Assembly: GCA_045643985.1 (NCBI GenBank)
Contig: JAZRGC010000087.1
Location: 1-41,010 of the forward strand
Source: Clostridia bacterium
GTDB lineage: Bacteria > Bacillota > Clostridia > Christensenellales > CAG-917
Reading direction: 5' to 3'
DNA length: 41,010 nucleotides
The notes under the pieces are model-generated. The model searched no databases. It was given only the letters and a program-made list of their open reading frames with translations, and was not told the origin of the DNA. How positions within the stretch are numbered: the stretch's first letter is position 1; each line of letters begins with the position of its first letter. A program made the translations under genes and the position numbers. Positions 1 to 41,010 of the stretch are shown in pieces.

Positions 1-262
1 GATAGTCCTCTTTTGTGTCAGGGGTGATGATCTCAACGCCATTGACTGCCCCGTTGAGAGATTTGACAACTTCTGTGATTGTCTTAAGATATTTGTCGTC
101 AATTGTACGTTTTGCAGACATTGTAAGTGCAACAAGGACAAAAGTGTCTTCCACAAAGCAAAGTGGTTCGAGTTTTTCAACCCAAACCTCATAACTTATG
201 GCTTGCATAATTTTTGACAATTCATTTTTGGCGTCTGCCCAAAATTCTTCTTTTCCAATCAT
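1..262 (-). CDS. dnaA: DnaA chromosomal replication initiator, N-terminal fragment (continues beyond left edge)
   Basis: My own minus-strand translation from the ATG at 262 gives MIGKEEFWADAKNELSKIMQAISYEVWVEKLEPLCFVEDTFVLVALTMSAKRTIDDKYLKTITEVVKSLNGAVNGVEIITPDTKEDY. This fits the DnaA domain I pattern (compare B. subtilis [31 protein letters not shown]...). A perfect DnaA box lies just upstream. The ORF is absent from the supplied track because it is open at the window edge. Confidence 0.75.
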   Translation of the reverse strand, partial: MIGKEEFWADAKNELSKIMQAISYEVWVEKLEPLCFVEDTFVLVALTMSAKRTIDDKYLKTITEVVKSLNGAVNGVEIITPDTKEDY

Positions 263-271
263 AGTAGTGAG

Positions 272-300
272 ATTATAACTTATCCACATTTTTAAATCAA
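272..300 (-). promoter_or_regulatory. Putative dnaA promoter with an embedded perfect DnaA box
   Basis: The minus strand reads TTGATT (300-295), 17 nt, TATAAT (277-272). The spacer contains a perfect DnaA box (plus-strand TTATCCACA, 280-288). Only 9 nt separate the -10 hexamer from the dnaA ATG, and no Shine-Dalgarno is visible. Confidence 0.5.
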
Positions 301-436
301 TGTTTTTTGCCACCGAATTACAAAAAAACTATATGTTGTGTCAATAATCATATGCTTTGCATATTGTGACGTTTCATGAAACATTTTGTGGAAAAATCAT
401 GTATCGCAAAGCGATATGATATGAAATCAAAGATTT

Positions 437-883
437 CGTGATATTTCGCTTGCGCTCAGTGAAAGAATGCTTTGCCTTCGTGATAGACACGTAGTGTCGT
501 TATGGTTGAAAAAATTCGCACTCGCTCATTCGTTGGGTTCTCATACAAGCACTTTGTTGTTACGAAGTTACCAACGCGTAAGGAGTGAGCGACGGAATAG
601 CGATTTTTAATCGCGCCGCCACTCATTGCGAGAAAGCGAATACTGAGCACCAGACAAAAGTACGCCAGTCGCTGGTGGTCCACTCAAAATTCACCAAGCG
701 ACAAGTGGCATAATGAGTGGTATATCCTTAATGTGCGCGCGCTGTAAGGAACGAAGTGACGGAATAGCGTATTGCTACGGCACAGCCGTCAATCGCGTCG
801 AGTTGCCCCTTTGCGAGAGCAAATGAGGGGAAACACGTGAGGAAGGGGTGGTTATGCGCTTGATATGTTCGCACTCAGTAATG
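437..883. repeat. Copy 1 of an interspersed ~0.4-kb non-coding element (core inverted relative to copy 2)
   Basis: 437-464 is identical to 31247-31274 (CGTGATATTTCGCTTGCGCTCAGTGAAA). 471-875 aligns as the reverse complement of 31298-31614. The 82-nt block 661-742 differs from 31377-31458 at 2 positions by manual alignment. No ORF is conserved between the copies. Confidence 0.8.
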
Positions 884-950
884 TTTTCAAGGAAGGTGTT
901 TTCACTTCCCTTTTTAGCAATGCACAAAAACGAGAATTTTGGATGAAGAA

Positions 951-1010
951 CAAGAAAAGAAAAAGCCCACGGATAGGAGCGTACTTTTTTGTACGTGACT
1001 ATTCGTGGAC
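951..1010 (-). terminator. Putative rho-independent terminator after dnaN
   Basis: Minus-strand hairpin GTCCACG...CGTAC-AAAAAA-GTACG...CGTGGGC (1010-965), followed by TTTTTCTTTTCTT. Confidence 0.45.
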
Positions 1011-1048
1011 TTGAACTTGACGTAGTTATTCGCCGAAAGGCGAAGTTT

Positions 1049-2149
1049 TTAGCCAATGACACGGAGAGGAAGAATAAGATACAACCAACTATCTTGCTCT
1101 CCCTTGATGATGCCGGGGGCTGTTGATGATGTAAAGTTGAGAGTGATGAATGGATCTTGGATGGCTTTCATACATTCGCTGATATACTTGCTGTTGAAGC
1201 CGATGATGAGATCTTTTCCTTTAAGACCGATGGTGACTTTTTCGTTGATTTCACCTTCTTCACTCTTTGCATTGAGTGAGATTGTGTCTTCCTTGATTTC
1301 CATCTTCACATATGCTTTCTTTTCGGAGCGATTGATGAGCGAAACTCTTTCGATACTGTTTTCAAATTGTTTCTTGTCAATGGTCACTTCTGTTGAGAAA
1401 ACGTTGGGGATGATCTTTTCGTAGTTGATGTAGTCTTCTGCAATGAGTCTTGACACCATCTTTGTGTGGAAAAGGTCGATCATGATATAACTCTTGTCAA
1501 TGTAGATTGTGAGAGTTTCGTTTTCATCATCAAGGAGTGCACTGAGTTCATTCATACTCTTTGCAGGCACAACGATTTTGTCGATGATGCCATTGTTTTG
1601 GATGGGCATCTTTGAAAGTGCAAGACGATATCCGTCTGATGCAACGCCTTCAAGTTCGGTTTCTTTTATGTTGAGGCAAATGCCACGGAGTGAAGGTCTT
1701 GCTTCATCCATTGCAACGTTAAATTTGACCTTGCCAATGAGTTCCTTCAAATCCTTTTTGAGGATGACAAATGAACTTTCCTTTGCAACTTCCTTGAACA
1801 CAGGATATTCATCTGCGCTGAAACAATTGATGTGCACTTCACTGTCAAGATATCTCACTGCAAGTTTGCCACCGGCTGAGCCATCAAGTTCGATTTGTTC
1901 ATCGCCGATACGTTTTGCATAGTCAGCAAAAAGTTTGCCGGGGACAACCACTTCGCCTTCCATAAGAACTTCTGCATTGACTTTCTTTTCGATTGCAAGT
2001 TCAAGGTCTGTTGCGAAGATTGTGACAACATCGCCATATGCGCTGAGTTTGACACATTCAAGGATGGGATTGCTTCTCTTTATAGGCAATGCTCTGACAA
2101 CTTTTTGAAGTGCATCGCCGAGTTCGTTTCCGTTCAAAATAACTTTCAT
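1049..2149 (-). CDS. dnaN: DNA polymerase III beta sliding clamp
   Basis: 366-aa ORF of typical clamp length with three-domain layout. The C-terminal ...LYLILPLRVIG resembles the conserved clamp C-terminus. Confidence 0.95.
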   Translation of the reverse strand: MKVILNGNELGDALQKVVRALPIKRSNPILECVKLSAYGDVVTIFATDLELAIEKKVNAEVLMEGEVVVPGKLFADYAKRIGDEQIELDGSAGGKLAVRYLDSEVHINCFSADEYPVFKEVAKESSFVILKKDLKELIGKVKFNVAMDEARPSLRGICLNIKETELEGVASDGYRLALSKMPIQNNGIIDKIVVPAKSMNELSALLDDENETLTIYIDKSYIMIDLFHTKMVSRLIAEDYINYEKIIPNVFSTEVTIDKKQFENSIERVSLINRSEKKAYVKMEIKEDTISLNAKSEEGEINEKVTIGLKGKDLIIGFNSKYISECMKAIQDPFITLNFTSSTAPGIIKGEQDSWLYLILPLRVIG

Positions 2150-2160
2150 TTTTTCGCCTA

Positions 2161-2388
2161 TTAGAATTTAATTTTTTATTTTTAATTATTATACCATAAA
2201 TAAGCAATGTTGACAAGTGGAAAAGTCAACAAATACCCCAAAACAAGACTTTTTTTTTCATCAAAAACCCCATTAAATAGCCTAAAAATAGCCAATAAAA
2301 CAATGTGGAAAATGTTGACAACTTTTGTTGACAACCCACAAATTATCCCCATTTTGAAAAAACTTATCCCCACACCTCCTGTGGACAA
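2161..2388. promoter_or_regulatory. AT-rich tract, DnaA-box-like cluster and TGTTGACAA repeats in the divergent dnaN-parB intergenic region
   Basis: 2161-2205 is AT-rich. One-mismatch DnaA boxes are TGTGGAAAA 2304-2312, TTATCCCCA 2343-2351, TTATCCCCA 2364-2372 and TGTGGACAA 2380-2388. TGTTGACAA-type repeats lie at 2208-2216, 2225-2233 (inverted), 2313-2322 and 2326-2335. parS half-sites are GTGAAACA 2438-2445 and GTGAAACC 2451-2458. Confidence 0.5.
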
Positions 2389-2527
2389 GACAAAATCATT
2401 GATTTTCTTTTTACATTTTCGGTAAAAAATAAAAAATGTGAAACAAAAGCGTGAAACCTATTGCCCAAGAAGAAATTTTGTGCTATTTTATAAATATAAA
2501 AGAATTTTTGCGTGCAGGAGATAGATT

Positions 2528-3403
2528 ATGGCAAAAGAAACAGCAAAACTCAATGCCCTTTACACTGACAACGAAGAAAACGTCAAGGTTGACCTTGCTG
2601 GTGTAAATGCAATTGATGTTGACATCACTCTCATCGACAGAAACCCCGACCAACCAAGAAAGGTTTTCAACGAAGAAGCACTCCGTGAAATGTCCAATTC
2701 TATTGCAACATACGGCGTTCTTCAACCCCTTCTCGTCACTGAAAACAATGGCAGATATCTCATCATCGCCGGCGAAAGACGTTTTAGAGCCGCATATATG
2801 GCAGGGCTCAAACGTGTGCCTGTCATCATAAGAGAGCTCACCAATCAACAAATCCAAGAAATCGCCCTTATTGAAAACTTGCACCGTGAAGATCTCAATG
2901 CAATCGAAGCAGCAGAAGGCATGAGAGAACTTATGGAAAACCATGGGCTCACACAAGAAGCCGTGGCAACACGTATTGGCAAATCACGTCCATACGTCAC
3001 CAACACACTCCGTCTTTTGCAACTCCCCAAGGAAGTCACCGATCTTGTCAAGGAAGGACATCTCTCCCCCGGTCATGCAAGAGCACTCATTTCAATCGAC
3101 AACAAGGACTATCTTGTCCAACTTGCCAACCAAGCAGTTGCAAGCAGACTCTCTGTCCGTGAACTTGAAACAAAAGTGCGCTTGTACTTTACAAGAAAGT
3201 CAATCCCCACAGGACCAAGAAAGCAACCATTGCCCATCGAACTCAAAGAAATGGTCAGCGATATGAAGCGTGTCTTTGCAACCAAAGTTAGAATTGCAGG
3301 CAATGATACAAAAGGCAGAATTTATATCGACTACTTCAACAAAGACGATCTTGACAGAATCCACGAAATCGTCCAAAAACTTAAATACGACGAAAAACTC
3401 TAA
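2528..3403 (+). CDS. parB: ParB/Spo0J-family chromosome partitioning protein (no adjacent parA)
   Basis: 291 aa with the ParB box LIIAGERRFRAA, a helix-turn-helix region (LTQEAVATRIGKSRPYVTNTLRLL) and an AGGAG Shine-Dalgarno 8 nt upstream. Confidence 0.9.
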   Translation: MAKETAKLNALYTDNEENVKVDLAGVNAIDVDITLIDRNPDQPRKVFNEEALREMSNSIATYGVLQPLLVTENNGRYLIIAGERRFRAAYMAGLKRVPVIIRELTNQQIQEIALIENLHREDLNAIEAAEGMRELMENHGLTQEAVATRIGKSRPYVTNTLRLLQLPKEVTDLVKEGHLSPGHARALISIDNKDYLVQLANQAVASRLSVRELETKVRLYFTRKSIPTGPRKQPLPIELKEMVSDMKRVFATKVRIAGNDTKGRIYIDYFNKDDLDRIHEIVQKLKYDEKL

Positions 3404-3421
3404 AATTCAACAATACAAAAA

Positions 3422-3450
3422 AGCCCCACAAATCGTGGGGCTTTCTTTCG
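3422..3450 (+). terminator. Rho-independent terminator after parB
   Basis: AGCCCCAC (3422-3429), loop AAATC, GTGGGGCT (3435-3442), then TTCTTTCG. Confidence 0.65.
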
Positions 3451-3490
3451 TCAAATTTTGGAAAACCATTCACCAAGATGCCATATTCAC

Positions 3491-3527
3491 AAAAAAAATA
3501 ACGGCTGATTTCTCAACCGTTTTTTCT
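3491..3527 (-). terminator. Rho-independent terminator after rsmG
   Basis: AACGG (3500-3504) pairs with CCGTT (3517-3521). The minus strand follows it with a T8 run (plus-strand A-run 3491-3499). Confidence 0.55.
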
Positions 3528-3531
3528 TCTT

Positions 3532-4230
3532 TTACAATGGTCTTTTTTTGATTTGACCATATTGTCTTGGATATTGTTTTGGGGTTGGTGCAACCTTTTC
3601 AAACACCAATATTGAACGTCTATCTCCATTTGGCAAATTGAATGAAAACGTGTTTTTTAACACCATATTGAGTGTTTTAACTGCCGTTTGTGACATTTCA
3701 ATCTCGCTTTCATCTGTCTTGTATGCTATCATCAAGCCTCCAACTTTGATGAGGGGGGAGCATATTTCAAGAAGAATGGGGAGTGCTGACACTGCCCTTG
3801 CTGTGACCACGTCAAACGTGCCAAACAAATCCTTCATTTCCTCTGCTCTGCCCACTACGGTTTTGAGATTTTTGACGCCAAGGAAACGTGCTGTGCCACC
3901 AACAAAATTCATCTTTTTTGCCGTGCTGTCAAGGGCTGTCACATCAACGTCTTTTCTTGATGCAGCAATGGGGAATGACGGAAATCCACCACCACTGCCC
4001 ACATCGATGAGTTTTGCGCCTTCTGGGATAAATCCAACCCCTGCAAGCGAATCGATGAAATGTTTGACAACAAACTCGTCCTTGCCTGTGATTGCAGTGA
4101 GATTAAACTCCTTGTTGGCTTCTACAACGGCATCGTAGTAGGCTTCAAGAGTGTCAACACTATCTTCATCAAGAGAAAGGTTGAAAAGGTTTTGTGCGCT
4201 TTCAGTCAGCAAAATTCTGTTGATTGACAT
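3532..4230 (-). CDS. rsmG: 16S rRNA (guanine527-N7)-methyltransferase RsmG/GidB
   Basis: 232 aa with SAM-binding motif LIDVGSGGGFPSFPIA and a typical RsmG N-terminal region (FNLTAI...HFIDSL). Confidence 0.9.
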   Translation of the reverse strand: MSINRILLTESAQNLFNLSLDEDSVDTLEAYYDAVVEANKEFNLTAITGKDEFVVKHFIDSLAGVGFIPEGAKLIDVGSGGGFPSFPIAASRKDVDVTALDSTAKKMNFVGGTARFLGVKNLKTVVGRAEEMKDLFGTFDVVTARAVSALPILLEICSPLIKVGGLMIAYKTDESEIEMSQTAVKTLNMVLKNTFSFNLPNGDRRSILVFEKVAPTPKQYPRQYGQIKKRPL

Positions 4231-4414
4231 ATTTTCCTCGTTTGGTTTTTGTTACAACTATAATAGCACAAATTTCAACACTTGCAACACACTTTGGACA
4301 AATTCTTTCCTTATTCTCCATATATTCATTTTTTAAATTGATGAAAAACATATCACATTAATTCACTGCTTGCAAAAAACGACACAATCGTGTAAAATAT
4401 TTTCGGAGGCAATT

Positions 4415-5107
4415 ATGAAAATAGGCATCATAACTGCAATGGCAGACGAAACAACACCCTTGTATCAAAAGATGGGCAAGGCAACAGGCGAAATCAAGGT
4501 GGCAGGTGTCACTGTTTTCAAGTACGATATTGACGGCAATAAGATCTTTCTCGTACGCTCAGGCGTTGGCGAGATACGTGCCGCAATGACATTCCAACTT
4601 CTTGTTGACAAATTCGACGTTGACGCAGTGCTCAACTTTGGCTTTGTCGGCTCACTTGACAATCGCTTTGACGTAGGCGATCTTGTCCTTGCCGAAAAGG
4701 TTGTCCACTATCAATTTGACACAAGCGCAATTGACAACGTTCCTGCCGGTCAATATGACGGCAACGATAGCATCTATTTCAACACCGACAAACAACTTAT
4801 GGACAAAGTTCAAAATCAACTTGACACCAAACTGCCTCAAGTTGTTGTGGCATCCGGAGATAAGTTTGTTGCATCAAAGGAAGACAAAAACTATCTTCGC
4901 ACTCTTGGCGCAGAAATTTGTGAAATGGAATGTGCAGGTCTTGTCATCGCCTCAGTGCGAAACAATGTGCCATTGCTTTCAATCAAGGTCATATCCGACA
5001 AGGCAGATGAAAGTGCCGATGTTTCCTTTGCAGAAGTTGTAAAAAAGGGATTGACACGATATGAGCAAATCTTCCCTTCCGTGCTCAAAGCCGTCTGCAA
5101 CAACTGA
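4415..5107 (+). CDS. mtnN: 5'-methylthioadenosine/S-adenosylhomocysteine nucleosidase
   Basis: The start is moved to the ATG at 4415 (MKIGIITAMADE...) with a GGAGG Shine-Dalgarno 6 nt upstream. Pfs/MtnN motifs are GIITAM..E, SGVGEIRAA and EMECAG. Confidence 0.85.
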   Translation: MKIGIITAMADETTPLYQKMGKATGEIKVAGVTVFKYDIDGNKIFLVRSGVGEIRAAMTFQLLVDKFDVDAVLNFGFVGSLDNRFDVGDLVLAEKVVHYQFDTSAIDNVPAGQYDGNDSIYFNTDKQLMDKVQNQLDTKLPQVVVASGDKFVASKEDKNYLRTLGAEICEMECAGLVIASVRNNVPLLSIKVISDKADESADVSFAEVVKKGLTRYEQIFPSVLKAVCNN

Positions 5108-5231
5108 TCAAAACAAATAAATCAAGCCAACAGGCATATTTGAAACCAACCAAATCTATCCTAGCCAAAGAAATTCAACCACAAACAGGTAAAAATAGGC
5201 AAGGATAAGTATAATAACATAAAGGAAAATT

Positions 5232-5260
5232 CATAACTATATACTTTGTATATAGTTATG
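5232..5260. promoter_or_regulatory. Perfect 13+13-bp inverted repeat immediately upstream of luxS
   Basis: CATAACTATATAC-TTT-GTATATAGTTATG, with arms exactly complementary. It ends 10 nt before the luxS ATG. Confidence 0.6.
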
Positions 5261-5269
5261 CAGTCAAAA

Positions 5270-5698
5270 ATGGAAAGGATCACCTCATTTTGCATCGACC
5301 ACAATATTCTCACCGAAGGCATATATCTCAACCGTGTAGATAAAGACGTATTCACCTATGATCTTCGCTTCAAAGCACCCAACAAAGGGGATTATTTGCA
5401 TACTGCAAGCATGCACACAATCGAACATTTGTTTGCAACAGTAGTGAGAAACAGTGATTTCAAGGACCAAGTTGTCTATTTTGGACCTATGGGATGTCGC
5501 ACAGGCTTCTATTTGCTCCTTTTTGATGCACCTGACGTGAACAAAGTGAAGGAAATGGTCATCGGTTGCCTTGAAAAATGCCTGCAACTCGACACAATCC
5601 CTGGCTCAAAGAAGATTGAATGTGGCAATTATCGCTCTCACAACCTTAAAAATGCCAAGGAAGAAATCGAAAAATATCTATCCATCCTAAAAGCCTAA
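5270..5698 (+). CDS. luxS: S-ribosylhomocysteine lyase (AI-2 synthase) LuxS
   Basis: MERITSFCIDHN... aligns with B. subtilis LuxS MPSVESFELDHN.... The metal-binding HTIEH motif and GCRTG are present. The start is chosen by that alignment; in-frame ATG 5258 and TTG 5246 are alternatives. Confidence 0.88.
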   Translation: MERITSFCIDHNILTEGIYLNRVDKDVFTYDLRFKAPNKGDYLHTASMHTIEHLFATVVRNSDFKDQVVYFGPMGCRTGFYLLLFDAPDVNKVKEMVIGCLEKCLQLDTIPGSKKIECGNYRSHNLKNAKEEIEKYLSILKA

Positions 5699-5859
5699 AA
5701 TATAATAAAAATCGGCTAAAATAGCCAAAAAACATAAAAAAACAAGGCAAATCAAGCCAAACAAGCGACAATCTATAAAAGCGCAAACCAACAAAAACAA
5801 ACCAACATAAGCGAAAAAAAAACAGCATCCAATTAAAAACAAACCAAAACCAAATTACC

Positions 5860-5888
5860 AAGTCAGGCACGAAGCTTGACTTTTTTAT
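5860..5888 (+). terminator. Rho-independent terminator 165 nt downstream of the luxS stop
   Basis: AAGTCAGG (5860-5867), CACGAA, GCTTGACTT (5874-5881), followed by TTTTTAT. Confidence 0.55.
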
Positions 5889-6326
5889 ATCCCAAAAACA
5901 ACCAAAATATAATAAAAACACCCTAAAAACAGTGGTTTATTATGATTTTCTATAATATTTTCATTGATTTTTCTATATTTCCCCATTTTTCAAACAATAG
6001 AAAAATTTCAAATTCCTGTCAAAACCAATTCCCTGAAAGACGATACTTTACTCATCAAATCCAAAATTAAAACAACAGAAAAACCATATCCTTGACATAA
6101 CAGCCAACAATTCCTTCAACCTGCAAGCAGCAGGCATGGTTGGTGCTGCCGAACCAAATCTACCCCAACTTCATCAAAACCCCTAGCATTGCACTTATCA
6201 TCTCATCCACATCCAACCCTTTGTCGCAATAATGAAGTTATGGCAATAAAAAACGGTAATAAAACTGCATAAATCACTGTCAATGTCAAAGTTTTTCTAT
6301 GATTCGCGAAACAAAAAATATAGAAA

Positions 6327-6342
6327 TGTTTCACGTAAAACA
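6327..6342. promoter_or_regulatory. parS site, 1 mismatch to the palindromic consensus
   Basis: TGTTTCACGTAAAACA versus TGTTTCACGTGAAACA. Confidence 0.6.
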
Positions 6343-7589
6343 TTACCCTATTATTTATAATAATCGGCAAATATAAATTGGTAGTTTCCTGCTCAAATGA
6401 TCGTTTTATATCGTTTGTGCCGAAAGGGATAAACTAAATCGCTCGCCAAGAAATAGGACGGTTGCACGGTGTGTTTGTTGACTATCAAACATGTATAGTG
6501 CTTTGATTGATTGTTGGTTGGGGTATTTTGATGCTTGTGTTTGTATTTGTGCTTGCCGAATTTCCCAAAACTACTTGCCTGTTGTTTGCAGTATGTCTAG
6601 GTGTGTTCATTGCTCCGTTTTGTTCTTTGCAAAAACAACAGAAAACTAAAAATTTCATAGAAACGATTTTTATCAAAAATTTCAATTTCTGTCTTTTTCA
6701 AGATTGACAGCTCAACATCAATCATCACTCCTGCTTTTACCCCTGAACGTTTGGTTGCAATTTACACAAAATCAAACGCTGTCATTTTAATACAGAACAA
6801 CTGCATTATGACTGCAATCTACCTAAAACATGTGCCAACGTGTGCCATAAACTCCTGCTTGTTTTACTCTCAAATTCATTGCAAAAACTAATGAAATCAT
6901 CCTTTTTGAATGTGCTACGGCACGAGTCAAATAGACAAACAAACATGGCGCAAGCATGCACAACCACAGCAGGCATACATACGCATGCATTATACACATG
7001 TAATCGCACATATATTGCGCGCTATAGCGCTTACGAGTAGCGTGAGTGTGTTGGCATGTTATGGGTGCAAATATGCGCAACTGAAAACCGATTGGATAAA
7101 TAAAAACCCGAGAAAAAGATTTTAGGGCGCAAACAAGAGTGTAAAACGAAATAAATAATGCGCTAAAAAGGCGTAAGACGCAGGAAAAATCCAAAGATGA
7201 ATAAGCGGGTGAAAAACAGTCTAAAACGCAGTAAAACGGCTCAAAATCGCTCAAAACACCATATCAACCAATATTTAAGGGGATGAAAATGCAAAACTCG
7301 ATCTAAAACAACCCTAAAACAGTCAAAAACCAATCTAAAACAAACAAAAAGAATGTGGGGTTCTGGGTATATGTGGGCAATGGAGTGCTTAGGCGGTGGA
7401 ATTAGTGTGCAAATCAAGCAGACAATAAGCGAAAAAAGAGAAATAAGGCGAGAAAAAACAATCCAAAAAGGGCAAAATATGGGCAAAAATACGGAAGAAA
7501 CGGTGGTGTAAACCATAAGTGATGAAAATCAGGACGAAAGAAGCCGAAATACAAGGGTGAATATGGGCGAAAAGTAGTCAAAAAACATA

Positions 7590-7605
7590 TGTTTCACGTG
7601 GAACA
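7590..7605. promoter_or_regulatory. parS site, exact match to B. subtilis parS
   Basis: TGTTTCACGTGGAACA is the reverse complement of TGTTCCACGTGAAACA (Spo0J/ParB binding site, consensus TGTTNCACGTGAAACA). Confidence 0.85.
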
Positions 7606-7622
7606 ATGAGAGAATGAGTGTG

Positions 7623-7638
7623 TGTTTCATGTGAAACC
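7623..7638. promoter_or_regulatory. parS-like site, 2 mismatches
   Basis: TGTTTCATGTGAAACC, starting 18 nt after the exact site ends. Confidence 0.45.
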
Positions 7639-7996
7639 AAAAACGGTCAAAATGCCCTAAAAATGCAGAAAAATAGGGGATTTTTAGTGATTTTTCGGTG
7701 AAAAATAGGTGGCAAAAATAATTTTTCAGTCTTTTCACATCTAAATTTAGACGCTGAAAAAATTGGTTTTTCATCATTGAAATTTTGAGCCTGTTTGTTT
7801 CGCAAATTTATAATAAAATGTATTTGTTTCACGGCTTTTTGTGATTTTTTGGAATATGGAATGTTTTCAGTGTGCTTTCTCCATGTAAAAAATGACGTGT
7901 TTTTGGTGGTTTTTTATAGATTTTTGGCCGAATACTGGATTTTTTATTGAAAAATATTGATTTTTTTATCAAATTCAAACAATTTTGCTCCTTTCC

Positions 7997-8140
7997 CCAT
8001 TGAAAATTTGCCGTTTTTTCTGTGTGAAACCTAATTTTTTCTGTAAAAATGGGCATAAATTTTATTTTTTGGCACAAAATTTATTTTTTACTTCTTCCAG
8101 CAAATCTCGCCAAACCCCTTCTTTTACCATTGAAAATTTG
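7997..8140. repeat. Two exact copies of CCATTGAAAATTTG 130 bp apart, each followed by a parS half-site
   Basis: CCATTGAAAATTTG occurs at 7997-8010 and 8127-8140, with a related CATTGAAATTTTG at 7775-7787. Each is followed within 11-16 nt by T-rich sequence and then GTGAAACC (8024-8031) or TGTTTCACG (8156-8164). Confidence 0.6.
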
Positions 8141-8155
8141 GTCGATTTTTGTCGA

Positions 8156-8171
8156 TGTTTCACGTGGTGAA
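8156..8171. promoter_or_regulatory. Degenerate parS-like site (one intact half-site)
   Basis: TGTTTCACGTGGTGAA. The left half and centre are intact and the right half has diverged. Confidence 0.3.
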
Positions 8172-8782
8172 AGTGCCAAAAATGGCAAAAAATTGGCTCG
8201 AAAAACTAGTTTAACTATCTATGATAGTTACTTTTTTCAATACATAGGAAAGAGAAAAGGCAAAGTTGAGTGAAATGAAACAAAAATAAGGTTGATTTTG
8301 ACTGTTCTGGATGGGTTTTGATTGTGAAACATTTGTAAAACTATGTCAAAATATGCTTTAAATGGTGGTAGTGTTGAAGAAAACTGAGAAAATTGACAAA
8401 AAATGAAGGGTTTTCCACTTTTTTATGGGTTTTATTGCTGAGTTGTAGGGTTTGTTGGATTGAAATTTTGGATTTGATTGTGTGTTTTTGTCGTGGTGGG
8501 TGGTATAAATGGCAAAAATTGTGTGCAGTGGGGTATGGTGGGATGTAAAAGAGTGAAAATTTGATAATTTTTTTTTTATCGTGACTTTGTGCGATTTTCT
8601 GCGATTTTAATGATTTTGAATGACTTATAGGGTTTGTTTGGTGCATATTGATGTATTTGATTGTTGCTGTTGGGATAGGACGTCTATGTATTGTTGTTTT
8701 AATCACTAAAAACCAAACTGTGTCTTGAAAATGGAGTGAATTTGTGGTAAAATGTTGTTCAGTAAGACATGGAGAAAAGGTT

Positions 8783-9316
8783 ATGTACGTGTGGATTGGC
8801 ATTGATGTCGATGATCAATATGGCAAAATCAAGGAAATAGCCAAAAAAATCGATGATGAACTATGCTTTAAGCATAGTTGTTTCACTTTGCCAATGCATA
8901 TATCCTTGAAAATATCCTTCAAAATTGACGAAAGTGACTACGAAAAGGTGTCAAAAACCATTTTGGACGTCTTTGAAAAGATAAAACCCTTTGAAATCGC
9001 CGTAAAAGGCATTCAAGACGAAGGGAACATCTGTTGGATAAGAATGCAGGATAACCCCTGTTTAAACGCTTTAAGCACGGAAATAAACCATATTCTTGGG
9101 GAAAAGCATGGTGTGCCCTTGCATGAATACGATTTGGACTTCAAATTTCACACGTCACTATTTTTGGATGATGACCATCAAAAAGTCCACCAAGCATATA
9201 TGAGGGTGAGGGATGTTGCCCTGCCTGAAAAACTCATAGCGCACCGTTTTGTCATAGGCACATCGAAGGACGGGCAACTGGGCACATACAAGGTTGTGTG
9301 CACTGTTGAAAGATGA
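8783..9316 (+). CDS. 2H phosphoesterase superfamily protein (LigT/YjcG-like)
   Basis: The start is moved to the ATG at 8783 (GGAG Shine-Dalgarno at 8771-8774). Two HxS/T motifs (PMHISL and KFHTSL) are spaced as in 2',5' RNA ligase/cyclic phosphodiesterase family proteins. Confidence 0.7.
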   Translation: MYVWIGIDVDDQYGKIKEIAKKIDDELCFKHSCFTLPMHISLKISFKIDESDYEKVSKTILDVFEKIKPFEIAVKGIQDEGNICWIRMQDNPCLNALSTEINHILGEKHGVPLHEYDLDFKFHTSLFLDDDHQKVHQAYMRVRDVALPEKLIAHRFVIGTSKDGQLGTYKVVCTVER

Positions 9317-9641
9317 AACAACACTCAGTGCAGTCAAAGTTGTTGACGATTGAGTGATGACAAAATCAGTGTTGATTAAATTGGAGATTGCCATCATCAA
9401 AATACGAAAATAGAAAAGTATAAAAAAATGTAATTTGACCAAATCAAAAGATTATCAGCACAAAATAAGCAAATAAACACTTGATATTGTCAAAATACTA
9501 ATTTTTGAGCATTACACATAAAACATCAATTTGCCATGGATGAAAATCCAAAACTGCCATCATTGAAAGTTGGGGTTGTGTGATAGAGTGTGTTGAGGTT
9601 GAATGTGTAAAATTGAGGCAAACAGAACTGTATATGAGAGA

Positions 9642-9670
9642 TTGACTATCTTCGTAAAATATGCCATAAT
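9642..9670 (+). promoter_or_regulatory. Putative sigma-A promoter for the 88-aa ORF
   Basis: TTGACT (9642-9647), 17 nt, CATAAT (9665-9670). Confidence 0.5.
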
Positions 9671-9727
9671 CATCAAGGGTGTGCGAAGAATTGCAAGACC
9701 TTATTTTAAGCACATGGGGGTTAAATC

Positions 9728-9994
9728 ATGAATAAAGCAGAAACAATTTTAAGTTGGTATTTTAGCAGGTTTCGTGAATTGCCGCCACCAACACCGACAA
9801 TAGGATATGATGACGAGATTTATCTTGATCTCATGATGAAGGCATTGCAGTTTGAAAAACCAATAACCGGGGAAGATTTAGAAAAAGCATTAGATGGGGC
9901 GGTTTATGATATTAAAATGCCTACGATGGACGAGATGGAGCAAACGACAAAACATCCTAAATTTACAGGGTTGAAAAACCCAAACGAAAACTAA
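9728..9994 (+). CDS. Hypothetical small protein (88 aa)
   Basis: GGGGG Shine-Dalgarno-like run upstream, its own promoter and a strong terminator downstream. I recognise no family. Confidence 0.55.
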   Translation: MNKAETILSWYFSRFRELPPPTPTIGYDDEIYLDLMMKALQFEKPITGEDLEKALDGAVYDIKMPTMDEMEQTTKHPKFTGLKNPNEN

Positions 9995-10016
9995 CAACTA
10001 AATAAACCCAACCGAA

Positions 10017-10043
10017 AGACCACCTGCAAGGGTGGTTTTTTTA
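10017..10043 (+). terminator. Rho-independent terminator
   Basis: ACCACC (10019-10024), TGCAAG, GGTGGT (10031-10036), followed by a T7 run. Confidence 0.7.
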
Positions 10044-10090
10044 TGCTCAAAATATACTCCTTCATTCTTTGAGTTTGGTGGAAGGATTTG

Positions 10091-10257
10091 GATGGATAAA
10101 GTAAAGTGAAACAAGGCGATATCCTATAAGGATATGCCGAGAAAAGATGAGTGATATATCGTGTTTTGTGGATAAAATGGTGTGAGAACTTGATTTACAG
10201 CCCCTATTTTGTGGAAAAAATGTAAAAATCGGGTGGAAAACCTATGGTTTATCCACA
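10091..10257. promoter_or_regulatory. DnaA-box cluster upstream of gyrB
   Basis: Perfect boxes are TGTGGATAA 10167-10175 and TTATCCACA 10249-10257. Imperfect boxes are TGTGGAAAA 10210-10218 (1 mismatch), GGTGGAAAA 10232-10240 and GATGGATAA 10091-10099 (2 mismatches each). A parS half-site GTGAAACA lies at 10106-10113. Confidence 0.65.
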
Positions 10258-10275
10258 AAAAAATCAAAAAAATGC

Positions 10276-10304
10276 TTGCATTTATATAAGTTTATAGTTA
10301 TAAT
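10276..10304 (+). promoter_or_regulatory. Putative gyrB promoter inside the AT-rich tract
   Basis: TTGCAT (10276-10281), 17 nt, TATAAT (10299-10304). The surrounding 10258-10346 is very AT-rich. Confidence 0.5.
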
Positions 10305-10352
10305 AAAATATATTTATTATAATGTAAATAAATTAACTAACTGCTTATATAA

Positions 10353-12275
<1,923 letters not shown>

Positions 12276-12286
12276 TGAGGTGAACT

Positions 12287-14872
12287 ATGGCAATCAAAAT
12301 TAATGATGTAAAGAATACTGAATATGTTGAACATTTGAATGATAGCAAGATAGTCAATCTTGAAGTTCAACAAGAACTGAAAAAGTCATTCATCAGTTAT
12401 GCAATGGCAGTCAACGTGTCACGTGCTATCCCCGATGTCCGTGATGGTTTGAAGCCTGTTCACCGTAGAATCCTTTATGCTATGAACGAACTTGGCCTTA
12501 CACCCGACAAGCCTTACAGAAAGAGTGCTATGGTCGTTGGTGAAGTGCTTGGTAAATACCATCCTCACGGCGACAGTTCAGTTTATGATGCAATGGTACG
12601 TCTTGCACAAGACTTCTCAATTAGATGTCCCCTTGTTGAAGGCCACGGAAACTTCGGCTCAGTTGACGGCGACCCTGCTGCTGCATATCGTTATACCGAA
12701 GCAAGACTCAGCAAAGTTGCTCTTGAAATGATAAGAGATATCGACAAAAAGACTGTCGATCTCTATCCCAACTTTGACGACACACGTGAACAACCTGTTG
12801 TCCTTCCTTCAAGATTCCCCAACCTTCTCGTCAATGGTTCAGACGGTATCGCAGTTGGTATGGCAACATCAATCCCTCCCCACAACCTTGGCGAGGTTAT
12901 TGATGCAACAGTTGCACTCATTCAAAACCCTGAACTTACTGTTGATGACCTTATGGAATATGTTCCTGCTCCTGACTATCCCACAGGTGCACTTATCCTT
13001 GGCAGAGCAGCAATCAAGCAAGCATATCGCACAGGTAAAGGCGCAGCAGTGCTCCGTGCAAAGACTGAAATTGAAGAACTCCCCAACGGAAAGAGCAGAA
13101 TCATCATTACAGAAATTCCTTATCAAGTAAACAAGGCAAGACTCATTGAAAATATTGCTGATCAAGTCAAAGATAAGAAGATTGAAGGCATTTCAGACAT
13201 CAGCGAAGAAACAGACCGTCATGGTATGCGCATTGTTGTTGAAACAAAGAAGGATTACAATGCACAAGTTGTCCTGAACACCTTGTTCAAACAAACACAA
13301 CTTCAAGTCAACAACTCAATGATTCTTCTTGCACTTGTTGATGGTGTTCCAAAGATTCTCAACCTCAAAGAAATCCTTGAAAACTACATTGCACACCAAG
13401 AAGACGTCATCACACGTCGCACCAAGTTTGACCTTGAAAAAGCACAAGAAAGAGCACATATCCTTGAAGGTCTTGCAGTGGCACTTGCCAACATCGATGA
13501 AGTTGTGGAACTCCTTAAAAAGAGCCCCGACAGACAAGGCGCAATTGCCAATTTAACAGTACGTTTTGCTCTTGATGAAATCCAGGCCGTGTCCATTCTT
13601 GAAATGCGCTTGCAACGTCTTACAGGGCTTGAAGTGGAGAAAATCAAGGAAGAACTTGAACAAAAGCACGCAGAAATCGCAGAATACAATCGCATTTTGG
13701 CATCACACGAAGCAATTGACCAAATTATCGTTGATGAAATGCTTGAAATCAAACAAAGATTTGCTTCACCCAGACTTTCAGAACTCAGTTATGACTACTC
13801 TGAACTTGACATCGGTGACCTTATCGAACAAGAAGACATCGTTGTCAGCATGACACATGGTGGATATATCAAACGTCAAGCAGTCAGCGAATATCACTCA
13901 CAACATCGTGGTGGTGTTGGCATCACAGGCCACAAGGCAAAAGAAGATGACTTTGTTGAAAAACTCTTCATTGCACATACACACCAAGACTTGATGTTCT
14001 TCACAAACCTTGGAAAGGCATTTGTCTTGAAGGGTTGGGAAATCCCCGAAGCATCAAAGACTGCACGTGGCAGAGCAATGGTCAACCTTCTCCAACTTGT
14101 TCCCGGCGAAAAGGTGCAAGCAATCCTTCGTTTGCCCGAGGAAAAGGAAGGCTACAACCTTATTCTTGCAACCAAACAAGGTCTTATCAAACGTACTGCA
14201 TTGACCGAATTTGAATCAGTCAAGCGCAACGGTAAGATTGCAATCAAGTTCAACGAAGATGACGAACTCATCGAAGCAGTGCTCACAACAGGCAATGATG
14301 AACTTATCATGGCATCATCAGAAGGCTACTGCATCCGTTTCAATGAAAACACAGTCCGTCTTGTTGGCAGAACAGCAATGGGCGTCAAATCAATGCGACT
14401 TGCCGAAGGTGCATACATGGTTGACCTTGCAGTTGTCCACGAAAATAGCGAAATCTTGACCGTCACATCTCACGGCTATGGCAAGAGAAGTTCTGTTGAA
14501 GAATATCCTCTCCAAGGCAGAGCAGGCAAGGGCGTCAAGGCAGGCGTGTTCAACGATAAGACAGGCGACCTTGTCAGCCTCAAAGTCCTTGATGACAACC
14601 TTGACGTCATGATGATCACAGACAACGGAATTGTCATCCGTGTCCATGCAGAAGAAATCAGCCGTATCGGCAGAAATACACAGGGTGTCCGCATTATGCG
14701 CCTTAAAAATGACAAGGCAAACGTTGTGTCAGTGGCACTTGCTCCCTACGAAGAAGAAGCCCCCGAAGTCGAGTATGACGAAGACGGCAATCCCATCGTA
14801 GAAGAAGTGGTTGACGTGGTTGAAGCACCTGCAACAGCAGAAGGCGAAACAAACACTGAAATTGCAGAATAA
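12287..14872 (+). CDS. gyrA: DNA gyrase subunit A
   Basis: 861 aa with the QRDR-type motif [20 protein letters not shown], the catalytic [11 protein letters not shown] region and a C-terminal beta-pinwheel with an acidic tail. Confidence 0.97.
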
Positions 14873-14887
14873 ACACTTGAAATGAAC

Positions 14888-14918
14888 AAAAGTGGGTGAT
14901 AAATGCCCACTTTTGTTG
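14888..14918 (+). terminator. Rho-independent terminator after gyrA
   Basis: AAAAGTGGG (14888-14896) pairs with CCCACTTTT (14906-14914), followed by a T-rich tail. Confidence 0.7.
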
Positions 14919-14945
14919 CATTTGAGGATATTTTAGGAGAAAATT

Positions 14946-16628
14946 ATGAGCAAAGTTTGGTACAATGAAATGTGTGTTTATCAAGTGTGGCCACGTTCCT
15001 TCAAGGACGGCAACGGAGATGGTATTGGCGATCTCAAAGGCATACTTGAAAAACTTGACTATATCAAAAGTTTGGGTGTTGATGCCATTTGGTTTTCCCC
15101 ATTGTATGCATCACCACAAAAGGACTATGGTTATGATATAGCCGACTACTACAACATCAATCCAGAGTATGGCACCAACGAAGATTTCAAGGCAGTTCTT
15201 GATGGAGCACATCAACGTGGATTGAGAGTTATAATGGACCTTGTCATCAACCATACAAGTGACCAACACGAATGGTTCAAAAAATCCTGCGCAGGAGATC
15301 CACAATATAAGGATTATTATATTTGGCGTCCGGGCAAGGGTAAGGACGGAAAGAAATTCCCCAACAACTGGATGGCAACATTCCCCGGCGATGGTTGGAA
15401 GTGGAATGAAGAAAGGGGCGAATATTATCTGCATTTGTTTGCAGTTGAGCAACCCGATCTCAATCACGACAACCCTGCAGTGAGAGAAGAAGTCAAAAAG
15501 ATAATGAGATATTGGCTTGATATGGGTGTTGATGGTTTTAGAGAAGACGTCATCACTTATATATCCAAAAAGGAAGGACTTCCCAACGGATTCCCATTGC
15601 CTGCTGCACGTGGTATGGAACATTATTCTCCCGGCCCTAACCTTAAAAAGTACTTGCAAGAGTACAGAAAAGTGGTCAAGGAGTATGATGACAGGCTTCA
15701 ACTTGGCGAAGCACCTATGATGACTCCAAAAAATGCACTGAAATACATTGATGGGGAAGACAGAGTCCTTGATATGATGTTCGGTTTCCAACATATGGAA
15801 GCAGATTGCTTTATGATAAGTTGGCTCAGGCTTCCATTTAGTCTTAGAAAACTGAAAAAAATCTACAATAATTGGCAGACAAAGTTGTATGGCAGGGGTA
15901 TCAATGCCAACTACATTGAAAATCACGACCAACCTCGCAACATTTCAAGATATGGCAGTGAAAAGTATCGCTATGAGAGTGGCAAGGCACTTTGCACAAT
16001 GTACACTTTCCTCAGTGGCGCACAATTTGTCTATCAAGGTCAAGAAATCGGCATGACCAACCTTGACTATGAAAAATGGGAAGATTTTGCAGATGTCAGC
16101 ACCTTTTCAACCAAGAGCCTTCTTGAAAAATTGAAGATTTTCAGTGATAAGAAGATTATGAAGATGGCAAAGTATGCTGCTCGTGACAATGCTCGCACTC
16201 CTGTTCAATGGGACGGCACACAAAATGCAGGCTTCACCACAGGCACACCTTGGTTTACGGTCAACCCCAACTATGTGGATGTCAATGTGGAAGCACAGGA
16301 AAACGACCCCAATTCACAACTGAATTACTATCGCAAGGCAATTGCCCTGAGAAAGGAATATAAAGATGCAGCCATCTATGGTCAATTCAACCTTCATCTC
16401 AAAGGTCACAAGCAACTTTTCGTCTATGACAAAATTGGCGAAGACGGCACAAAACTCACCGTCATCATCAATCTGTCAGCAAAGACCTTATCATCAAAGA
16501 AAGCACTCAAATACATTTGCCCCAAATCCACTGAAATCCTTTCAAACTATGAAGGGGAAATTGGCGATAAACTCCGCCCTTACGAAGCGAGGGTGTTTGC
16601 TTGCAACTATAAAAACTGTGCTATTTAG
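14946..16628 (+). CDS. GH13 alpha-glucosidase / oligo-1,6-glucosidase-like
   Basis: 560 aa with an N-terminus typical of GH13_31 enzymes (VYQVWPRSFKDGNGDGIGDLKGI..LDYIKSLGVDAIWFSP) and conserved regions DLVINHTS, GFREDV and ENHDQPR. Confidence 0.9.
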   Translation: MSKVWYNEMCVYQVWPRSFKDGNGDGIGDLKGILEKLDYIKSLGVDAIWFSPLYASPQKDYGYDIADYYNINPEYGTNEDFKAVLDGAHQRGLRVIMDLVINHTSDQHEWFKKSCAGDPQYKDYYIWRPGKGKDGKKFPNNWMATFPGDGWKWNEERGEYYLHLFAVEQPDLNHDNPAVREEVKKIMRYWLDMGVDGFREDVITYISKKEGLPNGFPLPAARGMEHYSPGPNLKKYLQEYRKVVKEYDDRLQLGEAPMMTPKNALKYIDGEDRVLDMMFGFQHMEADCFMISWLRLPFSLRKLKKIYNNWQTKLYGRGINANYIENHDQPRNISRYGSEKYRYESGKALCTMYTFLSGAQFVYQGQEIGMTNLDYEKWEDFADVSTFSTKSLLEKLKIFSDKKIMKMAKYAARDNARTPVQWDGTQNAGFTTGTPWFTVNPNYVDVNVEAQENDPNSQLNYYRKAIALRKEYKDAAIYGQFNLHLKGHKQLFVYDKIGEDGTKLTVIINLSAKTLSSKKALKYICPKSTEILSNYEGEIGDKLRPYEARVFACNYKNCAI

Positions 16629-17034
16629 CGAATAACATCGTCAGGCGCTCTCATCTCATCCCTTATGTACGCCAGTACACTGCGGACTGACCTGACAGCA
16701 CCTTTCTTGTTCTTCATCTAAATATCCCAGTTTTTAAGAGTTCTAAAAAATGTTTAGAGCAAGAATAAGTTCAGTGTTTGCTATTTAGCGAACAACTTCA
16801 TTAGTCGTGCTGAAAAATGCAAAATCACAAAAACCATACTTAATAGTGTTTATTTGGTGCGATAAACTGCCGAAATGGTCATTTTAGAAAAATTATTGTA
16901 TTCTTATAATTGGGCGCAATATACAATATTGTAGGCAGGAAAATGTAAGTTGTGACTATATGAATATAGTATATGTGCACAACAAATAATGAGATATAAA
17001 CATATAAAAAAACAAATATAAAGGAGCAAAAATA

Positions 17035-17478
17035 ATGAAAACAAAAACTTATAGAACAACAATGGCAAAGATTGCAGGGGTTGTGGCAATTCTTTTTGCA
17101 ATTCTTATGATTGTAGGCATCATCGTTGAATGTGCAACAGAAATGTTTACAATTCCTATGATTGCATTTGGTGGTATGTTGATGCTTATTGCAGTGGTGC
17201 TCTTTTTCGTTGAAAACGGAAAGTCGGTCACTTTGAGAGCAAATGAAATCGTCCTTCCTAGAGAGTCAAGAAGAAATGGCAGAGAAAAGGACAGCAGAAT
17301 GTCGGTGCTTTTCAGTGATATAGTTTCAATAAGAATTGACGATGCAATCTTTTCAGGAACAGTTTATGAAATGACTTTGAGAAACGGAGATGAAATCAGA
17401 TTCAAATTCAAAGGCATCGGCGCAGAAAAGGAAAGAGAAATTATGGAAGAACTGAATCTACGCCTTAGACGAAGATAA
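17035..17478 (+). CDS. Hypothetical membrane protein (two N-terminal TM helices plus a small soluble C-terminal domain)
   Basis: AAGGAG Shine-Dalgarno. There are two hydrophobic segments in the first ~60 aa. I recognise no family motif. Confidence 0.6.
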   Translation: MKTKTYRTTMAKIAGVVAILFAILMIVGIIVECATEMFTIPMIAFGGMLMLIAVVLFFVENGKSVTLRANEIVLPRESRRNGREKDSRMSVLFSDIVSIRIDDAIFSGTVYEMTLRNGDEIRFKFKGIGAEKEREIMEELNLRLRRR

Positions 17479-17496
17479 AATCTTGCAACATTAAAG

Positions 17497-17527
17497 AAAC
17501 CGACACCACGTTGTGTCGGTTTTTTTA
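17497..17527. terminator. Terminator between convergent genes (hypothetical gene and uppP)
   Basis: AACCGACAC (17499-17507) pairs with GTGTCGGTT (17513-21), followed by T6. Confidence 0.7.
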
Positions 17528-17529
17528 TG

Positions 17530-18294
17530 CTATTTTGCCATGAGAAAGAATGATGCAACAGACAAAATAAAGGTGTAGATTGCAAAGGGCAAAAGGGATT
17601 TATCCTTGATGATTTTCAGGAAGAATTTGATTGCAAAACACCCTGAAATAAAGGCAGTCAACGTGCCCAAAATCAAGGGCAAAATATCCCTTGTGGGCAG
17701 TGCAAAATCCCCTTTGAAAAGGTCAATACTTTCAAGGATGAGCGAGCCCAAAATGATGGGGATAGACATCAAAAAAGAGAAGTCAGCAGACTGCTTTTTG
17801 TCAACACCAGAAAGGCGCAAAGCAGTGATTGTTGCACCACTTCTTGATATGCCGGGCAAAACTGCAATTCCTTGAAATACACCACTTAATATGCTAGATT
17901 TGACGGATAAACCTTTGTTTTGTGCAAAATCAAGTTTTTCACAAGCAATCAAACACACAGTTGTTGCCATAAAGCCAAGGGGTAGATATGCACCTGACAA
18001 AAGTGTTGGCGCAAGGGTTTTGAATAGAAGGGCAATAGCAACAGTTGGGAGGCATGATAGAACAAGAAAACGCAGTGTTTTGTCTTGTCGATTTTTCACG
18101 ATTTGCACTAGGGTTTTTCTTGTGACAATAATGACAGAAAATAGAGTGCCCACGTGCATACAAATATTGAAGAAAATGCTTTCTTCTCCAACCCCCAATT
18201 TTTCAAAAAACAATAGGTGTCCACTTGATGAAACGGGCAAAAACTCAGTGATGCCCTGAATGAGTCCTAGGACTATTCCTTGCCAAATTTTCAT
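17530..18294 (-). CDS. uppP: Undecaprenyl-diphosphate phosphatase (BacA/UppP)
   Basis: 254 aa, polytopic, with the N-terminal motif GLIQGITEFLPVSSSGHL and PGISRSGATI. Confidence 0.9.
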   Translation of the reverse strand: MKIWQGIVLGLIQGITEFLPVSSSGHLLFFEKLGVGEESIFFNICMHVGTLFSVIIVTRKTLVQIVKNRQDKTLRFLVLSCLPTVAIALLFKTLAPTLLSGAYLPLGFMATTVCLIACEKLDFAQNKGLSVKSSILSGVFQGIAVLPGISRSGATITALRLSGVDKKQSADFSFLMSIPIILGSLILESIDLFKGDFALPTRDILPLILGTLTAFISGCFAIKFFLKIIKDKSLLPFAIYTFILSVASFFLMAK

Positions 18295-18387
18295 TTTCTC
18301 TTTGACTAACTCCCTTTTTTAGTTTATACTAAACTATTGTATTTTACTATTCGCGTAATAGAACGTATTTTACGCACAAGGAGAAAA

Positions 18388-19470
18388 ATGAAACTCGGCG
18401 TAGTAGGATTGCCCAACGTAGGCAAAAGTACACTTTTCAATGCAATCACCAAGGCAGGCGCACAAGCAGCCAACTATCCTTTCTGCACAATTGAGCCCAA
18501 TGTGGGCATTGTTGCAGTGCCTGATGAACGTCTTGACAAACTTGCAGCACTCTATGACAGCAAAAAGATCACACCCACCACTCTTGAATTTGTGGACATT
18601 GCAGGTCTTGTCAAAGGTGCAAGCAGGGGCGAAGGTCTTGGCAACAAATTTTTGTCACATATCCGTGAAGTGGATGCAATCGTCCATGTTGTGAGATGTT
18701 TTGATGATGAAAACATCACTCACGTTGACGGCTCAGTGTCCCCCCTTCGTGATATGGAAACCATCAATCTAGAACTTATCTTTGCAGACATCGAATCCAT
18801 TGAAAGAAGATTGCCAAAGGCAATCTCAATGCTGAAAGCAGACAAAAAGTATGCAGTTGATGTTGAACGCCTTGAAAAAATGAAAAAATGGCTTGAAGAC
18901 GGCAAGCCTTTGCGCACTCTTGACGTTGATGACGAATTCAAGGCATATATGGACGAGCAATTCCTTCTCACATCAAAGCCTGTGATTTACGTTGCCAACG
19001 TTGACGAAAACACTGTCGGTGGCAATGACTACACCGAAGCAGTCAAAAAAGGCGCAAGCGAAGAAGGCGCAGGCTGTATTGTCCTTTGTGCAAAACTTGA
19101 AGAAGACCTTATTGCCCTTGACGATGACGATAGAGCAATCTTTATGGAAGAATATGGTCTTACAGAAAGTGGCCTTGACAAACTTGTCAGCGCATCATAC
19201 GACCTTCTTGGACTCATCAGTTATCTCACAGCAGGGGAAAAGGAAACTCGTGCTTGGACAATTGAAAAGGGCACAAAAGCACCCCAAGCAGCAGGCAAAA
19301 TCCACAGCGACTTTGAAAAGGGATTCATTCGTGCCGAAATCGTGGACTATCAAACCCTTCTTGAATGTGGCTCATTTAACGTGGCAAAGGAAAGAGGCAA
19401 AGTGAGAAGCGAAGGCAAAGAATACGTCATGCAAGACAATGACGTTGTCCTTTTCCGTTTCAACGTGTAA
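18388..19470 (+). CDS. ychF: Ribosome-binding ATPase YchF
   Basis: The start is moved to the ATG at 18388 ([19 protein letters not shown]) with an AAGGAG Shine-Dalgarno. The TGS-like C-terminus includes [12 protein letters not shown]. Confidence 0.93.
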
Positions 19471-19548
19471 TCACACATAAACCTTACAAAGCACAACCAA
19501 CAGAAATATAATCAAATCTTTGCAAAGCAAAGAAAATGGCAGGATAAT

Positions 19549-21234
19549 ATGTTATTTGACAAACAATTGGCTGAAGCATTGGCAAATGACCAAATCTCAG
19601 CAGAAGAAATTCTTGGCGCATTTGAAGTGCCAAAAGACAACAAACTTGGGGACATTTGTTTGCCCTGTTTCAAGTTTTCACGCACATTGCGCAAAGCACC
19701 ACCACAAATCGCAACCGAACTTGCAAGCACCCTTGCAGGAGTTGACTTCATTGAAAAGGTTGACGTAGTTGGTGGCTATCTCAACGTCCATCTCAACAGA
19801 AAGGCAATTGCAGGCACACTTATTGATTTTCTTGGTAAGGAAAATATTGGTGGCAGTGATTGTGGCACTGGCAAGACAATTTGTCTTGATTATAGTTCAG
19901 TCAACATTGCAAAGCCCTTCCACATTGGACACCTTTCAACCACAGTCATTGGTGGCGCACTTTATCGTATCTTCAAACATCTTGGCTACAACGTTGTAGG
20001 CATCAATCACCTTGGTGACTGGGGCACACAATTTGGCAAACTTATCGTTGCAACAAGAATGTGGTCATCTCTTGAAGAAATTACCGAAAACGATGAATAT
20101 TTCCTCAACTCACTCTATGTGAGATACCACAAGGAAAGCGAAAACAACCCTGCCCTTGACGATGAAGCAAGAGCATGGTTCAAGCGCATTGAAGACGGCG
20201 ACAAGGAAGCAATCAAATATTTTGACACCTTCAAAGACGTGACAATGAAGGCAGTTTCAAAGATTTATGATCGCCTTAAAATCAACTTCGACAGTTACAA
20301 TGGAGAGTCATTCTACAATGACAAAATGCAACCCATTCTTGACGAAATGGAAGCAAAGGGACTCCTTGAAACAAGTGATGGCGCAAAGGTTGTCAACCTT
20401 GATGAATATGGTATGCCACCTTGCCTTCTTGTCAAGGCAGACGGAGCATCATTGTATGCCACAAGAGATATTGCCGCAGCCTATTATCGTAAGCAAACAT
20501 ATGACTTCCACAAATGCCTTTATGTTGTTGCATATCAACAGAATCTGCACTTTAAGCAGGTGTTTAAGACACTTGAACTTATGGATTTTGCAGGAAAGGA
20601 CGATATGGAGCATATCGCATTTGGTATGGTCAGCATGGAAGATGGAGCAATGTCAACACGTCAAGGCAGAGTGGTTTGGCTCAAAGAAGTTCTTGACAAA
20701 GCAGTGGAAAAAGCACGTGCAATCATTGAGGAAAAGAACCCCAATCTTGACAACAAAGAACAGATTGCAGAGAGTGTCGGTGTTGGCGCAGTTGTGTTCT
20801 CAGCACTGTGGAACAACCGTATCAAAGACATCGTGTTTTCATTTGACAAAGTGCTCAACTTTGATGGCGAAACAGCACCTTATGTTCAATACACCTATGC
20901 TCGTTCAAAGAGCGCATTGAGAAAGGGTGGCGAATATGACGTGAAGAATATTGACCTTGACAGCATCCTTGACGATGACGGATATGAAGTGGTCAAGAGC
21001 ATTCTCTCATTTGGCGATGCAGTCAAGCAATCTGCAAAAGTCCGTGAGCCTAGTGTTGTGACACGTCACATTGTTGATTTGGCAGAAAAATTCAATCGTT
21101 TCTACATTGGACATCGAATTGTTGTTGACGATGAAAGAGTGAAGAATGCACGTCTTATGCTCACAGACATCGTTGGCAGAACAATCAAGGAAGGTCTTGC
21201 ACTCCTTGGCATCGATGCACCTGAAGTGATGTAA
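19549..21234 (+). CDS. argS: Arginine--tRNA ligase
   Basis: 561 aa, class I, with the HIGH motif (PFHIGHL) and a typical ArgRS N-terminal additional domain and C-terminal DALR domain. Confidence 0.93.
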   Translation: MLFDKQLAEALANDQISAEEILGAFEVPKDNKLGDICLPCFKFSRTLRKAPPQIATELASTLAGVDFIEKVDVVGGYLNVHLNRKAIAGTLIDFLGKENIGGSDCGTGKTICLDYSSVNIAKPFHIGHLSTTVIGGALYRIFKHLGYNVVGINHLGDWGTQFGKLIVATRMWSSLEEITENDEYFLNSLYVRYHKESENNPALDDEARAWFKRIEDGDKEAIKYFDTFKDVTMKAVSKIYDRLKINFDSYNGESFYNDKMQPILDEMEAKGLLETSDGAKVVNLDEYGMPPCLLVKADGASLYATRDIAAAYYRKQTYDFHKCLYVVAYQQNLHFKQVFKTLELMDFAGKDDMEHIAFGMVSMEDGAMSTRQGRVVWLKEVLDKAVEKARAIIEEKNPNLDNKEQIAESVGVGAVVFSALWNNRIKDIVFSFDKVLNFDGETAPYVQYTYARSKSALRKGGEYDVKNIDLDSILDDDGYEVVKSILSFGDAVKQSAKVREPSVVTRHIVDLAEKFNRFYIGHRIVVDDERVKNARLMLTDIVGRTIKEGLALLGIDAPEVM

Positions 21235-21322
21235 TTTGAACAAAAATCACAAAAAATAGGGCAAAAAACCCTGAAAAACTCAAATATACCCCTGCCGAAA
21301 GTGCCAAACAAGACAAAATCAG

Positions 21323-21351
21323 TTGACACACAACCTTGTTTCACTTATAAT
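21323..21351 (+). promoter_or_regulatory. Consensus sigma-A promoter for the rpmH operon
   Basis: TTGACA (21323-21328), 17 nt, TATAAT (21346-21351). The spacer contains the parS half-site TGTTTCAC (21337-21344). Confidence 0.7.
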
Positions 21352-21413
21352 AGGCAAGCATATATTTTATATATTATACTAAAAAATAATTATCCTAAAC
21401 GGAGGCAACAATA

Positions 21414-21548
21414 ATGAAACAAACTTACCAACCCAAGAAAAGACAAAGAAGCAAAGTCCACGGATTCCGTGAAAGAATGAAGTCAACAAGTGGCAGAAAG
21501 GTCTTGAAGCGCAGACGTGCAAGAGGCAGAAAAGTCCTCAGCGCATAA
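21414..21548 (+). CDS. rpmH: 50S ribosomal protein L34
   Basis: My own translation gives [44 protein letters not shown] (44 aa), with a GGAGG Shine-Dalgarno. It falls below the size cutoff of the supplied ORF track. Confidence 0.95.
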
Positions 21549-21558
21549 GAAGTGAACT

Positions 21559-21891
21559 ATGCAGAAGCAGTATCGACTGAAAAGAAGGTCGGCATTTAGT
21601 TATGTCTATCGAAAAGGGGAAAAATCCTCAAGTAGGCATTTACTGCTTCTTTACACAAAATCACGCAGTGGGATCAAAATCGGCATCTCCGTCTCCAAAA
21701 AAGTAGGCGGGGCTGTCGTGCGAAACAGAGTCAAAAGGCTGATTCGTGAGGCAATCAACAACATTTTCCCCCAAATCAAGGAGGGATACACTTACGTCAT
21801 AGTTGCCAAGTCAACGGCAGGCGAAAGTGATTACTATGCAATATGTGAAGATGTGAAAGCCATCTTTGAAAGAGCAGAAAAGTTATGTTGA
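21559..21891 (+). CDS. rnpA: Ribonuclease P protein component
   Basis: 110 aa and basic, with VSKKVGGAVVRNRVKRLIRE (the RNR motif), immediately after rpmH. Confidence 0.92.
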   Translation: MQKQYRLKRRSAFSYVYRKGEKSSSRHLLLLYTKSRSGIKIGISVSKKVGGAVVRNRVKRLIREAINNIFPQIKEGYTYVIVAKSTAGESDYYAICEDVKAIFERAEKLC

Positions 21892-22130
21892 AGAAGTTAT
21901 GCTTTGGTGCTTTGCACTGGTACAAAGCAACTTTGAGTCCATATATCGGCAGAAACTGCAAATATACGCCAACCTGTTCAATGTACGCCTTTGACGCCAT
22001 CAAAAAACATGGTGTTGTCAAGGGGATTGCAATGGGTACGTGGCGTATTCTTAGATGCAACCCTTTTTCAAAGGGTGGTTTTGACCCTGTCAAAGAAAAC
22101 TATAAAGGAAATGCAAAATGGCTGGTTTAA
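21885..22130 (+). CDS. yidD: Membrane protein insertion efficiency factor YidD
   Basis: 81 aa with the YidD signature WYKATLSPYIGRNCKYTPTCSMYAFDAIKKHG. It overlaps rnpA and yidC. Confidence 0.9.
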   Translation: MLKKLCFGALHWYKATLSPYIGRNCKYTPTCSMYAFDAIKKHGVVKGIAMGTWRILRCNPFSKGGFDPVKENYKGNAKWLV

Positions 22131-23365
22131 ACTATGCACGCAAAAAAAAGGCTCTCATCTACGCCGTGGCATTGCTCATTGGCGTATGTTGTATTGTCCT
22201 CAGTGCTTGCAATAAAGACGCAGGAATCTATGATGTTTCAGACAAGAATGCAGATCTTGAACTGAACCATTTCATGGCAAAATTCATCCTTGTTCTTTAT
22301 GAAAACATTGGCAACTTTGGCTGGACAGTTGTGGCATTTACTGTCATCTTGAAAGTTGCACTTTCACCCCTTGATATTTGGCAAAAACTTGTTGCTCGCA
22401 AAAACGCAAAAGCAATGGAGCGTATGAAGCCCCAAATGGAAGTTTTGCAAGCAAAGTATGGCGATGACAAGCAAAAGTTCCAACAGGAACAAATGGCTCT
22501 CTACAAGAGAGAAAAATATTCAATGCTTGGATCATGCCTTCCCACAATCGTCACAATGGTTGTGTTCTTTGTCATGTTTGCAGGATTTAGAGAAATGGTC
22601 GGTTGGAAATTTGCCAGCGACTATCAAGATTGCTACAAGACATTTGACAAATCAATGACACAACAAATTGGTGAAGATTGGGAAAACTTCAACGGCAATG
22701 GCGAAGTGTACAATAATGCAGTCGAAAATGCACAAAAGGCAGTTTATGACTTCTATTATTCAGATGAACAAGTGGAAAGCAGAAGTTTCCTTTGGATCAA
22801 GAACATCTTTTCACCCGACACTTGGAGCAATGAAGTCCCCGACTATTTGACAGTCACAGGCAAATCAGGCCTTGCAACATCGCGTATTACAGGCATTGAG
22901 ATTGAAGAATATGAAATGGTCATGGGCGATCTTCTCGGTCAAGGTGGATGGAGTGGAAAAGGCTCATGGAATGGTTGGCTTCTTCTTCCTGTCCTTTCAC
23001 TTGCATTGAATATCGTGTCAATGAAACTTATGAACATGGTTCAAGGCACAGGGGAAAAGAAGGAAAAGAAATCCTTCAAGGAAAAGTGGGCAAAATTCAA
23101 GAATATGGGCAATCCTGCCGAAGGACAACCCAATGACAAGCCCCAAGACCAAAGCCAAGCAAGCATGAAGATGATGACATATATGATGCCCGTCATCACA
23201 GCAGTGTTTGCATTGATGTACTCATCTGCATTTGCCCTTTATATGTTTGTCAGTTCATTGGTGGCAACATTGTTCCAACTCATATTCAATCTTGCATTTA
23301 TGATTGCTGACAAAAAGCAAAAAGATGCCCCTCAAAAGCCTAAAAAAGTCAAGGCAAACAAATAG
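22118..23365 (+). CDS. yidC: YidC/SpoIIIJ membrane protein insertase (lipoprotein-type)
   Basis: 415 aa with the lipobox LSAC and the conserved region LSPLDIWQ...MQ.LQP. The periplasmic/cytoplasmic insert is longer than in Bacillus and the C-terminal tail is basic. Confidence 0.88.
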   Translation: MAGLNYARKKKALIYAVALLIGVCCIVLSACNKDAGIYDVSDKNADLELNHFMAKFILVLYENIGNFGWTVVAFTVILKVALSPLDIWQKLVARKNAKAMERMKPQMEVLQAKYGDDKQKFQQEQMALYKREKYSMLGSCLPTIVTMVVFFVMFAGFREMVGWKFASDYQDCYKTFDKSMTQQIGEDWENFNGNGEVYNNAVENAQKAVYDFYYSDEQVESRSFLWIKNIFSPDTWSNEVPDYLTVTGKSGLATSRITGIEIEEYEMVMGDLLGQGGWSGKGSWNGWLLLPVLSLALNIVSMKLMNMVQGTGEKKEKKSFKEKWAKFKNMGNPAEGQPNDKPQDQSQASMKMMTYMMPVITAVFALMYSSAFALYMFVSSLVATLFQLIFNLAFMIADKKQKDAPQKPKKVKANK

Positions 23366-23373
23366 GAGTAAAT

Positions 23374-24213
23374 ATGAACAAATTTGTAGAAGTAAAGGCC
23401 TCAACAGTGGATCTTGCCATTGCCAATGCCCTTGAACAATTGGGTGTTGACCGTGACAGAGTTCAAGTTGAAGTCCTTGCAAAGGGCGGACTTTTTTCAA
23501 GAGCCCAAGTGAGAGTGACTGTTGTTGAAACCATTCTCACCAAAGTCGAAGACTTTGTCAATGGAATTCTTGAAAGAATGCAACTGGTGTCAAAAGCAAC
23601 TGTCACCAGTGAAAACGGCACTTTGAATATAGAAATCACCGGCGAAGACAGTGGCACGGCAATTGGCTATCGTGGGGAATCTCTTGATGCAATCCAATAT
23701 TTGGTGCTTACATTCCTCAATCAAGAAAAGAGTGATATAAAGAAAGTTGTTGTGGACAGTGAAAACTATCGTGAAAAAAGACGTGAAACACTGACAGCAC
23801 TTGCACTCCGTCTTGCTGAAAAGGCACAACGTACTTGCAGAAAGATTGAACTTGAACCCATGAATCCCTTTGAAAGACGTGTCATTCACAGTGCTCTTGC
23901 AGACAGTGAAATCGCAGACACAGTCAGTGAAGGTGAAGACATCAATCGTCACGTAGTCATCATCCCCAAGGGAGTTGAATTGAAAGGCGATAGACGTAGA
24001 AACAACAATCGCAACGGTAATGGCAACAGAAATCGCCAAAGAAAAGATGGCGATTTACCAAGACCTAAGAAGGAAAGAAAAGAAGTGAACTATGATGACA
24101 TCCCTGATGGCAAAGTGTATTCACTCCTTTCAAACGAAGATGATTTTGTAAAACCTGCAACCGTCAAAACAGGTCCTCCCAAGTTTAAGAGCTTTGGTGG
24201 AAAGAGAAGATAA
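23374..24213 (+). CDS. jag: Jag/KhpB RNA-binding protein (Jag_N, KH, R3H)
   Basis: 279 aa with the R3H motif (ERRVIHSAL) and a basic/Asn-rich C-terminal extension. It holds the conserved position after yidC. Confidence 0.88.
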   Translation: MNKFVEVKASTVDLAIANALEQLGVDRDRVQVEVLAKGGLFSRAQVRVTVVETILTKVEDFVNGILERMQLVSKATVTSENGTLNIEITGEDSGTAIGYRGESLDAIQYLVLTFLNQEKSDIKKVVVDSENYREKRRETLTALALRLAEKAQRTCRKIELEPMNPFERRVIHSALADSEIADTVSEGEDINRHVVIIPKGVELKGDRRRNNNRNGNGNRNRQRKDGDLPRPKKERKEVNYDDIPDGKVYSLLSNEDDFVKPATVKTGPPKFKSFGGKRR

Positions 24214-25532
24214 TGAAGACAATAGTTGCAATTTCAACGCCCATTGGGGCTGGCGGCATCGGCATAGTGCGCATTTCTGGCAAGGAAGCACTGAAAATGG
24301 CTGATGCTGTTTTCTTTAAGAGAGAACAAGGGGTGGGGGAAATTCTCCGTGAAAACCCCTTGAAAATGACTTTTGGCACTTTCAAAGGCATTGATTTCAA
24401 CGACAAAGGATATGCCGTGTTTTTCCCTGAAAACAAGTCATTTACAGGGGAAGATACCGTTGAATTCTATTTGCACGGTGGTGTGCGCATTATGAAAGGC
24501 GCAGTGGAAACCATATTGGAGCAAGGCGCAGTGCCTGCCGAAGCAGGGGAGTTTACAAAACGAGCCTATCTCAACGGCAGAATGTCCTTGTCCGATGCAG
24601 AAGGTGTTGCAGATATGATCCACGCAGAAAGCACTGCGGGCATTCGTGCAGCATACAGAATGATGCAAGGTGGAGTTGCCGACAAAGTCAATGGCATCAT
24701 GGATGACCTTCTCACCGTCCTTGCCACCTTAGAGGCATCTTTGGACTATCCCGATGAAATGGAAGACGAAGTTATGCCTGCCCTTGACAACGTGCTTCCT
24801 AGCATTCTTGAAAGGGTTGAAAACTTGGCAAAGTCATTCTATATGGGACGTATTGCCAAGCACGGTGTTGATGTGGTCATTGCAGGCGAGCCAAACGTGG
24901 GCAAATCATCACTTCTCAATGCCCTTGTAGGGGAAAATAGAGCAATCGTCACAGACATTGCAGGCACAACAAGAGATACAGTCACTGCACGTGCAGAAGT
25001 GGGTGGTGTGCTCATCAATCTCACAGACACAGCAGGACTCCGTGAAAGCGATGATGTGGTGGAATCCATTGGTGTTGAAAGAGCACGAAAGGCCATTGAA
25101 GGGGCAGACGTTGTGCTCTATGTCCTTGACGGCACAAAGGATGTTGAACCTGACGAAATCACAACCACAGGCAAGGTGTATTATGTCTATAACAAGAGTG
25201 ACAAGGATGGTTTCAAAGCGCCCGTAGGCGACAACATTCACACAGTGTCTGCCGTCAGTGGCAAAGGCGTTGATGACCTTGCCAAGGCAATCGCATCGGT
25301 GTATGAAGAAGGCACAATTGATGGCGACTTGATTACATCGCAAAGACACGTATCGGCACTTAAAAGTGCAATTTTGTCCATACAAAGTGCCGTTTCAAAC
25401 AAAACTGACACAATTGATTGTGTGTTGATTGATCTTAGAGATGCCTACAATCATCTTGGTGAAATCACAGGTGCAACAGCGACGGAAGATATTGTTGACA
25501 ACATCTTTTCAAAGTTTTGTGTCGGCAAATAA
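24213..25532 (+). CDS. mnmE: tRNA modification GTPase MnmE
   Basis: 439 aa with an N-terminal MKTIVAISTP..GG(I)GIVRISG, the G-domain GEPNVGKSSLLNAL and the C-terminal FCVGK. Confidence 0.95.
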   Translation: MKTIVAISTPIGAGGIGIVRISGKEALKMADAVFFKREQGVGEILRENPLKMTFGTFKGIDFNDKGYAVFFPENKSFTGEDTVEFYLHGGVRIMKGAVETILEQGAVPAEAGEFTKRAYLNGRMSLSDAEGVADMIHAESTAGIRAAYRMMQGGVADKVNGIMDDLLTVLATLEASLDYPDEMEDEVMPALDNVLPSILERVENLAKSFYMGRIAKHGVDVVIAGEPNVGKSSLLNALVGENRAIVTDIAGTTRDTVTARAEVGGVLINLTDTAGLRESDDVVESIGVERARKAIEGADVVLYVLDGTKDVEPDEITTTGKVYYVYNKSDKDGFKAPVGDNIHTVSAVSGKGVDDLAKAIASVYEEGTIDGDLITSQRHVSALKSAILSIQSAVSNKTDTIDCVLIDLRDAYNHLGEITGATATEDIVDNIFSKFCVGK

Positions 25533-25566
25533 GTGGACGAAACAACCTTAATTGGAATATAGAAGT

Positions 25567-27411
25567 ATGAAGAAATTTGATGTCATAGTTATAGGTGCAG
25601 GACATGCTGGTGTTGAGTCAGCATTTGCAGTCAGTAGGCTTGGAAAACAAGTCCTGCTTTCTTGCACCGATATTGGCACTGTTTCATATATGGCGTGCAA
25701 CCCTGCAATTGGTGGCACTGCCAAAGGACATCTTGTCCGTGAGATTGATGCTCTTGGTGGAGAGATGGGGCTCAGTGCAGACCAATCTCTTGTGCAAATC
25801 AAAATGCTCAATCGTGCAAAAGGCCCTGCAGTATTTTCACTCCGTGGTCAACAGGACAAAAATCTCTATCATGAGATTATGCTTGAAAAGATACAAAAAA
25901 CAAAGGGCATAACTCTGTATGAAGGGGAAGCAGTAAAGATAGATGTTGAAGACGGCAAAGTGACAGGTGTTGAGTTTGCAAACGGAGATAGGTTTGACTG
26001 TGATGCAGTTGTTCTTGCATCGGGTGTTTATCTCAATGGCAGAATCATCACAGGGGAATACACTCTTACAAGTGGACCAAGTGGATTTGCTCCTGCAACC
26101 AAACTCACAGACAATCTTGTGGAACTTGGATTGCCTATGCGCAGATTCAAGACGGGCACACCTGCAAGAATTTATCGTGATAGCATTGATTTTTCAAAGA
26201 TGGAAATCCAACTTGGCGAAAACACAGACAGGTTTTCATTTATGTCAAAGGTGGCGACATTTGAAGAAGAACCTTGCTATCTCACTTATACCAACGAAGA
26301 AACACACAAAATCATCCTTGACAACATACATCGCAGTCCCCTTTACAATGGCAGTATAAGTGGTGTTGGTCCAAGATATTGCCCAAGCATTGAAGATAAG
26401 GTTGTAAGGTTCAAGGATAAATCTCGTCATCAAATATTTGTAGAGCCAGAAGGCTTGCATAGCGATGAAATGTACATCCAAGGTATGTCAAGTTCCTTGC
26501 CACACGACGTGCAGGAAAAGATGTATCGCACTTTGCCGGGGCTTGAAAACTGCAAGTTTGCAAAATATGCCTATGCAATCGAATATGATTGCATTGATCC
26601 CTTGGCACTGAAACCATCTCTTGAAAGCAAGGTTATTGAAAACCTGTTTTCGACAGGACAAATCAACGGAAGCAGTGGCTATGAAGAAGCAGGGGCACAA
26701 GGTCTTATGGCAGGTGTCAATGCAGTGCGAAAGATAGAAGGCAAAGAGCCCTTTATTCTAAGACGTGATCAAGCATACATTGGTGTGCTCATTGACGATT
26801 TGGTGACAAAGGGCACAAATGAGCCCTATCGTATGATGACTGCAAGGGCAGAGCATCGCATCAAACTCCGTCAGGACAATGCAGATATGCGCTTGACCGA
26901 ACTTGGATATGAACTTGGCATAGTCAGCCAAGAAAGATACAACGCTTTCCAACAGAAAAAGGAACAAATGGCACAAATTCTCAAAGAAGCAGAAAAGGTT
27001 GTGCCAAAGGAAATAAGCGACCAAATTCTCACAAAGTGGGATGAGCCAATTGCAAGAAAAACACCCACCTTGTATGAAATGATGAAGCGCCCCAATGCAA
27101 GGCTTGAAGACGTCAAGGCACTGATTCCATTTGATGTTGATGACGAAGCATTGAACAGTGTCATCATCGAGTGCAGATACTCAGGCTATCTTGAAAAGGA
27201 AGAAGGAATTGTCCGTGAGCAAAAGCGACTTGAAGACAAACTTCTCCCTGCCGACATCGACTATTCGTCCATCAAAGCACTGCGCATTGAAGCACGTCAA
27301 AAACTTGACAAAGTGCGTCCATTAAACCTTGGGCAAGCATCAAGAATATCAGGTGTTTCTCCTGCAGATATTGCAGTGCTCATAGTTTATCTTCAAAAAA
27401 TAGGCAAATAA
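25567..27411 (+). CDS. mnmG: tRNA uridine 5-carboxymethylaminomethyl modification enzyme MnmG
   Basis: FAD motif DVIVIGAGHAGVESA. ATG 25567 is preferred over the upstream TTG at 25552, but the start remains uncertain. Confidence 0.95.
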   Translation: MKKFDVIVIGAGHAGVESAFAVSRLGKQVLLSCTDIGTVSYMACNPAIGGTAKGHLVREIDALGGEMGLSADQSLVQIKMLNRAKGPAVFSLRGQQDKNLYHEIMLEKIQKTKGITLYEGEAVKIDVEDGKVTGVEFANGDRFDCDAVVLASGVYLNGRIITGEYTLTSGPSGFAPATKLTDNLVELGLPMRRFKTGTPARIYRDSIDFSKMEIQLGENTDRFSFMSKVATFEEEPCYLTYTNEETHKIILDNIHRSPLYNGSISGVGPRYCPSIEDKVVRFKDKSRHQIFVEPEGLHSDEMYIQGMSSSLPHDVQEKMYRTLPGLENCKFAKYAYAIEYDCIDPLALKPSLESKVIENLFSTGQINGSSGYEEAGAQGLMAGVNAVRKIEGKEPFILRRDQAYIGVLIDDLVTKGTNEPYRMMTARAEHRIKLRQDNADMRLTELGYELGIVSQERYNAFQQKKEQMAQILKEAEKVVPKEISDQILTKWDEPIARKTPTLYEMMKRPNARLEDVKALIPFDVDDEALNSVIIECRYSGYLEKEEGIVREQKRLEDKLLPADIDYSSIKALRIEARQKLDKVRPLNLGQASRISGVSPADIAVLIVYLQKIGK

Positions 27412-27451
27412 AACACTGAATGTGTCAAAATGCAAAAATTTAGGCGTAATA

Positions 27452-27484
27452 AAAGCGAGCATAAACAATGCTCGCTTTTTTTGT
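27452..27484. terminator. Bidirectional terminator between mnmG and the Dabb gene
   Basis: AGCGAGCAT (27454-27462) pairs with ATGCTCGCT (27468-27476). It is flanked by an A-run and a T7 run. Confidence 0.75.
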
Positions 27485-27506
27485 TGTATGATTGTGCTTG
27501 ACGTGC

Positions 27507-27797
27507 CTAGATGATGTAGTCGAGAGCCACCGAACTTGATCTCACTGCGTGCATATGTGTTTTGACAACGGAGCAGTGATAAGGGTCTTGTTGATAACGT
27601 TCAAGGGCATCCATATCATCAACGGTGACAGTGAGTGCCACGTCATAACTGCGCTCTGAGTGAAGGAAATCGATGCCAACTTCAATGGAGCGAAGTTCAG
27701 GCACGTTGCCTTCCATTGACAAAAGGATTTCTTTTGCTTTAAGGCAATTTTCAATAGAGTTGTCTTTCAGTTTGAACAGTACGATGTGTTTGACCAT
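27507..27797 (-). CDS. Stress-responsive alpha/beta-barrel (Dabb) domain protein
   Basis: 96 aa. MVKHIVLFKLKD...VGIDF....YDVAL...F.D..AL..YQ.HP.H is the Dabb pattern. Its GGAGAA Shine-Dalgarno lies inside the last codons of the upstream transporter gene. Confidence 0.8.
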   Translation of the reverse strand: MVKHIVLFKLKDNSIENCLKAKEILLSMEGNVPELRSIEVGIDFLHSERSYDVALTVTVDDMDALERYQQDPYHCSVVKTHMHAVRSSSVALDYII

Positions 27798-27799
27798 AA

Positions 27800-29509
27800 T
27801 TATTCTCCAATGTTTTCTTCGATTGTATTTTCTTCGGTTGTGTTTTCGTCGGCAACTGGGATGATTTCATCTTCCACAGGAGTGTCAAAATCTTCCACAT
27901 CCTTTTGATTGTCAAGAAGGCTTGCTTCTGCTTGTTTCAATTCTTCTGCTTCTTCAGGAGTCAAAATGCGAGTGGTATATTTTTTGCCGTAAAGTTCGTG
28001 TATGAGTGCTTCACGTTCTGCCTTTTCTTCTTCGGTGATGTCTGCAAGTTTGCCTTCACGGTTGAGATCCATAAAATAGCGCATACGTTCAAGTTTCTTG
28101 TTAGTGACTCTAAACTTGAATGATGAGAACAATGAGATTGCAATGAGAGATGCAATCAAGATGCCCATAAGAAGACGGATTGCAAGGAGAACTTCGGGGG
28201 ATTGAACAATATATTCTGTTGCATTTTCATCGGTGATGTATCCAATTGGTGTAAGAATCCAACCAATCATGCCAACACTCAATGCGCCTGCAACTTTTCT
28301 CACAAGAGTCATCATGCCGGAGTAGGATGCAGTGGGACGCTCGCCTGTTGCAAATTCTGCAACGTCAACAGTGTCTGCAAAGATGATCCAAGGCATCATT
28401 TGTGCGCCACCGAAGCCAAGTCCCATTAAGAATGAGATGATAGGCACGAGGATAGGGGGTGCCCAAGAAGGATCCATAACTGCAAGGAGAATGCCACCAA
28501 CGATATAGAAGGGCAAACCGAAACGGAAAGCAAATTGCTTTGTCTTTTTGTTCATTGCATATCTCACAATGGGGAATGCAACCACTGCTGCCACCATCAA
28601 GGGTGCAACAATGAAAAGACTTGAAAATTCCATTCCAAACAGTTGATATCCGTGCCATACGTCAGTTGCATAGTAAACTGCAAGGGCAGAAAGCACGTCT
28701 GCACAGGCAAATGAACTTGCATACATGCCAATGTGCCAACGGAATGACTTGTTTTTGAAAGGGCCAGAATATCCTTTGATGAACTTTTTGAAGTCGAACT
28801 TTTCTTTGGGGGTTGTAGGTTGAATTCTTTCCTTGACCTTGAATGCAGAGATAATAAGACCACCACCAAAGAGAACACCAAATGCCACTGTGATGATCAC
28901 CCAAAATTCGTATGCATTGATTGATGGCAACAATGCTTCCCCGGCAGGGAGTGTGTATGCTTCTAGGACGAGCAATGGAACGAGGTATGCAAGCCCTGCA
29001 CCTGCTGCACTGAACACAAGTTTGATGGTGTTGGCATCATTTCTTGCTTGGAATGAAGGTGAAATGTCACCGGCAAGGGAGCAGTAGGGCACTTGCGAAA
29101 TGGTTGAAATGGTGTTCCAAAGGATATACATGATAACCATATAGGCAATCATACCATTCATATCCATGCCCCATTCCTTTATGGGAGCAAACAACAGGAA
29201 CAAGCCAAATATTGTCAAAACGCCACCGAGAAGAAGATAAGGTTTTCTTCTGCCGTATTTTGAACGGGTGTTGTCTGAGATGAATCCCATAATAGGATCA
29301 CTGATTGCATCCCAGAATTTTGCCACCATAAAAATTGTTGAAGCAATTGCAAATGAGATGCCAAGTGAGGTCATATATTTGACCAAAATGCAAGCCATAA
29401 GGGCAACGCCACCACCATCCATAAAAGCACCGGCGCCATAGGCAAGTTGCTCATTGAATGGAATGGCATCGGGGTCTTGCACAACAACTTTTTGTTTGTC
29501 TTTTGCCAT
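27800..29509 (-). CDS. GPH-family (glycoside-pentoside-hexuronide:cation symporter-like) MFS transporter with a long acidic C-terminal tail
   Basis: 569 aa with about 12 TM segments and the GPH-like motif DAISDPIMGFISDNTRSKYGRRKPY. The soluble tail of about 110 aa ends in DVEDFDTPVEDEIIPVADENTTEENTIEENIGE. Confidence 0.8.
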   Translation of the reverse strand: MAKDKQKVVVQDPDAIPFNEQLAYGAGAFMDGGGVALMACILVKYMTSLGISFAIASTIFMVAKFWDAISDPIMGFISDNTRSKYGRRKPYLLLGGVLTIFGLFLLFAPIKEWGMDMNGMIAYMVIMYILWNTISTISQVPYCSLAGDISPSFQARNDANTIKLVFSAAGAGLAYLVPLLVLEAYTLPAGEALLPSINAYEFWVIITVAFGVLFGGGLIISAFKVKERIQPTTPKEKFDFKKFIKGYSGPFKNKSFRWHIGMYASSFACADVLSALAVYYATDVWHGYQLFGMEFSSLFIVAPLMVAAVVAFPIVRYAMNKKTKQFAFRFGLPFYIVGGILLAVMDPSWAPPILVPIISFLMGLGFGGAQMMPWIIFADTVDVAEFATGERPTASYSGMMTLVRKVAGALSVGMIGWILTPIGYITDENATEYIVQSPEVLLAIRLLMGILIASLIAISLFSSFKFRVTNKKLERMRYFMDLNREGKLADITEEEKAEREALIHELYGKKYTTRILTPEEAEELKQAEASLLDNQKDVEDFDTPVEDEIIPVADENTTEENTIEENIGE

Positions 29510-29732
29510 AATTTTGAGTCCTTCTTTTAGTATTGTTTATGGTTTATTTCTTATATTAAATATAATACTACAATCCCCCTGCAAATTCAAGGATTATTTT
29601 ATCAAGTTTGCATTTTGTCAAAAATGGTGTTTTATTGTATGTTTTCGGCACTATAAACATTTTGTTTTGTCAATATTGAAATTTTGCCAAAATTGTATGA
29701 TACAAAGTCAGTGCCGTTGCATATAGTGATGT

Positions 29733-31016
29733 ATGAAATATTTTGGCACAGACGGAATAAGAAACAAAGCATCAAAAGTGCTCCCTTTGGCACTGCCTCT
29801 TGGATTGCAACTATCACAAAAACACAAAAGGGTTGCAGTGGCAAGAGATCCAAGAATATCATCTTTTGACATTGAAAAAGAGTTGGTCAAAGGACTATTG
29901 TCGGGGGGCGCAGATGTGCTTCTTTGTGGAGTGATGCCAACACCTGCACTTGCCTACGTTGTCAAAGAGCAGAGCATTGATTGCGCAGTGATGATAACTG
30001 CATCACACAACCCACCAGAGTATAATGGGTTGAAAGTTATGGGTGCAGACGGCAAGTTGAGTGAAGATGAGGAAAGGGAAATTGATGAGGGGCTTTCTCA
30101 CGTGAGTCTGTCCAATTCCTGCGCAAGTGGCAAGGTGGATATTTTGAGCAGTAGTGTCAGGGATTACAAACGACACGTCATATCACTTTTTTCGCATATC
30201 GATATGTCAAAACTGGACAGACCCATTTATCTTGACACTGCCCACGGATGTTTTTCATATATGGCAAAAGATGTTTTTGAAACTTTGGGTGCAAATGTTG
30301 TGGCAGTCAACAATGACTATGATGGGGAAAAAATAAATGAAAATTGTGGCGCAACTGCCATGGACAAGTTCCAATTGCAAATCCCCGACAGGGCAATAGG
30401 CTTTGCTTTTGACGGAGATGGGGATAGGGTGCTTGCAGTGGTTGATGGCAAAATCTATGACGGCGACCAAATTCTGTACAATCTTGCCACGTTTTACAAA
30501 TTAAAAAATCGCAACAATATTGGTGTTGTTGGCACAATTATGACAGGTGGTGGAGTTGAAAAAGCCCTTGAAAAGCAAAAATTGCAACTTTTCAGGGCAG
30601 ATGTGGGGGACAAGTATGTTGCTGAGATGATGAAGGACAAGGGGATAATTCTTGGTGGGGAAAGGAGTGGACATATCATAATTGGTGACAAAACATCAAC
30701 AGGGGACGGACTTGTGACGGCACTTGCATTTTTGGAATGTTATCTTGATGGAAGCCTGAAAAAAGTGCGAGAATATCCAACTGAAAACTACAATTTAGAA
30801 TGCGAAAATCCAAAGAAGTTGTTTGAGAGTGTGGAGTTTCAAGAGAAAATATGCAAATTTGTGGCAAAAATAGGCAAAAGGGGCAGGGTTATAGCCCGTC
30901 CAAGTGGCACAGAAAGTGTAGTTAGATTGACTATTGAGCGATATGACAATGGTTTAGAATGCGAAAAACTTGTCAAAGAAATGATTTTTGACAAAAGTTT
31001 ACAAAAAACGGAATAA
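29733..31016 (+). CDS. glmM: Phosphoglucosamine mutase-like alpha-D-phosphohexomutase
   Basis: MKYFGTDGIRN, the active-site ITASHNP, the metal site FDGDGDR, GGERSGH and RPSGTES. At 427 aa it is slightly shorter than a typical GlmM. Confidence 0.75.
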   Translation: MKYFGTDGIRNKASKVLPLALPLGLQLSQKHKRVAVARDPRISSFDIEKELVKGLLSGGADVLLCGVMPTPALAYVVKEQSIDCAVMITASHNPPEYNGLKVMGADGKLSEDEEREIDEGLSHVSLSNSCASGKVDILSSSVRDYKRHVISLFSHIDMSKLDRPIYLDTAHGCFSYMAKDVFETLGANVVAVNNDYDGEKINENCGATAMDKFQLQIPDRAIGFAFDGDGDRVLAVVDGKIYDGDQILYNLATFYKLKNRNNIGVVGTIMTGGGVEKALEKQKLQLFRADVGDKYVAEMMKDKGIILGGERSGHIIIGDKTSTGDGLVTALAFLECYLDGSLKKVREYPTENYNLECENPKKLFESVEFQEKICKFVAKIGKRGRVIARPSGTESVVRLTIERYDNGLECEKLVKEMIFDKSLQKTE

Positions 31017-31041
31017 TTTTTTGAGAAAAAACCGTTTTTTG
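31005..31041 (+). terminator. Putative terminator overlapping the glmM stop
   Basis: AAAACGG (31005-31011) pairs with CCGTTTT (31032-31038), followed by Ts. The loop is large (20 nt). Confidence 0.4.
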
Positions 31042-31093
31042 CAAGAAATTTGTAAAAAAATGAAAAATTTTTGAAAAATTCGCACAAAAAGTA

Positions 31094-31122
31094 TTGACAG
31101 AACAAATTGTCAATGTTAAGAT
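31094..31122 (+). promoter_or_regulatory. Near-consensus extended -10 promoter with no downstream ORF
   Basis: TTGACA (31094-31099), 17 nt, TAAGAT (31117-31122), with TG at 31114-31115. Confidence 0.6.
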
Positions 31123-31246
31123 ATGAGTGCAATCAAGTGATTGCCCAAAACAACTCATAATTTTCCCCCTTATCATAAGTAGAGAGTGCTGGCAGGTTTT
31201 GACCCCAGCACTCTTTACTTATTAGGTGAAAAGCAATCTGCGATTG

Positions 31247-31660
31247 CGTGATATTTCGCTTGCGCTCAGTGAAAAAATAATAACCACACTCAAATTAAGT
31301 GCGAACATATCAAGTGAATAACCACCCCTTCCTCATGTGTTTCCCCTCATTTGCTTGTGCAAAGGGGCAACACTCGGCGCGCGCACATTAAGGCTATACC
31401 ACTCATTATGCCACTTGTCGCTTGGTGAATTTTGAGTGGACCACCAGCGACTAGCGTACTTTCATCTGGTGCTCGGCACTCGATTTCTCGCCACCCTGTG
31501 GCTCGCGAAAGCAACTCCGTAACAAGTGAGTGCTTGTATAAGAACCCAACGAATGAGTGAGTGCGCATTTTTCAACCACAATGACACTCTGTGTCAATTC
31601 ATGCCGAAGGCAAATCATGACACGCAGTGTCAAATCATGGAGCGAAGGGAGAATTCGCTC
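31247..31660. repeat. Copy 2 of the interspersed ~0.4-kb non-coding element
   Basis: See copy 1. The 28-nt string at 31247-31274 is identical to 437-464, and the core 31298-31614 is the reverse complement of 471-875, with a 56-nt segment missing and a divergent central part. Confidence 0.8.
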
Positions 31661-31694
31661 AAAAAAAAGCACCCAAATGGGTGCTTTTCTTTTA
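31661..31694. terminator. Bidirectional rho-independent terminator (trxB and the candidate ncRNA)
   Basis: A8 run, AGCACCC (31668-31674), AAAT, GGGTGCT (31679-31685), then TTTTCTTTT. Confidence 0.8.
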
Positions 31695-31703
31695 CTTCAA
31701 GTT

Positions 31704-32600
31704 TTACATCAAATATTTTATTGCGCTTTCGGCGGCGATTGCTCCGTCTGCGCAGGCAGTGATGATTTGTCGTAGGGGTGTTTTTCGTATATCTCCTGCA
31801 ACAAACACACCTTTCACGTTGGTTGCCATATTTTCATCGGCAAGTATATAGCCATTTTCGGTTGCAAGTTTGTCTTGGAAAATGCGAGATGCAGGAGTTT
31901 GTCCCACTGCAACAAACATGCAAGCAACATCAATTGATGTTGACTCATTTGTTTTCAAGTTTTTCAAGTGCAGTTTTTCAAGGGGATTTCCTTCAAGGAT
32001 TTCGACTGCTGAATCCCACAAAATTTTCACTTTTGAACTGAGCAATTTTTCTTGAAGCACTTTGCTTGCACGGAGAGTATCTCTGCGATGAATGAGATAG
32101 ACTTCGCTTGCAAAATTGCTGAGATATAGGGCATCTTCAACAGCAGTATTGCCTCCGCCAACAACGGCAACAGGTCTATTTTTGAAAAATCTTCCATCGC
32201 AGGTTGCGCAGTAACTGACGCCATTGCCAATCAAATCTGCTTCTTTGGCAACACCCAATTTTCTTGCTTGTGCACCACAAGCGACAATCATTGTTTTTGC
32301 AGAAATGACACCACCATTCAAAGTGGTGACAGATTTTGTTTCTCCTTCCAAAACAACCTCTTCAACTTCGTCATAGACAAAAGTGACACCAAGGTTTTTG
32401 GCTTGTTCTTGCATATTGAAAGTGAGAGTGAAGCCGTCAATATTTTGTATGCCGGGGAAGTTTTCAATCTCCGGCGTGATGGCGGCTTGTCCACCAAAAG
32501 AGCGTCTTTCGACTATGACAGTTTTCAGTCCACCCCTTGCACCATATATGCCTGCTGTAAGCCCTGCAGGGCCTGCTCCTAAAATCAAAAGGTCGTACAT
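31704..32600 (-). CDS. trxB: Thioredoxin-disulfide reductase
   Basis: The start is moved to the ATG at 32600 (MYDLLILGAGPAGLTAG) with a GAGGTG Shine-Dalgarno. The redox-active CATCDG and the NADPH motif VVGGGNTAVE are present. Confidence 0.92.
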   Translation of the reverse strand: MYDLLILGAGPAGLTAGIYGARGGLKTVIVERRSFGGQAAITPEIENFPGIQNIDGFTLTFNMQEQAKNLGVTFVYDEVEEVVLEGETKSVTTLNGGVISAKTMIVACGAQARKLGVAKEADLIGNGVSYCATCDGRFFKNRPVAVVGGGNTAVEDALYLSNFASEVYLIHRRDTLRASKVLQEKLLSSKVKILWDSAVEILEGNPLEKLHLKNLKTNESTSIDVACMFVAVGQTPASRIFQDKLATENGYILADENMATNVKGVFVAGDIRKTPLRQIITACADGAIAAESAIKYLM

Positions 32601-32686
32601 ATTCACCTCAAAACCACAATTTGTTGAGTTTAGTATAAATAAAATGCCCACATTTAGTCAACTTTTTTCTTAAATGCAAAAAACTC

Positions 32687-32715
32687 TTTACAAAATATAT
32701 AATTAAAATTATAAT
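32687..32715 (+). promoter_or_regulatory. Putative asnS promoter
   Basis: TTTACA (32687-32692), 17 nt, TATAAT (32710-32715). Confidence 0.5.
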
Positions 32716-32782
32716 GTCTAAATGATAGTATTTTGAAAGGTATCGCATTTTTCAAAATCAAAGCCAAACATTAGGAGTTTTT

Positions 32783-34171
32783 ATGAAAAACATCGACATC
32801 ATTGACATTCTCACAAACGGCAAAGAGTACGAAGGCAAAAAAGTTGTGGTTGCAGGCTGGGCAAGAACAGCACGTGACAGCAAGACAATGGCATTTGTTG
32901 CACTCAACGATGGCACATCACTCAAGCATCTCCAAATCGTAATAGACAAAGCAAACTTTGATGCAAACGAACTTGCAAAGTGCTTGAAGAATGGCGCATC
33001 ACTTCTTGTTGAAGGCACAGTTGTCCCTGCAATGAATCAAGGGGACTATGAAATCAATGCAGAAACCATCGAACTTCTTGGCGATTGTCCCCAGGACTAT
33101 CCTTTGCAAAAGAAATATCATTCACTTGAATTCCTTCGCACAATCCCCCACCTTAGAGTGAGAACAAATACATTCAATGCAATGCTCCGTGTAAGAAGCA
33201 AACTCAGTTTTGCAATCCATCGTTTCTTCCAAGAAAATGGCTACACCTATATTCACACGCCCATCATCACAGGCAGTGACTGCGAAGGCGCAGGAGAAAT
33301 CTTCCATGTGACAACACACAACTACAACAGTGCAAAACTTTCAAAGGACGAAGCCGAATATATGGCAAACGACTTCTTTAGAAGAAAAGCAGGTCTTACA
33401 GTCAGTGGACAACTTGAAGGGGAAGTGGCAGCAATGGCAATGGGCAAGATTTACACCTTTGGCCCTACATTCCGTGCAGAAAACTCAAACACACCTCGTC
33501 ACGCAGCAGAATTTTGGCAAGTTGAGCCAGAAGTTGCATTCGCAAAACTCCCTGACATCATTGAGATTGCAGAAAAGATGATCAAATCAATCATCAAAGC
33601 AGTCCTTGACGAATGCCCCGAAGAAATCGCATTCTTTGAAAAGGCATTTGAAAGTGGTTTGAGAGAAAAACTCACATCAGTTGTGGAAAGTGAATTCAAA
33701 GTCCTTGACTACTCCGAAGCAATTGAAATCCTCAAGAAATCAGACGAAAAGTTTGTCTATCCTGTTGAATGGGGTCTTGACCTTCAATCAGAGCATGAAC
33801 GTTATATCACAGAAAAAGTGTTCAACAAGCCTGTGTTTGTCATCAACTATCCCAAGCACATCAAGAGTTTCTATATGAAGCAAAATGATGACGGCAAGAC
33901 AGTTGCAGCAACCGACCTTCTTGTGCCCGGTGTTGGCGAAATCATTGGATGCAGTGAAAGAGAAGCAGACTACGACAAGTTGAAGCAAGCAATGGTTGAC
34001 AGAAATATGAACCTTGACGACTACGTTGGATATATGGATCTCCGTAAGTACGGCAGTGTCCCCCACAGTGGATTTGGTCTTGGTCTTGAACGTATTATGA
34101 TGTACGTGACAGGCATTGCAAACATTCGTGACGTACAACTTTACGCAAGAACAACAGGGGACTTGATGTAA
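32783..34171 (+). CDS. asnS: Asparagine--tRNA ligase
   Basis: 462 aa, class IIb, with an OB-fold N-terminus (VVVAGWARTARDSK), motif 2/3 regions (FRAENSNTPRHAAEFWQVEPE, GFGLGLERI) and the AsnRS-typical length. Confidence 0.92.
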   Translation: MKNIDIIDILTNGKEYEGKKVVVAGWARTARDSKTMAFVALNDGTSLKHLQIVIDKANFDANELAKCLKNGASLLVEGTVVPAMNQGDYEINAETIELLGDCPQDYPLQKKYHSLEFLRTIPHLRVRTNTFNAMLRVRSKLSFAIHRFFQENGYTYIHTPIITGSDCEGAGEIFHVTTHNYNSAKLSKDEAEYMANDFFRRKAGLTVSGQLEGEVAAMAMGKIYTFGPTFRAENSNTPRHAAEFWQVEPEVAFAKLPDIIEIAEKMIKSIIKAVLDECPEEIAFFEKAFESGLREKLTSVVESEFKVLDYSEAIEILKKSDEKFVYPVEWGLDLQSEHERYITEKVFNKPVFVINYPKHIKSFYMKQNDDGKTVAATDLLVPGVGEIIGCSEREADYDKLKQAMVDRNMNLDDYVGYMDLRKYGSVPHSGFGLGLERIMMYVTGIANIRDVQLYARTTGDLM

Positions 34172-34193
34172 TCTACTTTGTAGATTGGATATT

Positions 34194-35204
34194 ATGAGCA
34201 ACTTAGTGATACCAGACAACTACAAGCCCAATATGAACGTCAGGGAAACCGAAAAGGCCATCAAGTTTGTCAAAGACGCTTTTCAAAGGAACTTTGTCAG
34301 AAACTTTGGTTTTGAACGTATTTCAGCCCCCATTATCGTGCGCAGTCACACAGGCGTCAATGATGACCTTAATGGTGTCGAAAGAGCAGTGCGCTTTGAA
34401 GTGAAGGAACAAGATTGTGTGGAGGCAGAAATTGTCCACTCTCTTGCCAAATGGAAGCGTCTTGCTTTGAAGAAATATCGTTTTCAAAGTGGCGAAGGCT
34501 TATATACAGATATGAATGCAATTCGTCGTGATGACAAATGCGACAATGTGCACTCAATATATGTTGACCAATGGGATTGGGAAATGGTCATATGCAGTGA
34601 GCAACGAAAGGAAGACTTTTTGAAACGTGTTGTGTTGAGAATTGTAGGCGCAATATGCGACACTCTTGACGAAACCAAAAAGGCATTTCCTGCAATCAAC
34701 GTTGATCTCAAAAGAGAAGTGAAATTCATCACCACTCAGCAACTGTTTGATCTCTATCCCGACAAAACAGCCCACGAAAGAGAAAGACTCATTGCAAAGG
34801 AATACGGCACAGTATTTTTGATGCAAATAGGCGCACCTTTGTCAAACGGAGAGCCCCACGATGGCAGAGCACCTGACTATGACGATTGGTCGCTCAACGG
34901 AGATATTCTCTTTTATGACTCAGTCCTTGATGACAGCATCGAAATCTCATCAATGGGCATAAGAGTTGACGGAAGCACCCTTATGAGCCAACTGAAAATG
35001 GCAGGGACTGAAGACAGACTCAAATATGACTACCACAAGCAAGTTGTGTCAGGAGAATTGCCCTTGACAATTGGCGGAGGCATTGGACAATCTCGTCTTT
35101 GTATGCTCCTGCTTGGCAAGGCACACATTGGCGAAGTGCAAGCAAGTTTGTGGCCAGACTCAATGATTGAAAGTTGCGAAGAAAAGGGAGTGCACCTTTT
35201 GTAA
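34194..35204 (+). CDS. asnA: Aspartate--ammonia ligase (asparagine synthetase A)
   Basis: Strong similarity to E. coli AsnA motifs: HSLAKWKR, SIYVDQWDWE, RAPDYDDWSLNGDIL, SSMGIRVD and GGGIGQSRL. The start could be ATG 34194 or the upstream TTG at 34185. Confidence 0.92.
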   Translation: MSNLVIPDNYKPNMNVRETEKAIKFVKDAFQRNFVRNFGFERISAPIIVRSHTGVNDDLNGVERAVRFEVKEQDCVEAEIVHSLAKWKRLALKKYRFQSGEGLYTDMNAIRRDDKCDNVHSIYVDQWDWEMVICSEQRKEDFLKRVVLRIVGAICDTLDETKKAFPAINVDLKREVKFITTQQLFDLYPDKTAHERERLIAKEYGTVFLMQIGAPLSNGEPHDGRAPDYDDWSLNGDILFYDSVLDDSIEISSMGIRVDGSTLMSQLKMAGTEDRLKYDYHKQVVSGELPLTIGGGIGQSRLCMLLLGKAHIGEVQASLWPDSMIESCEEKGVHLL

Positions 35205-35257
35205 AGCAACCAAAATAAAACCAAAAACAAAAAATTTTCAAATATACGGAAGTAATT

Positions 35258-37015
35258 ATGAAACTCAGAACTCACAATTGTGGCGAACTTAATGAACAAA
35301 ACGTTGGACAAAAAGTCAAACTTTGTGGTTGGCTTTCTTCAACACGTGACCTTGGCGCAGTGATCTTTTTCGTGCTCCGTGACTTCTACGGCTATACACA
35401 AGTTGTCGTGGCAGACGAAGATATGAAAGCACAAGTGAGAGATATTCCTCGTGAATCAACTATCTCAGTTGAAGGCAAAGTTATCTTGCGCTCATCACCC
35501 AACCCCGATATGCCCACAGGTATGATCGAAATCGAACCTGAAAAGGTTGAAATCCTTGGCAGATGTTATGACCAACTTCCTTTTGAAGTGGCAACAAGCA
35601 CAACATCAAGAGAAGACACACGTCTTAAATATCGTTTCTTGGACTTGAGAAACCCAGAAGTGAAGGATAAAATCGTATTTCGTGCAAAAGTGGTCAGTTG
35701 GCTTCGTAGAAAGATGACGGATATGGGATTCCTTGAAATCACCACACCTATCCTTACAAGTTCATCACCAGAAGGCGCAAGAGACTTCATCGTGCCTTCA
35801 AGACTTCACCCCGGCAGATTCTATGCATTGCCTCAAGCACCCCAACAATACAAGCAATTGTTGATGACTTCAGGCTTTGACAAATATTTCCAAATTGCTC
35901 CTTGCTTTAGAGATGAAGATGCAAGAGCAGACCGTAGCCCCGGCGAATTTTATCAACTTGACACAGAAATGTGCTTTGCAACACAAGATGACGTCTTTGA
36001 AGTTATGGAAGAAGTGCTTTCAGGCGTCTTTGCAGAGTTCAGCCCCAAGGGATACTCAGTTGACAAAGGACCTTTCCGCCGCATCAAGTATGCAGATGCA
36101 ATCCGTGACTATGGCTCAGACAAACCCGACCTTAGAAACCCCCTTATCATCAAGGACGTCACAGATATTCTTGAAGAAAAAGCACCTTTCTTTGAAAAGG
36201 GCAAGGTTATCAAGGCAATCGCAGTCAACGGCGTCAATGCAGGCAGAAAGTTTATTGATGCATTGACCGAAAAGATGAAACTCAATGGCGCAAGCAATAT
36301 GTACTGGTTCAAACTTGATGAACAAGGCGCACTTGCAGGTGGCATTGCAAAGTTTGCAGTTGATGACAAAGATGCACTTGTTGAAAGACTTGGTCTTGAA
36401 AACGGCGCATTTGTGGCACTTGTTGCAGAAGAAAAGAATGTTGCTTGGAAGCAAGCAGGTTATCTCCGTACCGAACTTGGTGTTGGATTTGATCTTCTTG
36501 AAAAGAATGCATTCCGTTTCTGCTGGATTGTTGACTTCCCCATGTACGAACTCAATGACGAAGGACAAATCGAATTCAGCCACAATCCTTTCAGTATGCC
36601 CCAAGGTGGTCTTGAAGCACTGAACACAATGGATCCCCTTGACATCCTTGCATATCAATATGACAGTGTTGTCAATGGTGTGGAACTTTCAAGTGGCGCA
36701 GTGAGAAACCACGAGCCTGCAATTATGGAAAGAGCATTTGAAATTGCAGGATATGGCGTTGACGTCATTGAACAAAAGTTCTCAGCACTCTACAATGCAT
36801 TCAAGTTTGGTGCACCTCCTCACGCAGGCATCGCACCCGGTGTTGACCGTATGGTTATGCTCCTTGCAGCAGAGCAAAGCATAAGAGAAATCATCGTGTT
36901 CCCTATGGATAGAAATGCAAGAGATATTTTGATGGGCGCACCCAGCACCGTCACAGAACAACAACTGAGAGATGTCCACATCAAAATCGACATCAAAGAG
37001 GAAAAGAAAGACTAA
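35258..37015 (+). CDS. aspS: Aspartate--tRNA ligase (bacterial type)
   Basis: 585 aa with OB-fold MKLRTHNCGEL...V.L.GW, the class II motifs FRDEDARADRSPEFYQLD and GIAPGVDRMVM, and the bacterial GAD insertion domain. Confidence 0.95.
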   Translation: MKLRTHNCGELNEQNVGQKVKLCGWLSSTRDLGAVIFFVLRDFYGYTQVVVADEDMKAQVRDIPRESTISVEGKVILRSSPNPDMPTGMIEIEPEKVEILGRCYDQLPFEVATSTTSREDTRLKYRFLDLRNPEVKDKIVFRAKVVSWLRRKMTDMGFLEITTPILTSSSPEGARDFIVPSRLHPGRFYALPQAPQQYKQLLMTSGFDKYFQIAPCFRDEDARADRSPGEFYQLDTEMCFATQDDVFEVMEEVLSGVFAEFSPKGYSVDKGPFRRIKYADAIRDYGSDKPDLRNPLIIKDVTDILEEKAPFFEKGKVIKAIAVNGVNAGRKFIDALTEKMKLNGASNMYWFKLDEQGALAGGIAKFAVDDKDALVERLGLENGAFVALVAEEKNVAWKQAGYLRTELGVGFDLLEKNAFRFCWIVDFPMYELNDEGQIEFSHNPFSMPQGGLEALNTMDPLDILAYQYDSVVNGVELSSGAVRNHEPAIMERAFEIAGYGVDVIEQKFSALYNAFKFGAPPHAGIAPGVDRMVMLLAAEQSIREIIVFPMDRNARDILMGAPSTVTEQQLRDVHIKIDIKEEKKD

Positions 37016-37060
37016 TATTTTTTGTTGCAGTAATTCAAATCACCCATATGAGGTATTTCT

Positions 37061-38551
37061 ATGAAGCACTCTAAATTTGTTCTAAAGATAACATTGCTTG
37101 TCGTTGTGATGCTTGCTGTTGTTGCATTGGTCGCTTGTGATGATGCTGAGCCAGAGTCAGATATAAATGGTTTATATTATTGGCATTTGGATAAGTATGA
37201 AACAAATACAGAAATAGTGGAATCATATGGCATTTATGGAGATGCGCAACGATATAAGAGCTATATATATTTCATCAATGGAAGTGAAACACAGGAATAT
37301 GCAGACAACACTTGGGGCGTCCCAGTTAGAAATGCTATCGTAAGGGCAAGCTTCAACAGAGAGGGCAATTATAGCGACACTGTTGTTATCGTTCCTAAAA
37401 GAGTGTTGACAAAAAATGAGGGCGGCGGATTTGCAATCATATACGATTGGATTTACTATGCAACACCAAGCATAAACTCGGACGGCAGTGTTTCAACGAC
37501 ACATATTGACTTTATGCGCACAAGAATTGATGCAAAGGTGACAACACTTCTTGCAACAGTTGAAGGCAGAGATATAGACTATTATTTCACTCCCACAAGA
37601 GTGTTTTATAAGAGAGCAAGCCACTCAACGGTCAATTATATTGATTTCAGCGCAGTAGATGACACTCAAAGCTCAAATGATGGTGCAGGTATTGTTCATG
37701 ACGTTTTTCTAGAAAATGTTGAAACAGTCAAATGGATTTATTCTCAAATGAGCAAATACATTTACTACACTACAAAAACAGGTGATGTTGGAAGTAAATT
37801 CTACAATACGTTAAATCGTATTCTGCCTGATGGCACAGGTCAGGAAGTCCTCATAGATGAAAATTCCTATTCGTCTACAAAAGATGACGGAGATTCAAAT
37901 AAAAATACATTTCGAATCGACCTTATAGATTTGGAGCACTCAGGCAGTGAAGGTCATTTGATTTACACAAAGACAAGCCTTAATGATGGACAAGAAAAAT
38001 TGGAAGGGATTTTTGTTTGTGCAATTAAAGAATCGTATGAGCTTGATTTGGTCCATGAGCGGTGTCTATTAAAAGAAGAAGTTCTGAACGATGTAGAACT
38101 AAACTCTGTTTATTACTATACCAATGTGTATGGTGGAAGTGGCGATGCCATAGTCACTAAAAGTGACGGCAAGGTATATCTCATAGACATTAGGAACGAA
38201 GGAAATAGTGAAAAACTCCTTATCGACGAAGAAGTCAAATTTGTGTGTGTGACAAACAGCAATATATTGTATATTGATGCAGAAAACAGACTTTGGATAC
38301 AGTGTGATACATCGGGTTTTTTGAACGAAAGAAGAATTGTGCTGGACGACACAACAGATATTGACCTAAACAGAACAAAAATTGTGTCATATTACTTTGG
38401 CTGGTTTACGAGTGTAGATTATTTGATGTATGTTGATAAAAACACGGGTAAATCAAAAATAATCTCCCTTGAGGACTTGTTTAGTTGGTACTATAACGGA
38501 GATGGCGAAGAAATTTTTGAGGAAGTGACTTCGTACGAAATCGGTATTTAA
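37061..38551 (+). CDS. DUF5050-like lipoprotein, paralog 1
   Basis: Signal peptide with lipobox LVAC. It shares blocks with the next ORF: YFINGxxT, NTWGVPVRNAIVRA, VVIVPK, GGFAIxxDWIYYATP, THIDFMRTRIDA and NYIDFS. Confidence 0.8.
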   Translation: MKHSKFVLKITLLVVVMLAVVALVACDDAEPESDINGLYYWHLDKYETNTEIVESYGIYGDAQRYKSYIYFINGSETQEYADNTWGVPVRNAIVRASFNREGNYSDTVVIVPKRVLTKNEGGGFAIIYDWIYYATPSINSDGSVSTTHIDFMRTRIDAKVTTLLATVEGRDIDYYFTPTRVFYKRASHSTVNYIDFSAVDDTQSSNDGAGIVHDVFLENVETVKWIYSQMSKYIYYTTKTGDVGSKFYNTLNRILPDGTGQEVLIDENSYSSTKDDGDSNKNTFRIDLIDLEHSGSEGHLIYTKTSLNDGQEKLEGIFVCAIKESYELDLVHERCLLKEEVLNDVELNSVYYYTNVYGGSGDAIVTKSDGKVYLIDIRNEGNSEKLLIDEEVKFVCVTNSNILYIDAENRLWIQCDTSGFLNERRIVLDDTTDIDLNRTKIVSYYFGWFTSVDYLMYVDKNTGKSKIISLEDLFSWYYNGDGEEIFEEVTSYEIGI

Positions 38552-38659
38552 CAGAGCCAAGAAAATAATGAAAAAACAACAAGCACACAGCGTGTGCAAC
38601 AATATAAAAAACCTAGGCGAGAGCCAGAAATAAATCAGTAGCAAAATCAGGAGTATATT

Positions 38660-40087
38660 ATGAACAAAAAACTTTTTGTAAGCATCATCTCAGTGGTTGC
38701 ACTTGTTGCAGTTCTTGCAACACTTCTTGTCGGTTGCAATTCATTTGCATGGACATCAGTTGGCGGAGGCGAACCCGATGCAGACGTGATCTCAAATGGT
38801 GGATATTTTGTCAAGCAAGGCAAATATGTCTATTTCATCAATGGCTATGACACAGCAGAAGTCATCGACAACACTTTCGGTGTTCCTGTGAAGAACAGTA
38901 TCGTCAGAGCAGAACTTGTTGACGGCGAATACAAAAACTTTGTTGTTGTAGTCCCCAAGCAAGTATACAACAAAGATGCAAACGGTGGCTTTGCAATCTT
39001 TGGCGAATGGATCTACTATGCAACACCCAACAATGATGAAGACATTCACGGTCATGCATCAACCACACACACAGACTTTATGCGCACAAAGATTGATGGC
39101 TCAGCAACACAACTCATTGCAACCATCAACAGCCGTACAAGCCAATATCTCTTTACAGAATCACGTATTCTTGTCAGCAATGGCACATCAATCAACTATA
39201 TTGATTTCAGTGGCATGAAAGACAATGGCAGTTCAAGAAGCAAAGCAGGCGTCAAGACTGGCATCCTTGCAGAAAACGTTGAATCATTCCAATGGGATAT
39301 GAACAGTGACTATGTCTATTTCACCGAAACAGTCACAGGCGACACAAGTTACGAATTCTGCAACACTCTCAATGCAATCAAGATTGATGGCACAGAAGAT
39401 AAGAAAGTCCTTGCAGACAAGTTGACATATCTCAACGATGAAGAAAAGAAGAACTACACAGATTTCTTCTCAACAAAGGTCTTCAACTTTGCACTTGTTG
39501 ATATGGTTGTGGAAGCAGATGGCGCAACACTCTACTACACAAAGTCAACATACATCAACAGCCAAAAGGAAGTCCAAGGTTTGTTTGTCAATAAAGTTGC
39601 ATTTGGTGGTGACTTTGCAGTTGCAGGCGAAAAGCAAATCTCAAAGAACACAACAATCACAACAGTTTATGGCCTTAACTTTGCAGACGGCGCACTTGTG
39701 ACAATTGGCTCAAACATCTATCTTGCAAACTCAGCAGAAGGTGTCACAACAGACAACACTCCTATCATCGGCAGAGCAGCAACCATCCAAACCATCCACA
39801 ACGGAGTTGTCTATTACACAGACAGCACAGGTGGCAAGGTGTATGCAATCAACCTTGACGGCACAAACAATGAAAACGTTGTCTTTGAAGCAAAATTCAA
39901 CACCTCATGGCTCAACCTTGAAATCAATGCAGAAGGGGACAACCTTATGATCGCATTCTTCAACAGCGATTACTACAACTATCTCCACGTTGCAAACATT
40001 ATGAGTGACGAAGATAGCACAATGCTCGGCATCATCAACGATGCAGACAAGGAAGCCATCGAAAAGGCAGAAGAAGAAAATAAATAA
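38660..40087 (+). CDS. DUF5050-like lipoprotein, paralog 2
   Basis: Signal peptide with lipobox LVGC and the same conserved blocks (YFINGYDT, NTFGVPVKNSIVRA, VVVVPK, GGFAIFGEWIYYATP, THTDFMRTKIDG, NYIDFS). AGGAG Shine-Dalgarno. Confidence 0.8.
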   Translation: MNKKLFVSIISVVALVAVLATLLVGCNSFAWTSVGGGEPDADVISNGGYFVKQGKYVYFINGYDTAEVIDNTFGVPVKNSIVRAELVDGEYKNFVVVVPKQVYNKDANGGFAIFGEWIYYATPNNDEDIHGHASTTHTDFMRTKIDGSATQLIATINSRTSQYLFTESRILVSNGTSINYIDFSGMKDNGSSRSKAGVKTGILAENVESFQWDMNSDYVYFTETVTGDTSYEFCNTLNAIKIDGTEDKKVLADKLTYLNDEEKKNYTDFFSTKVFNFALVDMVVEADGATLYYTKSTYINSQKEVQGLFVNKVAFGGDFAVAGEKQISKNTTITTVYGLNFADGALVTIGSNIYLANSAEGVTTDNTPIIGRAATIQTIHNGVVYYTDSTGGKVYAINLDGTNNENVVFEAKFNTSWLNLEINAEGDNLMIAFFNSDYYNYLHVANIMSDEDSTMLGIINDADKEAIEKAEEENK

Positions 40088-40090
40088 CCA

Positions 40091-40792
40091 ATGAAAACAA
40101 TTCTCATCACTGGTGGAAGTCGTGGAATAGGGGAAGCCATTGTACGTCTTGCTTCAAGCAAGTATAAAGTGGCTTTCACCTACAACACTAATGAAGCAAG
40201 GGCAAAAGCACTGGCAAATGAAGTCGGTGCACATTGCTATCCTTGTGACGTTTCATCATCGGCCAGTGTTGAGAAAATGATTGCCAATGTTGTTGATGAC
40301 TTGGGGTCAATTGACCTTCTTGTCAACAATGCAGGCATTGCTGAAGACAAACTTTTCCAAGACATCACCGATGAAGATTGGAAAAGAATGATGGGTGTCA
40401 ATCTTGACGGCACATTTTATGTGACAAGAGCAGTTGTGCCAATGATGATTTCAAAGGGCGCAGGGCACATTGTCAATGTGGCTTCTATGTGGGGCACAGA
40501 TGGTGCCAGCATGGAAACTCATTATTCTGCATCAAAAGCAGGTGTCATAGGGCTTACAAAGGCTCTTGCAAAGGAACTTGCCCCATCTCACATCACAGTA
40601 AATGCAGTTGCTCCCGGAGCAATTGACACCGATATGATGAAGGTGTACAGCAAGGATGAACTTGATGCTTTCATAGGTGAAATCCCCATGGGCAGGCTTG
40701 GCACACCAAAAGAAGTGGCAGAAGCAGTGATGTTTTTGCTTTCAGCAGATTATATTACGGGCGAAGTGCTTTCAATCCGAGGTGGATATTGA
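40091..40792 (+). CDS. fabG: Short-chain dehydrogenase/reductase, 3-oxoacyl-ACP reductase (FabG)-like
   Basis: 233 aa with TGGSRGIG, NNAG and catalytic YSASKAG. SDR substrate specificity cannot be assigned from sequence alone. Confidence 0.7.
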   Translation: MKTILITGGSRGIGEAIVRLASSKYKVAFTYNTNEARAKALANEVGAHCYPCDVSSSASVEKMIANVVDDLGSIDLLVNNAGIAEDKLFQDITDEDWKRMMGVNLDGTFYVTRAVVPMMISKGAGHIVNVASMWGTDGASMETHYSASKAGVIGLTKALAKELAPSHITVNAVAPGAIDTDMMKVYSKDELDAFIGEIPMGRLGTPKEVAEAVMFLLSADYITGEVLSIRGGY

Positions 40793-40919
40793 TTGCCCCC
40801 GAAAAAACACAGGTTTTCAAGGGTAAAGCCTTGAAAATAGCCAAAAAATCAACACCAAGTGCAAGTCAAAAAATTACGTTTTTGCAAGGTGTTGGAAAAA
40901 AATGTTTTAACCCACTGGG

Positions 40920-40948
40920 TTGACACTACATTTTTAATGTATTATAAT
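40920..40948 (+). promoter_or_regulatory. Perfect consensus sigma-A promoter firing toward the right window edge
   Basis: TTGACA (40920-40925), 17 nt, TATAAT (40943-40948). No start codon with an RBS follows in the remaining ~60 nt. Confidence 0.6.
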
Positions 40949-41010
40949 GTATAAACCAATAAGGTTTGTTTTAATGTATGTGCGCTCAGAAGTCGGATCG
41001 TAGCCATGTC

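Follow-up and report, generated by a model that had tools for sequence, protein, structure and literature searches.

The BIME/REP sequences of enterobacteria and the BOX elements of Streptococcus pneumoniae are multi-copy, non-coding modular mosaics of 3′ intergenic regions, and their modules vary from strain to strain. Class C group II introns occupy sites right behind intrinsic terminators, in sense orientation, and the HEARO RNA was a multi-copy orphan until it was recognised as the omega-RNA of IscB/IsrB. A further structured motif, Gut-1, was described solely from metagenomes of the human gut, without assignment to an organism or a function (Weinberg et al. 2010, PMC2864571).

The stretch of DNA analysed here (the window, 41,010 nt) contains two copies of an element that resembles each of these systems in part. 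It is an uncatalogued, highly structured and non-coding element, multi-copy in dozens of genomes of uncultured gut Clostridia, which we regard, with a probability of around one half, as a non-autonomous, strand-specific and structure-dependent mobile element. Its folding strand, S1, is the + strand of copy 1 and the − strand of copy 2, S2 being the opposite strand. The copies lie in the dnaN–dnaA and the glmM–trxB spacer, respectively, and the flanking genes are those named in the initial annotation:

1–262, − strand: N-terminus of DnaA.
515–877, + strand (S1 = +): core of copy 1, decayed, delimited with nhmmer profiles and by comparison with the intact allele L001a.
827–848, + strand: 22-mer of copy 1, GGGGAAACACGTGAGGAAGGGG, corresponding to the scan pattern; 3′ strand of the closing helix, with a purine-rich tail.
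1049–2149, − strand: DnaN.
29733–31016, + strand: phosphoglucosamine-mutase-type protein.
31296–31566, − strand (S1 = −): core of copy 2, intact, found with nhmmer; a row of alignments A4 and A6, with a supported structure.
31325–31346, − strand: 22-mer of copy 2, GGGGAAACACATGAGGAAGGGG on this strand.
31662–31693, bidirectional: intrinsic terminator of trxB.
31704–32651, − strand: thioredoxin-reductase-type protein.

The inverted homology proposed for the two loci is real: in a repeat search and a pairwise alignment, positions 515–877 (+) correspond to 31296–31566 (−). The repeat search resolved four pairs of inverted arms spanning 84–93 % identity, namely 628–742/31377–31491 (115 nt, 93 %), 802–875/31298–31371 (74 nt, 92 %), 510–578/31504–31572 (69 nt, 84 %) and 483–513/31568–31598, and indels between the copies are visible in the pairwise alignment. 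The same alignment confirmed the previously described 82-nt block with two differing positions, and the hairpin that keeps its stem and changes its loop is also present (CCCCTTTGC-GAGA/ACAA-GCAAA-TGA-GGGG). As had been noted, none of the ORFs over the copies is conserved between them, and a 28-mer is identical and in direct orientation at 437–464 and 31247–31274; the likeness between these two sites widens to 37 nt at 95 % and to 52 nt at 85 %. A profile built solely from copies of other species, and run over the 41-kb window, found copy 2 at 31320–31559 (−; E 3.4e-21; model positions 4–283 of 306) and copy 1 at 690–849 (+; E 4.9e-9), with no match in the window beyond these two. Chance is thus excluded as the source of the likeness between the copies. 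With the family profile (nhmmer), copy 1 had an E value of 2.7e-27 and copy 2 a score of 156.7 bits.

The family was sampled in one genome per GTDB species, using as scan pattern its most conserved 22-mer, GGGGAAACACNTGAGGAAGGGG (window 827–848). The exact motif is found in at least 116 stretches, which derive from at least 27 assemblies of uncultured Clostridia of gut or rumen, with up to 11 exact-motif copies per fragmentary MAG among the matches listed, a sample biased by the requirement for the exact motif, which leaves copies varying there unsampled. A contig end lies within 250 nt of at least 33 of the first 80 matches, as is typical of repeats that break assemblies. Binning and labels of these MAGs are unreliable, and some assemblies are plainly mislabelled, e.g. 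as 'Bacteroidaceae'; the mislabelled CAYIYN01 is a genome whose DnaN is 79 % identical to that of the window. By the names of the DnaN homologues, the host was placed near Acutalibacteraceae. In the same species, contigs from other samples that encode an identical DnaN carry a third copy between dnaA and recF (L001:7593–7962), and a 29-mer specific to the window subtype occurs at eight distinct further loci in one metagenome assembly.

Rfam 15 at gathering thresholds contained no family for the core across the whole window, in agreement with the earlier exclusion of the classical RNAs, and a search at E ≤ 10 with copy 1, copy 2 and one type I copy returned nothing relevant to the core. Over the window and 18 loci (gathering thresholds) and three copies (permissive thresholds), the only Rfam matches were weak ones to Gut-1. 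A BLAST search of plasmid and phage collections with copy 2 gave no match, and the 22-mer had 0 matches in IMG/VR. The element is not described in Rfam 15 or in the literature searched with motif strings and keywords, and a description outside that library is possible. Exact records of the window TrxB and GlmM, sought in order to find strain variants of copy 2, were not found.

All the copies share a core of about 270–310 nt with a multi-helix fold. Along S1, the conserved blocks are, in order, CGCACTCACTCATTCG..CTTATACAAGCAC in the 5′ region, GAGCCGCAAGGCGGCGAG-AAAGCGAG-GCCGAGC, AGTAC with a variable hairpin, GTGGCATAA with a hairpin, GCGAG-GCCGAGTGTTGCCCC, one or two variable hairpins and, at the end, GGGGAAACACGTGAGGAAGGGG. 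There are three subtypes, differing mainly in the hairpins of the 3′ domain, and homologous hairpins carry different sequences in different subtypes; the window copies belong to subtype II, together with L031, L038 and the JAEIGA loci.

Base pairing was counted in two alignments, one of 29 type I copies, none of them from this species (A5), and another of 19 type II/III copies including window copy 2 (A6). In A5, 94.2 % of the cells were paired (37–59 % in slid controls), with 15 pairs changed on both sides (4–6 when slid) and 81 such cells (9–14 when slid); in A6 the paired cells reached 97.6 % (31–54 % in slid controls), with nine pairs changed on both sides and 39 such cells. None of 500 shuffles reached these values in either alignment, counts that are not probabilities because the structures were predicted on the alignments later counted and the sequences are related. 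Compensatory examples include GCCGC/GCGGC, GUCGC/GCGAC, GGCGC/GCGCC, AUCGC/GCGAU and GCCAC/GUGGC, as well as UGCGCC/GGCGCA, UGUGCC/GGCACA, CGUGG/CCACG and ACGGGC/GCCCGU. Additionally, the 22-mer pairs with the equally invariant GCCGAGUGUUGCCCC (CC..GUGU..CCCC with GGGG..ACAC..GG), and 5′ CUCAC with GUGAG is a candidate long-range pair. The initial annotation, which proposed an interspersed element without coding function, is supported on this point, and the fold of the family is conserved and shows compensatory changes.

Only one strand, S1, folds. RNAalifold gave −111.6 for S1 versus −99.7 for S2 with type I copies, and −104.3 versus −91.4 with types II/III, S1 being better by 12–13 kcal/mol overall. 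The S1 structures contain 256 G·U versus 40 A·C cells and 112 versus 20, respectively, an asymmetry of about 6:1 that identifies the folding strand. G·T is the most stable mismatch in DNA, so the asymmetry is compatible with S1 acting either as RNA or as single-stranded DNA. Single-sequence MFE folds were uninformative (z-scores of −1.2 to −2.1), and in an all-against-all column covariation screen the signal was swamped by subfamily structure; MAFFT alignment with flanks included was unusable, and profiles were made with nhmmer. A coding reading was rejected, since the start codons after the purine-rich 3′ motif GAGGAAGGGG vary between copies.

This fold, of ca. 280 nt and conserved with covariation in three subtypes, also agrees with a different reading, in which the core is a large functional RNA gene family partnered by a protein encoded elsewhere, such as an omega-RNA-like guide or scaffold or another RNP, its spread being secondary; GAGGAAGGGG could then be what remains of the ribosome-binding site of a gene once present downstream. 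Conservation of the whole interior is not explained by a mobile element and, exceeding what a transposase substrate needs, points to an RNA function. We nevertheless judge such a gene family possible but rather unlikely, since the core has no match to HEARO or any other Rfam family at E ≤ 10, and neither IscB, IsrB, TnpB nor any recurrent gene lies beside about 120 copies.

Around the cores there are arrays of short hairpins:

414–513, + strand: hairpin array 5′ of copy 1, Gut-1-like, containing the 28-mer; its 7-nt spacers are ATGATAT, GTGATAT, GTGAAAG, GTGATAG and GTTATGG.
437–464, + strand: the 28-mer, CGTGATATTTCGCTTGCGCTCAGTGAAA, one array unit, also similar to the 3′ end of the core (GATATGTTCGCA-CTCAGT).
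31225–31278, + strand: short array with the second 28-mer (31247–31274), on the 3′ side of copy 2 and antisense to S1; it includes the hairpin GCAATCTGCGATTGC followed by GTGATAT.
31567–31655, − strand: hairpin array 5′ of copy 2, with GACACnnnGTGTC and GCCttcGGC hairpins and the spacers ATGATTT, ATGAATT and ATTGTGG.

The array units recur with a period of ca. 21 nt, and their stems vary between copies with pairing kept (GACACgtaGTGTC, GACACagaGTGTC, GAAGGCttcGCCTTC and GCCttcGGC). The window arrays have the architecture of Gut-1 (RF01706), with at least three short hairpins separated by a conserved GUGAAAU-like heptamer. Their Gut-1 scores were 26.5 bits for 414–491 (E 0.008), 21.7 for 31607–31693 and 17.0 bits for 31210–31280, and no window array reached the gathering score of 50 bits. 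True Gut-1 sequences above the gathering score are present in two genomes that also bear the core (L063, 56.2 bits; L045, 54.2 bits).

This modular layout modifies the earlier interpretation of the ends. Contrary to what had been suggested, the 28-mer does not form a terminal repeat of the element but is a unit of a separate array module, which can flank the core on either side. Two arrays facing each other enclose copy 2, and copy 1 has a single 5′ array, which accounts for a direct 28-mer beside an inverted core. The ca. 20-nt module described as recurring four times in the same orientation inside copy 1 holds for two occurrences, which are the 5′ start and the 3′ end of the element (TTCGCACTCA); of the other two, one is the 28-mer and the fourth (608–630) is the edge of an insertion. 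MITE-like ends did not hold either, because TTCGCACTCA is direct, not inverted, at the two ends, the flanks differ and the copies inspected show no target-site duplication. At the 3′ end, GTTCGCACTCA repeats the sequence with which the element starts, a terminal redundancy of ca. 10 nt.

Copy 2 is intact, and copy 1 has decayed, as seen by comparison with the intact allele L001a. Three further modules lie in the dnaN–dnaA spacer:

579–628, + strand: E-like module (insertion 1), TAAGGAGTGAGCGACGGAATAGCG plus a hairpin, replacing the P2 hairpin of the core.
745–800, + strand: E-module (insertion 2), 56 nt, TAAGGAACGAAGTGACGGAATAGCG-hairpin-CGCGTCG, at GC(C/T)G^AG.
925–1048, − strand: T-module, a dispersed repeat of its own, immediately behind the dnaN stop, with 16–18 BLAST matches in other genomes.

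The 56-nt segment reported as exclusive to copy 1 is real and corresponds to insertion 2 as placed here; neither copy 2 nor L001a has it. The divergence in the centre of copy 1 was also confirmed, and it arises because insertion 1 takes the place of a conserved hairpin. This insertion is missing from L001a, L001b and copy 2, and its motif GACGGAATAGCG recurs in other genomes. Besides, the GCCGAG motif of copy 1 is mutated, and its block GAGTGCCGAG has become GAATACTGAG. E-modules occur at the identical core site in seven other loci and free-standing in another two; a lone E is met within another repeat, the T-module. Their constant internal-loop position in many genomes recalls an optional domain of a functional RNA, whereas the free decay of copy 1 between strains does not favour such a function.

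Among strains with identical DnaN there are an intact allele (L001a), the window allele with two E insertions and a deletion allele (L002), the last being the exact product of a deletion between two E copies. Relatives with 97 % and 92 % DnaN identity have different module sets and their contigs break there, and L007 (83 % DnaN identity) has a plain 284-nt spacer without the element. The T-module has TIR-like ends and contains a long hairpin and a T run, both of which probably serve to terminate dnaN.

Orientation of the copies with respect to genes is biased: S1 lies behind a co-oriented upstream gene in 39 cases versus 9. The gene downstream of S1 has the same orientation in 40 cases and the opposite one in 52. 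The bias concerns the upstream gene only, which ties the 5′ side of S1 to the 3′ ends of genes. Many copies begin 0–10 nt past a T run that belongs either to a terminator or to a repeat end resembling one, and many have another terminator on their 3′ side. The array and core of copy 2 begin just downstream of the trxB terminator, on the trxB strand. A replication-strand cause of the orientation was rejected, because the upstream gene alone shows the bias and the three copies of this species disagree on the replication strand.

At neither copy in the window did S1 show a sigma-70 promoter. The strong promoters near copy 2 (30988–31017 and 31094–31122) all drive the antisense strand, and the strong trxB terminator stands ahead of S1. 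Location in sense behind host genes, with no promoter of its own, is the pattern of an RNA that needs read-through, as a functional RNA might; against it, most copies lie right behind strong terminators, and the antisense direction of the sole strong promoters at copy 2 is equally unfavourable.

The same strong bias (39 versus 9) speaks for another reading, that of a cis-acting 3′-UTR or terminator-associated element, comparable to REP/BIME, which could, for instance, act as a read-through insulator or stabilise the upstream mRNA by blocking 3′ exonucleases. The terminators commonly found on both sides agree with it, as do the mosaic with other 3′-region modules, including the terminator-bearing T-module, and some positions conserved between species. 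But a simple stabiliser needs neither a conserved 280-nt fold nor an invariant 22-mer (at least 27 assemblies, the 22-mer being itself the scan pattern), and little transcript should arrive at copies situated past terminators. Since, moreover, copy 1 points away from any upstream co-oriented gene and the loss or breakage of alleles among strains shows no sign of constraint, we consider a 3′-UTR role unlikely.

Conserved positions among species-level genomes include a site upstream of minD (two loci) and another upstream of one membrane-protein gene (three loci), suggesting retention or hot spots. There are also 5′-truncated copies that start at ACAAGCAC (four loci) and tandem copies (four loci). 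The core is met in either orientation beside the same flanking modules, both in the window and in L129; the latter is the trxB spacer of a relative, with the core in the opposite orientation relative to trxB and the array. No conserved neighbour protein recurred among the downstream ORFs inspected or after clustering about 500 neighbouring ORFs. The 861 kb of loci, with ca. 8 kb around each copy, contained no IS200 Y1, IscB PLMP or HNH motifs, and a scan of the same 861 kb for the YADD motif of reverse transcriptases gave spurious matches only.

The location of copy 1 next to dnaA had suggested a relation with the replication origin, by which iteron-like or recombination modules bracketing oriC would have caused the dnaN–dnaA arrangement through inversion. 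This could be sustained on the inverted copies, ca. 90 % identical and situated ca. 1.5 kb to the left and 29 kb to the right of the probable oriC, on the presence in the same species of inverted copies flanking dnaA, and on the ca. 21-nt period of the array units. However, we find it highly improbable: nearly all of the roughly 120 other copies adjoin unrelated housekeeping genes, and L001 and the window are collinear between luxS and dnaA, L001 then continuing into recF beyond the end of the window. The proposed tie to an abnormal dnaN–dnaA junction fails because L007 has the dnaN→dnaA order without the element, and iterons were not borne out, given that the array hairpins covary, only one strand of the core folds and the copies are scattered. 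Clusters of DnaA boxes lie elsewhere (2304–2388 and 10167–10257) and, together with a switch in AT skew near 2 kb, suggest that oriC is probably upstream of dnaN. Inversion between the two window copies is possible in principle, and the copies themselves would have no role at the origin.

We therefore return to the mobile element as our preferred reading, which fits the copy number, the assembly breaks, the turnover among strains and the nesting with small modules, as well as the lack of terminal inverted repeats, target-site duplications, promoter and gene. It agrees too with the folding of one strand only, with copies that are truncated or in tandem and with the bias towards terminators. According to it, a non-coding element of ca. 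270–310 nt would have spread through a clade of uncultured Clostridia of the gut, relatives of Acutalibacteraceae, where its turnover would still continue. Its S1 strand would have to fold into the conserved multi-helix structure, which, as single-stranded DNA or RNA, may be recognised by an enzyme encoded elsewhere, plausibly an HUH-type single-strand transposase or a reverse transcriptase. Insertion would then take place in a fixed orientation just 3′ of a hairpin and T-tract, as provided by intrinsic terminators, terminator-like repeat ends and hairpin arrays. Copy 2 is an intact member behind the trxB terminator, and copy 1 a decaying one in the dnaN–dnaA spacer, broken by two insertions of a second mobile element, the 56-nt hairpin module. 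Mobility itself is something we infer from these traits: the 861 kb around the copies contained no autonomous partner or candidate enzyme, and among the copies inspected there were no terminal inverted repeats, target-site duplications or clean pair of empty and filled sites.

A more specific combination of these ideas, which we put forward only tentatively and regard as rather improbable, is that the core represents a new class of large structured RNA or folded single-stranded DNA, part of an unrecognised mobile system of gut Clostridia that targets the 3′ sides of terminators, with accessory modules that include the Gut-1 arrays and the 56-nt hairpin inserting at GCCG^AG; a protein whose gene lies elsewhere would be the partner of this RNA, as IscB is of HEARO.

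The element is among the most repeated sequences of a common uncultured gut clade, yet it has no entry in Rfam and no match in the annotated plasmid and phage collections that were searched, and it fragments the assemblies of its hosts. If mobile, it would imply a terminator-targeting and strand-specific mechanism without a known enzyme; as a functional RNA, it would represent a new class of large RNAs. The orphan Gut-1 motif gains its first organismal and structural context. For the window, the repeats explain neither the dnaN–dnaA arrangement nor origin function, and a false lead is removed.

Compared with Gut-1, the window arrays have the same small hairpins with covarying stems and 7-nt (G/A)UGAWAU spacer, but Gut-1 is an array of ca. 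77 nt alone, without the 280-nt core, and its true matches stand alone behind terminators as palindromic double arrays, unlike those of the window. HEARO/IscB-IsrB omega-RNAs and PATEs, the ORF-less derivatives of IS200/IS605, are, like the element, large, structured and multi-copy, without inverted repeats or target-site duplications; they have a single active strand and are inserted beside a short motif. Unlike them, the element has no match to HEARO in Rfam, no IscB, IsrB, TnpB or TnpA near the sampled copies and no matching end hairpins. An IscB/IsrB omega-RNA found no support either, the downstream ORFs being unrelated housekeeping genes and the 861 kb lacking PLMP or HNH motifs. Among the traits of IS200/IS605 and PATEs, the copies show strand asymmetry, absence of terminal inverted repeats and target-site duplications, and often a T run in the 5′ flank; a fixed tetra- or pentanucleotide could not be defined, nor could hairpins that match between the left and right ends.

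Like class C group II introns, the element prefers, in a fixed orientation, sites that follow terminator hairpins immediately; it differs from these introns in showing, on reading the sequence, no domain V or GUGYG 5′ end and in having no reverse transcriptase nearby. A class C intron was rejected, as no Rfam group II family matched and the only GAGCC hairpin has 5 bp and a 3–4 nt loop; to our knowledge, ca. 280 nt is below the size of any group II intron. As MITEs, the element is short, non-coding and multi-copy, breaks assemblies, contains nested small elements and shows allelic presence and absence, including its absence from L007, but it has no terminal inverted repeats or target-site duplications, folds on one strand and has an interior deeply conserved with covariation.

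With BIME/REP and BOX, finally, it shares its many copies, its non-coding nature, a mosaic of small structured units and a strain-variable module content; in contrast to them, its core is far larger, with a multi-helix fold including long-range pairs, and is common to many species-level genomes instead of being restricted to a single species. The element belongs to a kind already known, that of interspersed, modular and structured intergenic repeats, and departs from the known families in its size, the deep covariation of its fold across many species, its one-strand character and its terminator-proximal orientation.

The gene order dnaN-dnaA is common to the window and to its relatives L001 and L002 (strains with a DnaN identical to that of the window) and L007 (83% DnaN identity). 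The AT skew switches sign near 2 kb of the window, and oriC is probably located upstream of dnaN. The features of the window considered here are the following:

280-288, perfect DnaA box, upstream of dnaA
579-628 and 745-800, copies of the E module
925-1048, minus strand, T-module, a second dispersed repeat, which begins immediately past the dnaN stop codon
2304-2388, cluster of DnaA-box-like 9-mers, upstream of dnaN
10167-10257, cluster of DnaA-box-like 9-mers, upstream of gyrB
16703-16749, partial copy of the T-module
31094-31225, plus strand, sRNA-like unit (promoter, 5′ hairpin, single-stranded stretch and terminator-like hairpin)

The T-module has TIR-like ends (AAAACNGCGCTATTTGGCGAATAAC / ..CCAAATAGCGCGGTTTT) and its centre is a long hairpin with a T run, which together probably constitute the terminator of dnaN. 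There are 16-18 relatives of this module in other genomes, and a core, the structured non-coding repeat, is often found directly 3′ of them. The DNA 3′ of dnaN contains differing sets of hairpin arrays in two relatives of the window, L127 (4600-4965; 97% DnaN identity) and L128 (3055-3150; 92%), with spacers ATTTCAT / GTGAATT in both orientations, and both contigs break off at this place. The spacer downstream of dnaN is a hot spot for these modules.

The 56-nt E module is organized as TAAGGA-N6-GACGGAATAGCG-stem-loop-CGCGTCG, and its insertion site is GCCG^AG. It also occurs in loci L020, L023, L036, L038, L072, L082, L089, L093, L119 and L132 from other contigs, and is polymorphic, differing between strains with identical DnaN; the deleted allele of L002 originated by recombination between two E copies. 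Cores themselves can be repeated: among loci L074, L086, L121, L133, L024 and L075 there are tandem cores, separated by a linker of ca. 55 nt (GAAATTGCATTTAGAGT-N-ACTCTTGTAGAGGAAGAA), as well as cores followed by a partial second unit or by a repetition of the 3′ motif alone. Two UBA MAGs (L023 and L039) have stretches of N located precisely inside the element, most simply explained as scaffolding gaps due to the repeat.

The sRNA-like unit beside copy 2 of the core has a strong promoter (TTGACA-17-TAAGAT, with TG), followed by the 5′ hairpin, the single-stranded stretch CUCAUAAUUUUCCCCCUUAUCAUA and the terminator-like hairpin (31183-31215); a search of Rfam with this unit gave no match. Its seed, UUUCCCCCUU, is complementary to AAGGGGGAAA of the conserved 3′ motif in type I cores, and this seed recurs, together with a promoter, in another genome (L070, about 5600-5770), where they adjoin another core.

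Elsewhere in the window, a region of ca. 4.6 kb (5700-10300; GC about 0.35) shows low coding density, with few ORFs larger than 100 aa, and did not match Rfam or tRNAs; it includes an ORF (8744-9316) for a 2′-5′ RNA ligase-like protein. Additionally, the adjacent genes 37061-38551 and 38660-40087 are paralogues forming direct repeats of about 71% identity.

Arrays in two other MAGs, from roe-deer caecum and another gut sample, are bona fide matches to the Rfam motif Gut-1 (L063:1540-1770, 56.2 bits; L045:100-260, 54.2 bits). The L063 match is half of a palindromic double array, flanked on both sides by terminators, in which GTTATAT-spaced hairpins lead to a centre followed by ATATAAC-spaced hairpins. 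These matches provide an organismal and genomic context for the orphan motif Gut-1.

Follow-up and report, generated by a model that had tools for sequence, protein, structure and literature searches.

Gene content of the island and of its surroundings

The window considered here, i.e., the whole stretch of 41,010 nucleotides (41 kb) of DNA analysed, which comes from an uncultured gut Clostridia bacterium, contains an origin gene neighbourhood in which dnaA, dnaN, parB, rsmG, gyrB, gyrA and the rpmH-to-mnmG block are gathered within 20 kb. Beside these replication-origin genes lies a non-coding island of 3 kb (5699..8782), without assigned strand, flanked by luxS and by a 2'-5' RNA-ligase-like gene, the protein of which gave no record in an exact-sequence look-up. 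Such an origin-proximal location is that of the chromosomal ParB-parS centromeres. The putative end of the luxS transcript consists of a terminator-like hairpin on the plus strand, made of a 9-bp stem followed by TTTTTT (5860..5890), and a promoter-like site of the next gene occurs at the opposite end of the island (8725-8753). The locus was compared with that of 40 species-level relatives, all of them uncultured, Christensenellales-like Clostridia, among which 26 species distributed in four clades (A-D) carry the module described below. Gene-orientation maps established by a crude longest-ORF rule were left out of the comparison, antisense ORFs making them unreliable.

The absence of genes between 5699 and 8782, already claimed by an earlier sequence-only reading of this DNA, was borne out by Pfam, codon scores, ORF comparison and tRNA and Rfam searches. 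No Pfam match was found among the island ORFs, and an NCBIfam search of these ORFs yielded no real gene. The codon log-odds of all 21 island ORFs range from -0.53 to +0.09, vs 0.47 on average in 25 real genes. Clustering of the ORFs across the 26 species gave none conserved in the island, and the minus-strand ORF that covers the core is interrupted by stops in many species. A protein-coding gene or a pseudogene remnant finds no support in the coding scores, in the family searches or in ORFs of the relatives. Similarly, a structured non-coding RNA was rejected: the tRNA/tmRNA search of the island gave none, Rfam gave nothing in the island at gathering thresholds and only chance snoRNA-like matches up to E = 5, and RNAalifold over the core found 0 compensatory pairs, the trivial pairing of the two identical parS palindromes being the only one predicted. 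Plasmid-derived DNA found no support in plasmid records, a blastn search in distant mode vs 72,556 plasmids giving no match. Neither protein nor plasmid similarity points to pseudogenes or mobile DNA in the island.

parS sites, half-sites and accompanying motifs

The 16-bp palindrome TGTTNCACGTGAAACA of the ParB-parS centromeres occurs as an exact copy at 7590..7605 (parS-1, minus-strand reading) and is nearly invariant across the 26 species. A second site, parS-2 (TGTTTCATGTGAAACC, 7623..7638), stands 33 bp after parS-1 and is separated from it by 32 or 33 bp in 26/26 species. Both sites had been recognized from the sequence, and the site scan confirmed them, the neighbour with 2 mismatches. 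An auxiliary parS (TGTTTCACGTAAAACA, 6327..6342) with 1 mismatch is found as the same variant, with the same following flank, in two relatives (L013 and L014), which also keep a degenerate parS with 3 mismatches (TGTTTCACGTGGTGAA, 8156..8171) preceded by TTTTGTCGA. All parS-like sites of the 41-kb window are located inside the island, sites such as the exact copy and those with 1 or 2 mismatches being expected about 0.67 times by chance in the window. In addition, half of the GTTTCAC/GTGAAAC heptamers of the window (7 of 14) occur inside the island (P=3e-5), e.g., the half-site GTTTCAC at 7826..7832, which corresponds to +236 (signed positions are given in bp relative to parS-1), and the half-sites GTGAAAC at 8024..8030 and 8324..8330. 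A half-site occurs between +201 and +250 in 25/26 species and at +172 in the remaining one (L040); in the shared module, half-sites are found at about +205 and +236, after the conserved motifs.

These conserved motifs comprise CAAAAATAATTTTTC, located at 7713-7727, and two CTTTC-type boxes of the repeat family D1, CTTTTCACATCTAAATTT and GTTTTTCATCATTGAAATTTTG, at 7730..7790, the conserved forms of which, CTTTCnCC(A)TGTAAAAT and CTTTCACCCAAATTTTT, are shared by the four clades. The CTTTC/CATTGAAAATTTG repeat recurs at 7872-7894, 7988-8010 and 8118-8140. We know of no protein that binds the CTTTC-type boxes and, to our knowledge, neither these boxes nor the AAAAATAATTTTT motif have a known link to ParB. 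They imply at least one further factor, a point against the centromere proposed below, and the locus flags a conserved motif set still devoid of a known binding protein.

A canonical ParB, the probable ligand of these sites, is encoded on the plus strand at 2528..3403, 4 kb away. It possesses the GERRFRA CTP motif, a HTH and a C-terminal dimerisation domain, matches the Pfam ParB_N, HTH_ParB and ParB_C domains and passes TIGR00180, its score under the Noc model being below the cut-off. Among PDB entries, it is best matched by 7bnk and 6sdk, two structures of ParB/Spo0J CTPases (E about 1e-52), and its closest solved relatives are the chromosomal ParB/Spo0J CTPases. The binding of ParB to the island DNA is a well-supported prediction. 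With regard to the partner protein, no parA/soj gene was found when the ORFs of the 41-kb window were annotated, nor beside parB in the relatives, an observation limited to these sequences that goes against the centromere and leaves a complete ParABS system hypothetical.

A promoter-like sequence TTGAGC-18-TATAAT, with GTTTCGC in the spacer (7797-7803), occurs on the plus strand at 7785..7814 and is recognisable in clade A only, under the form TTGACC/TTGAGC-17/18-TATAAT. Together with the curved DNA located at about -35 to -170 from this site, it is consistent with a module devoted to transcription control, in which a promoter preceded by a curved activating element, perhaps under the control of ParB, would be associated to a bidirectional terminator and to a non-coding or leader transcript. 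A hairpin CC(C/T)ACT-AAAY-AGTGGG, which stands between an A-run and a T-run in clades B-D, shows compensatory or wobble changes in its stem and belongs to an element inverted in clade C, is also in favour of such a module. However, this explanation appears quite unlikely: promoter-like sites are not enriched (17 counted vs 17.1 expected by chance), the promoter is unrecognisable in clades B-D, the hairpin is missing from the clade of the window itself, about 1 kb downstream is devoid of any ORF, and both the Rfam and RNAalifold results mentioned above argue against it as well.

Phased tracts, base composition and predicted curvature

The helical phasing of A- and T-tracts, which the sequence-only reading had noticed, is strong. 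Over 5699-8782, the AA/TT power reaches 34.6 at 10.4 bp, vs 4.7±2.1 in dinucleotide shuffles, 0/300 of which attain 34.6. In sliding 600-bp windows, the median power is 3.8 across the 41 kb, whereas the island culminates at 31.6 (7651-8250). The other intergenic DNA of the window stays far below; away from the island, the power does not exceed the value of about 14 obtained between genes at 30.5-31 kb. Tracts of A4-6 recurring at the helical period above chance, as they do here, are those that characterize intrinsically curved DNA.

The tracts are organized on both sides of a dyad. The left arm (7100..7589) is purine-rich and contains phased A4-6 tracts on the plus strand, with a power of 16-18 at 10.1-10.7 bp; A-runs prevail from -500 to 0 in all species. 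The dyad (7639..7740) consists of four phased A-tracts, an A-to-T switch near 7680 and the motif CAAAAATAATTTTTC, and it also holds the predicted curvature maximum. The right arm (7841..8300), built up from phased T5-7 tracts, takes part in the strongest periodicity of the window. Beyond these arms, the outer left arm (5699..6300) is A/C-rich and G-poor, with a GC skew of -0.4 to -0.53, and is fast-evolving, its identity to relatives being 20-40%; the outer right arm (8300..8782) is G/T-rich and C-poor (5-7% C), with a GC skew of +0.56 to +0.68, and is unalignable between species. The island contains no real tandem repeats, only short local repeats of 9-21 bp. No iteron-like consensus surrounds the A-tracts, the flanks of which lack any specific consensus, and no shared polar motif occurs in the outer arms beyond A/C-rich hexamers.

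The single composition flip formerly described near 7680 holds on average, A-runs prevailing before this point and T-runs after it, but it simplifies a patchy left side, which is successively A/C-rich (5600-6300), T/G-rich (6400-6600) and purine (A/G)-rich (7000-7600). The AT skew changes sign at 7650-7700, whereas the GC skew does so already near 6900.

The predicted curvature of the island averages 11.5 deg/turn, vs 7.2-7.6 outside, and the maximum of the whole window, 28 deg/turn under the wedge model, is located at 7656. These predicted values depend on the wedge parameters used, although a plain AA-wedge model agrees, the enrichment of the island surviving under it. In the right arm, segments of 315 bp are predicted to close on themselves.

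Bacterial origins (oriC) consist of a DnaA-box cluster and an AT-rich unwinding element, often accompanied by bent DNA. The island shares with them its neighbourhood, its AT-rich and predicted curved DNA and a local skew flip. The core could be envisaged as a replication origin, or a part of it, from which forks would diverge at the A-to-T dyad with the outward G+T-rich strands as leading strands. The position of the island within the origin gene cluster, the cumulative GC skew minimum of the window at 7034 (a local minimum over at most 41 kb, such minima being dominated by the tracts), its counterparts within 800 bp of the parS pair in 7/20 loci (local sequence, with the same dominance of tracts), the 1-kb skews mostly negative to the left and positive to the right of the pair, and the AT skew, which changes sign at the pair in each of the four clades, are consistent with this possibility. 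Moreover, clades B-D have DnaA boxes on the right side of the pair, at 0.5-1 kb from it, and in two of these clades (C and D) a parS-like site located 0.5-0.8 kb away is fused to two DnaA boxes, which suggests that the locus is tied to initiation as well as to segregation. An origin in the core is nevertheless unlikely. The DnaA-box clusters (TTATCCACA) of the window, three in number (280-395, 2304-2388 and 10167-10257), all occur outside the island, 2.5-5 kb away, upstream of dnaA, dnaN and gyrB, respectively, which makes an oriC in the island less likely; the island itself contains only two isolated boxes with 1 mismatch (6203 and 6990), which do not form an oriC-type cluster. The clusters upstream of dnaA and dnaN are canonical and stand where gene orientation switches too, and in the region upstream of gyrB (10167-10330), which has also been counted in favour of an origin, 3-4 DnaA boxes precede a very AT-rich run of about 90 bp. 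In addition, it is the phased tracts themselves that generate the local skews, which, at 0.3-0.6, lie far above replication skew, and a fork leaving from 7680 would meet pfs and luxS head-on. The former suggestion that forks diverge at this point is of low probability: the island does belong to the origin neighbourhood and local skews do flip at it; these skews stem from the tracts, and the DnaA-box clusters have an outer location.

Conservation among relatives and the candidate centromere

The same module is found in 26/40 species-level relatives, whose ParB proteins are 69-94% identical. In this module, a distance of 32-33 bp separates the two parS sites, 2-4 phased A-tracts follow, and A-tracts give way to T-tracts at about 95 bp from parS-1; further parS sites are kept on both sides of the pair. 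A predicted curvature peak occurs at +60 to +100 in most species and, at +62 to +99, ranks top or second in 16/26; the species-mean profile has its maximum (18.2 deg/turn) at +50 to +100, vs a background of 7-8 deg/turn. The phase of the AA/TT tracts is locked to parS from -170 to +420, even where the sequence is not conserved, and its conservation reaches R=0.98 at +50 to +100. In 18/26 species, the 600-bp window with the highest periodicity of the whole locus is found at no more than 700 bp from the parS pair. In clade D, the periodicity is weak (power 6-17), so that strong curvature is not indispensable to the parS pair, a point against the centromere explanation.

The sequence-conserved part of the island measures only about 300-700 bp and corresponds to about 7546-8250 in the window, where the sequence-only reading had taken the whole 3.1 kb as one element. 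The core, the parS spacing and the tract phase are kept in these relatives, and the sequence of the outer arms is not. Between strains, the core is 94-96% identical, as are the coding genes, while the arms fall to 42-90%. Fast-evolving as they are, the outer arms still remain non-coding and periodic and, in clade A, the left arm has a negative GC skew throughout.

These unstable arms raise the question whether, apart from its parS sites, the island could consist of neutral or decaying DNA, in which slippage and strand-biased mutation would have given rise to periodicity and skew as side effects. Neither outer arm (5750-7500 and 8250-8780) is alignable between species even at 84-94% ParB identity, a 340-bp segment (6701-7042) is replaced between strains, the arms are of low complexity, A/C- or G/T-rich and without specific motif, and assemblies often break there. 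Against such an origin, which is very unlikely for the island, speak the persistence of 2.5-3 kb of non-coding DNA in every species of clade A, the periodicity that tracks the parS pair in most species with a phase anchored to parS, the far lower periodicity of the other intergenic DNA of the window, and the lack of protein or plasmid similarity suggesting pseudogenes or mobile DNA. Decay, left as an option by the sequence-only reading, is rejected for the core and could at most apply to the fast-evolving outer arms.

Since this layout is shared by 26 related species, the island most likely represents a site of chromosome segregation encoded in DNA shape, and not junk. Judging from its sequence, it is probably the main origin-proximal centromere of the chromosome, in the form of a dedicated, gene-free ParB-loading platform, devoid of any conserved promoter and built on the fixed parS pair. 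Among the three functions first proposed for the island, that of a centromere or ParB/SMC platform is partly supported, and favoured because the parS pair, its spacing, the extra sites, the A-to-T switch, the curvature peak and the tract phase are kept in the 26 species, with ParB encoded 4 kb away.

In such a centromere, the two parS sites, which three helical turns separate, would be occupied by ParB dimers, as would the auxiliary full sites and half-sites; the dimers would then form closed CTP clamps and slide away into the non-coding DNA on either side. Beside the pair, the phased A-tracts switching to T-tracts at the dyad would create a strong static bend and, more widely, a domain of coherent curvature of 0.5-1.5 kb. 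This pre-bent DNA might impose the centromere as the tip of a supercoil loop or of a hairpin, in which the two flanking arms, and the parS sites scattered over them, would come to lie next to each other; with such a geometry, bridging and condensation would proceed at a lower ParB concentration, and the folded DNA could be presented as a substrate for SMC loading. The outer arms would mainly serve as a gene-free spacer, in which ParB clamps are not expected to meet RNA polymerase. We infer the role of the bend in folding the partition complex, as well as the bending in vivo, the supercoil pinning and the SMC loading, from these features of the DNA. Single ParB dimers do not pin plectonemes, and plectonemic DNA lowers the ParB concentration required for condensation (PMC11602141). 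It is possible, if somewhat doubtful, that DNA shape forms an integral and selected part of the centromere, the mirror-symmetric tract hairpin or loop at the parS pair pinning the supercoil tip and setting the geometry of ParB condensation and of SMC arm capture. The static loop might then replace the IHF-type bending proteins, or ParA, used elsewhere, and the CTTTC-type boxes would mark an additional centromere protein.

Origin-proximal chromosomal parS clusters belonging to ParABS systems occur in Bacillus subtilis, Caulobacter crescentus, Corynebacterium glutamicum and Myxococcus xanthus. The present locus resembles them by its 16-bp palindromic TGTTNCACGTGAAACA-type sites, present in several copies within a few kb of oriC and parB, and by the cognate CTP-dependent ParB encoded nearby. 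It differs from them by two sites at a fixed distance of 32-33 bp with conserved non-parS motifs flanking, by a dedicated gene-free island where chromosomal parS sites mostly lie inside genes, by sites embedded in phased A/T-tracts whose phase is locked to parS, and by the lack of an adjacent parA gene. In Pseudomonas aeruginosa, ParB is a nucleoid-associated protein that binds parS half-sites spread genome-wide; GTTTCAC/GTTCCAC heptamers similarly accompany the full sites here, but at conserved positions beside the pair (+201 to +250 and others). The parS of plasmid P1 is a centromere dependent on bent DNA, with IHF. In the parC of plasmid R1, the ParR complex is U-shaped (PMC2241845). As in these plasmid centromeres, multiple binding sites would be combined with a sharp bend, predicted in the present case, that folds the partition complex; unlike their protein-induced bends or iteron arrays, which involve other centromere-binding proteins, the bend predicted here is static, encoded by A-tracts, 0.5-1.5 kb long and chromosomal.

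According to Kim et al. 2018, plectoneme tips are reportedly positioned by intrinsic curvature, and the 10-bp phased A/T tracts of the island, predicted to make a tight loop at a supercoil tip cheaper, recall this pinning; unlike those cases, which are not known to be tied to a centromere or to ParB, the island would associate both. The same likeness in 10-bp phased A/T tracts, and the same difference, apply to the PATCs of C. elegans (bioRxiv 10.64898/2026.08.08.743475). A literature search gave no paper describing parS embedded in phased A-tracts.

If this reading is correct, a natural centromere has been kept across many species with its site spacing, tract phase and bend position fixed relative to parS, and the locus offers a concrete substrate for asking whether DNA shape aids loading, condensation and arm juxtaposition. 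It would also indicate that, in uncultured gut Clostridia, long regions that look 'empty' can act as functional elements of chromosome architecture. As a minor observation, the half-site heptamer GTGAAAC also occurs twice directly upstream of parB, at 2438 and 2451.

Gene content, periodicity and predicted curvature of the island

The stretch from 5699 to 8782, between luxS and a gene for a 2'-5' RNA-ligase-like protein, had been taken from sequence inspection as a gene-free island, and the searches bear this out: none of its open reading frames (ORFs) belongs to a Pfam family, the 21 ORFs of at least 50 aa score -0.53 to +0.09 in codon log-odds against an average of 0.47 for 25 real genes of the window, and no tRNA, tmRNA or Rfam family (the latter even at E up to 5) was found in it. 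A terminator-like hairpin follows luxS at 5860-5882. A protein-coding island was rejected, since the sole ORF "family" shared across the sequence groups of relatives (A-D, the window belonging to group A) coincides with DNA that is conserved and contains stops in many of the species; pseudogene debris, envisaged in case relatives carried intact genes here, is not indicated either. A structured RNA was also discarded, since the only pairing in the RNAalifold output joins one parS palindrome to its identical partner, with 0 compensatory changes, as were plasmid-like DNA (no match in a plasmid sequence search) and a promoter-dense region (17 promoter-like sites, 17.1 expected). A plausible group A promoter occurs at 7785-7814, with GTTTCGC in the spacer and curved DNA upstream, and no promoter of this type is recognisable in groups B-D.

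The helically phased A/T-tracts described in the sequence-only reading are readily recovered by spectral analysis. The AA/TT power over 5699-8782 reaches 34.6 at 10.4 bp, compared with 4.7±2.1 for 300 dinucleotide-preserving shuffles, none of which (0/300) attains this value. In sliding 600-bp windows over the 41 kb, the median power is 3.8 and the island maximum, at 7651-8250, is 31.6, well beyond the ~14 of the top unrelated periodic region (intergenic, 30.5-31 kb); other intergenic DNA of the window is less periodic. Neither a tandem repeat as its source nor an iteron-like consensus flanking the tracts was found. The luxS coding region (5101-5700) is the sole gene of the window with a raised 10.6-bp AA/TT periodicity (power 19).

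According to a wedge-model trajectory, with wedge parameters from the literature, the predicted curvature averages 11.5 deg/turn in the island versus 7.2-7.6 outside, culminates for the entire window at 7656, and would bring 315-bp segments between 7126 and 8300 close to self-closure; a plain AA-wedge model predicts the same enrichment. The strong intrinsic curvature anticipated from the tracts is thus predicted. With respect to composition, the proposed mirror image stands for the A-runs versus T-runs and for the AT skew flip at ~7650-7700; it is otherwise a simplification, since the left half of the island is patchy, 7000-7600 is purine-rich and not A/C-rich, and the GC skew changes sign near 6900. 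The outer arms display an extreme G/C strand skew in group A.

The parS pair and its conserved module

The parS pair reported in the island is composed of parS-1 (7590-7605, minus strand), an exact match to the Bacillus-type consensus TGTTNCACGTGAAACA, and parS-2 (7623-7638), with 2 mismatches; a further site with 1 mismatch occurs at 6327-6342, for a chance expectation of such sites of ~0.67 in the whole window. In addition, 7 of the 14 GTTTCAC/GTGAAAC heptamers of the window lie inside the island (P=3e-5), and composition-matched island shuffles yield 0.35. The ParB encoded 4 kb away is a canonical chromosomal ParB. Besides the GERRFRA CTP motif it possesses an HTH and a C-terminal domain, its best relatives of solved structure are ParB CTPases from Myxococcus and Bacillus, and it scores under the Noc cut-off. 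Two GTGAAAC half-sites at 2438-2457 precede the start codon of parB by ~70-90 bp and could reflect autoregulation by ParB.

Strain-level contigs were collected via exact-protein look-ups, among them L005, which extends across the island. Its flanking genes are 95-99% identical to those of the window and the core 7546-7746 is 94-96% identical, versus 42-90% for the arms; a 340-bp segment (6701-7042) is replaced in this strain comparison. Metagenome assemblies of the species often break in the island (contig ends of L004, L006 and L003 at window ~5800-5870 and ~7573), which fits low complexity or strain variation, including the replaced segment.

A ParB-anchored scan with one genome per species gave 40 loci, 26 of which possess a common module, with ParB sequences 69-94% identical and falling into groups A-D. 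The module comprises parS-1 (ATATGTTTCACGTGGAACAAT), parS-2 (GTTTCAyGTGrAAC) after a 16-17-bp spacer, the start-to-start distance being 32 or 33 bp in 26/26, two to four helically phased A-tracts, which give way to T-tracts ~95 bp from parS-1, the motif GAAAAATAATTTTTC, two CTTTC-type boxes, a half-site-like element (TGTTTCGC/TGTTACAC), a GTTTCAC half-site at +201 to +250 from parS-1 (+172 in locus L040), and additional parS sites on both sides of the pair (-264 to -545 or near -1260; +484 to +787). Tract polarity is shared by all 26 species, A-runs of at least 4 prevailing from -500 to +100 and T-runs of at least 4 from +100 to +500, and the AT skew flips at the pair in 4/4 groups. Over loci of 7-41 kb, the 600-bp window of peak periodicity is at most 700 bp away from the pair in 18/26 species, its power depending on the group (27-35 in A, 12-24 in B and C, weak in D). 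A predicted curvature peak at +62 to +99 ranks first or second in 16/26 species, and the species-mean prediction is 18.2 deg/turn at +50 to +100 versus a background of 7-8.

The AA/TT phase relative to parS is kept from -170 to +420 (Rayleigh R 0.56-0.98, the nominal p-values overstating significance because the species are related), including +260 to +420, where the groups share no conserved sequence. Conservation of the island among relatives holds for this phase and for ~7546-8250, and fails for the outer sequence, which is not alignable even within group A; yet in those group A loci that cover the luxS-to-ligase gap, its length stays at 2.5-3.0 kb. More distant Clostridia (ParB ~50% identical) have an exact parS near parB, but no such pair and no periodic flanks.

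In groups B-D, a hairpin of the type CC(C/T)ACT-AAAY-AGTGGG occupies the dyad between the A-run and the T-run (+63 to +90 from parS-1; L019-L051, L021-L050). Its stem changes are wobble or compensatory, it is inverted in group C, and it looks like a bidirectional terminator. The window's own group is devoid of it and shows a looser A5/T5 dyad instead.

A putative ParB platform

It is established that ParB, having nucleated at parS, forms a closed CTP clamp able to slide and bridge, and that it loads SMC. The anatomy and conservation of the island give good support to its interpretation as a ParB platform, the gene-free arms of which would offer ParB clamps a collision-free runway. Together with this ParB biology, the literature on plectonemes, condensation and curvature underlies a proposed role of shape. 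Single ParB dimers do not pin plectonemes, and condensation sets in at lower ParB concentrations when the DNA is plectonemic (PMC11602141); plectoneme formation is thought to be cheaper with local curvature (PMC11602141; tip geometry as used in 10.64898/2026.08.08.743475). It is proposed that the static bend beside the pair holds the tip of a supercoil, or a hairpin, in place at the centromere; the auxiliary sites and both arms would thereby come to lie side by side, which would favour condensation and the loading of SMC. No link to ParB is known for the CTTTC-type boxes or the AAAAATAATTTTT motif, which imply at least one further factor that reads them. Precedents exist for parS clusters close to oriC, for half-site binding, for bent centromeres on plasmids and for supercoil positioning directed by curvature; literature searches yielded no chromosomal centromere that combines a gene-free island with a fixed parS pair set in A/T-tracts phased to parS.

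The replication-origin neighbourhood

The window surrounds the replication-origin genes of an uncultured Clostridia bacterium; its nearest public records are MAGs from the gut of ruminants, humans, chickens and rabbits, filed under Clostridia, Christensenella sp., Christensenellales or Candidatus Limadaptatus. The N-terminal part of dnaA (minus strand; the gene is cut by the window start and intact in strain contigs L003-L006) is followed by dnaN (1049-2149, minus), parB (2528-3403, plus), rsmG (3532-4230, minus), a pfs-like PNP_UDP_1-family nucleosidase gene (4370-5107, plus), luxS (5246-5698, plus), the island, the ligase-like gene (8783-9316, plus), an 88-aa ORF, gyrB (10368-12275, plus) and gyrA (12287-14872, plus). 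The block rpmH-rnpA-yidD-yidC-jag-mnmE-mnmG (21414-27411, all plus) lies ~14 kb right of the island, separate from rsmG and parB, so that the region is rearranged with respect to the usual Bacillota order. No parA/soj occurs anywhere in the 41-kb window.

Such surroundings, and local cumulative skew minima often found near the pair, would suit a replication origin, or part of one, in the island core. This is nevertheless improbable: the local skews arise from the tracts themselves and, at 0.3-0.6, far exceed replication skew, the window's island lacks a DnaA-box cluster whereas three occur outside it (280 and 387, upstream of dnaA; 2304-2388, upstream of dnaN; 10167-10257, upstream of gyrB and next to a very AT-rich stretch), and genes left of dnaN lie on the minus strand in strain contigs, which puts the change in gene orientation closer to the spacer between dnaN and parB. 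Besides its putative role as a ParB platform, the locus may still be functionally tied to initiation, judging from the shorter islands of groups B-D, with DnaA boxes just 0.5-1 kb right of the pair, and from a parS-like site fused to two head-to-tail DnaA boxes in groups C and D (CGTTTCACGnAAAACA-AAtTTTCCAC-TTATCAACA; +484 to +790 in L021, L026, L027, L044, L030, L031, L037, L035, L038, L039 and L050), preceded in L021, L026, L027 and L044 by a small hairpin, CCGCTAAAyAGTGCGG.

The region upstream of gyrB (10167-10330), with 3-4 DnaA boxes (two exact) and then ~90 bp of very AT-rich DNA, resembles an oriC or a promoter region under DnaA control. Read along the minus strand, dnaN precedes dnaA with a ~790-bp spacer (window 1-2528; L003-L006), the reverse of the usual dnaA-dnaN order, and this spacer harbours at 367-384 a 15-16-nt parS-like palindrome minus one central base (ACGTTTCATGAAACAT), flanked by two DnaA boxes. 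In the L003-L006 comparison, recF lies several kb beyond dnaA/dnaN, an RHS-repeat gene intervening in some strains. Two adjacent ORFs, 37061-38551 (496 aa) and 38660-40087 (475 aa), belong to no Pfam family. Some strains (L004 7139-7872, L007, L008) contain a ~550-730-bp insertion between dnaN and parB (window ~2403-2411), encoding a 156-176-aa ORF without Pfam match. A repeated, partly inverted non-coding element of ~120-450 bp, without Rfam match, occurs in several intergenic regions (417-894, 16612-16737, 31250-31620) and recurs at 75-90% identity in other strains, including the dnaA-dnaN spacers of L003-L006; it resembles a small repeat of mobile or structured type.
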